Shown in pieces: positions 1-64,000 of a stretch of DNA of 64,000 nt. The DNA is from an uncultured virus (IMG/VR IMGVR_UViG_3300028388_003769). Lineage: Duplodnaviria; Heunggongvirae; Uroviricota; Caudoviricetes. The DNA lies in the IMG/VR virus record IMGVR_UViG_3300028388_003769. One strand, 5' to 3'. Position 1 is the first letter of the stretch, and each line of letters begins with the position of its first letter. A model generated the notes under the pieces. That model had not been told where the DNA came from. It made no database searches and saw only the letters and a program-made list of their open reading frames with translations. A program made the position numbers and the translations under genes.

Positions 1-135
1 ATTCATTAAGTCATCACTATCGAGTTCAACTGTAAAGATCTGAGATCCTTTCCATTTCCAAGCTTCGCCACCATCGTGCCATGCTTTGTTCTCTTCGTAG
101 CTGGTTTCGATTCTTACTTTTGTGTTGTTTAACAT
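1..135 (-). CDS. small hypothetical protein, 3' end outside window
   Basis: ATG at 135 (MLNNTKVRI...) just downstream of the repeated promoter unit at 148-193. Confidence 0.6.
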   Translation of the reverse strand, partial: MLNNTKVRIETSYEENKAWHDGGEAWKWKGSQIFTVELDSDDLMN

Positions 136-211
136 AACTGTGCTTTTTTAATTAACAATACTTAAAGATAAGGAATAGTCACTAACTTAGCAACTATTCC
201 TTAAATTAAAT

Positions 212-499
212 TTATAATGATATTTTTTCAACTATATAAAAGAAATCTTCATGATCATCAAACACTTTTTCATCATCAATAACTAAAGTATATTTTATAT
301 TTGCTTGTTTATAGACATCATATGTTATTGAAGTTTCTAATAGTTGTGAAAAAAAATCTTGAGCTTCTTTTTCACTCTCACACTCATGTTGAATAAAATT
401 CTCATAGAACACTTGAAGTAAAGACTTCTGTGTGACAAACTGTTTTACTTGTGTAAGATCTGGATTGTGAAGGTCAATTTTTATAACTTGTACTAACAT
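212..499 (-). CDS. hypothetical protein
   Basis: 95 aa ORF with own promoter unit; N-terminus (MLVQVIKI) resembles that of 4410..4640. Confidence 0.7.
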   Translation of the reverse strand: MLVQVIKIDLHNPDLTQVKQFVTQKSLLQVFYENFIQHECESEKEAQDFFSQLLETSITYDVYKQANIKYTLVIDDEKVFDDHEDFFYIVEKISL

Positions 500-603
500 A
501 ATAACTAAAATTTTAACTTTTTAACAATACTTAAAGATACAAATAAAAAAAGAGACAAGCAACTAAACTTGTCTCTAATTTTAATTTTTTAATGACTTTG
601 TAA

Positions 604-750
604 CTATTGTTTAATTTTTGTTTGATAGATTATAATGTTATTTTTGTCATCATAAATAACATCTGTAATCTCTAATTCTGTCAGTTCTAAATATTCTGAC
701 TTTTCATTTTCTTTACTGTACAGTTCAATCTCAATTCTTGTTTGTTTCAT
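604..750 (-). CDS. 48-aa hypothetical protein (not in ORF track)
   Basis: MKQTRIEIELYSKENEKSEYLELTELEITDVIYDDKNNIIIYQTKIKQ between two repeat units. Confidence 0.65.
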   Translation of the reverse strand: MKQTRIEIELYSKENEKSEYLELTELEITDVIYDDKNNIIIYQTKIKQ

Positions 751-853
751 AATTTCAAATAACTTTTTAACTTTTTAACAATACTTAAAGATACAAATAA
801 AAAAAGAGACAAGCAACTAAACTTGTCTCTAATTTTAACATTAAAAAAGTTTT

Positions 854-943
854 TTAAATAGCAATTGATTGTGCTATAAAATAAATAGCTGTATAAAGAA
901 GTGCAGCTAAGTAAATGCTCATAAAATAATCTCTTTTTGTCAT
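854..943 (-). CDS. 29-aa hydrophobic peptide (not in ORF track)
   Basis: MTKRDYFMSIYLAALLYTAIYFIAQSIAI between two repeat units. Confidence 0.55.
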   Translation of the reverse strand: MTKRDYFMSIYLAALLYTAIYFIAQSIAI

Positions 944-1042
944 AGTACTAAGTTTTAAATTAACAATACTTAAAGATACAAATAAAAAAAGAGACAAGCA
1001 ACTAAACTTGTCTCTAATTTGTTAAAAAGCTTGATATGAAAT

Positions 1043-1294
1043 TTAGTCTTCAAAAACTTTTGAATATACAACTAAAGGAGATATATTAATCACATAATTT
1101 TCAGGTTTTTTGTCTTTTACTACATACTTATGTCCAACAATATACTGACCTCCTCTATCTCCCTCCCAACACACATCCTTAAAGTGTTGATCTTTTAGTT
1201 GTTCAATAACATCATCAATAATATCATCAAAAATAGTTTCAAGATTTACTGTAATGGTTTCAACAAATTTTGTTTCATATTTAATCTTTGTCAT
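1043..1294 (-). CDS. hypothetical protein
   Basis: 83 aa ORF with own promoter unit. Confidence 0.7.
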   Translation of the reverse strand: MTKIKYETKFVETITVNLETIFDDIIDDVIEQLKDQHFKDVCWEGDRGGQYIVGHKYVVKDKKPENYVINISPLVVYSKVFED

Positions 1295-1364
1295 AACTTG
1301 TAGTGTTTTTTAATTAACAATACTTAAAGATACAAAATTATTTACAATTTAGCAACTTTAAAAA

Positions 1365-1613
1365 TTAAGATGAACATATTTCTTCACCTTCAATTTCCAT
1401 TCTCACATATCTTTCACCATCTTCTCTCAACATAACTTCTTCATCAGTTTCTTGATTATATATCCACAACCCATCATCATACTCATCCATATCAAACCTA
1501 CATCTTACACTAGTACTTTGAGACCCAAACCCACTATAAATTGTACAGAGAATCTCAATATCTAACTCATCATCAAAATTCTGGATATACTTTTTTAATT
1601 CTTTGATTTTCAT
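1365..1613 (-). CDS. acidic hypothetical protein
   Basis: 82 aa, MKIKELK..I.....E.DI phage-type N-terminus. Confidence 0.7.
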   Translation of the reverse strand: MKIKELKKYIQNFDDELDIEILCTIYSGFGSQSTSVRCRFDMDEYDDGLWIYNQETDEEVMLREDGERYVRMEIEGEEICSS

Positions 1614-1664
1614 AATTCTAAAATTTTTATTTAATTAACAATACCTAAATATACAAAATTATTT

Positions 1665-1973
1665 TCAATTTAACAACTCTAATCTAAATACTCTGTCATT
1701 AAATCCAGTTCGTTCTTCTTCCCACAAACGAACTTTTTTAACACTACCCTTCATAACAACTCTCACCACATCACCTTCTTGTAATTCATTTTCTAAGAAA
1801 TTAAGATACTCTTCAAACTTCTCATCATCTTCTTCATTCATAAACTCTTCCCAAATATCTGGATCAATACTCCAAGAACATGTATCCCATAATAATTTTT
1901 TTGTTCCTTTCCAGTTATTAGTCATTACCTCGTCACTATTAATGACAAAGGTTTCTTTATTGTAGTGTTTCAT
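1665..1973 (-). CDS. hypothetical protein
   Basis: 102 aa ORF with own promoter unit. Confidence 0.7.
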   Translation of the reverse strand: MKHYNKETFVINSDEVMTNNWKGTKKLLWDTCSWSIDPDIWEEFMNEEDDEKFEEYLNFLENELQEGDVVRVVMKGSVKKVRLWEEERTGFNDRVFRLELLN

Positions 1974-2010
1974 AATTATTATATTTGATTAACAATACCT
2001 AAATATACAA

Positions 2011-2358
2011 CTATTTACTAAAACCAACAACTTTTAATAAAAAAGATTTCAACATTTCATCAATATCCTTTTTACAAGTTATTAAATTTTGTGCTGTGTC
2101 ATTAATATAAGGTCCCCAAGTAAATTGTATTTTATCACCATACTCATTATAGTAATTACACCAACTTTGACCTCTGTCATAATAAAAACGATTAAATTTA
2201 AACCCAGACTTTCTAATACGACTTTTAATATAGCGTCTCATCTTTTCAAACTCTACAAAATTATCATACAGACTTGTTACAGTGGTGTCATTATTTTTAT
2301 CTTGAGAAACTAGGTTAAGTCCAATGTTTAAATTTAGATTGTGTGTTTTAAATTTCAT
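2011..2358 (-). CDS. hypothetical protein
   Basis: 115 aa ORF with own promoter unit. Confidence 0.7.
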   Translation of the reverse strand: MKFKTHNLNLNIGLNLVSQDKNNDTTVTSLYDNFVEFEKMRRYIKSRIRKSGFKFNRFYYDRGQSWCNYYNEYGDKIQFTWGPYINDTAQNLITCKKDIDEMLKSFLLKVVGFSK

Positions 2359-2415
2359 AACTTATATATTAAATTAACAATACCTAAATATACAATAAAT
2401 ATTCATATTTTCAAA

Positions 2416-2811
2416 CTATTTTACATAGCTATTATTAAAATACTTTTCTCTATTTAATGAAGTGTCACACCATTCATTTAACCTATTAAACTCATCTTGT
2501 AGTGCTTGTAGTTTGGTTTTTGCTTTTTTTAATTGAAAAGGATGTATTATGGTAAATCCATTATGATACCATTTTCTTCTTGATGAATAAGGAGGCCATA
2601 TAGCATAAACACTATTTAATAAATCATAATGTTTACTACATGTAGGATTAAATAACTCTATATACTCATCATGATTCTCACCATGATACGTTAATATGTG
2701 ATTTAACACAACCAACTTAGTGTGATGGTAGGATAGTCTAGCATCTACATTAACTCTACTATACTCTCCTAATAGTTCGTTTTTATCTTTGTCACACAAA
2801 TACATTATCAT
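2416..2811 (-). CDS. hypothetical protein (start probably at MIMYL)
   Basis: track start at 2859 lies inside the promoter unit; first ATG downstream of it chosen. Confidence 0.6.
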   Translation of the reverse strand: MIMYLCDKDKNELLGEYSRVNVDARLSYHHTKLVVLNHILTYHGENHDEYIELFNPTCSKHYDLLNSVYAIWPPYSSRRKWYHNGFTIIHPFQLKKAKTKLQALQDEFNRLNEWCDTSLNREKYFNNSYVK

Positions 2812-2892
2812 TTTAGTACTATTTTTGATTATAGTATAAAGATAAGGAACAGTTACCAATTTAGCAACTATTCCTTAATAAAAAACTACCGA

Positions 2893-3249
2893 CTATTTGT
2901 CAGTAGTTGCTTCTTGCTGTACTTTCCAATCAAGAACCATTTGGTCGAGCTTGTCTGTATCTGAGGCAGCTATTATCTGCTTCCAATATTTTCTCATGGA
3001 TTTCTTAACATAAACCATTTGTCGTTCTGTTAACGACCCTCTTCTCAAATACTGTTTAGCAAGTGAGGTGAAAAAGTTACCATCTGTGCCAGTAAACCCA
3101 ACTCCATTATCGTGTGAAGTGTGTTCTTGATTCTGCTCATCAACTGTCTGGTTTTCAAACACAACTACAAGAGCTCGTAATGCCCATCTTGAATCGTTCT
3201 GGAGTTTCTGTCTAACGAAATTTTTGCGATCTTTTTTGTAAACTTTCAT
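2893..3249 (-). CDS. conserved-looking phage hypothetical protein (start at MKVYK)
   Basis: QTxDEQ...NGVGF..D..F.TSLA.Q motif; track start overlaps the promoter unit. Confidence 0.7.
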   Translation of the reverse strand: MKVYKKDRKNFVRQKLQNDSRWALRALVVVFENQTVDEQNQEHTSHDNGVGFTGTDGNFFTSLAKQYLRRGSLTERQMVYVKKSMRKYWKQIIAASDTDKLDQMVLDWKVQQEATTDK

Positions 3250-3358
3250 AACTTCTTTTTTGTTTTCTTTCAATACTATAAAGATAAGGAATAGCCACCG
3301 ACTTAGCAACTATTCCTCCAAAAAAAAGTTAAAAAAAGTTATATTTTTTACTTACTAA

Positions 3359-3808
3359 TTACTGTTTTATATATAGTTTGGTTGGTATGTTGTTTTTCAA
3401 TAATTCTTTTATTAAATCATCATAATAATCACCACATATACCATTATAACTACCTCTCTCCCTCATAACATCTTTCAACCTATCACTACATACATCAACC
3501 AATACTAACTCATACTCTTCATGAATACTATAAGTAATATAGACATCGTCAATTGCAAATTCATCAATCTTTACACCATCCCACAACTCATCATCACTTA
3601 AAATCTTATCATTACTTCCAAACCAGTCATTTAAATACACTCTTCTCTCACCATTCAACAACACACTTTTTAACACACCCTCAAACTCATCAATACTCTC
3701 AAAAAACTTTCCAACAACATTAATAAATGTATTACCATATATAATTGTATCAGGCCTTACATCTATCTCACCATCATTCCATAATTTAAAACAAAAATAC
3801 TTCTTCAT
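3359..3808 (-). CDS. hypothetical protein
   Basis: 149 aa ORF with own promoter unit. Confidence 0.7.
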   Translation of the reverse strand: MKKYFCFKLWNDGEIDVRPDTIIYGNTFINVVGKFFESIDEFEGVLKSVLLNGERRVYLNDWFGSNDKILSDDELWDGVKIDEFAIDDVYITYSIHEEYELVLVDVCSDRLKDVMRERGSYNGICGDYYDDLIKELLKNNIPTKLYIKQ

Positions 3809-3883
3809 AACTTATCTTTATAATTAACAATATCTAAATATACAAATAATAATTTTATTTTCAAACTATTTCATTAAATTATT

Positions 3884-4108
3884 TTACTCTTCTTCATATT
3901 CTTCAAACTCAACTTCCCACACTCTCTTTTTCACAACAATACCACAAAACATCTCAAAACCAGTACCATTATCTTTATGCATCTCAACAAAACTACCTCC
4001 CTCTCCAAACATCTCATTCATCTCCATAAAATGAACTAAACTTCTCTCTTCTTGTTCATTTTCAAATTTTACTTCTAACAAACCGTAATCTAATTCTTTA
4101 ATTTTCAT
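3884..4108 (-). CDS. acidic hypothetical protein
   Basis: 74 aa ORF with own promoter unit. Confidence 0.7.
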   Translation of the reverse strand: MKIKELDYGLLEVKFENEQEERSLVHFMEMNEMFGEGGSFVEMHKDNGTGFEMFCGIVVKKRVWEVEFEEYEEE

Positions 4109-4191
4109 AACTATCTTTTTAATTAATCAATACTTAAAGATACAAATAAAAAAAGAGACAAGCAACTAAACTTATCTCTAAAATAAAAAAA

Positions 4192-4362
4192 TCAAACTGT
4201 TTTCATCCTAAATTATACCATAATTATTGCTTTTAATGCTTGTTTATATCCCTCTATATAAGCATTGCAGTATTTTTTAGCGTCAATAACATCACGCTCG
4301 TCATATTCTTTGGGGTTCTCTATTACCCATTTAGCTTGTAAATATTTCTCTGTATGTACCAT
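4192..4362 (-). CDS. 56-aa hypothetical protein (not in ORF track)
   Basis: MVHTEKYLQAKW... open frame between two promoter units. Confidence 0.6.
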
Positions 4363-4409
4363 AATATAATGTTTTTTAATTAACAATACTTAAAGATACA
4401 AAAAACAAT

Positions 4410-4640
4410 TTAAACTTCTAACTTTATTGAATATTTTTCCAAAATATCTTTTACTCTATCCAACCTAAACAAATGTCCATTATCCAAACCATCTTCCAAA
4501 TCAATATCCGTTCCTCCAGACCATTCATAATTAACTTCTTCTATAATATCATATAAGATATCGTCTTCTTGTTCTGACTCTGGAAAAAGGTGGACTAGTT
4601 TTACAGAACTGTTGGAAATTTTAATAATATTTACTAACAT
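4410..4640 (-). CDS. hypothetical protein
   Basis: 76 aa ORF with own promoter unit. Confidence 0.7.
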   Translation of the reverse strand: MLVNIIKISNSSVKLVHLFPESEQEDDILYDIIEEVNYEWSGGTDIDLEDGLDNGHLFRLDRVKDILEKYSIKLEV

Positions 4641-4731
4641 GATTTCTATTTTTAATTAACAATACTTTTAAATATACAAATAAAAAAAGAGACTAGCAAC
4701 TTTTTACTAATCTCTTTTAAAGTGAAAGCTT

Positions 4732-5064
4732 TTATTTGCTTTTTTCAGGAAGATCACCTACAAAAAATCTCGTAACAGTTTCGTTTAATGCCCATCTTGA
4801 ATAGTGTCGATAATCAAATACATCACCATCAACTTTATAATCTGAATTTAGAACTGTTTGATTTATGTGTGATAATTGTTTGTTGTGTTTTTTGAGTTCT
4901 GAAGATAAATTTCTAACAAATAAACTAGTTAATGATGGATTATAACCAACAAACTTAACACTAACTAAACCATTTTCACGACCATCTGAATAAGTAACAT
5001 AATCATTTGTAAAATCTGAATCGGTTTTTTGTAATGCTTTTCTTAATACAGTTGTCTTTTTCAT
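4732..5064 (-). CDS. hypothetical protein
   Basis: 110 aa ORF with own promoter unit. Confidence 0.7.
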   Translation of the reverse strand: MKKTTVLRKALQKTDSDFTNDYVTYSDGRENGLVSVKFVGYNPSLTSLFVRNLSSELKKHNKQLSHINQTVLNSDYKVDGDVFDYRHYSRWALNETVTRFFVGDLPEKSK

Positions 5065-5150
5065 ATTTCAAATAACTTTTAATTAACAATACCTAAATAT
5101 ACAACTTTATAACTAAACTACCAAACATTTGTATGTTTTTATTTAAAGTT

Positions 5151-5180
5151 TTGTTTTTTAAATAAAAAGTAGTATCTTTA
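5151..5180 (+). promoter_or_regulatory. plus-strand Bacteroidota-type promoter
   Basis: TTG-N19-TATCTTTA pointing at the 78-bp element. Confidence 0.55.
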
Positions 5181-5228
5181 CCAATTCAGTATTTATTATA
5201 CATATTAGATACTTATGATCATAATATA

Positions 5229-5306
5229 CAATCCACTTTTCCTTATAAACACCAACTTGGCCAAACACGCAAATTAACCCTCCACATGCGTGCGTCCTTA
5301 TAACAC
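5229..5306 (+). repeat. 78-bp non-coding element, copy 1
   Basis: CAATCCACTTTT-N10-ACCAACTTGGCCAAACACGC-...-TCCTTATAACAC; ungapped match to 10255-10332 and 11301-11378. Confidence 0.85.
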
Positions 5307-5310
5307 ATTG

Positions 5311-5517
5311 CTAGTTAATCAACCCCTCATCGTCGTGTCTATATAGATCATAGCCGATCCGTCCAACGTAGAACAGCATAAGCAGCACAAGTGCAAGCAC
5401 AACCAACTTAGCAAACAGCACTTCTGGTCCTGACAGCAACATAAACAGTCCAATAAACACCATATTAATGAGAGCTGAGAGTAGTGCTAGAGCTAAAGTT
5501 ACTGATTTTGTATACAT
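5311..5517 (-). CDS. small membrane protein (2 TM)
   Basis: two hydrophobic segments in 68 aa. Confidence 0.7.
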   Translation of the reverse strand: MYTKSVTLALALLSALINMVFIGLFMLLSGPEVLFAKLVVLALVLLMLFYVGRIGYDLYRHDDEGLIN

Positions 5518-5608
5518 AATTTATTTGTTGTGTATTACTATTTTTTTGTTTTCTAATATTTGTTAGTTAGTATAACTTAGTAGGTAGCAATGGCTGATTT
5601 AGAATTAA

Positions 5609-5639
5609 AATTAGACAGGTACAATGTACCTGTCTAATT
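5609..5639. terminator. perfect inverted repeat downstream of DUF932 gene
   Basis: aattagacaggtaca-a-tgtacctgtctaatt. Confidence 0.7.
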
Positions 5640-5648
5640 GTTGTTGGC

Positions 5649-6482
5649 CTAAGAAATCACCTCATACTCAGGAATGATAATTTCATTCATTTTTGGAAAC
5701 AGCAGACTATTAATCTTTTGTTCTGTGTTAGGATTTCTAATTGCTTTAGCTTTCTTGAATTTGTCTCTACCTTCACGTCTGTATTGGTAGCCTCCATTAA
5801 TTACTTTCTCTTGCAGTCTATTAAAGACCATCCAAGCATCGTCACCTTTGTCTTGTGGTCTTTCTGGAGCCAGCATTGATTCAGTATCAACTGCAAACTG
5901 GTTACGATCAAAACGATTACCCCAAATTGCTTCTTGTCTTAAACATGCAAACTCCAAAGCAAGTTTAGCCTGCAGCTCATCATCTATACTCGTATCTCTA
6001 TACTTAGTGATTACTTCACCAATACGTGGAACGGCTTCAAGATACTCATCAATTTTTTCAACTGCTTCCGTTACACCTTCTAAGTGTTTGTTCGAGATGT
6101 TGGTTACGTTACCAATTGATCCGAACACCATTCTATTCTCACAAGCTGATCTAAACAATCCAGCAATAACTGTAAGGGCTGACAGTCCGTCATAGGAATT
6201 ACTCATAAGAATTCTTGCATATGTGTCACCATTGACTTTGATGTCTGGGTTTACAAAACTCATTACGTGCTTTTTATAAGGTTCAACTTTCGAACTGTAC
6301 GGACCAGACAACTTCTCCATATAGAATCCCTCATCTAAGATTGATGGAAGCACGTCAAGAGTGTTAACAACAGTGTAACGATTAGAGGTTCTCTCTGCAG
6401 CCTTTCCATGAGGTAGGCTTTTAAGCAATTCAACATTAGTTTTGTGATTGCTGACTAATTCTGATTTAAAATTTTTGTTCAT
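5649..6482 (-). CDS. DUF932/DUF945-family phage/plasmid protein
   Basis: NSYDG.SA....AGLFR..C.N.M and W..FNRLQE motifs. Confidence 0.85.
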   Translation of the reverse strand: MNKNFKSELVSNHKTNVELLKSLPHGKAAERTSNRYTVVNTLDVLPSILDEGFYMEKLSGPYSSKVEPYKKHVMSFVNPDIKVNGDTYARILMSNSYDGLSALTVIAGLFRSACENRMVFGSIGNVTNISNKHLEGVTEAVEKIDEYLEAVPRIGEVITKYRDTSIDDELQAKLALEFACLRQEAIWGNRFDRNQFAVDTESMLAPERPQDKGDDAWMVFNRLQEKVINGGYQYRREGRDKFKKAKAIRNPNTEQKINSLLFPKMNEIIIPEYEVIS

Positions 6483-6569
6483 AACTTTTAATGTTTTTTG
6501 ATTATCTAATACTTAAAGATAAGAAATAGTTACCAACTTAGCAACTATTTCTTAAATTTAATTTTTATT

Positions 6570-6881
6570 TTAATAGCCCAAACCCAATTTCTGAGCCTGA
6601 TCTGTCAATTTCTGCAACTGCTTTTTTCTTTTACATTTGTCGCATAGTTGTTCGTTTCCTTCTACAACATCTGATAAAATTGACAGTGCTTCATCTATCT
6701 GACGACGTTCTTCTTGAAGGTTTAATACTACTTCTAATACCGTATCTGCAGCATATTGATCTATTTCTTTTTCTTTATATACGTATGAGGATACGCCAGG
6801 AGCCGCCTCAATCGGCATTTGTTTAAGTAGGTAATCCATTTCAGTCTTACGTTTATTAAGGATATCTATTACTTTCTTCAT
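6570..6881 (-). CDS. hypothetical protein (start at MKKVI)
   Basis: ORF downstream of promoter unit; C-terminal CxxC and LTDQAQKLGLGY. Confidence 0.65.
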   Translation of the reverse strand: MKKVIDILNKRKTEMDYLLKQMPIEAAPGVSSYVYKEKEIDQYAADTVLEVVLNLQEERRQIDEALSILSDVVEGNEQLCDKCKRKKQLQKLTDQAQKLGLGY

Positions 6882-6963
6882 AATATAATGTTTTTTAATT
6901 AACAACACTTAAAGATAACGAATAGTTACCAACTTAGCAACTATTCGTTAATAAAAGTTTCAA

Positions 6964-7398
6964 TTATATGCTATGGTTTATTTCAAAAGTACCGTATTGA
7001 TTTACAATCTTACTAAGAGTACCGTACTTTTTAATTAACTCATCTTTAAATTCCCCGATGTCTTCAAATTCGTATCCTTTGTACGGACCAAAAAACCACC
7101 TACCATCAGTAAGCGTTTCCCACAAATCACCAAAACAATCGCATTCAAAAATCTGTTTAGAAAATTCCGCCAAATCACATAAAAAACTATATGTGAAGCT
7201 AGAAAGATCTGTTGGTTTCATTGTTGTGTTGGGATCTTGTTCTTTGTGCTTAATAATGTTAGCATTGTCAACTTTAAGATCATGTATAACGTTTTTATAC
7301 GTATCAAATTGATACTGTATAGCATCGTATAAAAATGCTTCCAAATCAACATCATAATTCACGAAATTTTTAATTACTGTGTCTTTCAAAACTTTCAT
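6964..7398 (-). CDS. hypothetical protein
   Basis: 144 aa ORF with own promoter unit. Confidence 0.7.
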   Translation of the reverse strand: MKVLKDTVIKNFVNYDVDLEAFLYDAIQYQFDTYKNVIHDLKVDNANIIKHKEQDPNTTMKPTDLSSFTYSFLCDLAEFSKQIFECDCFGDLWETLTDGRWFFGPYKGYEFEDIGEFKDELIKKYGTLSKIVNQYGTFEINHSI

Positions 7399-7514
7399 AA
7401 CTTGTAGTGTTTTTTAATTAACAATACTTAAAGATACAAAATTATTTACAATTTAGCAACTCTAATCTAAATATTCTGTCATCACAAAATCCAGTTCGCT
7501 GATAGCAAAAACGA

Positions 7515-8118
7515 TTACCAAACTTTCCACTCTTCTGCCTCTTTTTTTGTCAGGAAAAAGTGTATTCCATGACTACAGTCGTTTTTAAAATCATTACAGT
7601 ACTTATCAGGATACGTTATTTTTCCTTCTTCATATACTGTCTTCCTGTCAACGGGTCTAAGACCCGTTACGGGATTCATAGAATGCGTTTTGCCTTTATC
7701 ATTATATACTTTTATAACACGAACAAACTCTGCTCGACACTTTCTGTTAACCAAGCAAGCTGTTCTTAATGCATTGTCAGGAACTAACATCTTAACCAAC
7801 ACACCAGACTTATTCCCCCACACTATTAAACTTCCGCTTTGTGGAATTTGGAAATGTGGTAACTTAGCATCCCTTTCCGCTTTGTGGAATTTGGAAATGT
7901 GGTAACTTAGCATCCCTCAAGTTAGCATCCCTCAAATCAGCACCCCTCAAGTTAGCATACCTCAAGTTAGCATCCTTCAAGTCAGCATACCTCAAGTTAG
8001 CACTCATCAAGTCAGCATACTTCAAATCAGCACCCATCAAGTCAGTATCCTTCAAATCAGCACCCCTCAAGTTAGCATATCTCCGGTCAACATCCTTCAA
8101 ATTTTTTGTAGTAGTCAT
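7515..8118 (-). pseudogene. pentapeptide-repeat protein with DUF5758-like C-terminal domain, frameshifted by a 43-bp tandem duplication
   Basis: A(D/N)L(R/K)x repeats; KCRAEFVRV...YEEG....PD......CSHGIHFFLT; removing one 43-bp copy gives a single 186-aa ORF. Confidence 0.85.
7832..7917. repeat. perfect 43-bp tandem duplication
   Basis: ttccgctttgtggaatttggaaatgtggtaacttagcatccct x2. Confidence 0.95.
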
Positions 8119-8195
8119 AGTTCTAAAATTTTTATTTAATTAACAATACTTAAAGATACAAATTAATTTGCAAACTAGCAACAAAAATTAAACAC

Positions 8196-8238
8196 AAAAA
8201 AAAGAGACTGTTAACCGGGCGGTTAAATCAGCCTCTCT
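8196..8238 (-). terminator. intrinsic terminator
   Basis: interrupted stem AGAGAGGCTG.../...CAGTCTCT followed by a T-run on minus strand. Confidence 0.65.
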
Positions 8239-8257
8239 CATTGTTAATCAAAAATAG

Positions 8258-8461
8258 TTATGAAGTTGCTCTTAGTGTGTTGGTTGGTTTTATATCTGAA
8301 GCTTTGTAACCTATAAATACACTTCCTTTTTCATCACGAATGTCGTACAATGTTGTGTTGTTTGATTTAACAATGTGTGTAATCTCTCCAAAAAAATAAT
8401 TATCTGAAACTATTTCGGGAGGTCTAAATATAACTTGGTCTTTAACTTTATACTTTTTCAT
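8258..8461 (-). CDS. small hypothetical protein (SH3/Tudor-like pattern)
   Basis: 67 aa, KYKVKDQV...GEIT.I......LYDI. Confidence 0.65.
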   Translation of the reverse strand: MKKYKVKDQVIFRPPEIVSDNYFFGEITHIVKSNNTTLYDIRDEKGSVFIGYKASDIKPTNTLRATS

Positions 8462-8528
8462 AACTTATGTTTTAATTAATGAATGTTTTAAATATACAGA
8501 TTAATGTTGTGATTTGCAACTACAAACC

Positions 8529-8726
8529 CTAATTTTTGTAGGATTTGTAATTTTTATGCTCTGAAATCATAACAAATGCAACGATACTAGCAAAGCTCGA
8601 AGCCATAGCACCAACACACTCACTACACCCTAGAAAAGCTCCGTGCATATGAATTGCATGATACATAACTACTCCCAATCCTGCACATGCAATAACCATA
8701 AAAGTAAATAAGATAAGATTTTTCAT
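8529..8726 (-). CDS. small membrane protein
   Basis: two hydrophobic segments. Confidence 0.65.
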   Translation of the reverse strand: MKNLILFTFMVIACAGLGVVMYHAIHMHGAFLGCSECVGAMASSFASIVAFVMISEHKNYKSYKN

Positions 8727-8780
8727 AAAATTAATAATTTTTATTTTTTAATTAGGAATTATAAATATACAACTTTTTTA

Positions 8781-9371
8781 TTAGTCTTGCAACGTTTTAG
8801 CTGTATATTTTTTAAAATATTGTGGATAAGCATCCTGTAAAAGCTGATCCGGATTGTTAATAACGAACTGTAATACTTTCTCTGACCACGTGTTGTATGT
8901 ATCATACTCTAATTGATCAAAGAGTACTTCAACTGTTCCATTATCGTCAACAACAGACTGTTCTAGGAAGAACCTAAACTGTGAATCATCAACATACTGT
9001 TCTACGAAATTCAACAAATCATCCCAGTACAGCGATAGACATATAGAATCTTGATCTAACTCTTCTTCATCTTCGCAAACACCAGCTCCTCCACAAGAAT
9101 CACACTCACACTCCTCACCATCATACCCTTCACACCATCCACTTCCACCACAATCCCAGCAAGTATATGTACACTCTTTCCACTCCATATCAAGGAGGTT
9201 GCAGTTTCCATTATTGGCGTATTCGTGTATAAATCTTCCAACAACCCTCACCAACTCACCATTGACTGTCTCTGCACATCCGCTTGATGGTACTAAGTCT
9301 TTCCATAAAGCATCAAACAGATCTGACTTTGGGTGTTCAGAGTCCCATCCTAATAATTTATTACTTTTCAT
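8781..9371 (-). CDS. hypothetical protein with DnaJ-like zinc-finger insert
   Basis: CWDCGGSG...CDSCGGAG (two CxxCxGxG) inside a LVP.SG..ET..GELVR...YANNGN domain. Confidence 0.75.
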   Translation of the reverse strand: MKSNKLLGWDSEHPKSDLFDALWKDLVPSSGCAETVNGELVRVVGRFIHEYANNGNCNLLDMEWKECTYTCWDCGGSGWCEGYDGEECECDSCGGAGVCEDEEELDQDSICLSLYWDDLLNFVEQYVDDSQFRFFLEQSVVDDNGTVEVLFDQLEYDTYNTWSEKVLQFVINNPDQLLQDAYPQYFKKYTAKTLQD

Positions 9372-9461
9372 AACTAATGATTTTAATTAACAATACTTAA
9401 AGATACAGAAGTGTTTTCGATTTAGCAACTATTCTATCTATTTTTTTTCAATAATATAATC

Positions 9462-10085
9462 CTACTTCCAATAAAAGTATCCATAAGTCTTGTTAAACGT
9501 TTCTAATCTATCCTTAACACACAACACTACTGAGCCTGGTTTAAACCTATCCTCAAAGATAGTTACCGGATCAGTGGTGTTTGGGTCCTTGCTTGTTTCA
9601 AGAGTAATAAATATCTGGTAAGGCTCTTCTGAACCATCCCACATATCTACTATATGTAGGTGTGTGATTTTTAAATCACGTTTTGTGGATCTTAATTTCC
9701 TTGCGACTGTTGTGTTTAAACCACTCAACTTCAATAATCGACTGTTTGTATAATACTCTCCACAATGCTTTATAAGTTCGTTGGCTAGTGCTACTTTGGC
9801 TTCAAGACTAGAGTTGAGGTCTTTGGTTCCGATGTGCCAGAAAACAAGATCGTCATTTTTTAAATTAATTTTAAACTTGTAGTCGTAGATTGTACAGTAT
9901 CTTGCATTGCCACAACTATCAATATATTCACACAACCACTCCATATTTGTCTTACCACTTTGACCGTTGTAGTTAAATGTTGGAGCACCTAACAGCTTTA
10001 TAAGATCCTTAGGTGTACACCACAACCCTACACGATGGTAACTGGTCCTGTTTCTAAATGCATGATTTTTTGTTTTCTTAAACAT
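9462..10085 (-). CDS. hypothetical protein
   Basis: L..LLGAP...K...EW...TIYDYK...WHIG pattern; promoter unit upstream; start placed at ATG of MFKK. Confidence 0.65.
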   Translation of the reverse strand: MFKKTKNHAFRNRTSYHRVGLWCTPKDLIKLLGAPTFNYNGQSGKTNMEWLCEYIDSCGNARYCTIYDYKFKINLKNDDLVFWHIGTKDLNSSLEAKVALANELIKHCGEYYTNSRLLKLSGLNTTVARKLRSTKRDLKITHLHIVDMWDGSEEPYQIFITLETSKDPNTTDPVTIFEDRFKPGSVVLCVKDRLETFNKTYGYFYWK

Positions 10086-10164
10086 AACTAACATTTTTTA
10101 ATTAACAATATCTAAATATACAAACATTACTTCGTAATACCAAATAAAAAACATAAAATATTAT

Positions 10165-10195
10165 TTGGATTAATAAATAATTATGTGTATCTTGT
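10165..10195 (+). promoter_or_regulatory. plus-strand promoter-like motif
   Basis: TTG-N20-TATCTTGT upstream of 78-bp element copy 2. Confidence 0.45.
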
Positions 10196-10254
10196 CTTGC
10201 TTGGATCAAACTATTCGCAAGTTACTTGCTAAGTTTTTTCCAATCCACTATTCC

Positions 10255-10332
10255 CAATCCACTTTTTTGCATAGTACCCGACTTGGTTAAACACGCGATT
10301 AAACATGCAACGTGCGCACATCCTTATAACAT
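10255..10332 (+). repeat. 78-bp non-coding element, copy 2
   Basis: ungapped match to copies 1 and 3; extra CAATCCACT at 10241. Confidence 0.85.
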
Positions 10333-10446
10333 ACTATGTGACAAAACTAAGTGTCATTAAAAGATTACCCACAACAGTACGAGCAGAGAACACGGTCGAA
10401 AGGACCACACTTTGTTCGTCTAATAATGTAAGGTTACAAAGCTAGA

Positions 10447-10845
10447 TTAGTCAACCAGCTGCTGTAGTATGTTCCTTGTAAACTTATATCTTCCTCCTCG
10501 CTTACCAGTGCCTATAAATTTGTACTTCTTTCCACGAGGCTTAACTCCGGTCAATGTAAACTCAGATCCTTGAACAGTAAACCTCTTACCGTACATGTCA
10601 GGGGTAGCTCCTACAGCTCTACACTCTCGTTCGAACTTAGCCTGCTCTCTTGATATGCCAGCTGCTTGGGTTGTGTGTGGTCCGGCATCGCTATACGCCT
10701 CTATTTTGCCTCTAAAGAATTGATCAATCGGGTCATAGCGAAGCGCACCCAACTCGATCGCAACGTCATACTTCTGTTCTAGGGACAACATTGCCTTGTT
10801 AAAGTCTCTACGGAAGAGCTTAAGATTTTTTGCATTAATTTCCAT
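10447..10845 (-). CDS. hypothetical protein
   Basis: 132 aa; FR.DF..A...LE.KY and G..F...G..F.LTG.KPR..KY patterns. Confidence 0.75.
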   Translation of the reverse strand: MEINAKNLKLFRRDFNKAMLSLEQKYDVAIELGALRYDPIDQFFRGKIEAYSDAGPHTTQAAGISREQAKFERECRAVGATPDMYGKRFTVQGSEFTLTGVKPRGKKYKFIGTGKRGGRYKFTRNILQQLVD

Positions 10846-11133
10846 AACTAAATTTTTAATTTTATATAATTAATAAAACACAACATTATATATTACGACG
10901 TAAAATGATCTTATGTCGTTTGCTTATAATGTAAAGATACATAAAATATTTAAACTATGCAAATAATTTTAGTATTAATTTTACAACTGTCATAGCGGTT
11001 ATTCGTTTGCACTATAAAGATACAAATAATAAATTAATTAAACAAACAAAATTAATACTAAAATTACAACAGCATAGTGCTACAAATTAACAATCTACAT
11101 TTTTAGTGTTTAATCAAGTTAGTGTAAAAAGAT

Positions 11134-11164
11134 TTGCAAAATCGAGAAATGTTTTGTATCTTAA
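11134..11164 (+). promoter_or_regulatory. plus-strand promoter, divergent from the early array
   Basis: TTG-N20-TATCTTAA upstream of 78-bp element copy 3. Confidence 0.55.
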
Positions 11165-11300
11165 ATGTATGAGATAAAAATATCATGTAGTTAGTGGCTA
11201 AGTGGAACCTGGTTCCACTGGTCGTAGTTTGTACACAGATGATTCGAATGTGTGTGTACGCGGGAGCAGACTGTATGTTCCTTCCGCAAGCAACAAATCC

Positions 11301-11378
11301 CAATCCACTTTTAGGTGCGTTACCCAACTTGGCCAAACACGCGATTCAATACGTAACGTGCACGCATCCTTATAACAC
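11301..11378 (+). repeat. 78-bp non-coding element, copy 3
   Basis: ungapped match to copies 1 and 2. Confidence 0.85.
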
Positions 11379-11981
11379 CACTTCACAACCACAGCAGCTG
11401 TAGCACGTGCACAATGTGTAGGTGTCATTCATACACTGCTCTAAATGTGTTTACAACACTACAGCAACGTACTTGTTGTTGTTGTGCTGGGGATGGGGAT
11501 TGCTGTGTACAAGCACACCAGGTACAGGTTAACAGTTTGCAATCACAGCAAATAAAAATGCTATAGTGATAGTCGCTTGACTAAAGAAAACCGTTGTCTC
11601 TACCCCCGTAAGATCGTATTCAGACGTGCATAAACTGCGGACATGTGTTTTTGTGTGTTACTGAGAAATCCGTATAGTGAAAAACTAATTCGTGTAGAAA
11701 AAATTGCGAGTGACAGAAGGAAGCGTATTAGCTCTCACTCAAACCGTGTACTCACTACACCAACACTTAACCATTTAATAGACTTTACTTACAGTCATTG
11801 TTTGCTTATGGTTTTTGTTATTACACACTACGTGCTTTACGTGTGTTGTTTGTTATGTTATTATGTGTATACATTGTATAGTAGTTATTGTTTATGTTTA
11901 TGTGTGTATTGTTTTATATTATATGCTAAGTATTAGGTGTATTATTGTTAGTATATGTATTAGTTTTATTGGGGCTTGTTT

Positions 11982-12010
11982 GAAGGGGTTGCGGCTGGCT
12001 CAACCCCTTC
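11982..12010. other. GC-rich hairpin ending a C-poor G/T tract
   Basis: GAAGGGGTTG-N9-CAACCCCTTC perfect 10-bp stem. Confidence 0.75.
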
Positions 12011-12224
12011 CAACGTAGTGTGTCATTTTGTGTTGTATTTACTCGTAATAATCCACTACACCTATACTGCTGTTTTACTATTAGTATTTGTGATAATTTA
12101 TTAGGTTAGTTTATTAATTACAATACATCAAAACTAATCTAGATCTTTAGTGTTTAACCGAGTTTACACAACTGACATTTAATCGACACTGTTATTTTAT
12201 AAACACTTCTTAGAAGTTTGGATT

Positions 12225-12656
12225 CTAAAGGTGTGTGGGTTTGACTTTAGGTTTTTGTTTGGTGGTGTCAATGTGTTCTCTTTCCTTTAAAAACATTTGA
12301 TACTCTTCCCAATCGGGGTAGCCAGGACCGAATTGTTCTTTTGTAAATGGTATTTTAACAGACCACAATGTCTTTTGATTTTGCTTTTTATGATTATCAA
12401 TAAATGCTACAACAAATATATTGCCAATCATAATCAATAGTTTACGTATTAACCACACTGTAAAAATTATAACTATTATTAACTTGAGTACAAATACGAT
12501 TTGATAATATACTAATATGTGTTGATAGGGTTCGTCAAGTGACATAGCAGGTATTAAAAAGCTTCCTCTACTGTCTACTGGTGATACTATAACAATTATT
12601 AAAGCTAGGTATATTACAAGTCTTGCTAACAGTGTTCTAGTTATTCGTATAGTCAT
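12225..12656 (-). CDS. membrane protein
   Basis: hydrophobic helices in 143 aa. Confidence 0.7.
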   Translation of the reverse strand: MTIRITRTLLARLVIYLALIIVIVSPVDSRGSFLIPAMSLDEPYQHILVYYQIVFVLKLIIVIIFTVWLIRKLLIMIGNIFVVAFIDNHKKQNQKTLWSVKIPFTKEQFGPGYPDWEEYQMFLKEREHIDTTKQKPKVKPTHL

Positions 12657-12659
12657 TTA

Positions 12660-12767
12660 CTACTGATCTAAGGGTATTGGTGGTACAAATATAACAAATA
12701 GTATTAATGCCAACAAAGCTGGCCATACGGTCAAAAGAATTAATATAAATAATATCCATTTTATCAT
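12660..12767 (-). CDS. 35-aa hydrophobic peptide (not in ORF track)
   Basis: MIKWILFILILLTVWPALLALILFVIFVPPIPLDQ fills the gap before 12656. Confidence 0.5.
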   Translation of the reverse strand: MIKWILFILILLTVWPALLALILFVIFVPPIPLDQ

Positions 12768-12789
12768 AACTACAATATACGAAAAATAT

Positions 12790-13491
12790 TTAGAATCTGC
12801 TAAATAATCCTACAATTATTTTTCTTTCGTCTTGTCTTAGTTTGTATTGTGGATCTACAAACTTACCAAAAGCTATATCGGTTCTTGCATTATCTCTGTC
12901 TCTAGGATCCTCATGATGTCCTGCCATTGGGTATACTGCTGATATAAACAAACCTTGGTTTGGTTTTATGTTTAACTCTAATCTAGAAAACAAACCGACT
13001 ACTGTACCGTCTCGTTTTGTATTTGTACTATTGATCTGTAAGTATGGACCTATTTTTAAATTGTTTATTATAGATGCATAACTAACATATCTAATGTCAA
13101 CTCCTAAATAGTTCTGATCGTTTTCTCCTGACCCTTCGTAAAGATACGTTGGTCCGTATCTAAAATCAAAATGCAACTCAAGTCCTACAGATGGGAAGTT
13201 AGCACCAGCTCCAACTGATATTGGTTTTGATCCGTTAATGTCCGTTCCTCCACTAAATAAAGATTGTCCGATAGATACCCAACCATTCTTTCTTGGACCT
13301 TTTGGGTAGTAGTCTTTTCTAGCTCTTAGATATTTATGGACTTGATGTTTAACATACATTTCAGTATATACCCCATCATCCAGTAGTCCTGGTACAGAGT
13401 ATGGTTCTTGTTCTCTGTCTTGTTGAGAAACTCCCAATACAACTACAAAAAATATTAAGAGAATTGTTAGGGTTGGTTTAGTACGTTGCAT
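12790..13491 (-). CDS. secreted protein, possible outer-membrane beta-barrel
   Basis: signal peptide, alternating beta-strand patterns, C-terminal Phe. Confidence 0.6.
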   Translation of the reverse strand: MQRTKPTLTILLIFFVVVLGVSQQDREQEPYSVPGLLDDGVYTEMYVKHQVHKYLRARKDYYPKGPRKNGWVSIGQSLFSGGTDINGSKPISVGAGANFPSVGLELHFDFRYGPTYLYEGSGENDQNYLGVDIRYVSYASIINNLKIGPYLQINSTNTKRDGTVVGLFSRLELNIKPNQGLFISAVYPMAGHHEDPRDRDNARTDIAFGKFVDPQYKLRQDERKIIVGLFSRF

Positions 13492-13504
13492 TATTTATAT
13501 GATC

Positions 13505-14176
13505 TTAGTTATTTCTCTTTCTCGATCGCTGCGTACCTCTCGATCTACTAGTATTTCTCGATCTGACAGAAGATTTTGACCTACTTCTAGTTGTTGTACC
13601 TCTTCGTGTTGTCGTTGATGATCTCGAACGGCTAACCTTCGTTGTGCGTCTTGCTACTGGTCTTCTTTGTGATGTTGATCTGCTTACTCTACTATTTGAC
13701 GATCTAGAAGTTCCCCTATAAATAGATCTGTTTTTATTGTAGATACCATTTGATACTTTTCGTGAAGTTCTTCTACCACTATTGCTAGTCGCAGTTGAAG
13801 ATGATCCATACCTTCTTGATTGATATACTGAATTATTGTTAGTAATGTGTCTTGGACGTCTAGGAACTATTGGTCTGTTGTATCTATTAAGTGGAGGTCT
13901 GTAGCAGTACCTATTGTTGTACCAGACTTGTGCATTGTAAGAGTACGTACCTCCCCAATACCAGTTACTGTAAAATCTATGGTACCAAGGAGATCTAAAA
14001 AACATAACATCAGGTGTGTACCAATACACCCCCACCATCGGAGTTAGTATAGGAATTCTAACATCTACATACACCTCTCTGTAGTATACATCGTCAATAT
14101 ATCCTTGACCAATTGAGCAACTTGATATAGTTAGTAAAAGTGCTAACCCTGCTATAAATGCTTTTATATGTTTCAT
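13505..14176 (-). CDS. putative lipoprotein with aromatic-rich middle and Arg/Ser-rich tail
   Basis: lipobox ISSC, DDVYY motif, long R/S/T low-complexity C-terminus. Confidence 0.7.
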   Translation of the reverse strand: MKHIKAFIAGLALLLTISSCSIGQGYIDDVYYREVYVDVRIPILTPMVGVYWYTPDVMFFRSPWYHRFYSNWYWGGTYSYNAQVWYNNRYCYRPPLNRYNRPIVPRRPRHITNNNSVYQSRRYGSSSTATSNSGRRTSRKVSNGIYNKNRSIYRGTSRSSNSRVSRSTSQRRPVARRTTKVSRSRSSTTTRRGTTTRSRSKSSVRSRNTSRSRGTQRSRKRNN

Positions 14177-14263
14177 AGTTTATATTTTACTTTATTATAA
14201 ATATCAATTTTCAACTATGATAATATACTAAAAATATCCGTAATATGCAAGGTTAGCTTTGAT

Positions 14264-15706
14264 TTAAGACTTTTTTAACTGTTTAATGTTTCCAGCCATA
14301 ATACTTCCATACGGATATATTCGGTTGGTAATTACAGTTTCATCTCCAAAGTATCTTTCTATTTGATCTACTATTTGATGAGCATTTTTGTATGCAGATG
14401 GAAGTTCTGAAATGTCAGGTTCGCCAAAGAATCTAATATCGTATCCATCAGTCTCCTTCTGTAGCAACTGTTCAGCTGTTTTATGTTGATTGTTCTTTTT
14501 GTGCTGAGTTCTGCTTATAAGCCTTCCTGCACCGTGAGGTGCAAATCCAACAGATTGTGATAGTGAACTACGATTCACCGGTTCAACTACTAATATTGGT
14601 TGAGTCATGTTTAAAGGAATTAATCTTTTACTACTATATACTAAATCATTAAGATCCGATATTAGATCATATGACATAGGAGTAGCTCCTTTTGCATGAT
14701 AGAAGTGTGTTAAGTTACTTTTATCTCTATATACAAAGTTATGAGTGTTCCAAATAGTGTTGTAAATAGTGCTGAGTTCATCATCGGTATTCATAACAGC
14801 ACGTAGTATAGCGTTGTGTATTGATTTATGATTTAGATATGTCCAATCCTTAACGATCTGTAAAGCATCCCAGTACTGCTTACCCTCTTGTGTATCGAAT
14901 GGAATCCAACCGTTGTGTTTTGGAGTATTAGGCGATAGCTTTTTTCTAAACCTTTCAGCAACTGCCCTACCTTTCTTATACAGTGCTGCACCTACTCCTC
15001 TACTTCCATGATGTGTAACTATCCACACCTCTCCTTGTTCATCATAACCTACAAATAGAAAATGATTTCCATCACCTTGAGTAGACATGTGTGACTTAGC
15101 CATTTGTATTATATGTTGATCGTTTAAGTATAGATTTTCTTCCATCATCAATTGTAGAGTTAATGGTAAATCTATTAGCGGAGTGTTGCGACCCCCTTTA
15201 CCGAAATGTGTTATGTTAAAGGCTGCATTTAATACTTGCTTGCACACATCATCGATATCATCACCAAATCTAAAATCTTTTGGTAACTTAGTTGCATAGA
15301 CCGAACAGCATATATCAGCACTATGCATGGATGGGTGTATAGCACTATCAGCAACGACCACTCCACCAACAGGAATGGTTCCTACTGGTCCTGCAGGACA
15401 AGCATCTGGCATAATAGCTCCTTCTATAACTGTAGGTGTTTTCATAACCTCCTCCATAGTTTTTAACACCTGTTCGTAATTTGCCTTTTCGTCTTCTGAT
15501 ACAGGATCGTCTAAATAAATACCATATGGTGCTGGAGTTGTGTGAGGTTGGATTTGTACTATAGGTTTAGGTTTGACAGAGTCTAAGTAGTTAATAAGCT
15601 CTTTACCGCTTAGGCTGTGCTCGTTGCATTGCTTCAATGCTGCACCGAACCACTTTCCTGGTTCATATCCTAAATCTATTAATGTGTGTCCTGTTATTTT
15701 TGTCAT
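14264..15706 (-). CDS. rtcB: RtcB-family RNA 3'-phosphate/5'-OH ligase
   Basis: MPDAC..IPVGGV, SADICC, GDGNHF, HHGSRG, HNF, HAKGAT, PHGAGR, ELPSAYK motifs. Confidence 0.95.
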   Translation of the reverse strand: MTKITGHTLIDLGYEPGKWFGAALKQCNEHSLSGKELINYLDSVKPKPIVQIQPHTTPAPYGIYLDDPVSEDEKANYEQVLKTMEEVMKTPTVIEGAIMPDACPAGPVGTIPVGGVVVADSAIHPSMHSADICCSVYATKLPKDFRFGDDIDDVCKQVLNAAFNITHFGKGGRNTPLIDLPLTLQLMMEENLYLNDQHIIQMAKSHMSTQGDGNHFLFVGYDEQGEVWIVTHHGSRGVGAALYKKGRAVAERFRKKLSPNTPKHNGWIPFDTQEGKQYWDALQIVKDWTYLNHKSIHNAILRAVMNTDDELSTIYNTIWNTHNFVYRDKSNLTHFYHAKGATPMSYDLISDLNDLVYSSKRLIPLNMTQPILVVEPVNRSSLSQSVGFAPHGAGRLISRTQHKKNNQHKTAEQLLQKETDGYDIRFFGEPDISELPSAYKNAHQIVDQIERYFGDETVITNRIYPYGSIMAGNIKQLKKS

Positions 15707-15715
15707 TTTTTTTTG

Positions 15716-15976
15716 CTATACTGCACTCATTGTTATTATTAGTGCTATGATTGTTACTACTTGTACCACAACTATACTGAATACCCATAAACGTAGTTGT
15801 AGGATTTTTGATTGCTGTTGGTTAATTGTGTTTTTGTAAGTTGTATCGAGTTGCTCATAGTACTGTATCATTCGTGTCTGTCGTTCGATTATCTCTTTCT
15901 GTGTTTTATAAATGTCATCAGTTCTTTGTTGATTCTCTTTCATACGTGTTGAGAATTCCCACATAGTAGAATCCAT
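15716..15976 (-). CDS. coiled-coil protein with C-terminal TM helix
   Basis: 86 aa, hydrophobic C-terminus. Confidence 0.65.
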   Translation of the reverse strand: MDSTMWEFSTRMKENQQRTDDIYKTQKEIIERQTRMIQYYEQLDTTYKNTINQQQSKILQLRLWVFSIVVVQVVTIIALIITMSAV

Positions 15977-15979
15977 TTA

Positions 15980-16333
15980 TTATATTTTTTTATTTTTCAT
16001 TTTTATTGCTTTACGTACCCACCTACTCGGTACGTCTTCGTAGCATCCATATTTAACATACAATCCACTAATGGGCTTACGGTTTACTCTTATTAGTTCT
16101 AATTTGTTAATTCGATAAACATAAATTAAACTCTTAAAATGAGCTTCGGTTGAGCGAGCTGGGACGTAATAATCATAACAGTCATAATAGTAGTCTACTC
16201 TATAATTTACTCCATCAACTGTAGTTGTTTTTGTTACATGGCACTTGTCTGTTAAAGGCAAAGAGGTTTGAGCTGTCATAGAAGCAATTCCAAAAGCAAG
16301 TAACAGTAATACTGTCATAGTAGTGTTATTCAT
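15980..16333 (-). CDS. secreted hypothetical protein
   Basis: N-terminal signal peptide. Confidence 0.65.
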   Translation of the reverse strand: MNNTTMTVLLLLAFGIASMTAQTSLPLTDKCHVTKTTTVDGVNYRVDYYYDCYDYYVPARSTEAHFKSLIYVYRINKLELIRVNRKPISGLYVKYGCYEDVPSRWVRKAIKMKNKKI

Positions 16334-16355
16334 ATATTATTTTAATTTTTATTAA

Positions 16356-16577
16356 TTAATTATCATGTAATTGGTCGTAGAAAGTTCCGGTTTCGAGATG
16401 ATCAGCCATCTCTCTTAGTAAGTCAGGAAGAACTTCTATATTTTTTAAATTATGTAAGTGTGTAGCTCTGTTACCTGAAAAGAAAGCACAGTAGTAGGCT
16501 ACGTTATCATCAACTGTTTCAATTGTGTTATGTATATACTGTTGTATATCATCTAGGGATTTGCGAGGGATTGGCAT
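16356..16577 (-). CDS. hypothetical protein
   Basis: 73 aa ORF. Confidence 0.6.
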   Translation of the reverse strand: MPIPRKSLDDIQQYIHNTIETVDDNVAYYCAFFSGNRATHLHNLKNIEVLPDLLREMADHLETGTFYDQLHDN

Positions 16578-16601
16578 AAGCTTTTATTTTGTAATGTGTA
16601 G

Positions 16602-16812
16602 CTGTCAGGGTAGGATTCGAACCTACAAGGTGAGGTTAGTGAGAAAACAACTGTACGTACTAGTGGTCAACCCTTGATATATTTTCTCATTTATCCCTAA
16701 TGGCTTTTCTAGGTATCACCTTGTTTGACTCCCTAGATTTAACGGACATACCCGACCACCTATCACCACCCCCGAGACAAGAGGGCATGGCTACCTATTT
16801 CATCACCTGACA
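16602..16812 (-). tRNA. tRNA-Asp(GTC)-like RNA with a 142-nt structured variable region
   Basis: acceptor TGTCAGG/CCTGACA + G73; D-arm ATG/CAT; anticodon arm CCCTC-TTGTCTC-GGGGG; T-arm GTAGG-TTCGAAT-CCTAC. Confidence 0.75.
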
Positions 16813-16853
16813 ATAATTTAACATTTTAATTTTTAAATATAACTTTTATAGAA

Positions 16854-17273
16854 TTAAAAGACTCTAACTTCCCACTCGGATTCAAGATCTTCTAACTTAA
16901 TTTCTATTTCATTTTTTATACCACCATCACGATCGTAACCGGTAACTATTAATTCTGTACTCAATATCTGCTTCGCATCTTTATCTACTAAATCCTCTAT
17001 ACCAATTTCAGCAGTAAATCCAGAAAAGTTGTCTTCCGGTCCTACTCCGCCCTCTGGAAGTTCTTCGTTATCGTTTTCCATTTCAATCCACCAATAGTCC
17101 TTGTCTGTCAGCTTTATGGTTCTAATCAGTGTTGACCAAAATAATTCAATATTATTAATCCTACTAAATCTAATACTAACTGTTTTTTTATTAATTAAAT
17201 CTTTAATGTGTTGCTTTTCTAAACTATTTAAACTTTCAGTTAGTATGGTTTTTGCTATACTAGATAGTTTCAT
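16854..17273 (-). CDS. hypothetical protein
   Basis: 139 aa, preceded by TATTTATT motif. Confidence 0.7.
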   Translation of the reverse strand: MKLSSIAKTILTESLNSLEKQHIKDLINKKTVSIRFSRINNIELFWSTLIRTIKLTDKDYWWIEMENDNEELPEGGVGPEDNFSGFTAEIGIEDLVDKDAKQILSTELIVTGYDRDGGIKNEIEIKLEDLESEWEVRVF

Positions 17274-17347
17274 TTTCTTTAACGTTTATTAATAAATATA
17301 ACTTTTATTGTTGAGAAAACCAACATTTTTAACAAATAAAGTTATTG

Positions 17348-17419
17348 AGGCTTTGGCAGGATTTGAACCTGCGTACGTGGTTTTGCAGACCACTACCTAT
17401 GCCACTCGGTCACAAAGCC
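17348..17419 (-). tRNA. tRNA-Cys(GCA)
   Basis: GGCTTTG/CAAAGCC, U73, GTGGT-CTGCAAA-ACCAC. Confidence 0.92.
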
Positions 17420-17427
17420 TAATTTAG

Positions 17428-17503
17428 ATCCAACGGTGGGACTCGAACCCACAACCATCCGCTTACAAGACGGAAGCTCTGATACCAGTTGAGCTACGTT
17501 GGA
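17428..17503 (-). tRNA. tRNA-Thr(TGT)
   Basis: full cloverleaf, TCCGT-CTTGTAA-GCGGA. Confidence 0.92.
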
Positions 17504-17724
17504 TTGTAGATTGAGTAAATTTTACACTCAACTGTTTTGGGAGTTACAGTATTGTGTACTATCTCTCTATGAAATAGTTTTTTATTTTTGTATATTCTTA
17601 GCTCACATCCACCATCTCCATCACAATTTTTATTACCTACTCCCCAATAATACTCCTCACTACCCACTACAATCTTTCTCAACTTGCTTTTTTTAAAACT
17701 ATTTCCCATATTTTTATAAACCAT
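17494..17724 (-). CDS. small hypothetical protein between tRNAs (start approximate)
   Basis: KLRKIVVGSEEYYW.V...VTPKTV; track N-terminus overlaps tRNA-Gly so a later ATG is used. Confidence 0.55.
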   Translation of the reverse strand: MVYKNMGNSFKKSKLRKIVVGSEEYYWGVGNKNCDGDGGCELRIYKNKKLFHREIVHNTVTPKTVECKIYSIYNPT

Positions 17725-17735
17725 TTTGTATTCTG

Positions 17736-17809
17736 AGCGACATATCGGGATCGAACCGACTCTATTCCTGCTTGGAAGGCAGGTGCACCACCACTTATGC
17801 GTATGTCGC
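17736..17809 (-). tRNA. tRNA-Gly(TCC)
   Basis: GCGACAT/ATGTCGC, U73, CCTGC-CTTCCAA-GCAGG. Confidence 0.9.
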
Positions 17810-17816
17810 AAGTTTG

Positions 17817-17885
17817 TGGGATAGGAAGGATTTGAACCTTCGAGCTGAGGTTTTACAGACCTGGCTTCTACCCTGGATCTATCTC
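17817..17885 (-). tRNA. atypical tRNA-Tyr(GTA): reduced D-arm, short variable loop
   Basis: AGGT-CTGTAAA-ACCT; T-arm GAAGG-TTCAAAT-CCTTC; acceptor GAGATAG/CTATCCC with one mismatch. Confidence 0.6.
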
Positions 17886-17899
17886 TCAGAAGATTTTTG

Positions 17900-17972
17900 C
17901 GGTCTATACGAGAATCGAACTCGTACCACCTGATAGACAGTCAGGTATCCTATACCATTGGACCAATAGACC
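17900..17972 (-). tRNA. tRNA-Asp(GTC)
   Basis: GGTCTAT/ATAGACC, G73, CCTGA-CTGTCTA-TCAGG (T at position 37). Confidence 0.9.
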
Positions 17973-17995
17973 TGTTGCGTTACTAGTTGTTTTTG

Positions 17996-18066
17996 CGTGC
18001 TATCAAGGAATCGAACCCTGTCCTTGTACGGTTTTGGAGACCGACTGCTTCCATAAGCTATAGCAC
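17996..18066 (-). tRNA. tRNA-Trp(CCA), short D-arm
   Basis: GTGCTAT/ATAGCAC, G73, CGGT-CTCCAAA-ACCG. Confidence 0.8.
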
Positions 18067-18101
18067 AAAAAAAAGCAGAAACTTTTTATGTCTCTGCTTT
18101 T
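18067..18101 (-). terminator. intrinsic terminator (attenuator) immediately 5' of tRNA-Trp
   Basis: AAAAGCAGAGAC-ATAAAAA-GTTTCTGC-T8. Confidence 0.85.
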
Positions 18102-18127
18102 GGTATTGCTAATTAAATATTATAATT

Positions 18128-18229
18128 TCAAGTAACAAAAGCAGAGGCATAGCACGTACCCCAATAGTCTACACATCCATAATCGGTGTAGATTCCTACA
18201 TTGGTTGTTATGTCTGCTTTGTTGTTCAT
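18128..18229 (-). CDS. putative attenuator leader peptide, 33 aa: MNNKADITTNVGIYTDYGCVDYWGTCYASAFVT
   Basis: 13 of codons 14-27 specify W/D/Y/G/T/C, the amino acids of the downstream tRNAs; contains antiterminator strand at 18137-18151. Confidence 0.8.
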   Translation of the reverse strand: MNNKADITTNVGIYTDYGCVDYWGTCYASAFVT

Positions 18230-18248
18230 TTGTTTTTTTGTTCTGTTA

Positions 18249-18279
18249 TAAATATAAACCTTTTATATTTAAAAAGCAA
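18249..18279 (-). promoter_or_regulatory. promoter of leader/tRNA operon
   Basis: TTG-N20-TATATTTA. Confidence 0.75.
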
Positions 18280-18308
18280 CAAATCTTTAAAATAATTTTA
18301 ACTTTTTT

Positions 18309-18782
18309 TTAAACTAAATGATTTGCTGCTTTCACTGCAATTTGTTCTTCGGGTTTAGTGATTGCTTTAAATCCCATTCCTAAAGCCCAACCTTTAGCAT
18401 GTTGTACAAATGCATTAGATTTATGAGAATGGTCTTCGTTTAAGTCAAACTCAACAGCATCAACTTTAATATTGTTTTCTAATAACCAAGTTGCTGCTGC
18501 CATAGTGTCTTCCACTTCTTTTAGCAATCGCCATTCAATAAGTTTAGATCCCTTACGTTTAGGAAATAGTTGTTTGAATCGTATATGATCTTTTCTATAT
18601 ATAAAATGACAACCTCTTGTACCGTACCTGTAAGCAATCACTGTAGCAAAGCTTACTCCACCTCTTACTTTTTGTGAATCGCTACCTACATAAACCTTAC
18701 ATCCAGGATATTCTTTAAGTATTTTAAATGAATATCTTACTGAATTAACAGCTTTGTTTTGTTTTGTTTTAAATAGTTTCAT
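18309..18782 (-). CDS. RNase H-like YkuK (DUF458) family protein
   Basis: VYVGSDSQ...FATVI, RL.KEV, D.N......SN motifs. Confidence 0.85.
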   Translation of the reverse strand: MKLFKTKQNKAVNSVRYSFKILKEYPGCKVYVGSDSQKVRGGVSFATVIAYRYGTRGCHFIYRKDHIRFKQLFPKRKGSKLIEWRLLKEVEDTMAAATWLLENNIKVDAVEFDLNEDHSHKSNAFVQHAKGWALGMGFKAITKPEEQIAVKAANHLV

Positions 18783-19300
18783 TTAAAATTTTTACTTTCT
18801 CTAAGTGTGCTTAAGTGCTGTTTACAATCATCACACAGGTGATGCCATATATTAGAAGTACTGTTTTGTGATTGTATGATAGTTTCAACATCTTCTAACA
18901 ATGCTTTTGGAAAAAGACCCAAATCAATAGCTGAATTGAAGACATCAATTAGAAGTTGTCTCTTTTCTTGACAATTAAAAAGATCTACTATCTTTTGTTC
19001 TGTTAAAAGAAAACCATAATCATAATTAAAATTTAGATCTTGGGATGATATTAAACCTCTCTTAGTAGCGAGTAGTATATATAGTTTTTCTAAATAATCA
19101 TCGTTGTTCCAAAACTCGTCTATGCAGTTGGTGGGATCTTTAATACTTAAAGATGGATGTGAGTACTTCAAATCGTAACGATCCTCTTTTTCCAAATACA
19201 CCCTATCCACAAGAGCTGTTATACTAAACATTTCATTCGGACTCTCAACAGCGATATAGTTAGTTGTGTCATATTGTTTTTTTGATCTATCAGTCTGCAT
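18779..19300 (-). CDS. hypothetical protein (start at MQTDR)
   Basis: track N-terminus overlaps tRNA-Ala; first downstream ATG used. Confidence 0.65.
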   Translation of the reverse strand: MQTDRSKKQYDTTNYIAVESPNEMFSITALVDRVYLEKEDRYDLKYSHPSLSIKDPTNCIDEFWNNDDYLEKLYILLATKRGLISSQDLNFNYDYGFLLTEQKIVDLFNCQEKRQLLIDVFNSAIDLGLFPKALLEDVETIIQSQNSTSNIWHHLCDDCKQHLSTLRESKNFK

Positions 19301-19333
19301 AACATTAGGTTGTTTGTATTGTATTTTAATATG

Positions 19334-19408
19334 TGGAAGTAGTCGGAATCGAACCGACCGCATAGTGGTTGCAAGCCACAATCGCCTTGCCTTGGAACAT
19401 GTACCCCC
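19334..19408 (-). tRNA. tRNA-Ala(TGC)
   Basis: GGGGGTA/TACTTCC with G3:U70, A73; GTGG-CTTGCAA-CCAC; irregular D-arm. Confidence 0.82.
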
Positions 19409-19418
19409 AATAAAGCTG

Positions 19419-19499
19419 AAGACCAGGTGGGATTCGAACCCACATTTTCAGATCCACTTACACAATACTTGCTTAGAAGGCAAGGGTGTCTACTGGTCT
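19419..19499 (-). tRNA. tRNA-Arg(TCT)-like RNA lacking a D-arm
   Basis: AGACCAG/CTGGTCT; 8-nt linker; CTTGC-CTTCTAA-GCAAG; 24-nt variable region; GTGGG-TTCGAAT-CCCAC. Confidence 0.6.
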
Positions 19500-19524
19500 A
19501 AAAAGAGGTGTTGACGTACACCTC
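19500..19524 (-). terminator. hairpin + T-run at end of tmRNA coding piece
   Basis: GAGGTGT-ACGTCA-ACACCTC-TTTTT. Confidence 0.6.
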
Positions 19525-19725
19525 AAAAAACGCCGACTACGCAGCAGCTGCTGCTACGTTGTCGTTTAATGTAATAACGTTTGCAGTTATTAAAAGTCTC
19601 GTAGCTCTAACACTCACAATTCATCACTACTTGTCGATGCCATGTCACCCCCATATTTTTAAAATAGTTTTGTGGAGGTGCAGAGATTCGAACTCTGGTC
19701 CAATGTAATTTCACTGTAAGTACTT
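19505..19725 (-). ncRNA. ssrA: circularly permuted (two-piece) tmRNA; outer ends approximate
   Basis: acceptor piece GGAC-CAGAG-TTCGAAT-CTCTG-CACCTCC-A (ends 19673) precedes coding piece GGGGGTGACATGGCATCGAC (starts 19652); G3:U70; ATAACT-GCA resume context; tag ANVITLNDNVAAAAA* at 19584-19537. Confidence 0.9.
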
Positions 19726-19750
19726 TATATACAAACTACAATTCTTTTTG

Positions 19751-19821
19751 TAGACCTAAAGGGAATCGAACCCCTATCTCCAGGTTCGTAGCCTGGTGTC
19801 TTTCCGTTAAACGATAGGTCT
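19751..19821 (-). tRNA. tRNA-Arg(ACG)
   Basis: AGACCTA/TAGGTCT, CCAGG-CTACGAA-CCTGG. Confidence 0.9.
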
Positions 19822-19829
19822 AGGTTTTG

Positions 19830-19904
19830 CGGCTAAGGGAGGATTCGAACCTCCAACCATCAGATTAACAGTCTGCTGCTCTAAACCGTTGGAGCTACTT
19901 AGCC
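19830..19904 (-). tRNA. tRNA-Asn(GTT)
   Basis: GGCTAAG/CTTAGCC, G73, CAGA-CTGTTAA-TCTG. Confidence 0.92.
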
Positions 19905-19917
19905 TAAAATACTACTG

Positions 19918-19993
19918 TACCACCACTAGGACTCGAACCTAGAACTCCTTGTATGTAACACAAGTACTCTGAACCAAATTGAGTTATGGTGGT
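19918..19993 (-). tRNA. tRNA-Val(TAC)
   Basis: ACCACCA/TGGTGGT, CTTGT-GTTACAT-ACAAG. Confidence 0.9.
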
Positions 19994-19996
19994 ATT

Positions 19997-20074
19997 TGGT
20001 GGACCTAGTTGGACTCGAACCAACGACCACTTCGTTATGAGCGAAGCACTCTAAACCAACTGAGTTATAGGTCC
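19997..20074 (-). tRNA. tRNA-CAT, probably Ile2 (lysidine type); CCA encoded
   Basis: GGACCTA/TAGGTCC-A-CCA, CTTCG-CTCATAA-CGAAG; GGACC acceptor resembles bacterial Ile2. Confidence 0.85.
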
Positions 20075-20141
20075 CTAAATCTAAATATTTAATATACTAC
20101 TATAAAATCAATTTACCAAATAAATAAACAACTTTTTTTTG

Positions 20142-20218
20142 TTGGGAAGAAGGGACTCGAACCCTTAACCTTCGACATATCAGGCCGATGCTCTAAACCT
20201 AATTTGAGCTACTCCCCA
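20142..20218 (-). tRNA. tRNA-Ile(GAT)
   Basis: TGGGGAG/CTTCCCA, TCGGC-CTGATAT-GTCGA. Confidence 0.9.
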
Positions 20219-20312
20219 AGGTTGGGAGACTGTTGTTTTATAATAATTTATAAGAAAGATTTAATTAGATAGGAACGTTTTAAAACAACTCTTAACAACA
20301 GTCTCCCTGCAT

Positions 20313-20390
20313 TTACGCATTACTTGCTATTACCATTTGTGAGGATATGGTGCAAGCAAAGTGGATAATATTATTATAAAGCTGTCTCAT
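20313..20390 (-). CDS. possible leader peptide, 25 aa: MRQLYNNIIHFACTISSQMVIASNA
   Basis: codons AGA, AAT, ATT, ATC, ATA, GTA, GCA match downstream tRNAs; followed by 12-bp stem 20296-20307/20224-20235. Confidence 0.45.
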   Translation of the reverse strand: MRQLYNNIIHFACTISSQMVIASNA

Positions 20391-20420
20391 TTGATTATAA
20401 TTATAGTTGTTAATTGAAAA

Positions 20421-20648
20421 TTATAAAAGTTTAACCATTTTTTTTAGTTCAGTTGCATTCTTTGCTTCAAACCTTTTAAGCTCTTCATCGTTAGAAAGTA
20501 CGTTCCAATCTGGACCGATGAGCAACACTACATGAGTTTCTTTTAAAGCTTGACTAAGTTGATTTGCTTTATCTCTAAAAGCTTTCTTTTGATTAGCGTA
20601 CAGCTTTTTCTGAGGTTGGAGAATAATTAATTTTTTGTTTTTAGACAT
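20421..20648 (-). CDS. hypothetical protein
   Basis: 75 aa ORF between tRNA blocks. Confidence 0.6.
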   Translation of the reverse strand: MSKNKKLIILQPQKKLYANQKKAFRDKANQLSQALKETHVVLLIGPDWNVLSNDEELKRFEAKNATELKKMVKLL

Positions 20649-20671
20649 AACTATTTAATTTATTTATTTTG

Positions 20672-20764
20672 CGGTAAGTGGAGGACCCGACCCCCATTCA
20701 GAATTTCTTCCGAAACCTAGTTTTCAAGACTAGTCGCCACTCCATTGCAGCTGCTTCACTTACC
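20672..20764 (-). tRNA. tRNA-Ser(TGA), non-canonical D-arm and T-loop
   Basis: GGTAAGT/ACTTACC, G73, CTAGT-CTTGAAA-ACTAG, long variable arm, T-loop GTCGGGT. Confidence 0.78.
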
Positions 20765-20775
20765 GTGATCTTTTG

Positions 20776-20861
20776 CGGAGAGCGGTGGTCTTGATCCACA
20801 TACGAACTAACGTACAGTCAGCTTAGCAGGCTGCTCCTATCACCTGATAGGTTCACTCTCC
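20776..20861 (-). tRNA. tRNA-Ser(GCT), non-canonical T-loop
   Basis: GGAGAGT/GCTCTCC, G73, CAGC-CTGCTAA-GCTG, long variable arm, T-loop ATCAAGA. Confidence 0.82.
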
Positions 20862-20911
20862 GTAATGGAGGAGGAACTAATACTATTCGATATTTCTGTA
20901 CGTTCTTTCAT
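20840..20911 (-). CDS. possible Ser-rich leader peptide, 23 aa: MKERTEISNSISSSSITESEPIR, overlapping tRNA-Ser 5' end
   Basis: AAAATG start; 6 Ser in codons 8-15 directly upstream of both tRNA-Ser genes. Confidence 0.55.
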   Translation of the reverse strand: MKERTEISNSISSSSITESEPIR

Positions 20912-20921
20912 TTTACTATTG

Positions 20922-20997
20922 TAGCGCCGACGGGCCTCGAACCCGCTAATGCCTGACGTGAAAGGCCAGGGACTCGGACCACTTCGTCTTCAGCGCC
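20922..20997 (-). tRNA. tRNA-Glu(TTC)
   Basis: GGCGCTG/CGGCGCT, CTGGC-CTTTCAC-GTCAG. Confidence 0.88.
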
Positions 20998-21004
20998 AAG
21001 TCTA

Positions 21005-21187
21005 TTAGTACTTTTCAGATTCAAGTTTTTGTTCCAAAGCTTCAATTTCTTTTGATATTCTTTTAATATCTTTTTTAGTAAGTTGCTTTGGTTTTTCGTC
21101 GACAGATTTTTGCTTTGTACCACGTACAAGCTGGTCTCTCAGTCTCTGCAAAACTAACGATCTTCTACTTGTACGTCCTTTTTTCAT
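21005..21187 (-). CDS. small basic hypothetical protein
   Basis: 60 aa ORF fills the gap between tRNA-Met and tRNA-Glu. Confidence 0.65.
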   Translation of the reverse strand: MKKGRTSRRSLVLQRLRDQLVRGTKQKSVDEKPKQLTKKDIKRISKEIEALEQKLESEKY

Positions 21188-21202
21188 TTAAGTACTTTTC
21201 TG

Positions 21203-21278
21203 TAGCGCAGGAGGGACTTGAACCCCCGTCATCTGGCTTATGAGACCAGGCTGGTAACCACCTCCAGTCCACCGCGCT
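21203..21278 (-). tRNA. tRNA-Met(CAT)
   Basis: AGCGCGG/CTGCGCT, CTGGT-CTCATAA-GCCAG; irregular D-arm. Confidence 0.82.
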
Positions 21279-21309
21279 TTAATATTTTATAAATAACTTT
21301 TTAGAACAA

Positions 21310-21340
21310 TAAATATAAACCTTTACATTTAATAATCCAA
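21310..21340 (-). promoter_or_regulatory. promoter for Met/Glu/Ser tRNA block
   Basis: TTG-N20-TATATTTA. Confidence 0.7.
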
Positions 21341-21371
21341 ACTTTTTACAAGTTTTTTTTATTTTTTTTTG

Positions 21372-21444
21372 ATGACCTGTCGAGATTTGAACTCGAATCC
21401 CTAGAGTCAAAGTCTAGTATGTTAACCGATTACACCACAGGTCA
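21372..21444 (-). tRNA. tRNA-Gln(TTG)
   Basis: TGACCTG/CAGGTCA, CTAGA-CTTTGAC-TCTAG. Confidence 0.92.
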
Positions 21445-21451
21445 TTGATCG

Positions 21452-21526
21452 GGTGACTGACGAGAATCGAACTCGCATTGCTGGGATCACAGCCCAGAGT
21501 CTTAAACCATTGAGACCACAGCCACC
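21452..21526 (-). tRNA. tRNA-His(GTG)
   Basis: G-1:C73, CTGGG-CTGTGAT-CCCAG. Confidence 0.92.
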
Positions 21527-21538
21527 GTTTTAAAGTTG

Positions 21539-21613
21539 TCGGGATGACAGGAGTCGAACCTGCAATAATCACGCTTCCAAAGCGCGGAACCACACCACAT
21601 GGATCGCATCCCG
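21539..21613 (-). tRNA. tRNA-Pro(TGG)
   Basis: CGGGATG/CATCCCG, CGCGC-TTTGGAA-GCGTG. Confidence 0.88.
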
Positions 21614-21625
21614 ATAATAATTTAG

Positions 21626-21711
21626 TGCACCTGACAGGGGTCGAACCTGCATGCTGTCTTTCAAGCACTAGGGTCTAAGCCTAGCGTGTCTCCCAATTCC
21701 ACCACAGGCGC
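21626..21711 (-). tRNA. tRNA-Leu(TAG)
   Basis: type II cloverleaf, CTAGG-CTTAGAC-CCTAG. Confidence 0.93.
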
Positions 21712-21716
21712 ATTTG

Positions 21717-22166
21717 TTACTTATCATACAATACTAAAGTAAGATCTACATCTTCTAGCTCTTCTTCGATAATAGCACAAATAGTATTCCAATCTCCTCC
21801 AGCCAATCCTGCACCAATCATAGGAATGCCTATTGTTTTATCTGAGAACTGTTCTGCGATTCTCTTAAAGCACTCTTTTACACTATCGTAATCTACATCT
21901 ACTTTGTTTCTACTGTAGCCGTATTGAGTGTAGGCATTGACGCAGATAAATCCTTCTTTTTCAGGTCCTCCCCACGAAAGCTTTCCTAGTTTTGACTTAT
22001 CTCCAGGAATTGTATTTCTGTCTGCTAGATAGGCATTTGGACATTGCTCACGTACTTGGCGAGCAATTCCTGCACCCATCTGACAAAAACAGTTACATCC
22101 ATGTACAATTACATCAAACATTCCTTGTTTAGCTAACTGTATTAGATCTCCTTTTATTGTTTTCAT
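21717..22166 (-). CDS. macro domain protein (ADP-ribose binding/hydrolase, Poa1p-like)
   Basis: KGDLI, IVHGCNCF..MGAGIA, NAYTQ, PMIGAGLAGGDW. Confidence 0.92.
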   Translation of the reverse strand: MKTIKGDLIQLAKQGMFDVIVHGCNCFCQMGAGIARQVREQCPNAYLADRNTIPGDKSKLGKLSWGGPEKEGFICVNAYTQYGYSRNKVDVDYDSVKECFKRIAEQFSDKTIGIPMIGAGLAGGDWNTICAIIEEELEDVDLTLVLYDK

Positions 22167-22181
22167 AAAGTACTTTTACTT

Positions 22182-22270
22182 TGGTGCATCTGACAGGAGT
22201 CGAACCTGCACGAGCGTTTCTGCTCAGTAGGGCTTAAACCTACTGTGTCTGCCAATTCCACCACAGATGC
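22182..22270 (-). tRNA. tRNA-Leu(TAA); CCA encoded
   Basis: type II cloverleaf, GTAGG-TTTAAGC-CCTAC. Confidence 0.93.
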
Positions 22271-22278
22271 ATTTGTTG

Positions 22279-22354
22279 CGGCACTTTGGGAGTCGAACCC
22301 TACCCTTCAGATCTTCAGTCTGACGCTCTCTACTACCACGTGAGCTAAAGTACC
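22279..22354 (-). tRNA. tRNA-Phe(GAA), imperfect T-stem
   Basis: GGTACTT/AAGTGCC, TCAGA-CTGAAGA-TCTGA. Confidence 0.8.
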
Positions 22355-22367
22355 AACGATTCACTAC

Positions 22368-22661
22368 CTACTTACGAAGGTGATATATCATATATCCCCA
22401 CATAGTTGTAATAACTATAAATAATCCAATACTAACTACAAAGGTATTATTAGACTCTACCCACTTTTGGGCTTGTGATAAAGTATCTTCAAACTCCTCA
22501 GACGATTCGTCGAATAAGTTTTTCTTATTATCAGCATTGCTCAGAGACTGTGATAGTTTGTTATAATTTCCATCCTCTACCAAATATGGCAATATTGCAA
22601 GTAGCGCAAGAGAAGCACCAATACTCAGATACACTATGCTTATAGCATATATAATTTCCAT
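22368..22661 (-). CDS. membrane protein (start at MEIIY)
   Basis: two TM segments. Confidence 0.65.
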   Translation of the reverse strand: MEIIYAISIVYLSIGASLALLAILPYLVEDGNYNKLSQSLSNADNKKNLFDESSEEFEDTLSQAQKWVESNNTFVVSIGLFIVITTMWGYMIYHLRK

Positions 22662-22693
22662 TCCAACCTTGTATTTAATTTTTTTTTTTGTAA

Positions 22694-22879
22694 CTATTTC
22701 TGAACCCAAAAAAACCACAATAGTAAAAACAAACCCAAGGCACCTCCTCCAAACAGTGTCGGGACGAGAATGGTATCAGATTCGAGGTGATGTTGATCAA
22801 ACCCACCTAAATTCCAAACCACTATGGTTATAGCAAACGCTATAACTACCGCTAAGACTCCTTTTGTGTTTTTATCCAT
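22694..22879 (-). CDS. small membrane protein
   Basis: two TM segments in 61 aa. Confidence 0.65.
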   Translation of the reverse strand: MDKNTKGVLAVVIAFAITIVVWNLGGFDQHHLESDTILVPTLFGGGALGLFLLLWFFWVQK

Positions 22880-22947
22880 TTTTTTCTTTGCTTGTTTTTA
22901 TAAATATAACTGTTTTATTTAATTAATGCAACTATTTTACTAGTTTT

Positions 22948-23493
22948 TTAAAAAATTATAGTTCTGATTTTAAGTTTGCTAAAAGCGAAAGTTATTACAT
23001 TGTTGTATTTTTCATAATGATCAAGAAGTTGTTGTTTCGTTACTATAAGGTAATATAGCTTTCCTGATATTGTAGCATGTATCATAAACCTAACATCATC
23101 ATAGCTTTTTTCAAACATTAAAGGATCTACTAACTTTAGCTGATAGTCGAAGTTTAAGCAGTTCGATAACGTATCGCTTGGTTGTGTAAGTTGAAGATCA
23201 AACTGACAAGTGTAACAGCTTCTATTGTGACAAGTTATTAAACGAATACCGCCAGTTGTCCAGTTTAGTTTACAGTAATGTAAATCAGGATCTAAACTTT
23301 TAAAATTAGTAAGTACTACTGGCCATGTGTAGGTGGCTTGTTTAATGTCAGGTCTATCTACTGACTGTAGGTAGTTTGCTTCATAAAGGGCGAGAGTGGC
23401 GTTAATAGCACCATCGAACTCTTTGTTATTGAAAATGTTAGAATCGAAGGATTGCAATAACCCTTCGATTCTTTTAAAGTCTTTTAATTTCAT
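22948..23493 (-). CDS. hypothetical protein
   Basis: 181 aa ORF. Confidence 0.7.
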   Translation of the reverse strand: MKLKDFKRIEGLLQSFDSNIFNNKEFDGAINATLALYEANYLQSVDRPDIKQATYTWPVVLTNFKSLDPDLHYCKLNWTTGGIRLITCHNRSCYTCQFDLQLTQPSDTLSNCLNFDYQLKLVDPLMFEKSYDDVRFMIHATISGKLYYLIVTKQQLLDHYEKYNNVITFAFSKLKIRTIIF

Positions 23494-23542
23494 AGTTGTA
23501 ATATAACTAAATAAAATTAAAATAGCAAACTTTTTATTATTA

Positions 23543-24484
23543 TTATTTAGGAGAAACTCTAACTATTTCCCATCCTTGAGCTTCAAAGCGGTCTCTATAG
23601 CTTATATCCAAGTTAGTACTTCTCCATAAGCATAAAAAGCCTACCTGCTCTTTTAACAGCACAGCTTCAGCAATTTGTGAAATCTGTTCAGAAGTTAGGT
23701 TGCTATTATCAAAACTAACTCCCTGTAAGCTTCTTGCTTGATTAGCAAGCTCTAAAGCAGTTTCGAAAGCAAGATCTCCTGCAGTTCTTATGTAGAGTCT
23801 ATTTGCTTGTGGTGCTATAGCAAGCCTCATATCATATCTACTGTCTCCAGTGAACTCTATTTCTAAATAGATTCTCTCTAACGATAGTGATTGGTCAGAG
23901 GGTATGTGAGCAAACAAGTCAAAGGAAAATACAGTCACATCGGCAAAAAAGTTTGAAGAGAGTACTGTGGTTTGGTCAATGTTATCTGTACTGAGAAGTA
24001 CTGCTTCAGTGGCTGCAGCAAATTGCTCTGATGTAGCTGTTATAGGAACCACAGCTTCAACTCTATCACTTCCCGATCCATAAACAATTTTTACTTTTGT
24101 AATTATTTCAGCACCATATAGTGCAAAGTCTACTGTAAAACCAGAAGCATAAGCATAAAAGTCTGACTGTTGGGCCTGTTGCAAGCTGTCTTTAATGATT
24201 TCTAATCTCGCTATTTCAGCTGTCAGAGAATCTATTAGAACTTGAATACTGTCAATCTGTTGTTGAGATCTTAAAGTACTTAGTTGTCTTGTATCGTCTT
24301 CCTCGTAACGTAGAGTAGCATCAAGCTCTTGTAGCTCGACTGCATCGTTACTGTCGGTTTGGTTTGTAGGCTTTTCACACCCTACCGTTAATATTAGTGC
24401 AAGTATAGTTGCTAGTACCACTGCAACATCCGCTATACGATGTATAATCGAACGAAAAATTGTTTTGTTTTTAATTTGGTTCAT
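23543..24484 (-). CDS. putative lipoprotein with coiled coil
   Basis: hydrophobic stretch ending LTVGC. Confidence 0.7.
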   Translation of the reverse strand: MNQIKNKTIFRSIIHRIADVAVVLATILALILTVGCEKPTNQTDSNDAVELQELDATLRYEEDDTRQLSTLRSQQQIDSIQVLIDSLTAEIARLEIIKDSLQQAQQSDFYAYASGFTVDFALYGAEIITKVKIVYGSGSDRVEAVVPITATSEQFAAATEAVLLSTDNIDQTTVLSSNFFADVTVFSFDLFAHIPSDQSLSLERIYLEIEFTGDSRYDMRLAIAPQANRLYIRTAGDLAFETALELANQARSLQGVSFDNSNLTSEQISQIAEAVLLKEQVGFLCLWRSTNLDISYRDRFEAQGWEIVRVSPK

Positions 24485-24515
24485 AGCTTTAAAAATGTTT
24501 TAAATATAAGTAAAA

Positions 24516-24911
24516 TTAAGTAACTGTTTTTTCATTGTATTTGTCTACAAGGTGCACATCAATCATATCAATTAAAGTTCCTTTTACCTCTAACAACTCT
24601 CTTGTTAGTTCATTGTCTTCTAAATAGGCCATTACAGCAACAGCAGGGTTGTAAGAAACTTTGTCCCTAGATTTAGGCAAGACTGCTTCAACTTCTTGAA
24701 TAACCGATTCAATTTTTTTAAGATTATTTTCTATAGTACTTACAAGGCTCTCAGCACAGAGTGCATGAATTTCTTCAGCCAACTTTTCGACAGCCTTTGC
24801 TGCTGATCCTTTTAGTCTGGGTCCTTGGTAGGCCTTTAGTTCGTTAATGGTTTTGTTTTCTTTTTGTATTTGTTTTAAGATGCTAGTTAGTTTTCGTGTG
24901 TAAGTGCTCAT
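24516..24911 (-). CDS. hypothetical protein
   Basis: 131 aa ORF. Confidence 0.7.
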   Translation of the reverse strand: MSTYTRKLTSILKQIQKENKTINELKAYQGPRLKGSAAKAVEKLAEEIHALCAESLVSTIENNLKKIESVIQEVEAVLPKSRDKVSYNPAVAVMAYLEDNELTRELLEVKGTLIDMIDVHLVDKYNEKTVT

Positions 24912-24919
24912 AGTTTTTA

Positions 24920-25210
24920 TTAATTTTTAAAATAAAGGGTACATACAGTAGTGTCAGTTGACGGATCAGAAGCTATTTCCAATGTAACAGCTTCGTCAGA
25001 ACTTTTAAAGATCTCAACCTGTTTCTGAGCTGATACTGGATTATTATCTACACTTATTCTCCGCTGAGCTTGGTCTTTTAGATCAAACGCTTGTTTAATG
25101 GCTTCTATTTGGCTATCCTCACAGTCGCTAACATCTTTACTAAAAGCTGCAACTCTTTTGTATTTGGGATCTTTAATGTCCTCTGCTATTTGTTTTAAAC
25201 TAAACTTCAT
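24920..25210 (-). CDS. hypothetical protein
   Basis: 96 aa ORF. Confidence 0.7.
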   Translation of the reverse strand: MKFSLKQIAEDIKDPKYKRVAAFSKDVSDCEDSQIEAIKQAFDLKDQAQRRISVDNNPVSAQKQVEIFKSSDEAVTLEIASDPSTDTTVCTLYFKN

Positions 25211-25311
25211 TATTCTTATATGTTTCCTATTGCTTTTTCTACTTCACTTGAGTCTAGTGTGTATTCTATCGGATCTTTGGGATTTCTAATTCCATTTTTA
25301 GCAGCAAGCTG

Positions 25312-25752
25312 TTACGACCACTCAGCTTTTAAGTATTCCTTAATAGCTTCTGAAGCATCGCGCTCAGATTCAAAAATTTCACTCAAACTCTCCTCATCCA
25401 ACATTCCCTCAACAACCTCAAAAGATTCCCCGAACTCTCGCTCAAAAACCTCTACTAACTTAGGACACTCTTTAGGCAAATCAGCAACCTTAAATGATAG
25501 TATAACAACATCTTCATCAGTATAGCTCTCATCATCAGTATTGTCATTAAACAGAGTAACTCTTAGTGTAAATGACTCAACACCTTCTAAACGATCTAAC
25601 TCAACATCTTCCACACTAATTGCTTCAATATATATTTTTGAAGCTTTTGATTTTGTATTTTCAATGTTGCTTCCAACTTTTTTTATCTGCTCTTTAAGCA
25701 ACAGTTGCTTTGCTATATCACTTAGAGATGGAGTGTAAGGATTTCGTCCCAT
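25312..25752 (-). CDS. acidic hypothetical protein
   Basis: 146 aa ORF. Confidence 0.7.
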   Translation of the reverse strand: MGRNPYTPSLSDIAKQLLLKEQIKKVGSNIENTKSKASKIYIEAISVEDVELDRLEGVESFTLRVTLFNDNTDDESYTDEDVVILSFKVADLPKECPKLVEVFEREFGESFEVVEGMLDEESLSEIFESERDASEAIKEYLKAEWS

Positions 25753-25797
25753 AGGATTTTTTATATTTTATTTTTGTGATTTATTATAAATATGTCT

Positions 25798-26139
25798 CTA
25801 CTTCCATAAAACCTGTACAGCTAGTAAAGCAGTTGCTAATAGCAAAGACACTACTGTCTTCGCATCCAAACCTTCAGATAGAAACCACCAAGTCATTACT
25901 GCAAACACCACTATACCGACAGCAAAAGAAATAAATCTAGACGGCCACAACAGCCCTTCATAGTACTCTACTGTGAATTTAGTTGCTATTATGAATAAGT
26001 AAGAAATACCTGTGCCAAATACAATCGAAACTGTTATTGGATGCTCTTTAACTATAGGCCAGACGAACTGACCGTTGACTTGCACCCAAATAAGAATTTG
26101 ACCGATAAGGTACAACAGTACTCCTAGAATTAAATTCAT
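25798..26139 (-). CDS. 4-TM membrane protein (SMR/DMT-like size and pattern)
   Basis: four hydrophobic helices in 113 aa. Confidence 0.65.
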   Translation of the reverse strand: MNLILGVLLYLIGQILIWVQVNGQFVWPIVKEHPITVSIVFGTGISYLFIIATKFTVEYYEGLLWPSRFISFAVGIVVFAVMTWWFLSEGLDAKTVVSLLLATALLAVQVLWK

Positions 26140-26176
26140 AATATAACATTATAGACGTTTACAACTGCAACAGTAG

Positions 26177-26374
26177 CTACTTGTTCTTTTTGTATGGAAA
26201 AGCTTTATTAAGCTTAGCTTGTCTCTTAGAACATCCACAATCTTCATTTCCAGTTGCAGCTTTTATTACTACTTTTGCCGGTCTATCTATTTTTGTATAT
26301 TTTGCAAACTTAGCAATTGTATCTCCCAAACCTCTTGAAGGTTGCGAAGTGTCCCATTCTTTATTGTTACTCAT
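26177..26374 (-). CDS. small phage hypothetical protein
   Basis: SRGLGDTIAK...DCGC..RQ.KLN..FPY motif. Confidence 0.7.
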   Translation of the reverse strand: MSNNKEWDTSQPSRGLGDTIAKFAKYTKIDRPAKVVIKAATGNEDCGCSKRQAKLNKAFPYKKNK

Positions 26375-26379
26375 ATCTT

Positions 26380-27189
26380 TTATTTTTTATTTCCCAAAGG
26401 AACCCATATTGTCTTTTCAGTTCCTTTTTTACTTATTTGTACTTTGTCTTTATGATTAGGATCTATCTCAACCTTATACATCTTACCCTTAAATTCGAAT
26501 TCCTCCCTACCTGCTTTATATGCTTTAGCAAATGCTTTTTGAAATGCTGTTTTGTCACCACCTCTTACTTCGATCTTTTTTAATAACTTAGGAGCTATCA
26601 TACTTGTTTGTTTAATAATTTCACCTGGACCGTCACCTACTTTAAAGGTAGGATCTAACTCATCACGAACATCACCAGCTTTTCGAATTAATTGTTTAAT
26701 TTGCTGCATTGACATTGTTTGTAAGGAGTCCATTGTATACTTCTCAAAATCGGGACCGGCCTTTTTAAGAAATTCAATAGCTGTTTGTTTATCTATTTTT
26801 GGTCCATCTTGACCAGAGCCTATTAGTGGAAGCAGTATTATAGCTGCTCCTAGTGCTAAGTTCTTTGTTGCTTTCTTTAACTCAGGTTGTTTTGAAATTG
26901 ATAAAAAAGCTTTTTTTGCTCTATCTACTAGTCCATCTATCTTATCCAAGTCTTTGAGGTCTACTTCACAAATAGTGTTAGTATTAACATTAGTTACTTT
27001 AACATTCTCACAATACACATACTGTAGTAGAGCCAATCCGGAGGGATGTGGATCAATTAAAGATACTTTTGACTCGTTAAATACAGTTTTTGCAAGTTGT
27101 TTTGAATCGCTTAACCGCAACAACTCAGAAAACAAAAGTAAATATATATTTTTATTATCTTTTATTTCTTGCTTTAATTCTTTTTTCAT
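26380..27189 (-). CDS. hypothetical protein
   Basis: 269 aa; C-terminal F..AF..A...G...F.F.GK.Y motif. Confidence 0.7.
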   Translation of the reverse strand: MKKELKQEIKDNKNIYLLLFSELLRLSDSKQLAKTVFNESKVSLIDPHPSGLALLQYVYCENVKVTNVNTNTICEVDLKDLDKIDGLVDRAKKAFLSISKQPELKKATKNLALGAAIILLPLIGSGQDGPKIDKQTAIEFLKKAGPDFEKYTMDSLQTMSMQQIKQLIRKAGDVRDELDPTFKVGDGPGEIIKQTSMIAPKLLKKIEVRGGDKTAFQKAFAKAYKAGREEFEFKGKMYKVEIDPNHKDKVQISKKGTEKTIWVPLGNKK

Positions 27190-27475
27190 ACTCTTTTCTC
27201 CAAGGTGATTTTTTCAATGCTTGTTTATATGCTTCAAGTTTCAATTTTACAGTTAGAACTCTACGTAGTTTAGACTCTAAACGTTCTTTGTTTGTTGGAG
27301 TTCTGTTCTTATTGTACTGAGATCTTAGTTTATTAGCTTTAATGCGTTCTTCAGTATATTGTTTTTTTCTCTTTTTATACTCCTTATATATTTCGATGTA
27401 CTCTTCTACAGAGTCTATTGTAGCAAGTAACCCCCCTACTTCAGTTTCTAGCTTTTGTCTTTGCTGCTTGTCCAT
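27155..27475 (-). CDS. basic coiled-coil hypothetical protein
   Basis: 106 aa, overlaps both neighbours. Confidence 0.6.
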   Translation of the reverse strand: MDKQQRQKLETEVGGLLATIDSVEEYIEIYKEYKKRKKQYTEERIKANKLRSQYNKNRTPTNKERLESKLRRVLTVKLKLEAYKQALKKSPWRKEYEKRIKARNKR

Positions 27476-28641
27476 AATATGTTAGATATTAAATGCTTTA
27501 AAGTTGTAAATTGTGACAAGTTAACTTTTTTAGGTTCTTTAAAAATTTCAAAATTTTCATCTATAGTAATTTGTTTTTCGATATCTAAGTTACCTACTTT
27601 ATGTATTTTAGTTGTAACTTTTCCATCAGATTCTTTAGTATGTAGGTAGGCAACTAATAGTTGATTAGACTTCACCTCTTCATCTTCGTTTATTGTTTTA
27701 GACCATGCTTGAGCATACTTGTATGCTGGAACGGCATCTACAATACCTCTACCAGACTCTATATCATAACCAGAGTCTTCTATATCTAAACACGTTTCTA
27801 AAATTAAACTATAGACTCGATCTCGTCTTGCTATTTTCTCTGATAAGCTTTTTGGAGTACCGAGTATCTTAGTGACGTACTCTAATATCAAACAAAAAAC
27901 CCCAGTAGTGAAAGGAGCAGCCATAGAGGTTCCCGATAGTACTGCTAACCCTCGACCTTCTGACATTTTTAGAGGGAATGTGCTGAGGATTTTACTTCCT
28001 GGAGCAGATACATCAATCTGGTGTCCTTTGGTAGAGAAATCAGTTACTTGGTTATTATCTGTTGTAGCTCCTACTGCTAGGCAGTACTTATCGTAAGAGG
28101 CCGGATAGAAGTTTTGAACCTTTCCTGTATTACCTGCAGCAGCTACTATTATTATACCAGCTTCGTAAGCTCTTCTGCACGCATCTTTTAAAGCAGGCAC
28201 ATCAGCAGCTAATCCCAAAGACATATTAATAACATCAACCCCATCAGCAATAGCCTGGTCTAATGCGTCAACTAAAAAGCTTATACTACCTGATCCATTG
28301 TCCATTACTTTATAGATGTATAAAGACACGCCAGGAGATACTCCAATTGTATATTTTTTATTATAGGTAGCAGCAACTGTTCCGGCAACGTGAGTTCCAT
28401 GACCTGCTCTGTCCTCTAAACCCGTTCCTGTAAAGTCACGATACTGTTCGATATGAAAGTCTAATAACGACTTATCAATGCCCGTATCCATAATTGCTAC
28501 TTTAATTCCACTACCTGTTAAACCCTTTTCATGTAGCTTTGCAATATTAAACTTACGTAAACTCCAAGGGATGAGCTCGCCTTGTTGTGGAAGGATTACG
28601 TCCTGAGAGTTTATAAAGTAAGGAGGTGTGTGTATTTGCAT
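27448..28641 (-). CDS. S8 (subtilisin-like) serine protease
   Basis: catalytic motifs AIMDTGID, HGTHVAG, AAAGN, SGTSMAAP. Confidence 0.95.
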   Translation of the reverse strand: MQIHTPPYFINSQDVILPQQGELIPWSLRKFNIAKLHEKGLTGSGIKVAIMDTGIDKSLLDFHIEQYRDFTGTGLEDRAGHGTHVAGTVAATYNKKYTIGVSPGVSLYIYKVMDNGSGSISFLVDALDQAIADGVDVINMSLGLAADVPALKDACRRAYEAGIIIVAAAGNTGKVQNFYPASYDKYCLAVGATTDNNQVTDFSTKGHQIDVSAPGSKILSTFPLKMSEGRGLAVLSGTSMAAPFTTGVFCLILEYVTKILGTPKSLSEKIARRDRVYSLILETCLDIEDSGYDIESGRGIVDAVPAYKYAQAWSKTINEDEEVKSNQLLVAYLHTKESDGKVTTKIHKVGNLDIEKQITIDENFEIFKEPKKVNLSQFTTLKHLISNILWTSSKDKS

Positions 28642-28663
28642 ATTGTGATCGTTAGTGTATAAT

Positions 28664-29047
28664 TTAATTTAACTTTGTAATTAAAACTCTAGACCACTTG
28701 CCATATTTAGGATGTCCAGGTCCAGCTGCAAGTGGTATTAGTATATCTATCTTTTTACGCATCCTCTCTGCCATTGTGTCTTTTACTACAAAAATCCCGT
28801 CATGAACGCCTGCTCCTTTAACACATACTTTTGAATTATAAGGAAACTTAGACAGCAGGTCTCTAGAGACTGCGATCCACCTAGGAGGACGAATTGGATT
28901 AAACACATCTCCTGTAGCGGTCATGTGTGGAGTGTCGTCTGTTTGAGACCGTACTCCTTGATACACAGTGGCTGTGACGTACTCTTTAGGAGGGTCTTCA
29001 CCCGGTAAGGTAACAGTAATTAATAGAAATAGTATTAATAGTTTCAT
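28664..29047 (-). CDS. 3D-domain (MltA-like) cell-wall protein with signal peptide
   Basis: TATVY...QTDDTP..TA.G, IAVSRDL, VKDTM, IDI. Confidence 0.8.
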   Translation of the reverse strand: MKLLILFLLITVTLPGEDPPKEYVTATVYQGVRSQTDDTPHMTATGDVFNPIRPPRWIAVSRDLLSKFPYNSKVCVKGAGVHDGIFVVKDTMAERMRKKIDILIPLAAGPGHPKYGKWSRVLITKLN

Positions 29048-29916
29048 TTATCTATAACGCTTTTTTTATATTGTAGCCATTTTTTTAAGCTTTTGGTTAG
29101 ATTTTTTTTCTTTTTTTTATCTTTTGTATTCTTCAAAGCTGCTCGAGCTCTTTGTATCATTAAAAGAGTTGCTCTTACCTTATGAGCTTCGTCGTCTAAC
29201 GAGTTGAGCTGTTTAATAGATATGTCAGTTTCCAGCGGAGTTTTGAATCCTAAATCAACACTATCATCAGCAGGACCTTTGTTAAAAAGATCTAGTTGAT
29301 ATTTTGTTAATGGATTTCCTTGAGCATCGGTATCTTTAATATCCTTTTCATCGGGTTTGTCTTTGTCGCCACTAGGAACTTCCAAAAACTTAAATACATC
29401 AGCCATACGATCAACATTTCCCAATGCATCACCTATATCCTGTTGAGTAGCTCCTGTTAAGTTTACTACCTTACACGGACCAAGTAAGAGGTCTTCTTGA
29501 ACCAAGTCAACAGCCATAAGGTGCAAGTCCTCTCTGTCAAATGGAAAGAACTTATTCTTATATTGAAACACTCTCGGAAGTCTTGTACTGTTTTTAAACT
29601 TACTATACAGCACTGAAGCTCTTATTATTTTGTATGGAGGATAGACTGTGCTAACTCTTACAAACTTTTCTACTCCTATTTTATCTATTAAACCTGTAAC
29701 ACGATCTCGACCTCCTTCAATCATATACTTCTTTCTAAAGTATTTGTGTAGTGTTAATAAGCAATCTACATGTATCATTTGCCACTTCTTTGGAAACGAT
29801 GGAAGCTTTGGCAGTTGATCTACTCTGTATGCTTGTTTTGTAAACTTTTTAAAGTTTCTCTGAAAGATGTTTGTTTTTTCTGAATCTTTATCACTTTCCA
29901 GAATCAATCTCCTCAT
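29044..29916 (-). CDS. hypothetical protein
   Basis: 290 aa ORF. Confidence 0.7.
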   Translation of the reverse strand: MRRLILESDKDSEKTNIFQRNFKKFTKQAYRVDQLPKLPSFPKKWQMIHVDCLLTLHKYFRKKYMIEGGRDRVTGLIDKIGVEKFVRVSTVYPPYKIIRASVLYSKFKNSTRLPRVFQYKNKFFPFDREDLHLMAVDLVQEDLLLGPCKVVNLTGATQQDIGDALGNVDRMADVFKFLEVPSGDKDKPDEKDIKDTDAQGNPLTKYQLDLFNKGPADDSVDLGFKTPLETDISIKQLNSLDDEAHKVRATLLMIQRARAALKNTKDKKKKKNLTKSLKKWLQYKKSVIDK

Positions 29917-30091
29917 CAGTTAAATTTTTGAAAGCCAAACCCTCTGTTGTACCTTTAAGCTTTTCAAGATATTCAACAAACTCATCAAAGGTATCAGCAT
30001 TGTAATCAATATCGTAATATACTAAAAAATCTTTTAATTGTGCAAGATCTAGTATAGTTTTTTTTAAAATTTTACTAAAATCCTCAACCAT
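29891..30091 (-). CDS. hypothetical protein (start probably MVEDF)
   Basis: coupled to neighbours. Confidence 0.55.
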   Translation of the reverse strand: MVEDFSKILKKTILDLAQLKDFLVYYDIDYNADTFDEFVEYLEKLKGTTEGLAFKNLTDEEIDSGK

Positions 30092-30503
30092 CTTGTTTTT
30101 GTTTTTTTGCTTTAATTTCATTTGGTCTTGGAGTTCTCTTTAGTGTTTTAAATAGCAACTCATAAAAAGAAGTAGCAGCAGCATAGGAAAAGAACAGACT
30201 CATCAAATTACCTGTACCTGTAAAGTAGAAGCCAGCTCCTAACACAACAGCAACCGCTAGGACTCTGTACACAGATTTATCTATATTTTTTAAAAAAGGA
30301 ACATAAGCGCTTAAATATCCTGTAATGACTACAAGAAATACAAACACCCACTCAACTCCTTTAGTAAAAGTATCAACACTGATATATGTATCGGAATCAA
30401 TACCCTCCGACATTCCTACAGTGTCTATAACCATTTGTGTCGAATCACCAAATAGCGAAATTGTCAAAAGACCAAACACAACTGTTAAAATTAACTTTTT
30501 CAT
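30084..30503 (-). CDS. membrane protein, possible holin-like
   Basis: signal/TM segment plus 3 hydrophobic segments, basic C-terminus. Confidence 0.55.
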   Translation of the reverse strand: MKKLILTVVFGLLTISLFGDSTQMVIDTVGMSEGIDSDTYISVDTFTKGVEWVFVFLVVITGYLSAYVPFLKNIDKSVYRVLAVAVVLGAGFYFTGTGNLMSLFFSYAAATSFYELLFKTLKRTPRPNEIKAKKQKQDG

Positions 30504-30545
30504 ACTTACTACATTTTATTTGTAATAAATATAAAAAACTACTTC

Positions 30546-30767
30546 CTAAAAAGGAAGATCCTCAGTAGATCTTTTTAACCGCTCTAACTCATCATGCATT
30601 AAAGCAAACGTGTCTAAAGGAACAACTACTTGAACAAAAGGCTCATTTGTAGATTCAGGTTCAGTTAGGTACCATGATGGTGGCATTACGCCTTGAGACA
30701 TTTTAAGTACGTGCTTAGTCTGTATCCACAGAAGTACTGCTGGTTTCACTGGCTTCGGAAGCTGCAT
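30546..30767 (-). CDS. hypothetical protein
   Basis: 73 aa ORF. Confidence 0.5.
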   Translation of the reverse strand: MQLPKPVKPAVLLWIQTKHVLKMSQGVMPPSWYLTEPESTNEPFVQVVVPLDTFALMHDELERLKRSTEDLPF

Positions 30768-30912
30768 GAACTTTATTTTGTATTTGTACTAGTATGTTTT
30801 GTTTTAAGCTTTCTAACTGATCAATTGCTGATTTATAAGCTACTAGGTTGTACTCAATACTTCCTAGCTCTTGATACAACTCTTGAACGGTTAGATCTTT
30901 ATAATTCTCCAT
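30715..30912 (-). CDS. small coiled-coil protein
   Basis: 65 aa ORF. Confidence 0.55.
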   Translation of the reverse strand: MENYKDLTVQELYQELGSIEYNLVAYKSAIDQLESLKQNILVQIQNKVHAASEASETSSTSVDTD

Positions 30913-31407
30913 TTAAAATTGAAGTTTTAGTTTTTTACCAACGACATTATCCACTAACAAAAAGTAACAATTATAACATAACCATCTTAAATTGGACAAC
31001 TTATGGTTGGTTTTATCACCATCTATCCAATCAAGCATCAAAGGTACAGCACCATCTATAAATCTTTTTTCATTAAATCCACAATGCTGACATTGATGTG
31101 GTATTATGTTAGACTTTAGTAATCTATTACGTAAGCGAACGGGACTGTAGTTGGGATGTTGGCCTTCCAATACGGACTGTAGTTTGTAATACCCAGAATA
31201 GTTTACAGATCCTTTAGATATCCCTTTTCCACTCTGATTTTTATGCAGCTCGTATAGACTTAGACCAGTAGTCTCATCTGTATATATTTTTGCATATTTT
31301 TTATAGGTGTTAAATGAAACGTGTAAAAACGCTGCAGCAGCTCGATTGGAGTTAGTATTTTCCATCGCATATCTAATTCTACTTTCAGATAAGTCTAATC
31401 GCTTCAT
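30913..31407 (-). CDS. HTH + HNH-like endonuclease (catalytic His apparently replaced)
   Basis: CQHCG...LDWIDGDKTNHKLSNLRWLCYNCY. Confidence 0.8.
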   Translation of the reverse strand: MKRLDLSESRIRYAMENTNSNRAAAAFLHVSFNTYKKYAKIYTDETTGLSLYELHKNQSGKGISKGSVNYSGYYKLQSVLEGQHPNYSPVRLRNRLLKSNIIPHQCQHCGFNEKRFIDGAVPLMLDWIDGDKTNHKLSNLRWLCYNCYFLLVDNVVGKKLKLQF

Positions 31408-31685
31408 TGCTTTTTAATAAAATGTCCTACTCCCAACTGCTTAAAGTTTTGCTCCTTTAACACCTTAACATACTGCTCAATATCCTCTATAGTACAATTT
31501 GAAAACAAACTAGCTCTACCTTTATTGCTGTTAAGGATTGTAGCAATTTGTTCAGCTTGTCCCGTTGTAACGATAAAATTAGAGTAAAGCGCTAAAGCAA
31601 GACTTACGGCCTGCTCAGTCGTGAGTCTTGTACTAGGTTGAAGTCTCTCCAAATAGAGGGTGTACATACTTGATTCTGAATCCAT
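31404..31685 (-). CDS. hypothetical protein
   Basis: 93 aa ORF. Confidence 0.6.
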   Translation of the reverse strand: MDSESSMYTLYLERLQPSTRLTTEQAVSLALALYSNFIVTTGQAEQIATILNSNKGRASLFSNCTIEDIEQYVKVLKEQNFKQLGVGHFIKKQ

Positions 31686-31846
31686 GTTCGTAACTTATAA
31701 AGGGTGTATAAATAAGGAGAATGCACAGTGGCTTTTATTGGCCTATTTGAAACTAGGTCGATTGTGTAAATTAAACATTTTTTGTGATTCTCAAAATTAA
31801 CTAAAACAGTTTTTTTATAGAACATAGCAAAATAATATACTTAAAA

Positions 31847-32071
31847 TTAGGAATTAAGAACATCCCCATACTGTTCTCGCAACACTGCGCACTTTTCAAA
31901 AGCTCCAAGTCTTACAAAGTAATCTAACACTCCTTCGAGTAGAATCTGCTTTTGTTGGAGATTCATTTTAGGAGGCCACAGTACTTCGTCTGAAGTATCA
32001 GTCAGTATGTTGAATAAATCTTCAAATACAATACTTAATACTTCATCTTGTCTTTTTGGCTGCTTGCTCAT
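31847..32071 (-). CDS. hypothetical protein with UVR-like C-terminus
   Basis: YF....FEKCAVLRE. Confidence 0.6.
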   Translation of the reverse strand: MSKQPKRQDEVLSIVFEDLFNILTDTSDEVLWPPKMNLQQKQILLEGVLDYFVRLGAFEKCAVLREQYGDVLNS

Positions 32072-32118
32072 AAAGGGTTATTCTTTGTTATAAATATATT
32101 ACTTATTTATGGTAAATC

Positions 32119-32904
32119 TTAAAAGCTTAATTTTTGTAGTTTTTTGTTTTTAAACTTTTGCCAAACAGCGTGTTGTTTTTGTTTATCACTCTTTAAGCTC
32201 TGCAACTTCTCCACTAGCCGTTGAACTTCTTCCTTAGTATATAATTTACTGTATAGGCTACTATCTAAAGGACCGTCTGCAAATATAACAGATCCTGTTC
32301 CGTAGTGGTCTTTACTCGAGTCTCTATTATCTATTCCATCAAACCCACTCTTCTGTAATATCAAATTACTCAAAAGAACGGTAGCTTTTCTACCACCACT
32401 TCCAAGACTTTGAATCTGGTTATAATACTCTCTCACTCCAGACTCAACATCAGATCTTGAAAGCTTAATACCAGCATCCTGACCTACAGCAGTTTCCCAC
32501 CATTCAATAATTTCTTGTAATGTATTTTGAGCATCTTGAGCAATTTGCTTTTCTTCCCAACTATCTAACTTTTTTAACTCATCTGGCTCTATAGGAACAT
32601 TTTCTTTAGCTAAATCCATAATAAAAGCAGCACTTGCTTGTACTCCATCATAGAAAGTATCAGCATCTTTAACAGTAAAGAGCTTTAGAGAGTCTAAGTT
32701 TATAATTTGTACAGGTCTTTTCTGCTTGTAAGCTTGTACTAAAGCTAGTAGTTCATTTCCATAAAAATAATGTCCTGTACCTAACCAACCTGTTTTAGAT
32801 CCTGAACTACCAGGTACGGATATTCCAGACACAGAACCTCCTCTATCAGTTAGAGTCTCTGAAGGGTTTTTTAGATCGCCAGCATGATATCCAAAATTAC
32901 TCAT
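32119..32904 (-). CDS. hypothetical protein with weak ADP-ribosyltransferase-like pattern
   Basis: N-terminal YH.G, G.G.YF, GFDGI motifs. Confidence 0.5.
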   Translation of the reverse strand: MSNFGYHAGDLKNPSETLTDRGGSVSGISVPGSSGSKTGWLGTGHYFYGNELLALVQAYKQKRPVQIINLDSLKLFTVKDADTFYDGVQASAAFIMDLAKENVPIEPDELKKLDSWEEKQIAQDAQNTLQEIIEWWETAVGQDAGIKLSRSDVESGVREYYNQIQSLGSGGRKATVLLSNLILQKSGFDGIDNRDSSKDHYGTGSVIFADGPLDSSLYSKLYTKEEVQRLVEKLQSLKSDKQKQHAVWQKFKNKKLQKLSF

Positions 32905-33124
32905 TTAATATTTTCCATTTATACACTGCGTCAGTGGTTTGAAAGGTGCTGTTGTCTAAAATTTTCTCTACAACAGATGTGCTCCAACCAGCACCTAAAT
33001 GAAACCGATATCCTATTGCAGGTGGGTTAAATAAACTTTCAGATATCTCTGAAGATCTTGACCATTGTTTTTTTGAGTTTGATTTATTAGAAAGATCTTT
33101 AACTTTCTTAATTTGTATTTGCAT
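32897..33124 (-). CDS. hypothetical protein
   Basis: WSTSVVEKI....TFQT...VY. Confidence 0.6.
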   Translation of the reverse strand: MQIQIKKVKDLSNKSNSKKQWSRSSEISESLFNPPAIGYRFHLGAGWSTSVVEKILDNSTFQTTDAVYKWKILNE

Positions 33125-33145
33125 ATATTAAAACTTTTAAAAAAA

Positions 33146-33487
33146 TTATATATCTAACTCCACATCTTCGGGTTCTTCTTCTCCGCCTTGCTCTGAAGCT
33201 GGTTCGTCCTCTTGTTGAGAGTCGTCTGCTTTATTTTCTGAATCTTTATCAAAATCGTTTAATTGATCTCTAGTTAGGGTAATTGAACCAATTCTAACAT
33301 GATCTATGTCTAAAAATCTAAATTCTATCGGTTTACCGGAATCGGTGTACCCAACTCCTTTACGAGAGTTAATGAGATCTTCTGGTTCTGAAACGGTTAA
33401 GTACTGTCCGTCAACATATACTCTAAAGTCTAGTCCTAGAGAAAGATAGTCGGATATTAGATTTATATCGAAGTACTGATGATTCAT
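33146..33487 (-). CDS. hypothetical protein with acidic tail
   Basis: 113 aa ORF. Confidence 0.65.
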   Translation of the reverse strand: MNHQYFDINLISDYLSLGLDFRVYVDGQYLTVSEPEDLINSRKGVGYTDSGKPIEFRFLDIDHVRIGSITLTRDQLNDFDKDSENKADDSQQEDEPASEQGGEEEPEDVELDI

Positions 33488-33513
33488 ATGTTTGTTTATT
33501 TATAAATATGAAA

Positions 33514-34344
33514 TTAATATTTAATTCCTTTTACGGTGTGCCCTTTAGGACCATGTAGATTGTTTTTGTATAATCTAGGCTCCATACCCCACTTATACTT
33601 AAATGTTTCTCTAGCAGCTATTTCAGATTGAGTAAACATTAGGCTCTCTTTACCTTTTTTTGTAGCTGTAGAACCAAAATGATAAAAACTTAAACTATGT
33701 GTTCTTACTAAGTCTGAATCACTAAGTTGTAGTTTGAGAAAGAAATCCCAATCGCATATGAAAGGAGAAGGATACAGTGTGTCGAATCCTCCCACTCTCA
33801 TGTAGTCCTTCTTACGTATAAGAAATGGAAATATACCACCATCAGGTGTAGTTATGTTCGGCTTTGCCAATTCTCGTTCGTACTTGAGAAACTCTTCGTA
33901 CTTAAACTCATTAGCACTAGTGCCGAAATCTTTAATATGGAATCCAAAAATACTTGGACCTTTTGGTTCTATTTGGTTAATAGTTACAACAGTTGTTGAT
34001 TTATTATTGGAAGATACTATAGGATTCCTATAGTCTAGCAATCTAGTGTCCCAATCTTCACATAGAACGTTATCGTCATTTATTATTAATAGTAGAGAGT
34101 TTGAAGCATTAAATGCTCCTACATTTAAAGCATGCTGCATGCCTTGGTTCTCCTCGAGATCAACAATGTGAACATACGAAAATTGTTTATATTTTTCTAA
34201 CACACTCTCACTCTCTTCGTAAAATCCATCAACAACTACAAGAATCTCGTTTTTAAAGACTTGGTTTTGTATTGCTGATTTTAAACATAAATCAAGGTAC
34301 TCGGGGTTTCTATAGGTTGGTATTATTAGACTTAATTCATTCAT
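33514..34344 (-). CDS. GT2 glycosyltransferase (start at MNELS)
   Basis: SLIIPTY, VVVDG, INDDN, GGFD. Confidence 0.9.
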   Translation of the reverse strand: MNELSLIIPTYRNPEYLDLCLKSAIQNQVFKNEILVVVDGFYEESESVLEKYKQFSYVHIVDLEENQGMQHALNVGAFNASNSLLLIINDDNVLCEDWDTRLLDYRNPIVSSNNKSTTVVTINQIEPKGPSIFGFHIKDFGTSANEFKYEEFLKYERELAKPNITTPDGGIFPFLIRKKDYMRVGGFDTLYPSPFICDWDFFLKLQLSDSDLVRTHSLSFYHFGSTATKKGKESLMFTQSEIAARETFKYKWGMEPRLYKNNLHGPKGHTVKGIKY

Positions 34345-34363
34345 AACTTCAATATACGTAATT

Positions 34364-35368
34364 TTATTTAAGTTTCCAAAAATTATAAATACCTTTTTCA
34401 ACTTCGTATTTGTCCCAAACAAAACGTTTTCGATTAGGCTGTTGTTTAGCCCAATTCCACATTTTAGTTAAACCCTCATGAAGATTTGTTTTATGTTCGT
34501 ACTTTAGTAAGTGTATGGATTTATGATATGTTGGAACAGCAACTTTTACTTCATGTCTTTTTTGTAACTTAATAAATTCACCATCCCCAATAACTTCCTC
34601 TCTCAAAATTTTGTTAGCTTCATTAATTGTAACTTCTTTTGTTCCTCCTAAATTTATAATCTCTTTAGAGGCTTGGGGCTGTGTGGCTGCTGCCCACATA
34701 GGTTCTAGTGTGTCGTCAATAAAGGAGAACGACCGTACCTGTTCACCATCTCCAAAAATAGTCATAGGTTGATCATTTAAATACTGATACATCCAAATGC
34801 CAAGAACGTTACGATATTTATCCCAAATATTTTGGTTTACTCCATACACATTGTGTGGTCTAATTATACACCAATCTAACCCAAATTGTTCACCTGCAAC
34901 TTGTATATCCATTTCACAAGCATACTTTGCTATTCCATATGGATCAATTGGCTGAGGATTGTCGTTCTCACTAAATGGTGGTACTCCATTACCATAAACA
35001 GCCATTGATGATGTAAATACCAATCTCTGTATATTATAAGTGATGCAGTTGTTAACTATGTGTGTTGTGGCAACTAGGTTATTTTGGTAATTAAAAGACC
35101 TTATAAACGGAGACAACCCTTCTGCTGCATAAGCTGCAAAGTGATATACATACTGTATGTTATTACGTTTGAAAATGTTTTCTAAACGATCTGGTGCTGA
35201 CACTAGATTTAGTATGTAAAAATCAACATCTTTAGGAACATTTTCTCTATATCCTCCTGATAAATCATCTATACCAATTACTCCGTAATCTGTATTGTCT
35301 AGTATCCATTGAGCCATCCGACTTCCTAAAAGTCCTGCTACTCCTGTTATTAGTACTTTTTGTTTCAT
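34364..35368 (-). CDS. NAD-dependent sugar epimerase/dehydratase
   Basis: TGVAGLLG, TSSMAVYG, YGIAK. Confidence 0.93.
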   Translation of the reverse strand: MKQKVLITGVAGLLGSRMAQWILDNTDYGVIGIDDLSGGYRENVPKDVDFYILNLVSAPDRLENIFKRNNIQYVYHFAAYAAEGLSPFIRSFNYQNNLVATTHIVNNCITYNIQRLVFTSSMAVYGNGVPPFSENDNPQPIDPYGIAKYACEMDIQVAGEQFGLDWCIIRPHNVYGVNQNIWDKYRNVLGIWMYQYLNDQPMTIFGDGEQVRSFSFIDDTLEPMWAAATQPQASKEIINLGGTKEVTINEANKILREEVIGDGEFIKLQKRHEVKVAVPTYHKSIHLLKYEHKTNLHEGLTKMWNWAKQQPNRKRFVWDKYEVEKGIYNFWKLK

Positions 35369-35381
35369 TGCTTATATAAAG

Positions 35382-36095
35382 TTAAACGCTTTTACTATTG
35401 TTTATAACTACTTCCCAATCTACAGCGGGACTTAAATATGGAGTTTCTACGTGAGTAGAGTATCCAGGAATAGATGAAACCAGATTACTGCCTTCCCGCC
35501 ACAGTCTGATAAACTTATCGTGATCTCTTGTAAATCCACGCTGTAAGTCACAGTACTCTTTATGTATGTGTATGTGTTTTTTAAATGTTTTAAATTTACA
35601 CGCATAGGTGTTTGTAGTAGATGGTGTAGTTCTCCAATGTACATTTTCAGTTGCCAATATTTTACTCTGTAAGTTCTCATAAGCTGGAAGAAAGTACTTG
35701 TCTTTGTGGTCATAAAGTGTGAGATAATCAACTCCCATAGAATCAAAACCTTCTAACATTATATCTACCCAACCATCAACATGTATGTAATCGTCTTCAA
35801 GAAAATATATTATATCATTGTTGTCTATATCCAACTTTTCTACATACTCAACTACGTTTAAAAAACTATGTCCGTCAGTTCCACCATTCCGTTTGACAAT
35901 ATTAACATCATAATTATTAATGAAGTGTTCTTCATTTGGTTCACCATCAAACATAACAGTTAAATCTACATCGTCTCTTCCATTAACAGTTCTCACTAAA
36001 TTCTTAAAACAGCCTTCTCTATCATACCATTCAGGTCTGACCTTACCAACTGAATTAGATGAAAAGTTACAATGTCTTTGAAATATTCTAATCAT
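35382..36095 (-). CDS. GT-A-fold glycosyltransferase-like protein
   Basis: YFLEDDYIH (DxD-like). Confidence 0.65.
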   Translation of the reverse strand: MIRIFQRHCNFSSNSVGKVRPEWYDREGCFKNLVRTVNGRDDVDLTVMFDGEPNEEHFINNYDVNIVKRNGGTDGHSFLNVVEYVEKLDIDNNDIIYFLEDDYIHVDGWVDIMLEGFDSMGVDYLTLYDHKDKYFLPAYENLQSKILATENVHWRTTPSTTNTYACKFKTFKKHIHIHKEYCDLQRGFTRDHDKFIRLWREGSNLVSSIPGYSTHVETPYLSPAVDWEVVINNSKSV

Positions 36096-36700
36096 AATAC
36101 ATCTGTTAAATTTTTTGGTCTTTCTACTAACATGTCATGAGCCTTTCCTACTGTGGGAATATGTTGTTCCCATATATTAAGTTGAATATTATTTTCCTGT
36201 AAATAATTGAATACAGTTTCACGAAGTAATTTTTGTTCTTCAGTTACAGGTTCATGCCATTCTCCCCACAATTCATCAACATAATCTATAGTACCGTCTT
36301 CAATCATTTTGTTCAATACATGATATTCGGCACCTTCAATATCAAACTTGACTACTAATTTAAAATTCCTTTCTTCAAATTGTTTTAAAAAAGTTGAAAA
36401 ATCTACAGTACTTACTTCAATATCAACTTCTTCATCTTGCCAAGACTTTCCATGTTCCTCTATTAACGAAGAACCGTCGGTAATACGTGTAGATATTTGA
36501 AAAGTAGATATACCATCTTCTATCCATACTGCACCATTTACAATATCCACGGTTTCATCACCTTCCCATATTTTTTCTAACGAATCTGCGAAATATGGTA
36601 TTGGTTCAAATCCAACTATCCTCGTATTATTACCAAATTGATGCTTTGCTCTTAAAATTGATTCACCACAATGGGAACCACAATCTATAAATACTGTCAT
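36092..36700 (-). CDS. FkbM-family methyltransferase
   Basis: FIDCGSHCG, FEP, KFDIEGAEY. Confidence 0.9.
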   Translation of the reverse strand: MTVFIDCGSHCGESILRAKHQFGNNTRIVGFEPIPYFADSLEKIWEGDETVDIVNGAVWIEDGISTFQISTRITDGSSLIEEHGKSWQDEEVDIEVSTVDFSTFLKQFEERNFKLVVKFDIEGAEYHVLNKMIEDGTIDYVDELWGEWHEPVTEEQKLLRETVFNYLQENNIQLNIWEQHIPTVGKAHDMLVERPKNLTDVL

Positions 36701-37473
36701 AATAATTTACTCAATGCATTTTTCATTTTACTTTCTTCTGCTCTTTGTTTCGCTCTTCTACTAATTGTACCATCGTCATTAACGTAACCATCGTCTCCAT
36801 TAATATAAACATTAGGTAAATGGTGAATTAGATTCTTATCAAATTCTGATATACAAATTACTTTATATAATCCTGACCACTTATATATTTCAGTATTCAC
36901 CTTACACTTAAAACTATATTGGTCATTTGACCAAAAATTATCTAAGTCAAACTGTGAAGATATTTTATTTATTTTGGAATCTGATAAAAGAAAGGATGCT
37001 TGATGTACATTATTAAAGTGAGCAAATTTAAGACCACCAAATTCTTCAACTGAATTATAATCCCAATCATAATGAGCGTGATAAGCAGGATAATATCTAC
37101 CCGTTTCATCGTACTCATATTGAATTAACCCACTTACATATCCTTCAGGTAGAATCTCTTCATACCTCTTATAATTATCTATATGATGTTCTTCCCATAA
37201 ATGGTCATTCTCTGTATAAATATAATAGTCAAATTGACCAATATAGTTATTGATTACTCGTCTTGCCATCAATGGAAGTAATTGCCAACTCGGTAATTCA
37301 TCTACAAGTACTACATGGTCTATTCCCTCAATCATAGGGTCTAATGAAATATTTGTTGTGACAAATATGGTAGTATCATACTTATCAAACGAATTAATTG
37401 AATGAATTACTTCTTGTAAATATTCAAGTTGCTCGTCACCGTAATTTACTATAGATACTAAAATACTATCCAT
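36697..37473 (-). CDS. glycosyltransferase-like protein
   Basis: YYIYTENDH motif; cluster context. Confidence 0.6.
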   Translation of the reverse strand: MDSILVSIVNYGDEQLEYLQEVIHSINSFDKYDTTIFVTTNISLDPMIEGIDHVVLVDELPSWQLLPLMARRVINNYIGQFDYYIYTENDHLWEEHHIDNYKRYEEILPEGYVSGLIQYEYDETGRYYPAYHAHYDWDYNSVEEFGGLKFAHFNNVHQASFLLSDSKINKISSQFDLDNFWSNDQYSFKCKVNTEIYKWSGLYKVICISEFDKNLIHHLPNVYINGDDGYVNDDGTISRRAKQRAEESKMKNALSKLL

Positions 37474-38192
37474 TACTTTACAGTCTTCCAATTTTTTGAT
37501 TTTAGTTCTTTTACAATAGAATCTCGTAAAGGTGAATGATTAACTTTCTTATGTGAAGCATTTTCATCATTACCATACACATCTCCTTTGTCAAATTTAG
37601 AGCCCCAATAAGAAAGATTATTTAACGGATGTGGTGGCACATACGTCTTTATCCCACCATATTTTTGAGCAAAATAAGATAATTGTATATCTTCTCCATT
37701 TTCCCAACTGACTGGTTCTTCATACCACATGTACCGTAAATAATCCTTTTTCACAAACCACGCGTGTCCTACTAAATCAACCTCTATCACATCATTTGAC
37801 CGTATACCATTCCATCCAACTTTCGTATGCGGATTATAAGTATCTCCATGTAAGATAACACCCGCTGTACCTAATATTCCATCATACCCATTCTCTATAG
37901 TATGCAAACAATTCTCAAACCAATTTTCAGATGGAATTGTGTCATCGTCAAAGAATGCCACATATTCAGTTTTAGCAAGAAGTGCGAAAGCAAATCTACC
38001 GTGAAACTTGAAGTTATGGTTACAAGTTGCTACTTTACAGCCTAAATCAGTAATATCATACTGCTCACCATCTTCAGGTTTATTATACCATATAAAAATA
38101 TCTTCAGGTACTATAGACTGATTTCGTATTGCTTCAATCTGTTCCTGAAGATATTGTGGTCTCTTGTACATATTTAATATAACTGTTATCAT
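37473..38192 (-). CDS. GT-A glycosyltransferase
   Basis: ITVIL..YKR, FFDDD, GEDI. Confidence 0.8.
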   Translation of the reverse strand: MITVILNMYKRPQYLQEQIEAIRNQSIVPEDIFIWYNKPEDGEQYDITDLGCKVATCNHNFKFHGRFAFALLAKTEYVAFFDDDTIPSENWFENCLHTIENGYDGILGTAGVILHGDTYNPHTKVGWNGIRSNDVIEVDLVGHAWFVKKDYLRYMWYEEPVSWENGEDIQLSYFAQKYGGIKTYVPPHPLNNLSYWGSKFDKGDVYGNDENASHKKVNHSPLRDSIVKELKSKNWKTVK

Positions 38193-39169
38193 AATATGAT
38201 TTTTAATCTCTCTGACGCTTTACCGTCTCCGTAAGGACACTCCGTTGTAATATAAGGATTTTTTATAAGAATGTCAAATAAATCCTTGATTTCATTAGGA
38301 CTTTGACATAAGTGCAGGTGCCCCGTATCAATTCCTTCAGGTCTTTCTGTAGTCTTTCTGCATACAATTACCTTCTTGTTAAAGAATGAACCCTCTTCCT
38401 GAATACCACCACTGTCTGTAATGACTAACTTACATTGTTTTAGAAGTGAAATTAAATCTCTATGCTCTAATGGATTAATAACTTTAACATTAGTTAACAA
38501 TCTCTCGTGCTTTAATACATTTGGATTTGGGTGAATCGGAAGAATAAATTCTAAGTTATCATACTCTTTAGCTAACTCATTAATTTTCTCAAACCATTTG
38601 TCCATCCAATGATGATTTTCGCGTCTATGAAGGGTTATAAGAACTACATCATCGTATGTACCTTCTCCATATTCTACAAGGTTGTCAAGTACTGTGTTGC
38701 CCACAACGTGAATTTCACCTTGTATATTTTCTTTGAGAAGATTTTTCTTTGACAATTCGGTTGGACAGAAATTTACGTCAGCTATTCTTGCTATCATCTG
38801 TCTGTATCCCTCTTCGGGATATGGATGTTTCAAGTTATTACTTCGTAGTCCTGACTCTAAATAATATATCTTTAACTCTCGGTTAAAAGCGGCGAGAGCA
38901 CATCCAAATACTGAACCTGTATCTCCCTGTACTAATATAGAATCAATCTCTTCGTCCGCTGGAAACTGAATCATACATTCAGAAATAATGGTGTCCAATC
39001 TATTGGTTGAAGAGTCAGGTAATTGTATTCTATAATCAACTTCTATATCACTCAGTAAATCAGGATGCTGACCTGTAAATAGTAGTTTGTACTTCTTTTT
39101 ATCCAAGACTTTAATAACTGGCTTTATCTTTAACCATTCAGGTCTTGTTCCAAAACATATTAATATCAT
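38189..39169 (-). CDS. wecB: UDP-N-acetylglucosamine 2-epimerase (non-hydrolysing)
   Basis: GTRPE..K, TGQH, QGDT, PEE..R, HRREN, TDSGGIQEE, YGDG. Confidence 0.95.
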   Translation of the reverse strand: MILICFGTRPEWLKIKPVIKVLDKKKYKLLFTGQHPDLLSDIEVDYRIQLPDSSTNRLDTIISECMIQFPADEEIDSILVQGDTGSVFGCALAAFNRELKIYYLESGLRSNNLKHPYPEEGYRQMIARIADVNFCPTELSKKNLLKENIQGEIHVVGNTVLDNLVEYGEGTYDDVVLITLHRRENHHWMDKWFEKINELAKEYDNLEFILPIHPNPNVLKHERLLTNVKVINPLEHRDLISLLKQCKLVITDSGGIQEEGSFFNKKVIVCRKTTERPEGIDTGHLHLCQSPNEIKDLFDILIKNPYITTECPYGDGKASERLKIIL

Positions 39170-39610
39170 TTATTTATATTTTTTTATATTATCACTACAA
39201 ACTCCAATACAATTACTCACATCAGAATTAAATACTTCAGGCATTACACCTATAGAGTTTTTTGGATATTTCTCAGTTGGATATGCCCATATGAATCCAT
39301 GTGAAGTTAAAGTAACCGTATCTTCTTCGTGCCAAAAATAATTTAACTTTTTATTGTCCAATCCATTAAAATATATAATAGAAGATAAGTCTTTACAGTG
39401 AATCCATAATCTACCACATCTTGCTATAAACCATTCTAAAGATATCGGGTACATTGGTTCGTCATGTCCTAAGTAAAGTACACTATTTTCAAACCAAACA
39501 TCTACCTCTACATCATATCCACTATCCAGTGCTATCTGAATGTAATGTGGATGATTTTCTTTTTCAGTCTCTCTTCCACTAATGTTTCCTCTATGAGATA
39601 TTTTTATCAT
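39170..39610 (-). CDS. short glycerophosphodiester phosphodiesterase-like protein
   Basis: ISHRGN, EN, DVEVDVW, GHD, GVCSD. Confidence 0.75.
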   Translation of the reverse strand: MIKISHRGNISGRETEKENHPHYIQIALDSGYDVEVDVWFENSVLYLGHDEPMYPISLEWFIARCGRLWIHCKDLSSIIYFNGLDNKKLNYFWHEEDTVTLTSHGFIWAYPTEKYPKNSIGVMPEVFNSDVSNCIGVCSDNIKKYK

Positions 39611-40967
39611 AATGATCCAAATAGTAATTCAAGTCTTCAGGTGTTCCAAGTCCCCACATTTTTTTTACATCAAATGTACGAATTTCTTTATCATCGTCTA
39701 TTGCTTGATTAAACACAGGACACACATAAAATTCACCATTAACTCTTATATCCTTTTCAATCATTTCTTCTGCGTACTTAACAAAATCAGAACCATGCTT
39801 CCAATAATAATACCCCACTGTTGCCGTATCAGATATAGGATTTTTCTCTGCTACTTCTACTACTAACCCTATATCATTTACTTTAACAAATGACCACTTA
39901 GGATGTGTTGCTTTAAATGATACAATACCACCATCAGCATCAGTTTCATTCATTTTATACATAAATTCATTTGAATCCCACTCAACAAATTGGTCAGAAT
40001 TAGCAAAGAAAAGTGGATTATCATTATCAATATATTCTTTTGCCAATAATGCTGTACAGGCTGCTCCTTCTGTAATACCATCTACCTCAACAATCTTACA
40101 ATTAGGTGTAATCAAATTCAATAAAGTATCTAAGTTATACTCTTCTCTATGTGATTTTTGTACTACATAGATAAAGTTCCCTTCTATATTTAGATTTTCT
40201 ACAACAGTCTGAATCATAGGCTTTCCATTAACATCGATTAACGGTTTAGGGAACGTATACCCTGCCTTTTTAAATCTACTCCCTGCTCCAGCCATTGGAA
40301 TTAATACATTTAGTTTTTCGTCTGTCCATTTTGGTTTAGTCATATTTTTACCAGTCTCTATTTGTTTTAATTTACGATAAATATTTTCACAAGTTACCTC
40401 TTCTACATTTTTCACTCGGAGTATGTGAGAATGTGTTCTACTTGCTGCCAACAATCCATACGGAGAATCTTCCACAATTAGTGTTTCTTCAGGTAAGTAT
40501 CCCATTTTAGATATAACTCTCCAATACATTTCAGGATGTGGTTTAGAATTTTGAACATCCTCATTAGATAGTACATAATCCATATACTCCATGACCCCAA
40601 GTTTTGATAGAACTGTAAGTACTGTCTTTCTTATCGAGTTAGAACTTACTGCAATCTTATATCCATCAGAAACTAAAGACTCCATAACACCTTGTAGTAT
40701 TGGGTCTGGAGTTGTATCCTTTAATAACTTTAAAGTCCACTTTTGCTTGTCTCTCCATATTTCATCATGTAATTCACTCGGAAGTCCTTTTCGTTTAGTA
40801 AGCATCTCCAACTTTTGTACTGTCTTTAATCCATCATATATGGACAAGTGCTCATTCCACTTTATAGTATATTCTTTTGGCAGAGCTTTATTTAAAGCAT
40901 CATAATGAATTTGTTTAGCTTCTATCAATACACCGTCTAAATCGAAAATAATTAATTTTACTTTCAT
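39591..40967 (-). CDS. HAD phosphatase + sugar nucleotidyltransferase fusion
   Basis: FDLDGVL, KPHPE, EDS..G; then IPMAGAGSRF...PKP, LGTPEDL. Confidence 0.92.
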   Translation of the reverse strand: MKVKLIIFDLDGVLIEAKQIHYDALNKALPKEYTIKWNEHLSIYDGLKTVQKLEMLTKRKGLPSELHDEIWRDKQKWTLKLLKDTTPDPILQGVMESLVSDGYKIAVSSNSIRKTVLTVLSKLGVMEYMDYVLSNEDVQNSKPHPEMYWRVISKMGYLPEETLIVEDSPYGLLAASRTHSHILRVKNVEEVTCENIYRKLKQIETGKNMTKPKWTDEKLNVLIPMAGAGSRFKKAGYTFPKPLIDVNGKPMIQTVVENLNIEGNFIYVVQKSHREEYNLDTLLNLITPNCKIVEVDGITEGAACTALLAKEYIDNDNPLFFANSDQFVEWDSNEFMYKMNETDADGGIVSFKATHPKWSFVKVNDIGLVVEVAEKNPISDTATVGYYYWKHGSDFVKYAEEMIEKDIRVNGEFYVCPVFNQAIDDDKEIRTFDVKKMWGLGTPEDLNYYLDHYDKNIS

Positions 40968-41668
40968 ATAATTCCTCTTTTAGATGAATCCACATTATAT
41001 TTGTCAAAAATATTATTCAACTCCAAACTATATTCTTTAAGATTCCACCGTCCCTTGTTTATAGCAGTTGCTATATATGGAAACACAATACTATTATAGT
41101 GATAATTTCCTCTCTTTTCCTCAGAACCAAGACGTACCATATAATCGTTTCTAAGTGGTACTGCTACTTCAAATTCCCATATATTTTTATTACCGATATC
41201 TTCTAATAATGATAATAACGTACTTGGTTTAATCAAAGTAGGTTGTACTGAAAATTTTGAGTATCTATTACGTACTAAAGTACTGTTCAAGTCAAACAAA
41301 GTATCAGTTCCCTCAACGTATATCAATTTAATAGAATCTACATATCCGGCTTCTACATATGAAATATACTTATTTATCATGTCAATTTTTGGATAGTCAT
41401 ATAACATCATATCTTCATGTAAAAATAATATAACCTCATCAGTTATTTTAGATATAGTTGATATGAGACGCTCTACATATGAATCATCATTATTGTATAT
41501 TAGATATTTTATATTAAATGAGTCATGTAACGATTTGTCATAATCTTTATCACATATCAGATAAATATTTCCATTAAAATCTGGCATATATTTTTTTAAT
41601 TCCTCAAAAAATATAGTAGATACGTCACTATAATCGGAGTGTGTATATAACACTAACGCTGCTCTCAT
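40964..41668 (-). CDS. glycosyltransferase-like protein
   Basis: FLHEDM, WEFE; cluster context. Confidence 0.6.
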   Translation of the reverse strand: MRAALVLYTHSDYSDVSTIFFEELKKYMPDFNGNIYLICDKDYDKSLHDSFNIKYLIYNNDDSYVERLISTISKITDEVILFLHEDMMLYDYPKIDMINKYISYVEAGYVDSIKLIYVEGTDTLFDLNSTLVRNRYSKFSVQPTLIKPSTLLSLLEDIGNKNIWEFEVAVPLRNDYMVRLGSEEKRGNYHYNSIVFPYIATAINKGRWNLKEYSLELNNIFDKYNVDSSKRGII

Positions 41669-42390
41669 TCCCATACCGTTTTTAAATTTACTCTATTATT
41701 CCACAATCCATTATTAATCATCCACCACTTGTAAAAGGCAATAGCGTTTGATAAATCACCATCACTACCTTCAATATTTCTTGCGAACTCATGAAAGTCA
41801 CCATCAATAATCATATTGTCTTTGAGAGATTCGTATAATGTACAGAAGTTTTTCATAATTTCAGGTGAACCATAAAACCACATATCAGCAGGCCCCATTT
41901 TGAAATGATTCCAATTAGCCATATAAATTTTATCATTTTCTATGTCAGTCTTGAAATTAATACACTGTACAGGATATGGATTGTTTTTTCCAGGGCCCGA
42001 AGTGTTCCTGTTTATTCTACCTAAATCAAATCTAGCTTTAACAACTATATCGTAATTTTCATTATATTCAAATACCCTCTTAATAGATTGACTGACACTA
42101 TATAGATGAGATAAAACTGATTGTGGCGGTCTTGGACATCCCTTTAGGGTATTTAAATTCCTATCTTCAACTATAGAAGAAAAATCTTTCTGTTCTTGAA
42201 ATAAATAAGATACAGGATTATATAAATCACAAATTTCTTTTTCCTTATCTAATTCCCAACTATGAATAAACACATCAGTATCTACAACATCTAATATATT
42301 GTTTTTTATATGTTTATATCCATCATATCCTTTAGACGTTTTATCAGTTGCTGAATCAAAAAGTCCATGTAAACATAAAGCTACTTTCAT
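41665..42390 (-). CDS. glycan-related hypothetical protein
   Basis: KVALCL.G, DVFIHSW, YDIVVKARFD. Confidence 0.65.
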   Translation of the reverse strand: MKVALCLHGLFDSATDKTSKGYDGYKHIKNNILDVVDTDVFIHSWELDKEKEICDLYNPVSYLFQEQKDFSSIVEDRNLNTLKGCPRPPQSVLSHLYSVSQSIKRVFEYNENYDIVVKARFDLGRINRNTSGPGKNNPYPVQCINFKTDIENDKIYMANWNHFKMGPADMWFYGSPEIMKNFCTLYESLKDNMIIDGDFHEFARNIEGSDGDLSNAIAFYKWWMINNGLWNNRVNLKTVWE

Positions 42391-42872
42391 ATTCTATAAG
42401 GTGTGCGTATAAGTGTTTTTCCGCCATCATTACTTGTTCGTTTCATTGGCTGTTTCCAGTTTTCTCTATACTCACAATTAAAACGTTTAGATATTAATTC
42501 CAATAATTCACTATAGTTTTTTACAGCCCATTCATGTTTTATTAGTAAGTATTCAGAGTTATCCCAATTTTCACGGATTGGAGTATTGTAATAGTAATTA
42601 TACACCTCTCGTGTAAAGTTACATTTTGGATAAGCTCTTGATATAGAATGATTCCATATATCATAATCTCTCTGAATTATCAGAGGGCTTCCATTGTTTA
42701 AGTTTGGATAGCAGTGTTTCAGTGACTGTGCTTCACCAAATCGTTGATCTCCCTCTACATTACCAATAACAGATATACTACTGTCATATTTCACACTAAA
42801 GTTGTGAATTAAAGTCCATTCTATAAAGTTTGTTCCGCTTTTCTGTAATCCGTATACTTGAATTTTGTTCAT
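42387..42872 (-). CDS. sulfotransferase-like protein (short)
   Basis: G.QKSGTNF PAPS-loop-like motif. Confidence 0.55.
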   Translation of the reverse strand: MNKIQVYGLQKSGTNFIEWTLIHNFSVKYDSSISVIGNVEGDQRFGEAQSLKHCYPNLNNGSPLIIQRDYDIWNHSISRAYPKCNFTREVYNYYYNTPIRENWDNSEYLLIKHEWAVKNYSELLELISKRFNCEYRENWKQPMKRTSNDGGKTLIRTPYRI

Positions 42873-43354
42873 GACAGCTTTTTTATTTTCTTTATTATCT
42901 CAGGATAGTCTTTTAATATATCAGGATTATCTTTTAAGGTTTGAATTGCTATATCATTTTTCAACTTAGTTGTACTCCATCCATGAGCCCTTGAAGTATA
43001 TACAATATTAGGTGGTAAATCATCCCCTGTAACTCGTTTACCAATATAATCTTCACCTAATATTCTAATATCAGGTTTGAAGAATTTAATCAAATCGTAT
43101 AACTCATCTTCAGTCTGATATGTGTAAACGGCATCTACAGATTCCATTTCCATTAAAGTATTATACCTCTCTGCTCTCGGAACAACTGGCTTATACTTAT
43201 TCTCTCTATCTACAGAAGGGTCATTCTGTAAAAATACCATAAAATAATCACAGTGTTTTTTAGCAGACTGAAATGTATAAACATATCCGGGATGAATAAT
43301 ATCAAAATTTCCAGCTGTAAACCCTACGATTTTTTTATTATTGTCTACTATCAT
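42869..43354 (-). CDS. cytidylyltransferase (TagD-like)
   Basis: AGNFDIIHPGY (HxGH variant), R....STT. Confidence 0.88.
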   Translation of the reverse strand: MIVDNNKKIVGFTAGNFDIIHPGYVYTFQSAKKHCDYFMVFLQNDPSVDRENKYKPVVPRAERYNTLMEMESVDAVYTYQTEDELYDLIKFFKPDIRILGEDYIGKRVTGDDLPPNIVYTSRAHGWSTTKLKNDIAIQTLKDNPDILKDYPEIIKKIKKLS

Positions 43355-43436
43355 CTTAACTATAATCTAATTCATAATTTTGTTCTTCAAAAAAGTACGT
43401 ATATTAACCCCATTCCACCAATTGTTATACTTTGCA

Positions 43437-44063
43437 TTACTCTATTGTTCTATTGTTTTTAAATAGTGTAAATTCAGTTAAATCTCTATACCCATTATCT
43501 TCAGGTAAATCACTCATATGTTTAGGATATTGCTGAAAAAGTGATAATCCATGAGCTGCTTGCTGTGGTGTCATATACATATTCCACCCACAAAAAGTTA
43601 TATCGTCATCTTTGTAAAACTTCTCACTTCGTCCTTCGTATCTTGCTTTCTTAAACCACTCGGCTGCTTCCTTGTCATCAGTCAGTATCATTCCACCTTT
43701 CCAAATAGGAAGTAGTTTCTTTATGTGAAATGATAAACACATATATTGTCCATCTTTATACATCCCACTTGTCAATCTTTTAGCCGCATCCCATATCGGA
43801 TATGGTTTTAACTGATAAACTCCCTTCCAATGATTAACTTCTGGACGTTTATCAAATATAACTTCCCCACCCGCGTGCATAATCGACTGTGGTACTGAAA
43901 GGTATGTATGAGCAGGTATTGTAACCTCTTTAACTTCTAAGTATTTACAAACTAAAAACAAGGCGTTCGTACAACTATCTACGGATATTGCGTATGGAGC
44001 ACCTGTATAGTTAGCAATTTCATCTTCAAACATTTTTACTATTTCATATGGCTTGTGTATCAT
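43437..44063 (-). CDS. DegT/DnrJ/EryC1/StrS aminotransferase, compact (start at MIHKP)
   Basis: FE.EIA.Y.GA.YA..V.SCT.AL, DAA, SFH..K....KGGM. Confidence 0.88.
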   Translation of the reverse strand: MIHKPYEIVKMFEDEIANYTGAPYAISVDSCTNALFLVCKYLEVKEVTIPAHTYLSVPQSIMHAGGEVIFDKRPEVNHWKGVYQLKPYPIWDAAKRLTSGMYKDGQYMCLSFHIKKLLPIWKGGMILTDDKEAAEWFKKARYEGRSEKFYKDDDITFCGWNMYMTPQQAAHGLSLFQQYPKHMSDLPEDNGYRDLTEFTLFKNNRTIE

Positions 44064-44460
44064 CTTGTTTCTTATAGTATGTAAACTGTTCATCTTTATC
44101 GGAAATAGAAAATCCAAGAGATAAAAATAAATTATCACTTGCTGTGTTTCCTAATTTGACTTTTGCGTAAGCGGTTGGAAATATATCCATGATTTTTGAA
44201 ATCATAAATTTACCAACTCCCCCTTTTTGATGATCAGGGTGCGTACAAACTCTTATATCATCGTCTATTACACCTACATATCCCACAGGATTATCATCAA
44301 TAAGTGCAACTCTATAAAAGTCTGAATATTTTTTCATATATGCTTGTTGCATATCTTCTGTAATATACGTGTTCTCATTGAAGCCATGAGAAACTTCTTT
44401 ATCATTTCGAAGATTTCTAATAAACTCCCAATATCTTTCTTTACACTCTACTAATTCCAT
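44044..44460 (-). CDS. GNAT N-acetyltransferase
   Basis: IR.LRND, HPDHQKGGVG, N.AS..LF..LGF. Confidence 0.85.
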   Translation of the reverse strand: MELVECKERYWEFIRNLRNDKEVSHGFNENTYITEDMQQAYMKKYSDFYRVALIDDNPVGYVGVIDDDIRVCTHPDHQKGGVGKFMISKIMDIFPTAYAKVKLGNTASDNLFLSLGFSISDKDEQFTYYKKQDDTQAI

Positions 44461-45230
44461 ACACAAATCTTATTTAAATTTCCACCACTTCCTGCTCCGT
44501 AGTATGCGTTAATATATCCACGGGAAACGGGCATACCCATCTCTCTTGAAAGGGTAGTCCCAATATCAATATACGTATTTTTTGGGTACTTATCAAATAA
44601 TCTATAAATCGCTAAGTTTGAAAAAGATGATGCTGAAAAAAGAAATATATGGTCTTCAATATTATTTTCACCAATCCAATCTAATATATTATCTATCTTA
44701 TCGTAATCATTAACCATAGCATTGTATCCTATTCTAAAGTCTTTTACGATATATGGAAACTTATCCAACTTAGCAGTTTCATGTCCAATAAATACACATT
44801 TATTTTTACTAAATATTGGTACAACTTCTTTCATGAATAGTGGATAATTTCCATTAACCCATAAATTAGCCCATGTCAGAGAGTCATCATCACCATCATG
44901 TAAATCAATTTGCCAATCAAAGTTATCCTTTCCAACACAGCAACTACAACTTACACCTTTATAGTAACCATCTTTCTTAAACTGAAATGATTCTATCAAC
45001 CTCTTTCTAACAATTTGATGTTTATTTGGATTAAAGTTTTTAAAATCTAATGGACGATAATGTGCCCGATTAACTTTATTACCAACTTTGGCTATTCCTT
45101 GATCTAATACCAATTCTTTATTTTGTAGAATAAACATTTCACCATCGGAATATCTGGCAAAGGCAAAGCGTTCTCCATCTACAATCTTTTGCTTAAATTT
45201 AAAAAAGTGTTCTCTAAAATCCTTTTCCAT
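44451..45230 (-). CDS. GT-D/DUF1792-like glycosyltransferase
   Basis: FARYSDGE, YIDIG. Confidence 0.65.
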   Translation of the reverse strand: MEKDFREHFFKFKQKIVDGERFAFARYSDGEMFILQNKELVLDQGIAKVGNKVNRAHYRPLDFKNFNPNKHQIVRKRLIESFQFKKDGYYKGVSCSCCVGKDNFDWQIDLHDGDDDSLTWANLWVNGNYPLFMKEVVPIFSKNKCVFIGHETAKLDKFPYIVKDFRIGYNAMVNDYDKIDNILDWIGENNIEDHIFLFSASSFSNLAIYRLFDKYPKNTYIDIGTTLSREMGMPVSRGYINAYYGAGSGGNLNKICVWN

Positions 45231-45232
45231 TT

Positions 45233-46189
45233 TTAAGTCCATCTTAATAATAACTTATCGACTGCTGCTGGGGAGTATAGGTCTGTCTGGTCAACTGCTG
45301 CTGGGGAGTATAGGTCTGTCTGGTCAACTACTGCTCTTCCTTTAAGCTTTTCCCAATCACGCTCGGGTCGAACGTGTAAATTAGTTTTCCAACCTCCTCG
45401 AATAGTATTAATTGGTACTCCAAGTTTATCAGCTAAATTAATTAAAGCACTAACATCCTTTGGAAAGCAAGTTCCACCATATCCTAATTTTCCATCAGGA
45501 CCAGGTACATGCAAATGAGAATCTCCAACTCTTCCATCGGATACAAATCCATGAAGTGCTGTACGCCAGTCAACTCCTAATTTATCACCCAACATTTTAA
45601 ATTCATTCATAATGGAAACCTTTGTAGCAAAAAAAGCGTTGTTCATATATTTTATAAATTCTGCTGTGGTTGAGTCTGTGTGAATGTAGTGTCTGTTCAT
45701 AAATCGTTGTTCAAACAACTTTTTAGCTTGTTCACACTCTTCCTCCTCTCCTCCAAAAATAATCCGTGCTTGTGTCAGTGCGTCTAATTTAGCAGTTCTT
45801 TCTGTTAAAAATTCTGGAGAAAATATTATTCTTAATTTGGAATATATCTTTCGTAGCTTTTCTGTAGTGCCTGGAAGTACAGTTGATTTAATTATAAATA
45901 AAGGTTTTTCTTTTTTGCTTTTTAAAAAACAAGCATCGTTAGCTCGACTTAACACATTAGATACGTATTGTAGATTTTGTGTTCCATCTTGATTCATTGG
46001 CGTTGGTACGCATATGAATACAAAATCACACTCAGTAACCTGTTCAAAAGTGTGTGTTGATTTTAAAGGATCAATGTCAAACACTCGCACTTCACAAGTT
46101 GGTGAAAAAGCAAACACTATGCTCTCTCCTACAAATCCATTTCCTATGACTCCTACTTTATCTACATGTAAGTGTTTTGTAATATTCAT
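45233..46189 (-). CDS. UDP-glucose/GDP-mannose dehydrogenase family, lacking C-terminal domain
   Basis: GNGFVG, CVPTP, KSTV.PGT, PEFL, GYGGTCFPKD. Confidence 0.92.
   Translation of the reverse strand: MNITKHLHVDKVGVIGNGFVGESIVFAFSPTCEVRVFDIDPLKSTHTFEQVTECDFVFICVPTPMNQDGTQNLQYVSNVLSRANDACFLKSKKEKPLFIIKSTVLPGTTEKLRKIYSKLRIIFSPEFLTERTAKLDALTQARIIFGGEEEECEQAKKLFEQRFMNRHYIHTDSTTAEFIKYMNNAFFATKVSIMNEFKMLGDKLGVDWRTALHGFVSDGRVGDSHLHVPGPDGKLGYGGTCFPKDVSALINLADKLGVPINTIRGGWKTNLHVRPERDWEKLKGRAVVDQTDLYSPAAVDQTDLYSPAAVDKLLLRWT
45261..45326. repeat. perfect 33-bp in-frame tandem duplication
   Basis: actgctgctggggagtataggtctgtctggtca x2 (VDQTDLYSPAA x2). Confidence 0.95.
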
Positions 46190-46952
46190 TTTGTTGTTGT
46201 TGTCTTTTTATGCTTTTATAGTGTAATAAACAGTATGGAAATTTTTTTGGAAGTTTTGCTATTCCTGTTTTTACGGTTTGATGAATTTGTTCATGAACCT
46301 TACCTTCCCAAAAAACTTGTGGCTTGTTTCTATACAACCTCGATTGATAGTCGGGGAAGTTTATAGCAGGTAAATCGTATTTAATAGTGTCTGTATCTTC
46401 GTACGAAGATATTACTTCTAAAATAAAATTAGCATCAGAAAGAAACCGTAATGCAGGGCTATCCTGTTTAAAGCTTCCCACCTGTCTATATACCATTCGT
46501 GTACCGTCTGTATCAGGCAGTCTCATAACATTCCATCTCCATTTTTTAATATCATCCCAAGTCATTCCATATACTAAATTTATTCTAGGAATATGAACTA
46601 CATCTATATTATCAGGTATTGATTGTGTAAGAATTTCAGGAAGCTGCTCTATAAACTCAGTCTCTAACTGCTCGTCCGCATCTAACTGAAATATCCAAGG
46701 TTGTGCACAAAATTCATGACCTGAGTTTTTAAATTGTGCGAAATCATCATTAAGTTTGCTTTCTACAACTTTGTATGCACCTGAAAAATTAGCTTCCATT
46801 TGTTCAACCACTTTCATAACTTGTGAAGTTGTATTTGGTTGATCTAGTAAAACTACAACCTCATCACCACTACCTACGTTAGTAGATAGAGTACTTAACA
46901 ATCCTCTTAACTCATTGTGTTCGTTGTGTGCTGTAATTAGATAGCTAATCAT
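46158..46952 (-). CDS. GT2 glycosyltransferase
   Basis: ISYLITAHNE, WIFQLDADE, PDYQ.R, WEGKVHE. Confidence 0.9.
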   Translation of the reverse strand: MISYLITAHNEHNELRGLLSTLSTNVGSGDEVVVLLDQPNTTSQVMKVVEQMEANFSGAYKVVESKLNDDFAQFKNSGHEFCAQPWIFQLDADEQLETEFIEQLPEILTQSIPDNIDVVHIPRINLVYGMTWDDIKKWRWNVMRLPDTDGTRMVYRQVGSFKQDSPALRFLSDANFILEVISSYEDTDTIKYDLPAINFPDYQSRLYRNKPQVFWEGKVHEQIHQTVKTGIAKLPKKFPYCLLHYKSIKRQQQQNEYYKTLTCR

Positions 46953-47467
46953 TCCTCTTCGTCATTAAATTGTAATAGTTCTGGATCGTTCTTTACATAA
47001 CTCATAAAATGCTCAAATGCTAATGGAAAATCTTCTCTATTAAATACAACTGCATCTTCGAAAACTGCAAAGGTATCGTACACTGCTTCTTCATCGTAGT
47101 CGTCTCGACTCTGCAAAATTTGCTGCTGTTCAGCTATTTCCTCTTCAGTTAATTTTTGTAGCGGAATAACGTGCCAAGAAAAACTCTCAGAACCATCATC
47201 TACCGCCACTGGTATCAGAGCTGCAGACGGAGAAGACTGCATCATCGGAATCCATATAAAACCATCACCAGGTTTTATAGTGTTGCTTTGAACTACTTGA
47301 GGAACTTTTCCTTTTAACTGTTCAACTGTTTGAGAATCTTCTTTAAGAAATGAATTAGTAGTATATCCTGAATCCATACATAATTTGCTTATTAGTCCTG
47401 TAGCAGGATCTCTATCTACAATCACAGCTTTGGGATTTTTTGATATAGGAGATGTTTCGTTCATCAT
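46949..47467 (-). CDS. hypothetical protein
   Basis: 172 aa ORF in operon. Confidence 0.7.
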   Translation of the reverse strand: MMNETSPISKNPKAVIVDRDPATGLISKLCMDSGYTTNSFLKEDSQTVEQLKGKVPQVVQSNTIKPGDGFIWIPMMQSSPSAALIPVAVDDGSESFSWHVIPLQKLTEEEIAEQQQILQSRDDYDEEAVYDTFAVFEDAVVFNREDFPLAFEHFMSYVKNDPELLQFNDEEE

Positions 47468-48885
47468 TGTTTTTTAAGTTTAGGTAGTTTTATTGATTTA
47501 ATTCCTTTTGTAGATGGAATTGACTGTCCTCCAAGAGTTAGTGACTTGTCTTGCTGCTTTTTATGTAATTTAGGTAACTTTAATTTAGGTAACTTCGGTG
47601 CTTCAGGCTCTTTTATTTTGATAGTATCTAATATGTCTAAGAATTCCTGTTGCATTTTAGATAGTGTGAATCTTTTCCTAATGTAAGTTTTTTGCTTTTT
47701 ACTAGCTTTGAGAAACTTACTATAGTTAGAGTGTATATTTCTCAGTGCTTTTTTTGCAAATTCATAGTCTACTGTAAACCACTTTGCTTCTTTCATAAAC
47801 CAATCATTAACTACCGACTCATGCACTGGAGTCAGTTCTCCTTGTAGTAGGGTCGTGTACGTTGGATCTAAGAAATCTACCTGTCCTGACCACGCTGAAG
47901 CTACTATAGGTTTTCCTGTTGTTCCAAACTCTAATAAAGGTCTTCCAAACCCCTCACCTTTTGTAAAAGAAACCATAGCTTTTACTTTGTTATGGTTATA
48001 AACGCTATTTAGCTGATCTTGGGTCAGTTGACCGTGTATAACGTATACAGAAGGAAGGTTGTTTATGTCGGTAATTTGTTTATCCTTTCTTGCTATGCTG
48101 TGTGCTATTTGTAAGACTCTTGAGTGTATTTGATGCTCGTCTAAGTAGCTAAAGTTTGCTCCACTTGTCTTTAGTATAAGAGCGGGTTGATTCTTTTTCG
48201 ATTTATTTTTAAAACTCTCGTAAAAGGTTTTTATTAGCATTCCAACATCTTTACGGTCTTGCCCTAACTCTCCTTGTAGCCAATGACCTACAAATAAAAA
48301 ACAAAAATCTTCATCAATACTGTCTAAGCGGTTCTTTATTGTTGCATCTAACGTCTTTGTTGTATTGAATACGTTTTCATCGTATCCTTCAAACAAAACA
48401 CGTAGATCGAGATCAGATCGCAACTTCACCTTACCTACAGGTTGATTTGTTTTTTTATCACGTTGTGTATACTCTGTCAGCTTTAATACGTCTAAAGAGT
48501 GGTTGCTGGATCCTATAACCATGTCCATTTTGTTAGCACCAGCAATCCATTCAGGCTTACATAGGTTGGTTTCAATTCCTGCTGTAATGCCTATGTTGAA
48601 TTTGCCAACAGGCATGAATTCGTTTGGAATAGTTATTTGTATAAAAATATCAGGTTGTTCTTTGTTAAGATCGTCAACAGTATCAACAACACACTCTGCT
48701 ATGGCTTTACCCTCTTTAGTAGAGGTATCTAAGCCTGTCCAAGCAGTCTCTCCCCAATTTGTTGGATGTATCTGTAGGTCGTACTTTCCAGATTTAATTA
48801 TTGCATAAGCTAAATCTCGTGAATGGTCTCCATATCCCGATCTCGTCTTTACGGGAGCAGACATTAGTATTGTCTTTTTACTCAT
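47464..48885 (-). CDS. GT-B (GT4-like) glycosyltransferase
   Basis: SGYG, DRK, GEGFGRPLLE, WSG..DF. Confidence 0.9.
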   Translation of the reverse strand: MSKKTILMSAPVKTRSGYGDHSRDLAYAIIKSGKYDLQIHPTNWGETAWTGLDTSTKEGKAIAECVVDTVDDLNKEQPDIFIQITIPNEFMPVGKFNIGITAGIETNLCKPEWIAGANKMDMVIGSSNHSLDVLKLTEYTQRDKKTNQPVGKVKLRSDLDLRVLFEGYDENVFNTTKTLDATIKNRLDSIDEDFCFLFVGHWLQGELGQDRKDVGMLIKTFYESFKNKSKKNQPALILKTSGANFSYLDEHQIHSRVLQIAHSIARKDKQITDINNLPSVYVIHGQLTQDQLNSVYNHNKVKAMVSFTKGEGFGRPLLEFGTTGKPIVASAWSGQVDFLDPTYTTLLQGELTPVHESVVNDWFMKEAKWFTVDYEFAKKALRNIHSNYSKFLKASKKQKTYIRKRFTLSKMQQEFLDILDTIKIKEPEAPKLPKLKLPKLHKKQQDKSLTLGGQSIPSTKGIKSIKLPKLKKQ

Positions 48886-48906
48886 ATTATTTTATATGTT
48901 TTTGCT

Positions 48907-49821
48907 TTACCAAGTAATACCATCATGTACTACTTTAGTTGGTTCTGTAACTTTTTTAAATGAAAACGGCTTTCTAGGCTTCCACACTTTTAATGTGTAC
49001 TTGATATGCTTTTTAAAACGATTACCCATTTCTTTAGCACTCATTCCACACTCCTCACTTAATAACCACTCACGACCTTTATTTCCCAGCTCTTTTCGCT
49101 CTTCTCGAGTCATGTCGTACCAGTATCGCAAAGCACTTGCTACATCGTTAAAATCACACCTATCATCAAAAATGTACGGTGTTGGAATTGAACCTTGTAG
49201 AGATCTGTTTGTAGGATAGACCGGTTTAACCCAAGGTCCGTGCTTTCTATACTTTCCTACATGATTAGAACTAAACTCAGTACTAAAGTCTATCCATCTG
49301 CCTTGCTCATCTTCGAAGCGACACTGATCCTGTAATCCTCCAGTTACGTTGTTTATTATAGGAGTACCTGCCATTAAAGACTCAGCTCCAGATAATCCAA
49401 AACCCTCATTACTTGCGATATTCACCGTAACGTCTGCTAAATTATATAGCATGTTTAAATTCTTAACAGATTGCTTGTTTGTTGAAAAATCGATATCATA
49501 ATCTGGACACACAGCATCTTTTACGGCCTTTAGGTCAGTTCCATTAGGATCTTTTATTGCTGTATGCATAATCAACGTAACTTTAGCTGCTTGCTTTTTT
49601 GATAATGAATCACAAAACTTACGATAAGCTAAAATTAAATCGCCTGCTTGTTTTCTTCTAATGTTTCTATTATTCCAAAAAATAATAAAATCTCTTTGCT
49701 TATGGTTGTTGTAGGATGTTTTAAAGTTTGAATACTCTTTATCCTCTTTTTCATCTATAGGATAGAAGTACTTTGACGGTATCCCATGAGGAACATAAGC
49801 TGTATAAACTGGTCTACTCAT
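48907..49821 (-). CDS. GT4-like glycosyltransferase, C-terminal part
   Basis: YVPHG, RNIRRK, NEGFGLSGAE, TGGLQD. Confidence 0.88.
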   Translation of the reverse strand: MSRPVYTAYVPHGIPSKYFYPIDEKEDKEYSNFKTSYNNHKQRDFIIFWNNRNIRRKQAGDLILAYRKFCDSLSKKQAAKVTLIMHTAIKDPNGTDLKAVKDAVCPDYDIDFSTNKQSVKNLNMLYNLADVTVNIASNEGFGLSGAESLMAGTPIINNVTGGLQDQCRFEDEQGRWIDFSTEFSSNHVGKYRKHGPWVKPVYPTNRSLQGSIPTPYIFDDRCDFNDVASALRYWYDMTREERKELGNKGREWLLSEECGMSAKEMGNRFKKHIKYTLKVWKPRKPFSFKKVTEPTKVVHDGITW

Positions 49822-50386
49822 TTGAATCGTTTGTTGTTAAATCAAAAATTTCTAAATCTGGATTAGCTGATAAAACGTTTTTATGGATATTATGAGATTG
49901 TTTAGATATTCCCATAATTAAATCACAAGATGAATAAAATAACTTATTATAATAAGGATAAGGAGTGTCGTCCCAAATAGCATAATATATTATAGGACAT
50001 GTTTGTCTAATCTCATGTTCCATCTGATACAGCCAAATCCAAAATCTAGGATCTGTAAAGTGCACAATTCCATCAGGATTTAAATGTTTTATTAAACTTC
50101 TCAATACTCGTGGGTTACCATACCCATTCCAAGGCATAACTTTTACATTTGCATTGTTAATCCCTACCTCTTTATTTATGTCCTCTGAAAGATCAAACAT
50201 CTTACCAACATCAGGATGTTCTAAACCTGCTCCTAATTGAAACCAATTAAAAACATCAGAAGTGTTAACTACGATTTCTCTACTCATAGTTCCTATACCA
50301 GAAGTCATTCTCATGTCATCGGATAGTAAAAGTAGAAGTGGTTTTTCTGGATCGTAGATCTCCAGATCAGGTAACTTTAAACTCAT
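49814..50386 (-). CDS. GT4-like glycosyltransferase, N-terminal part
   Basis: LLLSDD.R.TSG.G, FTDPRFW, IWDD. Confidence 0.8.
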   Translation of the reverse strand: MSLKLPDLEIYDPEKPLLLLLSDDMRMTSGIGTMSREIVVNTSDVFNWFQLGAGLEHPDVGKMFDLSEDINKEVGINNANVKVMPWNGYGNPRVLRSLIKHLNPDGIVHFTDPRFWIWLYQMEHEIRQTCPIIYYAIWDDTPYPYYNKLFYSSCDLIMGISKQSHNIHKNVLSANPDLEIFDLTTNDSNE

Positions 50387-50433
50387 AAATAACTTTTATT
50401 TTATACACATATAAATATAATTTCTTTATCAAA

Positions 50434-50901
50434 TTATTTTACTATGATGTAATTGTTTTTGTTTTTTGTTTTCTTTAAGTGTTCTATTGCTGCTTGTATA
50501 AATGTGTCTTTTTTATAACGATCTTTAAATACAAATACCTTATCAGCTTCGTCTATAAGTTTTAAATATCTAGTTATATAGTTCTTTGGATTGTACTTTT
50601 TATTATATCGAAATTTAGGAAGAGCACAGTAGCTGTCGTATTGTTCGTGTACGGGTTTATATTCTCTATAATCGAAACCCATAGCAATTGCTAAATTCCT
50701 TATAACCTTATCAGCACCATATGCATTTCCTGCTCCTAGCACCAATACGTGGTTTGGTAATTGATTAAGCTTAATAAACACATTACGAATTGCAGTGTTG
50801 TTTTGATAGGATATGCTAGATATCATACCAACTTTGATAGTGTCTATCTTTAAACTATTATTGTGCTTTTTTAGTGTTGATTTAATCTGTCTAAAATCCA
50901 T
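50434..50901 (-). CDS. hypothetical protein (SLOG/YspA-like pattern)
   Basis: GAG...GAD.....A.....Y.E motif. Confidence 0.55.
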   Translation of the reverse strand: MDFRQIKSTLKKHNNSLKIDTIKVGMISSISYQNNTAIRNVFIKLNQLPNHVLVLGAGNAYGADKVIRNLAIAMGFDYREYKPVHEQYDSYCALPKFRYNKKYNPKNYITRYLKLIDEADKVFVFKDRYKKDTFIQAAIEHLKKTKNKNNYIIVK

Positions 50902-50903
50902 AA

Positions 50904-51890
50904 TTAAAACATTTTACTAATAGGTTTAAACTGTACTAATCTTTTCTGTGTAGGACAAAGCTCTGATTCTGCAAACTCACAAAATGTACAATTCCGTTGA
51001 CGATCACCGGTTATAGCTGGATACTCGAACGCTTTGTTATACTGATCAGAGTTGTGTTTAAAAACACTATCTATAAAATAATTAAACCTTTTAGTAGTTT
51101 TATTTACTGTGACTTTTTTTTGACTTGGGATAAATTCCTGAATACGTTTTTGTGGAAAATCAACATCCTCATGCAGCTCTCTCTTAACAATAAAAAAATC
51201 TACTTTAATTTGATCAATAGGAACTTCGTAGTGTTTACTAAAGTAATGTTTATATAGTATTAGCTGATCCCGGGCGATATGATCTTTCTTTTTATACTTA
51301 TTCCAACCCTTTGTTGATGTTTTTATATCTACTAAACGAATAGTGTCTGTACTCTTCTCATGTAAAACCAAATCAACATATCCAGTAAAATTTACATACG
51401 GATTAGTATCAGTTTGAATATTTATGGGAATTTCAATTCCCAATAACTCAACTTTCTTAGTTGTAAAATACAGACTCCTTTTTCGTTTAAAGTATTTGAG
51501 AATAGCACATCCTTGACGCCAGAACCCAGCTAACTCAGCTGCAGTTGAAAAGTGTTCACCATTTGCAGTTTTAACTTGTTTCGAGTACTGCTTGTACATG
51601 TTTTGTTGCAGTAGTAGTTCAAGATCTAATTGGTCAGCTTGTTTAACAGTCTTGTTGTAACACGTATCTAAAAACTCTTGAATGGTTTCATGCATTGCTG
51701 TTCCAAACACGAGATGTATTGTACTCTCAAAGGTTGACTGTTTATCAATATAACTCAGCTTCCACAGATGAGGACACTTTATAAATTTAGAGTACTGAAG
51801 GTATGAAACTTTTTTAGGTTTTTCAAAATAGTTTATCCGCTTTCCAGTGTTCTGCTTTATTTTTTTTGTTATACGTTTAGTTAGTTTCAT
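50904..51890 (-). CDS. PD-(D/E)XK (RecB-like) nuclease
   Basis: SY.Q.....CP, FGTAMHE, E, GYVDL, DIKTS, QL.LY, C..C......C. Confidence 0.9.
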   Translation of the reverse strand: MKLTKRITKKIKQNTGKRINYFEKPKKVSYLQYSKFIKCPHLWKLSYIDKQSTFESTIHLVFGTAMHETIQEFLDTCYNKTVKQADQLDLELLLQQNMYKQYSKQVKTANGEHFSTAAELAGFWRQGCAILKYFKRKRSLYFTTKKVELLGIEIPINIQTDTNPYVNFTGYVDLVLHEKSTDTIRLVDIKTSTKGWNKYKKKDHIARDQLILYKHYFSKHYEVPIDQIKVDFFIVKRELHEDVDFPQKRIQEFIPSQKKVTVNKTTKRFNYFIDSVFKHNSDQYNKAFEYPAITGDRQRNCTFCEFAESELCPTQKRLVQFKPISKMF

Positions 51891-52176
51891 CTGATAAAAA
51901 CTCTTGTTTTAAAGGTTCTGGAAGCTCTTCTAATAGGACTTCACCACAAGAGTCGCAGACAAACAGCTGTATAGGAACCAACTGATCAGCAGAAGCGCCT
52001 GTTAGTAATTTGCTAATTTTTTTTAACATAAACGTAGGTCTAAAAAAAGCACCACTACACGACGTACACTTTACTGTAGGTTGGGCTGTTATGTCTATGT
52101 TTAGTTGTTGTGAGCTTGGAGGAGGCGTATTGTTATTACTTTGACCTCCTAAGCCTATGATTTTTCCTTTACTCAT
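51877..52176 (-). CDS. zinc-ribbon protein
   Basis: CTSC...CDSCG. Confidence 0.75.
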   Translation of the reverse strand: MSKGKIIGLGGQSNNNTPPPSSQQLNIDITAQPTVKCTSCSGAFFRPTFMLKKISKLLTGASADQLVPIQLFVCDSCGEVLLEELPEPLKQEFLSDETN

Positions 52177-52198
52177 TGTTGTATGATTTATTAATTAA

Positions 52199-54529
52199 TT
52201 AATGTCCGTCTCTTAAATTAGTTGCTATTTCTGGAGGAGCTTTTAATGTTACTCCTGGCAACTGCGTAGTTGTCTCCATTAAGTGCTGCACAATAGGAGC
52301 TGTTTCAGTTAAGTGCTCCTGTAAACACTCTACTACAAGTTGATCGTGTATTTGTGCTACTACTAATGCATCTAATCCTTGTTGTTTCAATTTACGATTG
52401 ATCTGTAATGCTGCTCTATTAACTACAGAAGCAGCTAGTGATTGTATTTGAAAATTCAAACAAGAATTTAATGCATTACGGTAATCCCTATAATACTGCA
52501 TGGTTTGTTTTTTTCCAATAGATTTTTGTAGTTTAGACCGAAATCTATAATCCATTAACCTATCACCATAAGTGTCGTATGCTGCCTTTCCTCTATCCAG
52601 GTGACGTACTCGACCAACTTTATTTACTATCTTTCCTTTATACTTAAAATAATCTCTCGAACTCTCAATCCAATCTGCAACACCAGGAAAACCCTCAAGA
52701 TAAGCATCTCTCAACCTCTCTCCTCGCTTTGGTGAAATACCAAGAGTCATAGCTAATGCATATCCTGACATGCCGTAAGCAATGCCTAGTGAGTAGGGTT
52801 TTGCTTTATTTCTTAAAGGAGCATTAATTTTTTTAAGATAATTATCTGCTTTCTTATCTGCAGAAACTCCTTTTAGTTTTTCAGTTCGAATAGCAACTGT
52901 ACTGTAAAAGTCATGACCTTTATTGAAGATTTCTTGTAGGTTTTCATCACCAGTTATGGATGCAAATATATGAGGTTCCAAACTCTCATAATCAGCATCA
53001 ATAAACTTATAACCATCCCTTGCTATAAAAAAAGCCCGAATTAAATTATTGTACTCGATAACTAGTGGATCATCTTCCCCTTCCTCTTTAGGTTTTGGTA
53101 GTTGCTGTAAGTTACTTCCATATCTTCCAGATACTGTTCCGTGTTGTTTGAAGTATGGATAAAATATACCGTTTTCATGCTCTCTTAATAACCTGTCTAT
53201 ATATGTAGATTTAATCTTAACCAGTCTATTATGAATTCTTAACTTTCTAGCCCACTCATAGGACTCACTAAGCTTTTCAACAAGATCGTCATCAAACCTA
53301 GGACTTCCTTTTTTAGTTTTGGATAGAGGTTTAATATTCATATACTTAAACGCTACATCTCGTAATTGTGATTTAGATTTTATGTTAATGGTATATCCGT
53401 TATTTTTTTCCTTCCACTGTTCTATAGATACCATTACTAAATCCAAATCTTTCATTCCATGATCAGAATTAGGATCTAATAAAAACTGTTTCATAGGAGA
53501 ATCAGGAAGTTTTAACACATTTTTCTTTACTATGTGGTAATCTCCACTTTCCTTCTTAGGAATAGGAAGATTATACATCTTTACAAAAAGTTGAGCAAAC
53601 CTACCCCTATTTGAAGGTGTGCATTCAGATCCAAATGCAGTATCAACTAGCCAATTTGTAAACGACTCTAACTCTTCTAACGCTTCAACAACCTCATCTT
53701 TCAACCGCTTCATATCTTGTATAATCCACTCATTAGTGCCTTGTAGTAAGTCCAAATCCACTTTTAAGCCTCTACGTTCCATTGGAACAGTTACTTCCTT
53801 ATACACAGGCATAACCTCCTCTTCAAAGAAAAATTTATCCAATCTCTCCTCAGCAATTTTACCAACATATAGTTTAGCAATTCTATAAGTTAAATCTGTA
53901 TCTGCACATGCATATTCACTAAGTATATCTAAATCGGCCTTAAAAATCTCAAAATTACTTTTTGTGGTAGATCCACCATTACGCTTTACACTTTCATACA
54001 GTTGTACTTGCTCTTCGTTAGCTTGTCTATCTACATCTAAACCCAACTCTTCTTGACACATTTTAGCAATGGATTTTAATGCAAAAGGCTTTCCATACAT
54101 AAAAGCACCTTCTTCCTGTACAGTGTGAACTGCTAAGGTTGTTTCAATCCACAAATCAGGTAACAAATCAATTCCATAATTAGAAAGCACTATTCCTGTA
54201 TCAAACGAAGCATTGTGCATTACTAGCTTCTTTCCTTTTAAAAGAGTTAACACTCTAGAAAGAACCGATTCACCAGAAAGCTTTTGATCATTTATGTTAA
54301 TATAAAAAGGCTGTAATTTTTTAGCATTTGCATTATACACGTACGTTGGAATGTAGTATCCTGTTCCCTGTTTGGTAGTAAACGAGGCACCTATAATCTT
54401 ATCTTTTCTAGGAGACAGTCCTGTAGTTTCTGTATCAAATGCAACTACTTCACTCTCTACCAACTCCTTTACTAGTCTCCACACTTGTGTTCCATTACAA
54501 ACTTTTACGTATTGTTTATTGTTCGCCAT
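52199..54529 (-). CDS. polA: family A DNA polymerase with 3'-5' exonuclease
   Basis: DTETTG, HNASFD, YACAD; DYESLE (motif A), RNKAK...LGIAYG (motif B), QIHD (motif C). Confidence 0.95.
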   Translation of the reverse strand: MANNKQYVKVCNGTQVWRLVKELVESEVVAFDTETTGLSPRKDKIIGASFTTKQGTGYYIPTYVYNANAKKLQPFYININDQKLSGESVLSRVLTLLKGKKLVMHNASFDTGIVLSNYGIDLLPDLWIETTLAVHTVQEEGAFMYGKPFALKSIAKMCQEELGLDVDRQANEEQVQLYESVKRNGGSTTKSNFEIFKADLDILSEYACADTDLTYRIAKLYVGKIAEERLDKFFFEEEVMPVYKEVTVPMERRGLKVDLDLLQGTNEWIIQDMKRLKDEVVEALEELESFTNWLVDTAFGSECTPSNRGRFAQLFVKMYNLPIPKKESGDYHIVKKNVLKLPDSPMKQFLLDPNSDHGMKDLDLVMVSIEQWKEKNNGYTINIKSKSQLRDVAFKYMNIKPLSKTKKGSPRFDDDLVEKLSESYEWARKLRIHNRLVKIKSTYIDRLLREHENGIFYPYFKQHGTVSGRYGSNLQQLPKPKEEGEDDPLVIEYNNLIRAFFIARDGYKFIDADYESLEPHIFASITGDENLQEIFNKGHDFYSTVAIRTEKLKGVSADKKADNYLKKINAPLRNKAKPYSLGIAYGMSGYALAMTLGISPKRGERLRDAYLEGFPGVADWIESSRDYFKYKGKIVNKVGRVRHLDRGKAAYDTYGDRLMDYRFRSKLQKSIGKKQTMQYYRDYRNALNSCLNFQIQSLAASVVNRAALQINRKLKQQGLDALVVAQIHDQLVVECLQEHLTETAPIVQHLMETTTQLPGVTLKAPPEIATNLRDGH

Positions 54530-54929
54530 ATAAATCTAACTTTAAATCACTTTGAGTTTGTGTTGTAGATTTAGTTAATTGTTCCTCCTTAATGTTGAGT
54601 CTGTTGTATATTTCATCTTGTGTAAAAGCATATAGTGTGCTTTGTTTTGGATCAACAACATATACCTTAGGTGTGTGTTTGTTTGTTACTGCATAAGCAT
54701 TCATTACCAGTGTTAAAGACTTGTGTATAGCTACACTACTTCTTGCAAGTGCTATATCATTTGTAAGTGTTTCTGAAGTTTTTTTTACAGTCTCATAAAA
54801 TCCTAAATCACCTACAGTCTTCCAAAACACTGTTCTTGTAACATCGTTCATCGAATCAATCATATCATCTACCAATACCCACCTATCTCCTGGTGGTACC
54901 CTAACTGCTATAAGATGGTCTTTAATCAT
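54516..54929 (-). CDS. hypothetical protein
   Basis: A.RVPPGDRW; operonic overlap. Confidence 0.65.
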   Translation of the reverse strand: MIKDHLIAVRVPPGDRWVLVDDMIDSMNDVTRTVFWKTVGDLGFYETVKKTSETLTNDIALARSSVAIHKSLTLVMNAYAVTNKHTPKVYVVDPKQSTLYAFTQDEIYNRLNIKEEQLTKSTTQTQSDLKLDLYGEQ

Positions 54930-55122
54930 TGTACTGTAGGTTTTTAGGAACGATTTGTTCGTACGCTTTTTGAATTGATTCGACTACTGAAAGATAGATG
55001 TTTTGTTTTCTTAGTTCCACGCTTAGGTCAAGAACCTGTTGTCTCACTTTTAAGTACTCAGCAGACATGAGAAGCTCTTCAACAACATCACATCCTACTG
55101 CATCAGAAGGTCTATTTGTCAT
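54922..55122 (-). CDS. hypothetical protein
   Basis: 66 aa, coupled to neighbours. Confidence 0.6.
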   Translation of the reverse strand: MTNRPSDAVGCDVVEELLMSAEYLKVRQQVLDLSVELRKQNIYLSVVESIQKAYEQIVPKNLQYND

Positions 55123-55589
55123 AGTTGATCTTTATGAATTTCTTGTAAATGTAAATATAAAACAGGATTACGAGTTTTACACTGTCTAACGTAGTGAAAG
55201 TATAGATCATACACACTTCCATCAAAACTGTCAAACTCATCCCATAAATCAAATTTAAAATAACTACGAAAGTCCTCTCTTAAAGCTCGTAGCTGTTTGT
55301 ATTCCTTTTCAAACAACTCTTGCTTTAGTTTACGAATTCTAACGTTTTTCATCTTTGTCGCATCTCGTACGTCAGTATAGTAGTGTACGTGTTCCTTTTT
55401 AGGAATCCCACTAAGTATGTGGTGCGTTATGTCCTGTATTTCTTGATACAGTTCATCAATTCTGTCTTGTATGTATTGTGGATAGTCATAATCTCCATGC
55501 TGAACCTTCTCTAACAATCCAGCATACTTAGATAAAGGTCTGTGCTTCTTGACCCCTTTCATCCACCATCTATATTTGTTATATCCCAT
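55119..55589 (-). CDS. hypothetical protein
   Basis: 156 aa ORF. Confidence 0.7.
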   Translation of the reverse strand: MGYNKYRWWMKGVKKHRPLSKYAGLLEKVQHGDYDYPQYIQDRIDELYQEIQDITHHILSGIPKKEHVHYYTDVRDATKMKNVRIRKLKQELFEKEYKQLRALREDFRSYFKFDLWDEFDSFDGSVYDLYFHYVRQCKTRNPVLYLHLQEIHKDQL

Positions 55590-55627
55590 GTGTGAAATAT
55601 AACTCTTTTTTATAGATTTAGCAACTT

Positions 55628-55813
55628 TTAACCGTGTAAAATTTGACGATTATTACCTATTTGCTCAACTTTAGACTCATTATTAATAATCGTCTGCCGA
55701 GCAAACCTACCCAACTGTTCATCAGTTGGGTTGTTGTGGTGAATGTACAATCTGATGCTGTCGTATAGATGAGCTTTGCTTTCTAAAAGTTTTATTATTG
55801 CTTCGTTTTTCAT
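55628..55813 (-). CDS. hypothetical protein
   Basis: 61 aa ORF. Confidence 0.55.
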   Translation of the reverse strand: MKNEAIIKLLESKAHLYDSIRLYIHHNNPTDEQLGRFARQTIINNESKVEQIGNNRQILHG

Positions 55814-55839
55814 ATTACTTTTTTATTATAAATACCTAA

Positions 55840-56679
55840 CTACACTCCTGTAGTTTTATCCCAAGCAGATACGTGCAACCTACTAAGACCCACATACCCG
55901 TACTTCTTTGCCATTTCTAATGAAAATTTAGTTCTTTCGTGAAAGTTCTTTTGAGCATCTAATCCTGGCATTAAGATCACTCTTGTTGCAGGTATGTTAA
56001 ATGGTTTAATAAAATCTGTTTCAATTTCTTGTAGATCCTCTTCATTAGAAATAACAAACTTGAACCAATAATTTGAATGTTGCATAATACGCTTTAGTGC
56101 TCTAGGTACAATTCTTCGATCTTTTTCCATACCACTATTAGCTAGTTTAACCGAGCAATTTATCTGATTGATGTGTTTAAACAAATCGTCTTCAATATAT
56201 CCAGTTCCATTTGTTTCTATTTCGTTATAAAACTTTGGAGGATGCTCAGAACCCTGAAAAGAGTGGTGTTCATTACACCAATCAATAAAGCCGACTATAG
56301 CGTTAGCATTTGATCTTATAGTAGGCTCTCCTCCTGTCCATATTAAATGAACTCTACCTTGCATAATCCAATTAAACAGAAGGGGATGCTGCTCCATCCA
56401 TGATTCATATAGTTGTTGATAGGTTGTTTTTCCTCCATTTATCCATACGGGTAGAGTGTCGCAAGTCCAAGTTGCTTTACCTTGTTGATGTAAATCTCCC
56501 ATAAAATCTCCTGGGTCAAACTCTTCGAGACCTTGTTTCATACGTCGTAGCATATCCCTCGAAGCACCACAAGACAAGTTACAATTCATTAACCTGATAA
56601 AATATGCAGGGTATCCTGTACTTGCTCCTTCACACTGAACACTGTAAAAGTGTTCAGATATGTTTAAAGTATTGCTCAT
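55840..56679 (-). CDS. queE: 7-carboxy-7-deazaguanine synthase (radical SAM)
   Basis: E.FYSVQ.EG, FIRL..CNL.C...CDT, TGGEP, ETNG, KFVI, RLH. Confidence 0.9.
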   Translation of the reverse strand: MSNTLNISEHFYSVQCEGASTGYPAYFIRLMNCNLSCGASRDMLRRMKQGLEEFDPGDFMGDLHQQGKATWTCDTLPVWINGGKTTYQQLYESWMEQHPLLFNWIMQGRVHLIWTGGEPTIRSNANAIVGFIDWCNEHHSFQGSEHPPKFYNEIETNGTGYIEDDLFKHINQINCSVKLANSGMEKDRRIVPRALKRIMQHSNYWFKFVISNEEDLQEIETDFIKPFNIPATRVILMPGLDAQKNFHERTKFSLEMAKKYGYVGLSRLHVSAWDKTTGV

Positions 56680-56840
56680 AATTTATTTATTTTTTCATTT
56701 AAAATTAGTTGAAGTTTTTCAATTCTTACTTCTGTGTAGTCCACATCCATAGAGGACATGCAACACATCCTATTCTCATTTGCTATTTCCTGTAACAGAT
56801 TTAACATAGAAACCACCTCTTCTTCGGTTAGTTTAATCAT
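56676..56840 (-). CDS. 54-aa hypothetical protein (not in ORF track)
   Basis: MIKLTEEEVV...; ATGA overlaps with both neighbours. Confidence 0.55.
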   Translation of the reverse strand: MIKLTEEEVVSMLNLLQEIANENRMCCMSSMDVDYTEVRIEKLQLILNEKINKL

Positions 56841-57295
56841 AATAATCTAGATATTGTGTGTTCTCGTTCAAAAGTGCTACCACTTTCCCAAGGAAATACA
56901 ATCCAGGAATCTGTATACAGTTCAACTCCTATATAAGAACATTTAAAACTACTAGAAACTCTTTGCACTAAACAGGCTGTTTGTATTTGCAAACTAGAGG
57001 AAGATGTAATGTCCTTAAAAGTGTTACCTGAATCGTTAATATCATCAACAAGCAACACATCCGGTCTTATTGCATGTTCGTTAAATGGAACATATTTCAA
57101 GCTAGTAGCATGCGATAGAATGGTTGCTAAAATTAAACCTCCCCTAGGGATTCCTGCAACGTATTGTAGATGTTTGTAATCTGGACTACTGGAAACTTTG
57201 GCAGCAGTTGTTAGTGCTAAACTGTGTACAATGTCCCACGACAAGTGTGTAACTTCTTGTCCTGTGCTAGTTACTTTTGTTGTATTTTTTATCAT
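56837..57295 (-). CDS. type I phosphoribosyltransferase (purine PRT-like); start approximate
   Basis: SW, GIPRGG, LLVDDINDSGNT, WIVFPWE. Confidence 0.88.
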   Translation of the reverse strand: MIKNTTKVTSTGQEVTHLSWDIVHSLALTTAAKVSSSPDYKHLQYVAGIPRGGLILATILSHATSLKYVPFNEHAIRPDVLLVDDINDSGNTFKDITSSSSLQIQTACLVQRVSSSFKCSYIGVELYTDSWIVFPWESGSTFEREHTISRLL

Positions 57296-57767
57296 GATGC
57301 TTTCCTTTGCCATAATCTCCGTCATACTTGTGCAGAGTTTCTGCTTTGAATAATAGAAACTGTCCTATTCGAGTTCCTTTTTGTATAGCTGCAGGACCTC
57401 CGTTAACATGAAGCACTCCTGCCATAACTCCATGATATCCAGAATCATACAATCCAGACGTTAGAAATAAACCATTACGATTTAAGGTTGATCGAGTAAT
57501 AATAAATCCTGCTTCACCTTCTCCGACAACAACTTCTCCTTTCATTATTACTTCGTAACTACCTGGTTTTAACTTATAATACCCTTCAGCATTTGGTTGG
57601 ACAATCCTGGATCCTCTGTGTATCTTTTTAGTTTCGTCCAATACAAAAGGTCTTTTCTCTAAAGCAAAAACTAGATCTAAACGTACGTCAATAGCATTTG
57701 GTTGAATATCAGACAGATCATATTGTGTTAGTTGTGAATTTGAATCTTTTGAGTGTATGTGTATCAT
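57267..57767 (-). CDS. trimeric dUTPase/dCTP deaminase family
   Basis: QPNAIDVRL, RSTLNRNG, YDSGYHG, RIGQ. Confidence 0.88.
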   Translation of the reverse strand: MIHIHSKDSNSQLTQYDLSDIQPNAIDVRLDLVFALEKRPFVLDETKKIHRGSRIVQPNAEGYYKLKPGSYEVIMKGEVVVGEGEAGFIITRSTLNRNGLFLTSGLYDSGYHGVMAGVLHVNGGPAAIQKGTRIGQFLLFKAETLHKYDGDYGKGKHHDKKYNKSN

Positions 57768-57773
57768 GTTGTT

Positions 57774-58178
57774 TTATGTGTTTTGTTTAGACTTTTTAAA
57801 TACTATATCTCTAGAATCAAAAACTCCACCTGTCCAATCTGCATTTGATTCTGGCAATTTAATTGTTTGATATTCCTTATTATTAGATTCTAAAAAATCC
57901 ATTCGATGTTTGTCTTCATAATGCATTAGTAGTATTATATAATGAATTGCTTTAAGTAGGTCTTTTCTGTTTTTTCCTTGCTTTTTACCATATCGCATTA
58001 GGTATTTAATAGCGGTCCCTCGACACATAGCCTGCGATACGTTCATACTATCCCACACGTCCAACACTTGAATTCCTTTTTTATTCTGATTATAGTGTTG
58101 ATCGTAGGTGTTCTTAATATACTCCAACGCTTCAGTAAGGTGTTTATCTTCGTTGTATTTAAAATTATTATTTTCCAT
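57774..58178 (-). CDS. DUF3310-like putative nucleotide kinase
   Basis: TY.QHY, AIKYLMRYGKK.G....DLLKAIHY. Confidence 0.8.
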   Translation of the reverse strand: MENNNFKYNEDKHLTEALEYIKNTYDQHYNQNKKGIQVLDVWDSMNVSQAMCRGTAIKYLMRYGKKQGKNRKDLLKAIHYIILLMHYEDKHRMDFLESNNKEYQTIKLPESNADWTGGVFDSRDIVFKKSKQNT

Positions 58179-59037
58179 ATTTCTGTACTAGATTATCTAT
58201 ATGTTTAATATTATTATAAACTACGCTATCGTTTAGTGTTCTACTATCATGATCCCATTCAAAGTCTACTTCAACTTCATACTTTCCATGAACTAAACCA
58301 GTCGGAGAGTTATCAAACTCAATACCGTTACATCCACACCATATGGCAGCTGAACTGTCCCACGAAGAGAAGTAATGAAGCCAACGTGATAGTAGTTGGA
58401 TCTCGTTAGGTCCGTCCGTCATTCCAAGCAAATGCAACTTAGGTCTATGTTTTGGCAAAAGATCTAACCAGGCTTCAAAGAAACCCCTGTCTTCTAATAT
58501 ACTTAAAAATTTCCACCTTGACAACATTCTTTGTAATTTATTTCCCTTTTCAACACCAAATGCATTAGGAATAGCTAGTATAGAAAATCCAATATAATCT
58601 ATTAAGTGGTAATGTGCTAATCCCCAAAAAAAACATTCAATAAGATCTTCTATATCTCTAATTTTTGATTGCGGTATAAAAAAAGTACCAAATCCAGCTT
58701 GATGAATATCAAAAGCAACGTCTGCTGCTGCTTGTTTTGTGCGATCAGATGGTTCATTGGGATAATCAGACATTGCTATGTAGTCTGCTTGTATACGATG
58801 ACCCATTTCAATTAACTTTTCTGTAGGGTACATGTCTTTACCTTGCTTGTACATCTCGAAAGCTGAGTTGTCCATGATGTTTATCATGTTGTTGTTTGCA
58901 CGTTTTTCTTTAACATACCATCGCACATACTCAGGACTGCTTTCTACTAAATGAGCTAATGTTAGGTGAATCGGTCTGTTTTTTACAAACTGTAAGTACT
59001 TTACTGGTGCTATGTGACAAAATGATTTACTTTCCAT
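58168..59037 (-). CDS. TGT-like TIM-barrel protein, candidate DpdA DNA deazaguanine transglycosylase
   Basis: IMDNSAFE, LHLLG, SWDSS motifs; adjacent to folE and queD. Confidence 0.65.
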   Translation of the reverse strand: MESKSFCHIAPVKYLQFVKNRPIHLTLAHLVESSPEYVRWYVKEKRANNNMINIMDNSAFEMYKQGKDMYPTEKLIEMGHRIQADYIAMSDYPNEPSDRTKQAAADVAFDIHQAGFGTFFIPQSKIRDIEDLIECFFWGLAHYHLIDYIGFSILAIPNAFGVEKGNKLQRMLSRWKFLSILEDRGFFEAWLDLLPKHRPKLHLLGMTDGPNEIQLLSRWLHYFSSWDSSAAIWCGCNGIEFDNSPTGLVHGKYEVEVDFEWDHDSRTLNDSVVYNNIKHIDNLVQKYGK

Positions 59038-59054
59038 AATATATTATTTATTTC

Positions 59055-59540
59055 TTACAGTGTGAGTGGTTTATATTCTAATACCGCACCATTTTCTCCA
59101 TCTTCTGAAACTTCTACAGACATGCTGCGTTTAGATGAGTAGTTCTGTAAAAGATAATCCAATATCTCCTCAGCTAACATTTCACAAGATTTATAATCTA
59201 ATTCCAACTTTCCTGGATCGTATAGATTTTCTAATTCTCTTTTTAGCATTATAAACTCAATGTCACGATTGTTATGCTCAACTTCAATTTTTACTTTAAA
59301 GTGAAATATGTGTCTATGTGGATATCTCAAAAACTTTACCTCTTCAGGAGCATCAGGATATTTGTGAATTCCTTCCTTTTTAAAAGTAATCCATATATAT
59401 CTCTTCAACTCATAGGTCTTGTAGTAACGATGAGAACCTTCATCAATAGATAGTGTGGCAGTCTCGTGTTTTGACTGTTCACTACCTTGCGTACGAGGTT
59501 CACGATCTTGTTTATGTTTGTTAATGTTTTTATTATTCAC
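59055..59540 (-). CDS. queD: 6-carboxytetrahydropterin synthase-like (T-fold)
   Basis: EGIH, HRHIFH, SCEMLA, VEVSEDGENGA. Confidence 0.8.
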   Translation of the reverse strand: MNNKNINKHKQDREPRTQGSEQSKHETATLSIDEGSHRYYKTYELKRYIWITFKKEGIHKYPDAPEEVKFLRYPHRHIFHFKVKIEVEHNNRDIEFIMLKRELENLYDPGKLELDYKSCEMLAEEILDYLLQNYSSKRSMSVEVSEDGENGAVLEYKPLTL

Positions 59541-60216
59541 ACTTTAGATTATTAGCTATTAACGAAAACCATTCATTCTTTACAGACGGATTATAAAACT
59601 GACCACTAAGTACAGTGGTTTGTGTAAGTGAGCAATGAGCATTTACTCCTCTATTTTCCATACAACCGTGAGTACCGTGTATATAAACACCAACATCCTT
59701 AGTTCCTGTGTGTTTAATTACAGCATCGCTTATCTGTCTTGTAAGCTCTTCTTGCAACGTTCCACGTCTAGCATACCACTGTGCAAGTCTAACATACTTA
59801 GACAAGCCTATAACATGAGTTGCTGGGATCAAGCCTATAAATGCAATACCTTTTACAGGCTGGTGATGGTGTGAGCACATAGAAACTATTTCAGCTCTGA
59901 TATTTAAAATGCCCGTATATCGGTCTTTGGGGTTGTCGTTAGGAAATGCTGTAATGTTGGGCGGTTCTGTGTATCTACCAGACATAAGTTCATTGAAATA
60001 CATCTTAGCCATTCGTCGAGCTGTGTCTTGTGAGTTTGGATCATTCTTACGATCTATCAAAAGAGTATCCAACACACCTTCAAATTTTTCGGTTAGCTCG
60101 TCTATTAACTCAGCTTTTTCCTGTTCACCGACAAACTCCCAAATAGTATCACTAGCAAAATAGCGCTTTCCATGAGACTCCATACGGTCTCTTATTACTT
60201 TTGAAACTTCTTTCAT
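59533..60216 (-). CDS. folE: GTP cyclohydrolase I
   Basis: SMCSHH, GLSK..R, LQE.LT, H.CM..RG. Confidence 0.95.
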   Translation of the reverse strand: MKEVSKVIRDRMESHGKRYFASDTIWEFVGEQEKAELIDELTEKFEGVLDTLLIDRKNDPNSQDTARRMAKMYFNELMSGRYTEPPNITAFPNDNPKDRYTGILNIRAEIVSMCSHHHQPVKGIAFIGLIPATHVIGLSKYVRLAQWYARRGTLQEELTRQISDAVIKHTGTKDVGVYIHGTHGCMENRGVNAHCSLTQTTVLSGQFYNPSVKNEWFSLIANNLKCE

Positions 60217-60242
60217 TTACTTGTAACTTTATTAAAAAATAA

Positions 60243-61892
60243 TTAAGATTCACATGCAACACACTCGAGAAGGTTTCTTCCAACCTGTTGAGCGTTGTTT
60301 ACTGATCTTTGATAATATAACGTTTTTATTCCAGATTTCCAAGCAATTAAGTAAAGATTATTTAAATCTTTTAACTCTATGTTATTAGTGTTAATCATAA
60401 GATTCAAAGACTGACCCTGATCAATATATTTTTGGCGAATGCTAGCTTGTCTGATTACAGCCAATTGAGACACTTCTTCAAAAGTTCTAAATACATCTTT
60501 CTCTTGCTCTGATAGAAAATCTAAATGTTGCACAGAGCCTCCTCTGCGTGAAATGCTCTGCCACACTTCAGGAGTGTCTTTGTTCTTTTTTTGTAACACT
60601 TTTTTTAATTCTGGATTTTTGAAAGTCCACTTTCCTTTTGCAGTGTCTTTTATAAAGTAATTAGATGCAAGAGGTTCTATACTTGGTGAAACTTGACCTA
60701 GTATAAAAGAAGAGCTTGTTGTAGGTGCTATAGCTAGTCGTGTTGTAAATCTCTCACCATAACCTTTTAGCATTTTAGGCTCACCATACTTATGTGCTAA
60801 CTCGTGACTGGCTTTAACAGACTTTCTGTGAATGAATTGAAATATCTCAGAAGTAATGTAATTAGCTGCTAGATCATCAAATGGAAGACTTTTACTCTGC
60901 AAGTAGCTGTGCCATCCTAGGACACCAACTCCTATACTTCTGTGTTCTTTAGCAAACTTTACAGCTTTTTCCATATATGGAATTTTGGAAGCTTTTTGTA
61001 TAAAGTCAGTTAAAACACTATCCAAAAAGTAGTGTAGTGTTTCTACAGCATCGGTTTCTTTAAACTCATCAAAGTGTAGCAAATTCAAACTACTCAAACA
61101 ACAAGTAAATGACTTTTCCTCATCACTATACTCCATAATCTCTGTACACATTTGACTATGCTTGATAGCGATATCTTTATCTTTATAGACTTGAGGCTTG
61201 TTATTATTTACATTGTCTTCAAAAAAGATGAAAGGATACCCAGTCTCACTCCTTCTCTGCAAGATCAGTGCCCATATCCTTCGCTTTTCCTCATCTCCAT
61301 CTATCATAGACTGCATCCATCCAGGAGGAATAGTGACTGCTGTTGAAAGGGTTTTTATAGGATGGCCTTCTGTTCTACATCTTAAAAATTCCTCTATGTC
61401 TGCATGATCTATTGGTAGGTATGCTGCAAAGTGTCCTCGACGAGCTTCTCCTTGAGTAACCACAGAGGTTGTTGCTTGAAAAGCTTCCATAAAATGAACT
61501 GGACCTCCACTCTTGCCTTTACCTTTAATTTGAGATCCTCTAGGTCTTAAATTACCAAAATAGCCTGCTGTTCCTCCTCCATTGGATGTCATCATCCCTA
61601 TTTCAGAAACAGATCTTAAAATATCAGGTAAGTGGTCTTGGATCGTAATTCCAAAACATGAAATTCCTAATCCTCTATCTAAACCAAAGTTTAACCAAAT
61701 AGGAGTGGCTAGAGAGTAGTATCCTCGTGCTACGTAGTCTTCAAACTTATCTGCAAATCCTTTTATTTGTAGTATGCTCTCTGCATGTTCTGCTATCTGC
61801 CTAATCCGCTGCTGTGGAGTTACGTCTTTTTGTAAATAGCCTCGTTTTAAAAACGAGATTGATTGTTCATTGAGCCATTGATATTGTGCCAT
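60243..61892 (-). CDS. nrdA: class I ribonucleotide reductase alpha subunit
   Basis: ISCF, RRG..A.YL, SQMCTEI, TCCLSS, IAPT.SSS, DQGQSLN, LYY, C-terminal CxxC. Confidence 0.95.
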   Translation of the reverse strand: MAQYQWLNEQSISFLKRGYLQKDVTPQQRIRQIAEHAESILQIKGFADKFEDYVARGYYSLATPIWLNFGLDRGLGISCFGITIQDHLPDILRSVSEIGMMTSNGGGTAGYFGNLRPRGSQIKGKGKSGGPVHFMEAFQATTSVVTQGEARRGHFAAYLPIDHADIEEFLRCRTEGHPIKTLSTAVTIPPGWMQSMIDGDEEKRRIWALILQRRSETGYPFIFFEDNVNNNKPQVYKDKDIAIKHSQMCTEIMEYSDEEKSFTCCLSSLNLLHFDEFKETDAVETLHYFLDSVLTDFIQKASKIPYMEKAVKFAKEHRSIGVGVLGWHSYLQSKSLPFDDLAANYITSEIFQFIHRKSVKASHELAHKYGEPKMLKGYGERFTTRLAIAPTTSSSFILGQVSPSIEPLASNYFIKDTAKGKWTFKNPELKKVLQKKNKDTPEVWQSISRRGGSVQHLDFLSEQEKDVFRTFEEVSQLAVIRQASIRQKYIDQGQSLNLMINTNNIELKDLNNLYLIAWKSGIKTLYYQRSVNNAQQVGRNLLECVACES

Positions 61893-61915
61893 TGTTGGTT
61901 GTGTTTTTGGTTATG

Positions 61916-62893
61916 TTAAAAAAGCTTGTCGGAGCTGAAAGAGCGCATTTTGCGTTGATACTCTATTGGTTTCTTATAAAAGAAATCTGTTAGTGCTGAA
62001 GCGAATACTTCGTCCTCCATCCATTGGGTTTGTTCTATATAGTGGGGCTCTACTTGAAAAACTTCCTTCAATCCTATACGCACTAAGGACTCATTTAGTC
62101 TTCTTTTAACGTATGCTTTTAAAATATCTTGTGAAACAAACTCATTAGAATAATCTCCAACCATCCATTCAATCAAGTTACACTCAGCCATATACGCTTC
62201 TATTGACTCCTCTATAATTCGTTGTTCAAACTCCTCATCAAAAATCTCAGGATGCTCTTTACGAATTTGAGTAAGAAGTGCCATACCTCCTTCAGCATGT
62301 AAGTTTTCTTCCTTAGAAGTGTACTGTACTACGTTAGCCATGTCCTTTAGAATTCCTCTAAATCTATTAAAACCTAATATAATAAAGAACTGGCTAAATA
62401 GAGATACGTTTTCAGTAAAAAGAGTAAACAGTGCTAATGAATAGCATATGTTTTTGCGGTCGTCTTCGTAGTGCTTATTTATATATTTGTTAAGATACCT
62501 AACTCGTCCTTTGATAAACTCCTCGCTAAGTATGTTTTGAAACTCATCATTAAAGCCTAGTTTATTTAAAATCTCTGAGTAAGCTCTACTGTGAATTACT
62601 TCTATACCTCCAAACACAGCTCCCATATCACCAATTTCAGGTTTGGGAATTAACTTACCAATGTTAGACCAGTAGCTCTTAACAGCAACTTCGACTTGAC
62701 TAATCAATAAACTAGCTCGTTTAATCAACTCTTGTTCTTGCTTACTCAGTTTTGTATTATAGTCTTGAACATCGCTAGAAAAAGTAAACTCATTTACAGT
62801 CCAATGACCGGCCCACATAGCTTCTATTAAAGGTTTTGATATAAAGTCATACTCGAACGGTTTGTAGTTATCTCTTGGTGTAAATATAGACAT
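61916..62893 (-). CDS. nrdB: ribonucleotide reductase beta subunit
   Basis: EVIHSRAY, ENVSLFSQF, EENLH, DFF.....Y. Confidence 0.95.
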   Translation of the reverse strand: MSIFTPRDNYKPFEYDFISKPLIEAMWAGHWTVNEFTFSSDVQDYNTKLSKQEQELIKRASLLISQVEVAVKSYWSNIGKLIPKPEIGDMGAVFGGIEVIHSRAYSEILNKLGFNDEFQNILSEEFIKGRVRYLNKYINKHYEDDRKNICYSLALFTLFTENVSLFSQFFIILGFNRFRGILKDMANVVQYTSKEENLHAEGGMALLTQIRKEHPEIFDEEFEQRIIEESIEAYMAECNLIEWMVGDYSNEFVSQDILKAYVKRRLNESLVRIGLKEVFQVEPHYIEQTQWMEDEVFASALTDFFYKKPIEYQRKMRSFSSDKLF

Positions 62894-62907
62894 ATTGTAT
62901 TTTTAAT

Positions 62908-63453
62908 TTATGAAAAAATAACTGCTACTACTATGCTCAGTATAGCAAGCGGTATTCGTAGGTTTCTATCCCACCTAGGTACTGCTATACCTAATAGTGG
63001 AATTTTATAAAACCTTCCAGTAGGATCCTCAGTTCTAATACTAGTGAAGTGTAGTCCTGATCCTAAATTTATAAATCCCTTATGCAGTACTAATCCTGGA
63101 TAGACTGAGCATATTATCATTATTAGATCACCACCTAACAGTAGCATGAATCCCATAGCACATGGCATTATCAACGTCTCCCATAAATGAATGTCTGAAA
63201 AGGCTGCTAGTGGTTCTAAGAAAGATTGCATAACCATTATGCAACTTAAAATAGAAAAAATAAATAAAAAGCTAGTTAGCATAAGTTGTAGTGTGGACTG
63301 TGGTAAGCTGTGAGAAAATAACACCATAATAGTTAGTGTTATAACTAATACCATAGTAGAAACTACCATAGCTAAATACCTTTCTGCATAACCAAATCCA
63401 TTCTGCGCTCCAGATAGCGCACGCAGGACTATCAGGGATAGTAACTCAAACAT
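62908..63453 (-). CDS. multi-pass membrane protein
   Basis: several hydrophobic helices. Confidence 0.7.
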   Translation of the reverse strand: MFELLSLIVLRALSGAQNGFGYAERYLAMVVSTMVLVITLTIMVLFSHSLPQSTLQLMLTSFLFIFSILSCIMVMQSFLEPLAAFSDIHLWETLIMPCAMGFMLLLGGDLIMIICSVYPGLVLHKGFINLGSGLHFTSIRTEDPTGRFYKIPLLGIAVPRWDRNLRIPLAILSIVVAVIFS

Positions 63454-63503
63454 TTTAGGAAAATTTATTATTGTATCGTTGTGTTAATAAATAGGGACTT
63501 TTA

Positions 63504-64000
63504 TTATTGATCTTGTTGTTTTTCTTTAAAAAAGTCATAATATTTTCTTTTTAAATCATTGCGAACTTGATTAGACCCTTCAGACCGGTCTTGTCTAGTC
63601 TGTATCGCTTGATGACTTGTTGGTTTAAATATTTGTATATTTCCATTAGCTGCATTAAACTTACTTGGAAATGACAATCCGTCTGGACCGAATCTGTTTT
63701 TGATAATATGAACCATAGCAGTATCTGCTAATTTATCCTCTGTCCTTCTAGCCATACTCAGTATAAAATCACCAGTAAATGCTTTACTTATATCTTCAGA
63801 TATAGCTGTTGCATCTACAACTTCAGAATCTATTGAGGATCGGTTACTTTGGGAAGCTGTCCAAACAGGACAATTATACTCCCCAGCTATGTTTCTCAAG
63901 CCTTCATAGATGCCTCGTAGTTCAAGTCTCAACTCCTTAGCGTTTCCTTTTAGTAGGTCAGCATAATCGACTATAATAACATCAGGTTCGAAGTTCATAA
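63504..64000 (-). CDS. DnaB-like (SF4) replicative helicase, C-terminal part
   Basis: IIVDYADLL, WTASQ.NR, KNRFG; 5' part outside window. Confidence 0.9.
   Translation of the reverse strand, partial: MNFEPDVIIVDYADLLKGNAKELRLELRGIYEGLRNIAGEYNCPVWTASQSNRSSIDSEVVDATAISEDISKAFTGDFILSMARRTEDKLADTAMVHIIKNRFGPDGLSFPSKFNAANGNIQIFKPTSHQAIQTRQDRSEGSNQVRNDLKRKYYDFFKEKQQDQ

Follow-up and report, generated by a model that had tools for sequence, protein, structure and literature searches.

A tRNA-Asp-like RNA with an enlarged variable domain in Bacteroidota and phages: a possible carrier for asparagine synthesis

Introduction

In the indirect pathway to asparagine, an AspRS of the non-discriminating kind (ND-AspRS), tRNA-Asn and the amidotransferase GatCAB act together (PMC1635274, PMC4206432). 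The identity determinants of tRNA-Asp are G73, G34, U35, C36 and C38; its G1-C72 pair is strictly conserved in bacteria and helps E. coli AspRS, U1-A72 is a determinant of amidation, and the identity elements for Ser likewise include a large variable region, G73 and G2:C71 (PMC9976931). A tRNA-Asp that has U1-A72 and lacks U20A is almost as good a substrate for amidation as tRNA-Asn, the anticodon being irrelevant (PMC1635274), and an extra U20A or U20B is a GatCAB antideterminant (PMC1635274, PMC2811023).

The window analysed here, a 64,000-nt stretch of DNA from an uncultured virus, encodes one member of a family of putative carrier RNAs that shares with the indirect pathway U1:A72 and G73, the presence of GatCAB and the absence of AsnA and AsnB; the chemistry that I propose for it is identical. 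The family differs from that pathway in its Asp anticodon and C38, so that a discriminating AspRS would suffice to charge it, in a product that, as proposed, could not safely decode and would have to be released, and in a class II core with a variable domain of 21-142 nt. With canonical bacterial tRNA-Asp (RF00005) it shares the cloverleaf core, GUC, C38, G73 and G2:C71, but it has U1:A72 in place of G1:C72, a class II D arm, a large variable domain and a pyrimidine at position 37, and its full-size members have no RF00005 match.

Other unusual tRNA-like RNAs are known from bacteria and phages. Among the allo-tRNAs and selC* tRNAs GUC is a frequent anticodon and regulatory roles have been suggested, but their acceptor/T stems are 8/4 or 9/3 (PMC5389517), whereas every aligned member of the present family is 7/5 with a fixed anticodon. 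The bacterial Y RNA YrlA is likewise a tRNA-like non-coding RNA of bacteria and phages that is longer than a tRNA (PMC4201824); its acceptor-like stem is closed by a loop and it is found beside Ro60, whereas the family ends in a true acceptor stem, has an anticodon arm, lacks a loop-closed stem with a Ro60-binding stem and matches nothing in Rfam. Stable RNAs of 120-140 nt also occur in the tRNA cluster of phage T4 (species 1 and 2, rnaC and rnaD), and I rejected kinship with them, since the family model R1 matches only two ordinary tRNAs in the T4 locus. Identity with tmRNA was rejected because the window RNA has U3:A70 rather than G3:U70 and a full anticodon arm, and because a permuted tmRNA is encoded elsewhere by the phage. 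The retroviral dimer initiation site is a kissing-loop dimer with a self-complementary hexamer in its loop. Self-complementary loop hexamers such as GCGCGC and GUGCAC recur in the phage members of the family, where they sit on a tRNA scaffold, are enriched in phage copies only and would support a putative dimer. The family thus falls outside tRNA-Asp, intron-containing tRNAs, allo-tRNAs, YrlA and tmRNA.

Results and discussion

The window gene lies on the minus strand from 16812 (U1) to 16602 (G73), 211 nt in all. It is matched from end to end by model R1, which derives from 54 other sequences, with 85.7 bits (E 1e-20), against 57.1 bits for the best ordinary tRNA in the same search; a homolog-based model, which the initial annotation had proposed as a check, supports the whole RNA. 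Its 7-bp acceptor stem pairs 16806-16812 (U1:A72, G2:C71, U3:A70) with a 3' strand that includes the discriminator G73 (16602-16609); C74 is encoded at 16601, and the CCA end is unencoded. The D arm (16787-16803) is of the class II, Leu-like kind, with a 3-bp stem, A14, A15, G18, G19 and an extra base, which I take to be A20a by tRNA-Leu numbering; pair 10:25 covaries, and an invariant A15 goes with U48 in 54/54 aligned sequences. The anticodon arm (16769-16785) has a 5-bp stem and the loop UU-GUC-UC, with GUC at 16778-16776, U37 and C38, and the T arm (16610-16626) is canonical. The remaining 142 nt (16768-16627) form the variable region. The initial annotation had read these arms, G73 and the length of the variable region correctly, as well as the U37 that the RNA has in common with the ordinary tRNA-Asp at 17972-17900. 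That tRNA-Asp (minus strand) has G1:C72, U37 and A38, without the C38 determinant. The window RNA carries the GUC, C38 and G73 of a canonical tRNA-Asp and lacks its G1:C72, short variable loop and RF00005 match.

Standard tools pass the element by. ARAGORN does not call it at default settings and, with introns allowed, yields nothing but a false tRNA-Glu prediction that covers a portion of it, and the comparison with Rfam that had also been proposed left it unmatched in both gathering and E-value modes, as it did eight homologous loci. Folding of the single sequence is no better than that of shuffles (z 0.17 for the whole RNA, -0.21 for the variable region), so the case for more than a chance structure rests on homologs.

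These homologs define the variable domain. It begins with stem V1a (5' strand 16764-16767, partner 16632-16629; two-sided changes in 3/4 pairs), followed by a variable bulge and helix V1b, whose 5' strand AGG (partner 16635-16633; two-sided changes in 3/3 pairs) forms one segment, 16690-16698, with a conserved GAUAAA strand. The latter faces CUAA (16639-16636) in a conserved internal loop, the letters of which are kept even in copies that were found without those letters in the query. Helix V2 (5' strand 16680-16689, partner 16649-16640) has two-sided changes in 5/9 pairs and 97% of its cells paired, and leads to a distal loop. The loop holds GGGUUGACCAC (16663-16673), a motif that family comparison shows to be conserved and to be missing from short members, its invariance in alignment A1 being partly circular because the motif was in the search pattern, and the self-complementary 8-mer GUACGUAC (16653-16660), a candidate kissing or dimer site. 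In the 54-sequence alignment, 97.8% of variable-domain cells are paired and two-sided changes occur in 165 cells, compared with 41.8 in shuffles, figures that are inflated by related sequences and refer to a structure derived from the same alignment. Slid registers of that alignment give at most 53% paired and at most 26 two-sided cells, and despite the relatedness several types of base pair occur in each of the helices V1a, V1b and V2.

In the window copy the domain is complete, and its bulge holds in addition a 65-nt insert (16699-16763), which is private to this copy and has a predicted multi-helix fold. I found no homolog of the insert, and in a metagenome scan for copies with long inserts none of 8 loci was real; folded alone it has a z of -1.55, with 35/500 shuffles as good. 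This bears on the helices drawn in the initial annotation. Its TGAGAAAA/TTTTCTCA is the covarying V2 helix of the family. The closing GGTGA/TCACC does pair, in another register, since the family has GGTG/CACC followed by the 3-bp helix AGG/CCT. The predicted helix TCTAGG/CCTAGA sits within the private insert (16763-16699) and is seen in no homolog, and the suggested long-range pair TGGTC/GACCA is unsupported because GACCA is kept in members without the insert that bears TGGTC. The length of the variable region forms a continuum from 21 to 142 nt that is closed by a conserved stem, and by its sequence the region looks like an overgrown class II arm, unlike an intron. A tRNA with a group I or II intron was rejected: there is no Rfam intron match, there are no fixed splice ends, length varies continuously and RtcB is unlinked.

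A uniform finder run over all loci recovered at least 160 distinct bacterial and at least 86 distinct phage sequences, the window included, of 90-212 nt, the upper value from a bacterial copy. Judged from these sequences, the window gene is one copy of a widespread and apparently undescribed tRNA-shaped RNA of Bacteroidota and phages; the titles and abstracts listed in literature searches hold no description of such a family, and one could stand in the supplement lists of large RNA surveys, in Table S1 of PMC4206432 or in subscription papers. A blastn search against annotated phages gave one real match, a 143-nt copy in the 636-kb phage LR756504.1, and a phage member used in the same way was unmatched. 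Pattern scans were seeded with motifs common to the window copy and the LR756504.1 copy. An initial 20-nt pattern found only a phage tRNA-Asn, and two further patterns only the 636-kb phage plus chance matches. The first viral scan gave 9 real loci out of 59, judged by eye. The second viral scan found the full element in 98 of the 120 loci listed, which hold 85 distinct sequences, two of them ordinary short tRNAs, and hence at least 83 distinct phage copies. The genome scan gave at least 120 matches; the real copies among 80 titled loci there come from records named Bacteroidota, with Pedobacter, Chitinophaga, Aquirufa, Sporocytophaga, Cyclobacteriaceae, Saprospiraceae and Flavobacteriales MAGs as carriers, and the survey by phylum covered Bacteroidota. 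Matches to Streptomyces phage 'tRNA-OTHER' genes were rejected, their likeness being confined to the T arm.

In short members V2 ends in a hairpin, and these often lie in tandem about 200 nt upstream of a long copy; the shortest phage members (90-107 nt) have a single hairpin and the look of a class II tRNA. In several bacterial loci (L274, L270, L271, L127, L092, L204) two or three copies follow a single promoter in tandem, in many cases a short one ahead of a long one. Phage members such as L025, L046, L369, L370 and L389, among others, carry an additional D-loop hairpin of 10-22 nt, and the short phage members L374, L418 and L487 have A1:U72 in place of U1:A72. Other short members (L208/L309 of G139, and L099) have a UUC (Glu) anticodon while keeping U1:A72 and G73, and are possibly a Glu-to-Gln variant or a sign of a relaxed Asp signal. 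A phage tRNA-Asn(GUU) at L002:2944-3026 combines U1:A72 and a long variable arm with the very D arm of the window RNA, and the 636-kb phage encodes 88-nt tRNA-Asn and tRNA-Thr genes (L001:5250-5337 and 5343-5430); by sequence these appear to be class II-like versions of class I tRNAs.

A perfect palindrome of at least 6 nt occupies the loop after the motif in 58/64 phage copies, compared with 12.0 expected, with 14 different central hexamers, the phage copies being related and so not independent. Bacterial copies show no such enrichment (32/86 against 25.8 expected). Self-complementarity that is conserved while the sequence changes suggests that phage copies form homodimers through the palindromic loop.

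Across the 246 family sequences, G2:C71, C38 and the encoded C74 are invariant (246/246 each), G73 is present in 244, U1:A72 in 243 and the GUC anticodon in 243, the other three having UUC. The first pair was fixed in no search pattern, and GUC with C38 was fixed in two patterns and free in four. All five AspRS identity elements (G34, U35, C36, C38, G73) are kept in the family. U33 occurs in 206/246 and U37 in 229/246, with a pyrimidine at 37 in nearly all. The window RNA and the family thus have the U1:A72 of a GatCAB substrate, and their class II D-loop has A20a where such a substrate has no 20a or 20b base. Asp identity combined with U1:A72 makes this natural RNA resemble the engineered amidation hybrid of tRNA-Asp, except for the extra D-loop base.

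Bacterial copies have a characteristic neighbour. A gene of the AsnC/Lrp family lies just upstream on the opposite strand in 53/73 bacterial loci, and within 1.5 kb in 10/16 and 23/27 RNA-positive genomes of two samples; its best NCBIfam model is AsnC (178 bits, short of the cut-off of 227, against 54 for Lrp). In E. coli, AsnC faces asnA. I found no AsnC-like gene near 63 phage copies, nor in 14/15 RNA-negative, GatB-positive genomes or a separate set of five. It persists without the RNA in the AsnB-positive G021 and G251, and is divergent from asnB in only 1/21 loci inspected. In L513 (G111) a more distant Lrp/AsnC-family regulator faces asnB, an arrangement like that of asnC and asnA in E. 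coli except that the synthetase is the other one. AsnC-like genes dominate the recurrent neighbours of the family, among which no Ro60 was noticed, most other neighbour clusters being unannotated; the surroundings of chromosomal copies are of a housekeeping kind (sufB and others).

What do the genomes that carry the RNA have in common? I compared a phylum sample and a class (Bacteroidia) sample of 151 genomes each, which overlap by about 20 genomes and include many MAGs; GatCAB presence was judged from GatB, and all counts and Fisher p values ignore kinship. The phylum sample has the RNA in 16 genomes, GatB in 126, an AsnRS model match in 83, AsnA in 4 and E. coli-type AsnB in 18. Among its 38 genomes with a long, high-scoring AsnRS, a split chosen after the scores were seen, the RNA occurs in 15/16 GatB-positive and 0/22 GatB-negative genomes, whereas AsnA or AsnB occurs in 0/16 and 17/22, respectively. 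In the class sample the RNA is present in 27 genomes (26 by model R2, one more by pattern), GatB in 112, GlnRS in 58 and AsnB in 19. All RNA-positive genomes have GatB (27/27 and 16/16 in the class and phylum samples), and the RNA is found in 0/39 GatB-negative and 0/19 E. coli-type-AsnB genomes of the class sample. Its distribution there is 15/20 in genomes with GatB and GlnRS, 12/92 in those with GatB and no GlnRS, and 0/39 in those without GatB. The Fisher p values, which leave out the seed genome and the unpublished G228, are 3e-4 for RNA against GatB, 2e-9 within GlnRS-positive genomes and 0.046 for RNA against AsnB. G128 has the RNA and no AsnRS match above the limit.

GatCAB is unneeded for glutamine where GlnRS is present, and 19/20 genomes with both GatB and GlnRS hold either the RNA or a dedicated second AspRS. 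Four of the five that lack the RNA have, beside a normal AspRS, a GatB-AspRS fusion of 1105-1110 aa (L333:2438-5755, L334:2304-5621, L335:2179-5493 and L336:197-3526, in G248, G185, G219 and G275); these four may be close kin. By ORF likeness gatA lies directly upstream of all four, confirmed by model for one. The fused AspRS has an RDHG motif, as in PDB entries named tRNA(Asp/Asn) ligase, and judged by this non-discriminating-type His motif the fusion looks like the core of a transamidosome in one gene. In 35 Bacteroidia the housekeeping AspRS (a filter removed 2 of 40 sequences) has no His (35/35) and, like E. coli AspRS, a second-site Lys in 33/35, in RNA-positive and RNA-negative genomes alike; I take these to be discrimination sites, and they hint at specificity. 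A literature search for a His/Gly signature of AspRS found none. A search of the four fusion genomes and G261 with R1 was empty, with no positive control in that search, and a search of G103, G039, G087 and G107 with R2 was empty while G128 was positive as a control.

The RNA is not required, as it is absent from 85/112 GatB-positive genomes, mostly AsnB-less: of the 80 among these without GlnRS, 78 also lack E. coli-type AsnB, so that most GatB-positive genomes without the RNA must use another source of asparagine. Longer AsnB-like paralogs are present in 4/5 RNA-positive genomes. Host tRNA-Asn keeps U1:A72 in 5/5 RNA-positive genomes, and the standard ND-AspRS route, which has been assumed for such genomes (PMC4206432), could therefore still operate in them.

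Structure, conservation, identity elements, neighbours and co-occurrence are directly supported by these data. My preferred reading of them, to which I would give a probability of roughly 0.55, is that the RNA is a non-decoding carrier that would receive aspartate from the ordinary AspRS and have it amidated by GatCAB, and so be a source of asparagine. I infer the steps from maturation and aspartylation through amidation, exclusion from decoding and release to dimerisation as follows. The tRNA-Asp-derived RNA would mature with a completed CCA end; ordinary AspRS would charge it with aspartate by way of the Asp identity elements; GatCAB, drawn by U1:A72, would convert the aspartate to asparagine; and the charged RNA would be kept from decoding and its asparagine released. 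Cells with AsnRS and GatCAB that lack AsnA, E. coli-type AsnB and ND-AspRS could thereby make asparagine, and large phages may have picked up the RNA to boost the route during infection, possibly as a homodimer. There are points against a carrier: the extra 20a base is of the GatCAB antideterminant type, many phage copies have D-loop inserts, the G1:C72 that helps E. coli AspRS is missing, and AsnB-positive genomes retain AsnC-like genes in the absence of the RNA. At somewhat less than even odds I would go further and regard the family as coenzyme RNAs of a new class, of tRNA origin, which would unite Asp identity with that for the amidotransferase and take the place of asparagine synthetase in many Bacteroidota. 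Their variable domain would block decoding and may itself promote release or transfer of asparagine, and in large phages the dimerising RNA would be an auxiliary metabolic gene that consists of RNA only.

The same identity elements and co-occurrence could also be those of a regulator or scaffold that binds AspRS and/or GatCAB (for sensing Asp or Asn, for sequestering, or as a dimeric transamidosome), with asparagine made on tRNA-Asn, which does keep U1:A72. The conserved internal loop is like a protein-binding site and the phage loops are palindromic; however, the invariant encoded C74 and G73 point to an aminoacylated end, and the mutual exclusion between the RNA and a fused second AspRS is more easily reconciled with a substrate than with a regulator. 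I consider this reading unlikely, if a serious one. A phage counter-defence against anticodon nucleases, with the RNA as a decoy or stable spare for the tRNAs with GUN anticodons that they cut, would suit the many distinct phage copies, often near tRNA genes (40/63 viral loci have an ARAGORN tRNA call, in some cases the short element itself), and the RtcB and other RNA-repair-type genes near the window element. But a decoy has no need of U1:A72, an AsnC-like neighbour or GatB, and it leaves both the chromosomal copies in their housekeeping context and the restriction to GatB-positive genomes unexplained, which makes it improbable in my judgement. I put slightly less weight still on a decoding tRNA that causes regulated mistranslation at Asp codons, by Asn or, through a SerRS that reads G73 and the long arm, by Ser. 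The shortest phage members do resemble class II tRNAs, Ser identity also draws on G73, G2:C71 and a large variable region, and U33 is the majority base; against this stand the nearly universal pyrimidine 37, the non-U at 33 in 40/246, variable domains of up to 142 nt and A72 rather than C72, while the invariance of C38 fits reading by AspRS.

Two further readings concern the window copy in particular, and I regard both as very improbable. In one, the family is real and the 211-nt copy is decaying, disabled by an insert that lacks homologs and folds only slightly better than shuffles; yet it keeps the palindrome, the promoter-like motif and every helix and identity element of the family intact, the insert sits where L113 also has a hairpin, and a bacterial copy is as long as 212 nt. 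The other, which the initial annotation had entertained and which I find the hardest to credit, is a precursor of ordinary tRNA-Asp whose insert is excised and the ends ligated by RtcB. An rtcB-like gene does lie 0.9 kb downstream in the window, but RtcB has no match in any of 63 viral loci (flanks of up to 2.5 kb) and, among all loci compared, has one only in four related Pedobacter loci; moreover, the length continuum offers no fixed splice ends, a D arm of class II cannot do without a long variable stem, and the phage already has a normal tRNA-Asp. The idea of a tRNA-scaffolded non-coding RNA, put forward in the same annotation, is supported by the conserved family, its covarying variable-arm helices and the intact tertiary core; its interpretation had missed the family, U1:A72 and the link to asparagine.

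If the carrier reading is right, the family would add a third route by which asparagine is made on RNA, and it would explain why many Bacteroidota with AsnRS and GlnRS retain GatCAB, an open point in PMC4206432. A tRNA would have been rebuilt as a metabolic carrier through the swap of one base pair and the growth of a domain, and phages would have an RNA-only metabolic gene. Even if the mechanism is wrong, there is a conserved tRNA-like family in several orders of Bacteroidota and many phages that ARAGORN (for full-size forms) and Rfam miss. Pedobacter, Chitinophaga and Aquirufa, as cultured hosts, make it directly testable.

The window copy closes a phage tRNA cluster on its downstream side, and the genes around it all run in the same direction. 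The sequence TTATATTTA (16834-16842, minus strand) ends 21 nt before the RNA and resembles the Bacteroidota -7 element, the consensus of which I take to be TAnnTTTG; it is presumably a promoter. In the window, TTATATTT[AG] occurs 14 times on the minus strand and 4 times on the plus strand, and by eye about 10/14 of the minus-strand sites shortly precede a gene start. TAnnTTTG lies within 150 nt upstream of 45/107 family copies, against 10 expected, while a scan for sigma-70 promoters and terminators gave nothing above chance. From the distribution of the family and this promoter-like motif, the window phage probably has a Bacteroidota host. Among the genes of the window are those for DNA polymerase A, ribonucleotide reductase and RtcB, together with a cluster for sugar modification and a permuted tmRNA, a gene content that points to a large phage.

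Several minus-strand features of the window are worth recording. Genes for an RtcB-like ligase (14264-15706), an RNase H-like protein (PF04308; 18309-18782) and a macro-domain protein (21717-22166) lie amid the tRNA cluster. The permuted, two-piece tmRNA (19333-19763) matches Rfam RF04321 with 78 bits, and ARAGORN gives its tag as ANVITLNDNVAAAAA. Default ARAGORN misses a tRNA-Tyr with a short variable loop (17816-17888) and an Rfam tRNA match with a longer variable region and, by eye, a UCU anticodon (19419-19499). Finally, a cluster of glycosyltransferase and nucleotide-sugar genes of about 16 kb (33517-49821) and a GTP cyclohydrolase I gene (59536-60216) together suggest modification of the DNA or the virion.
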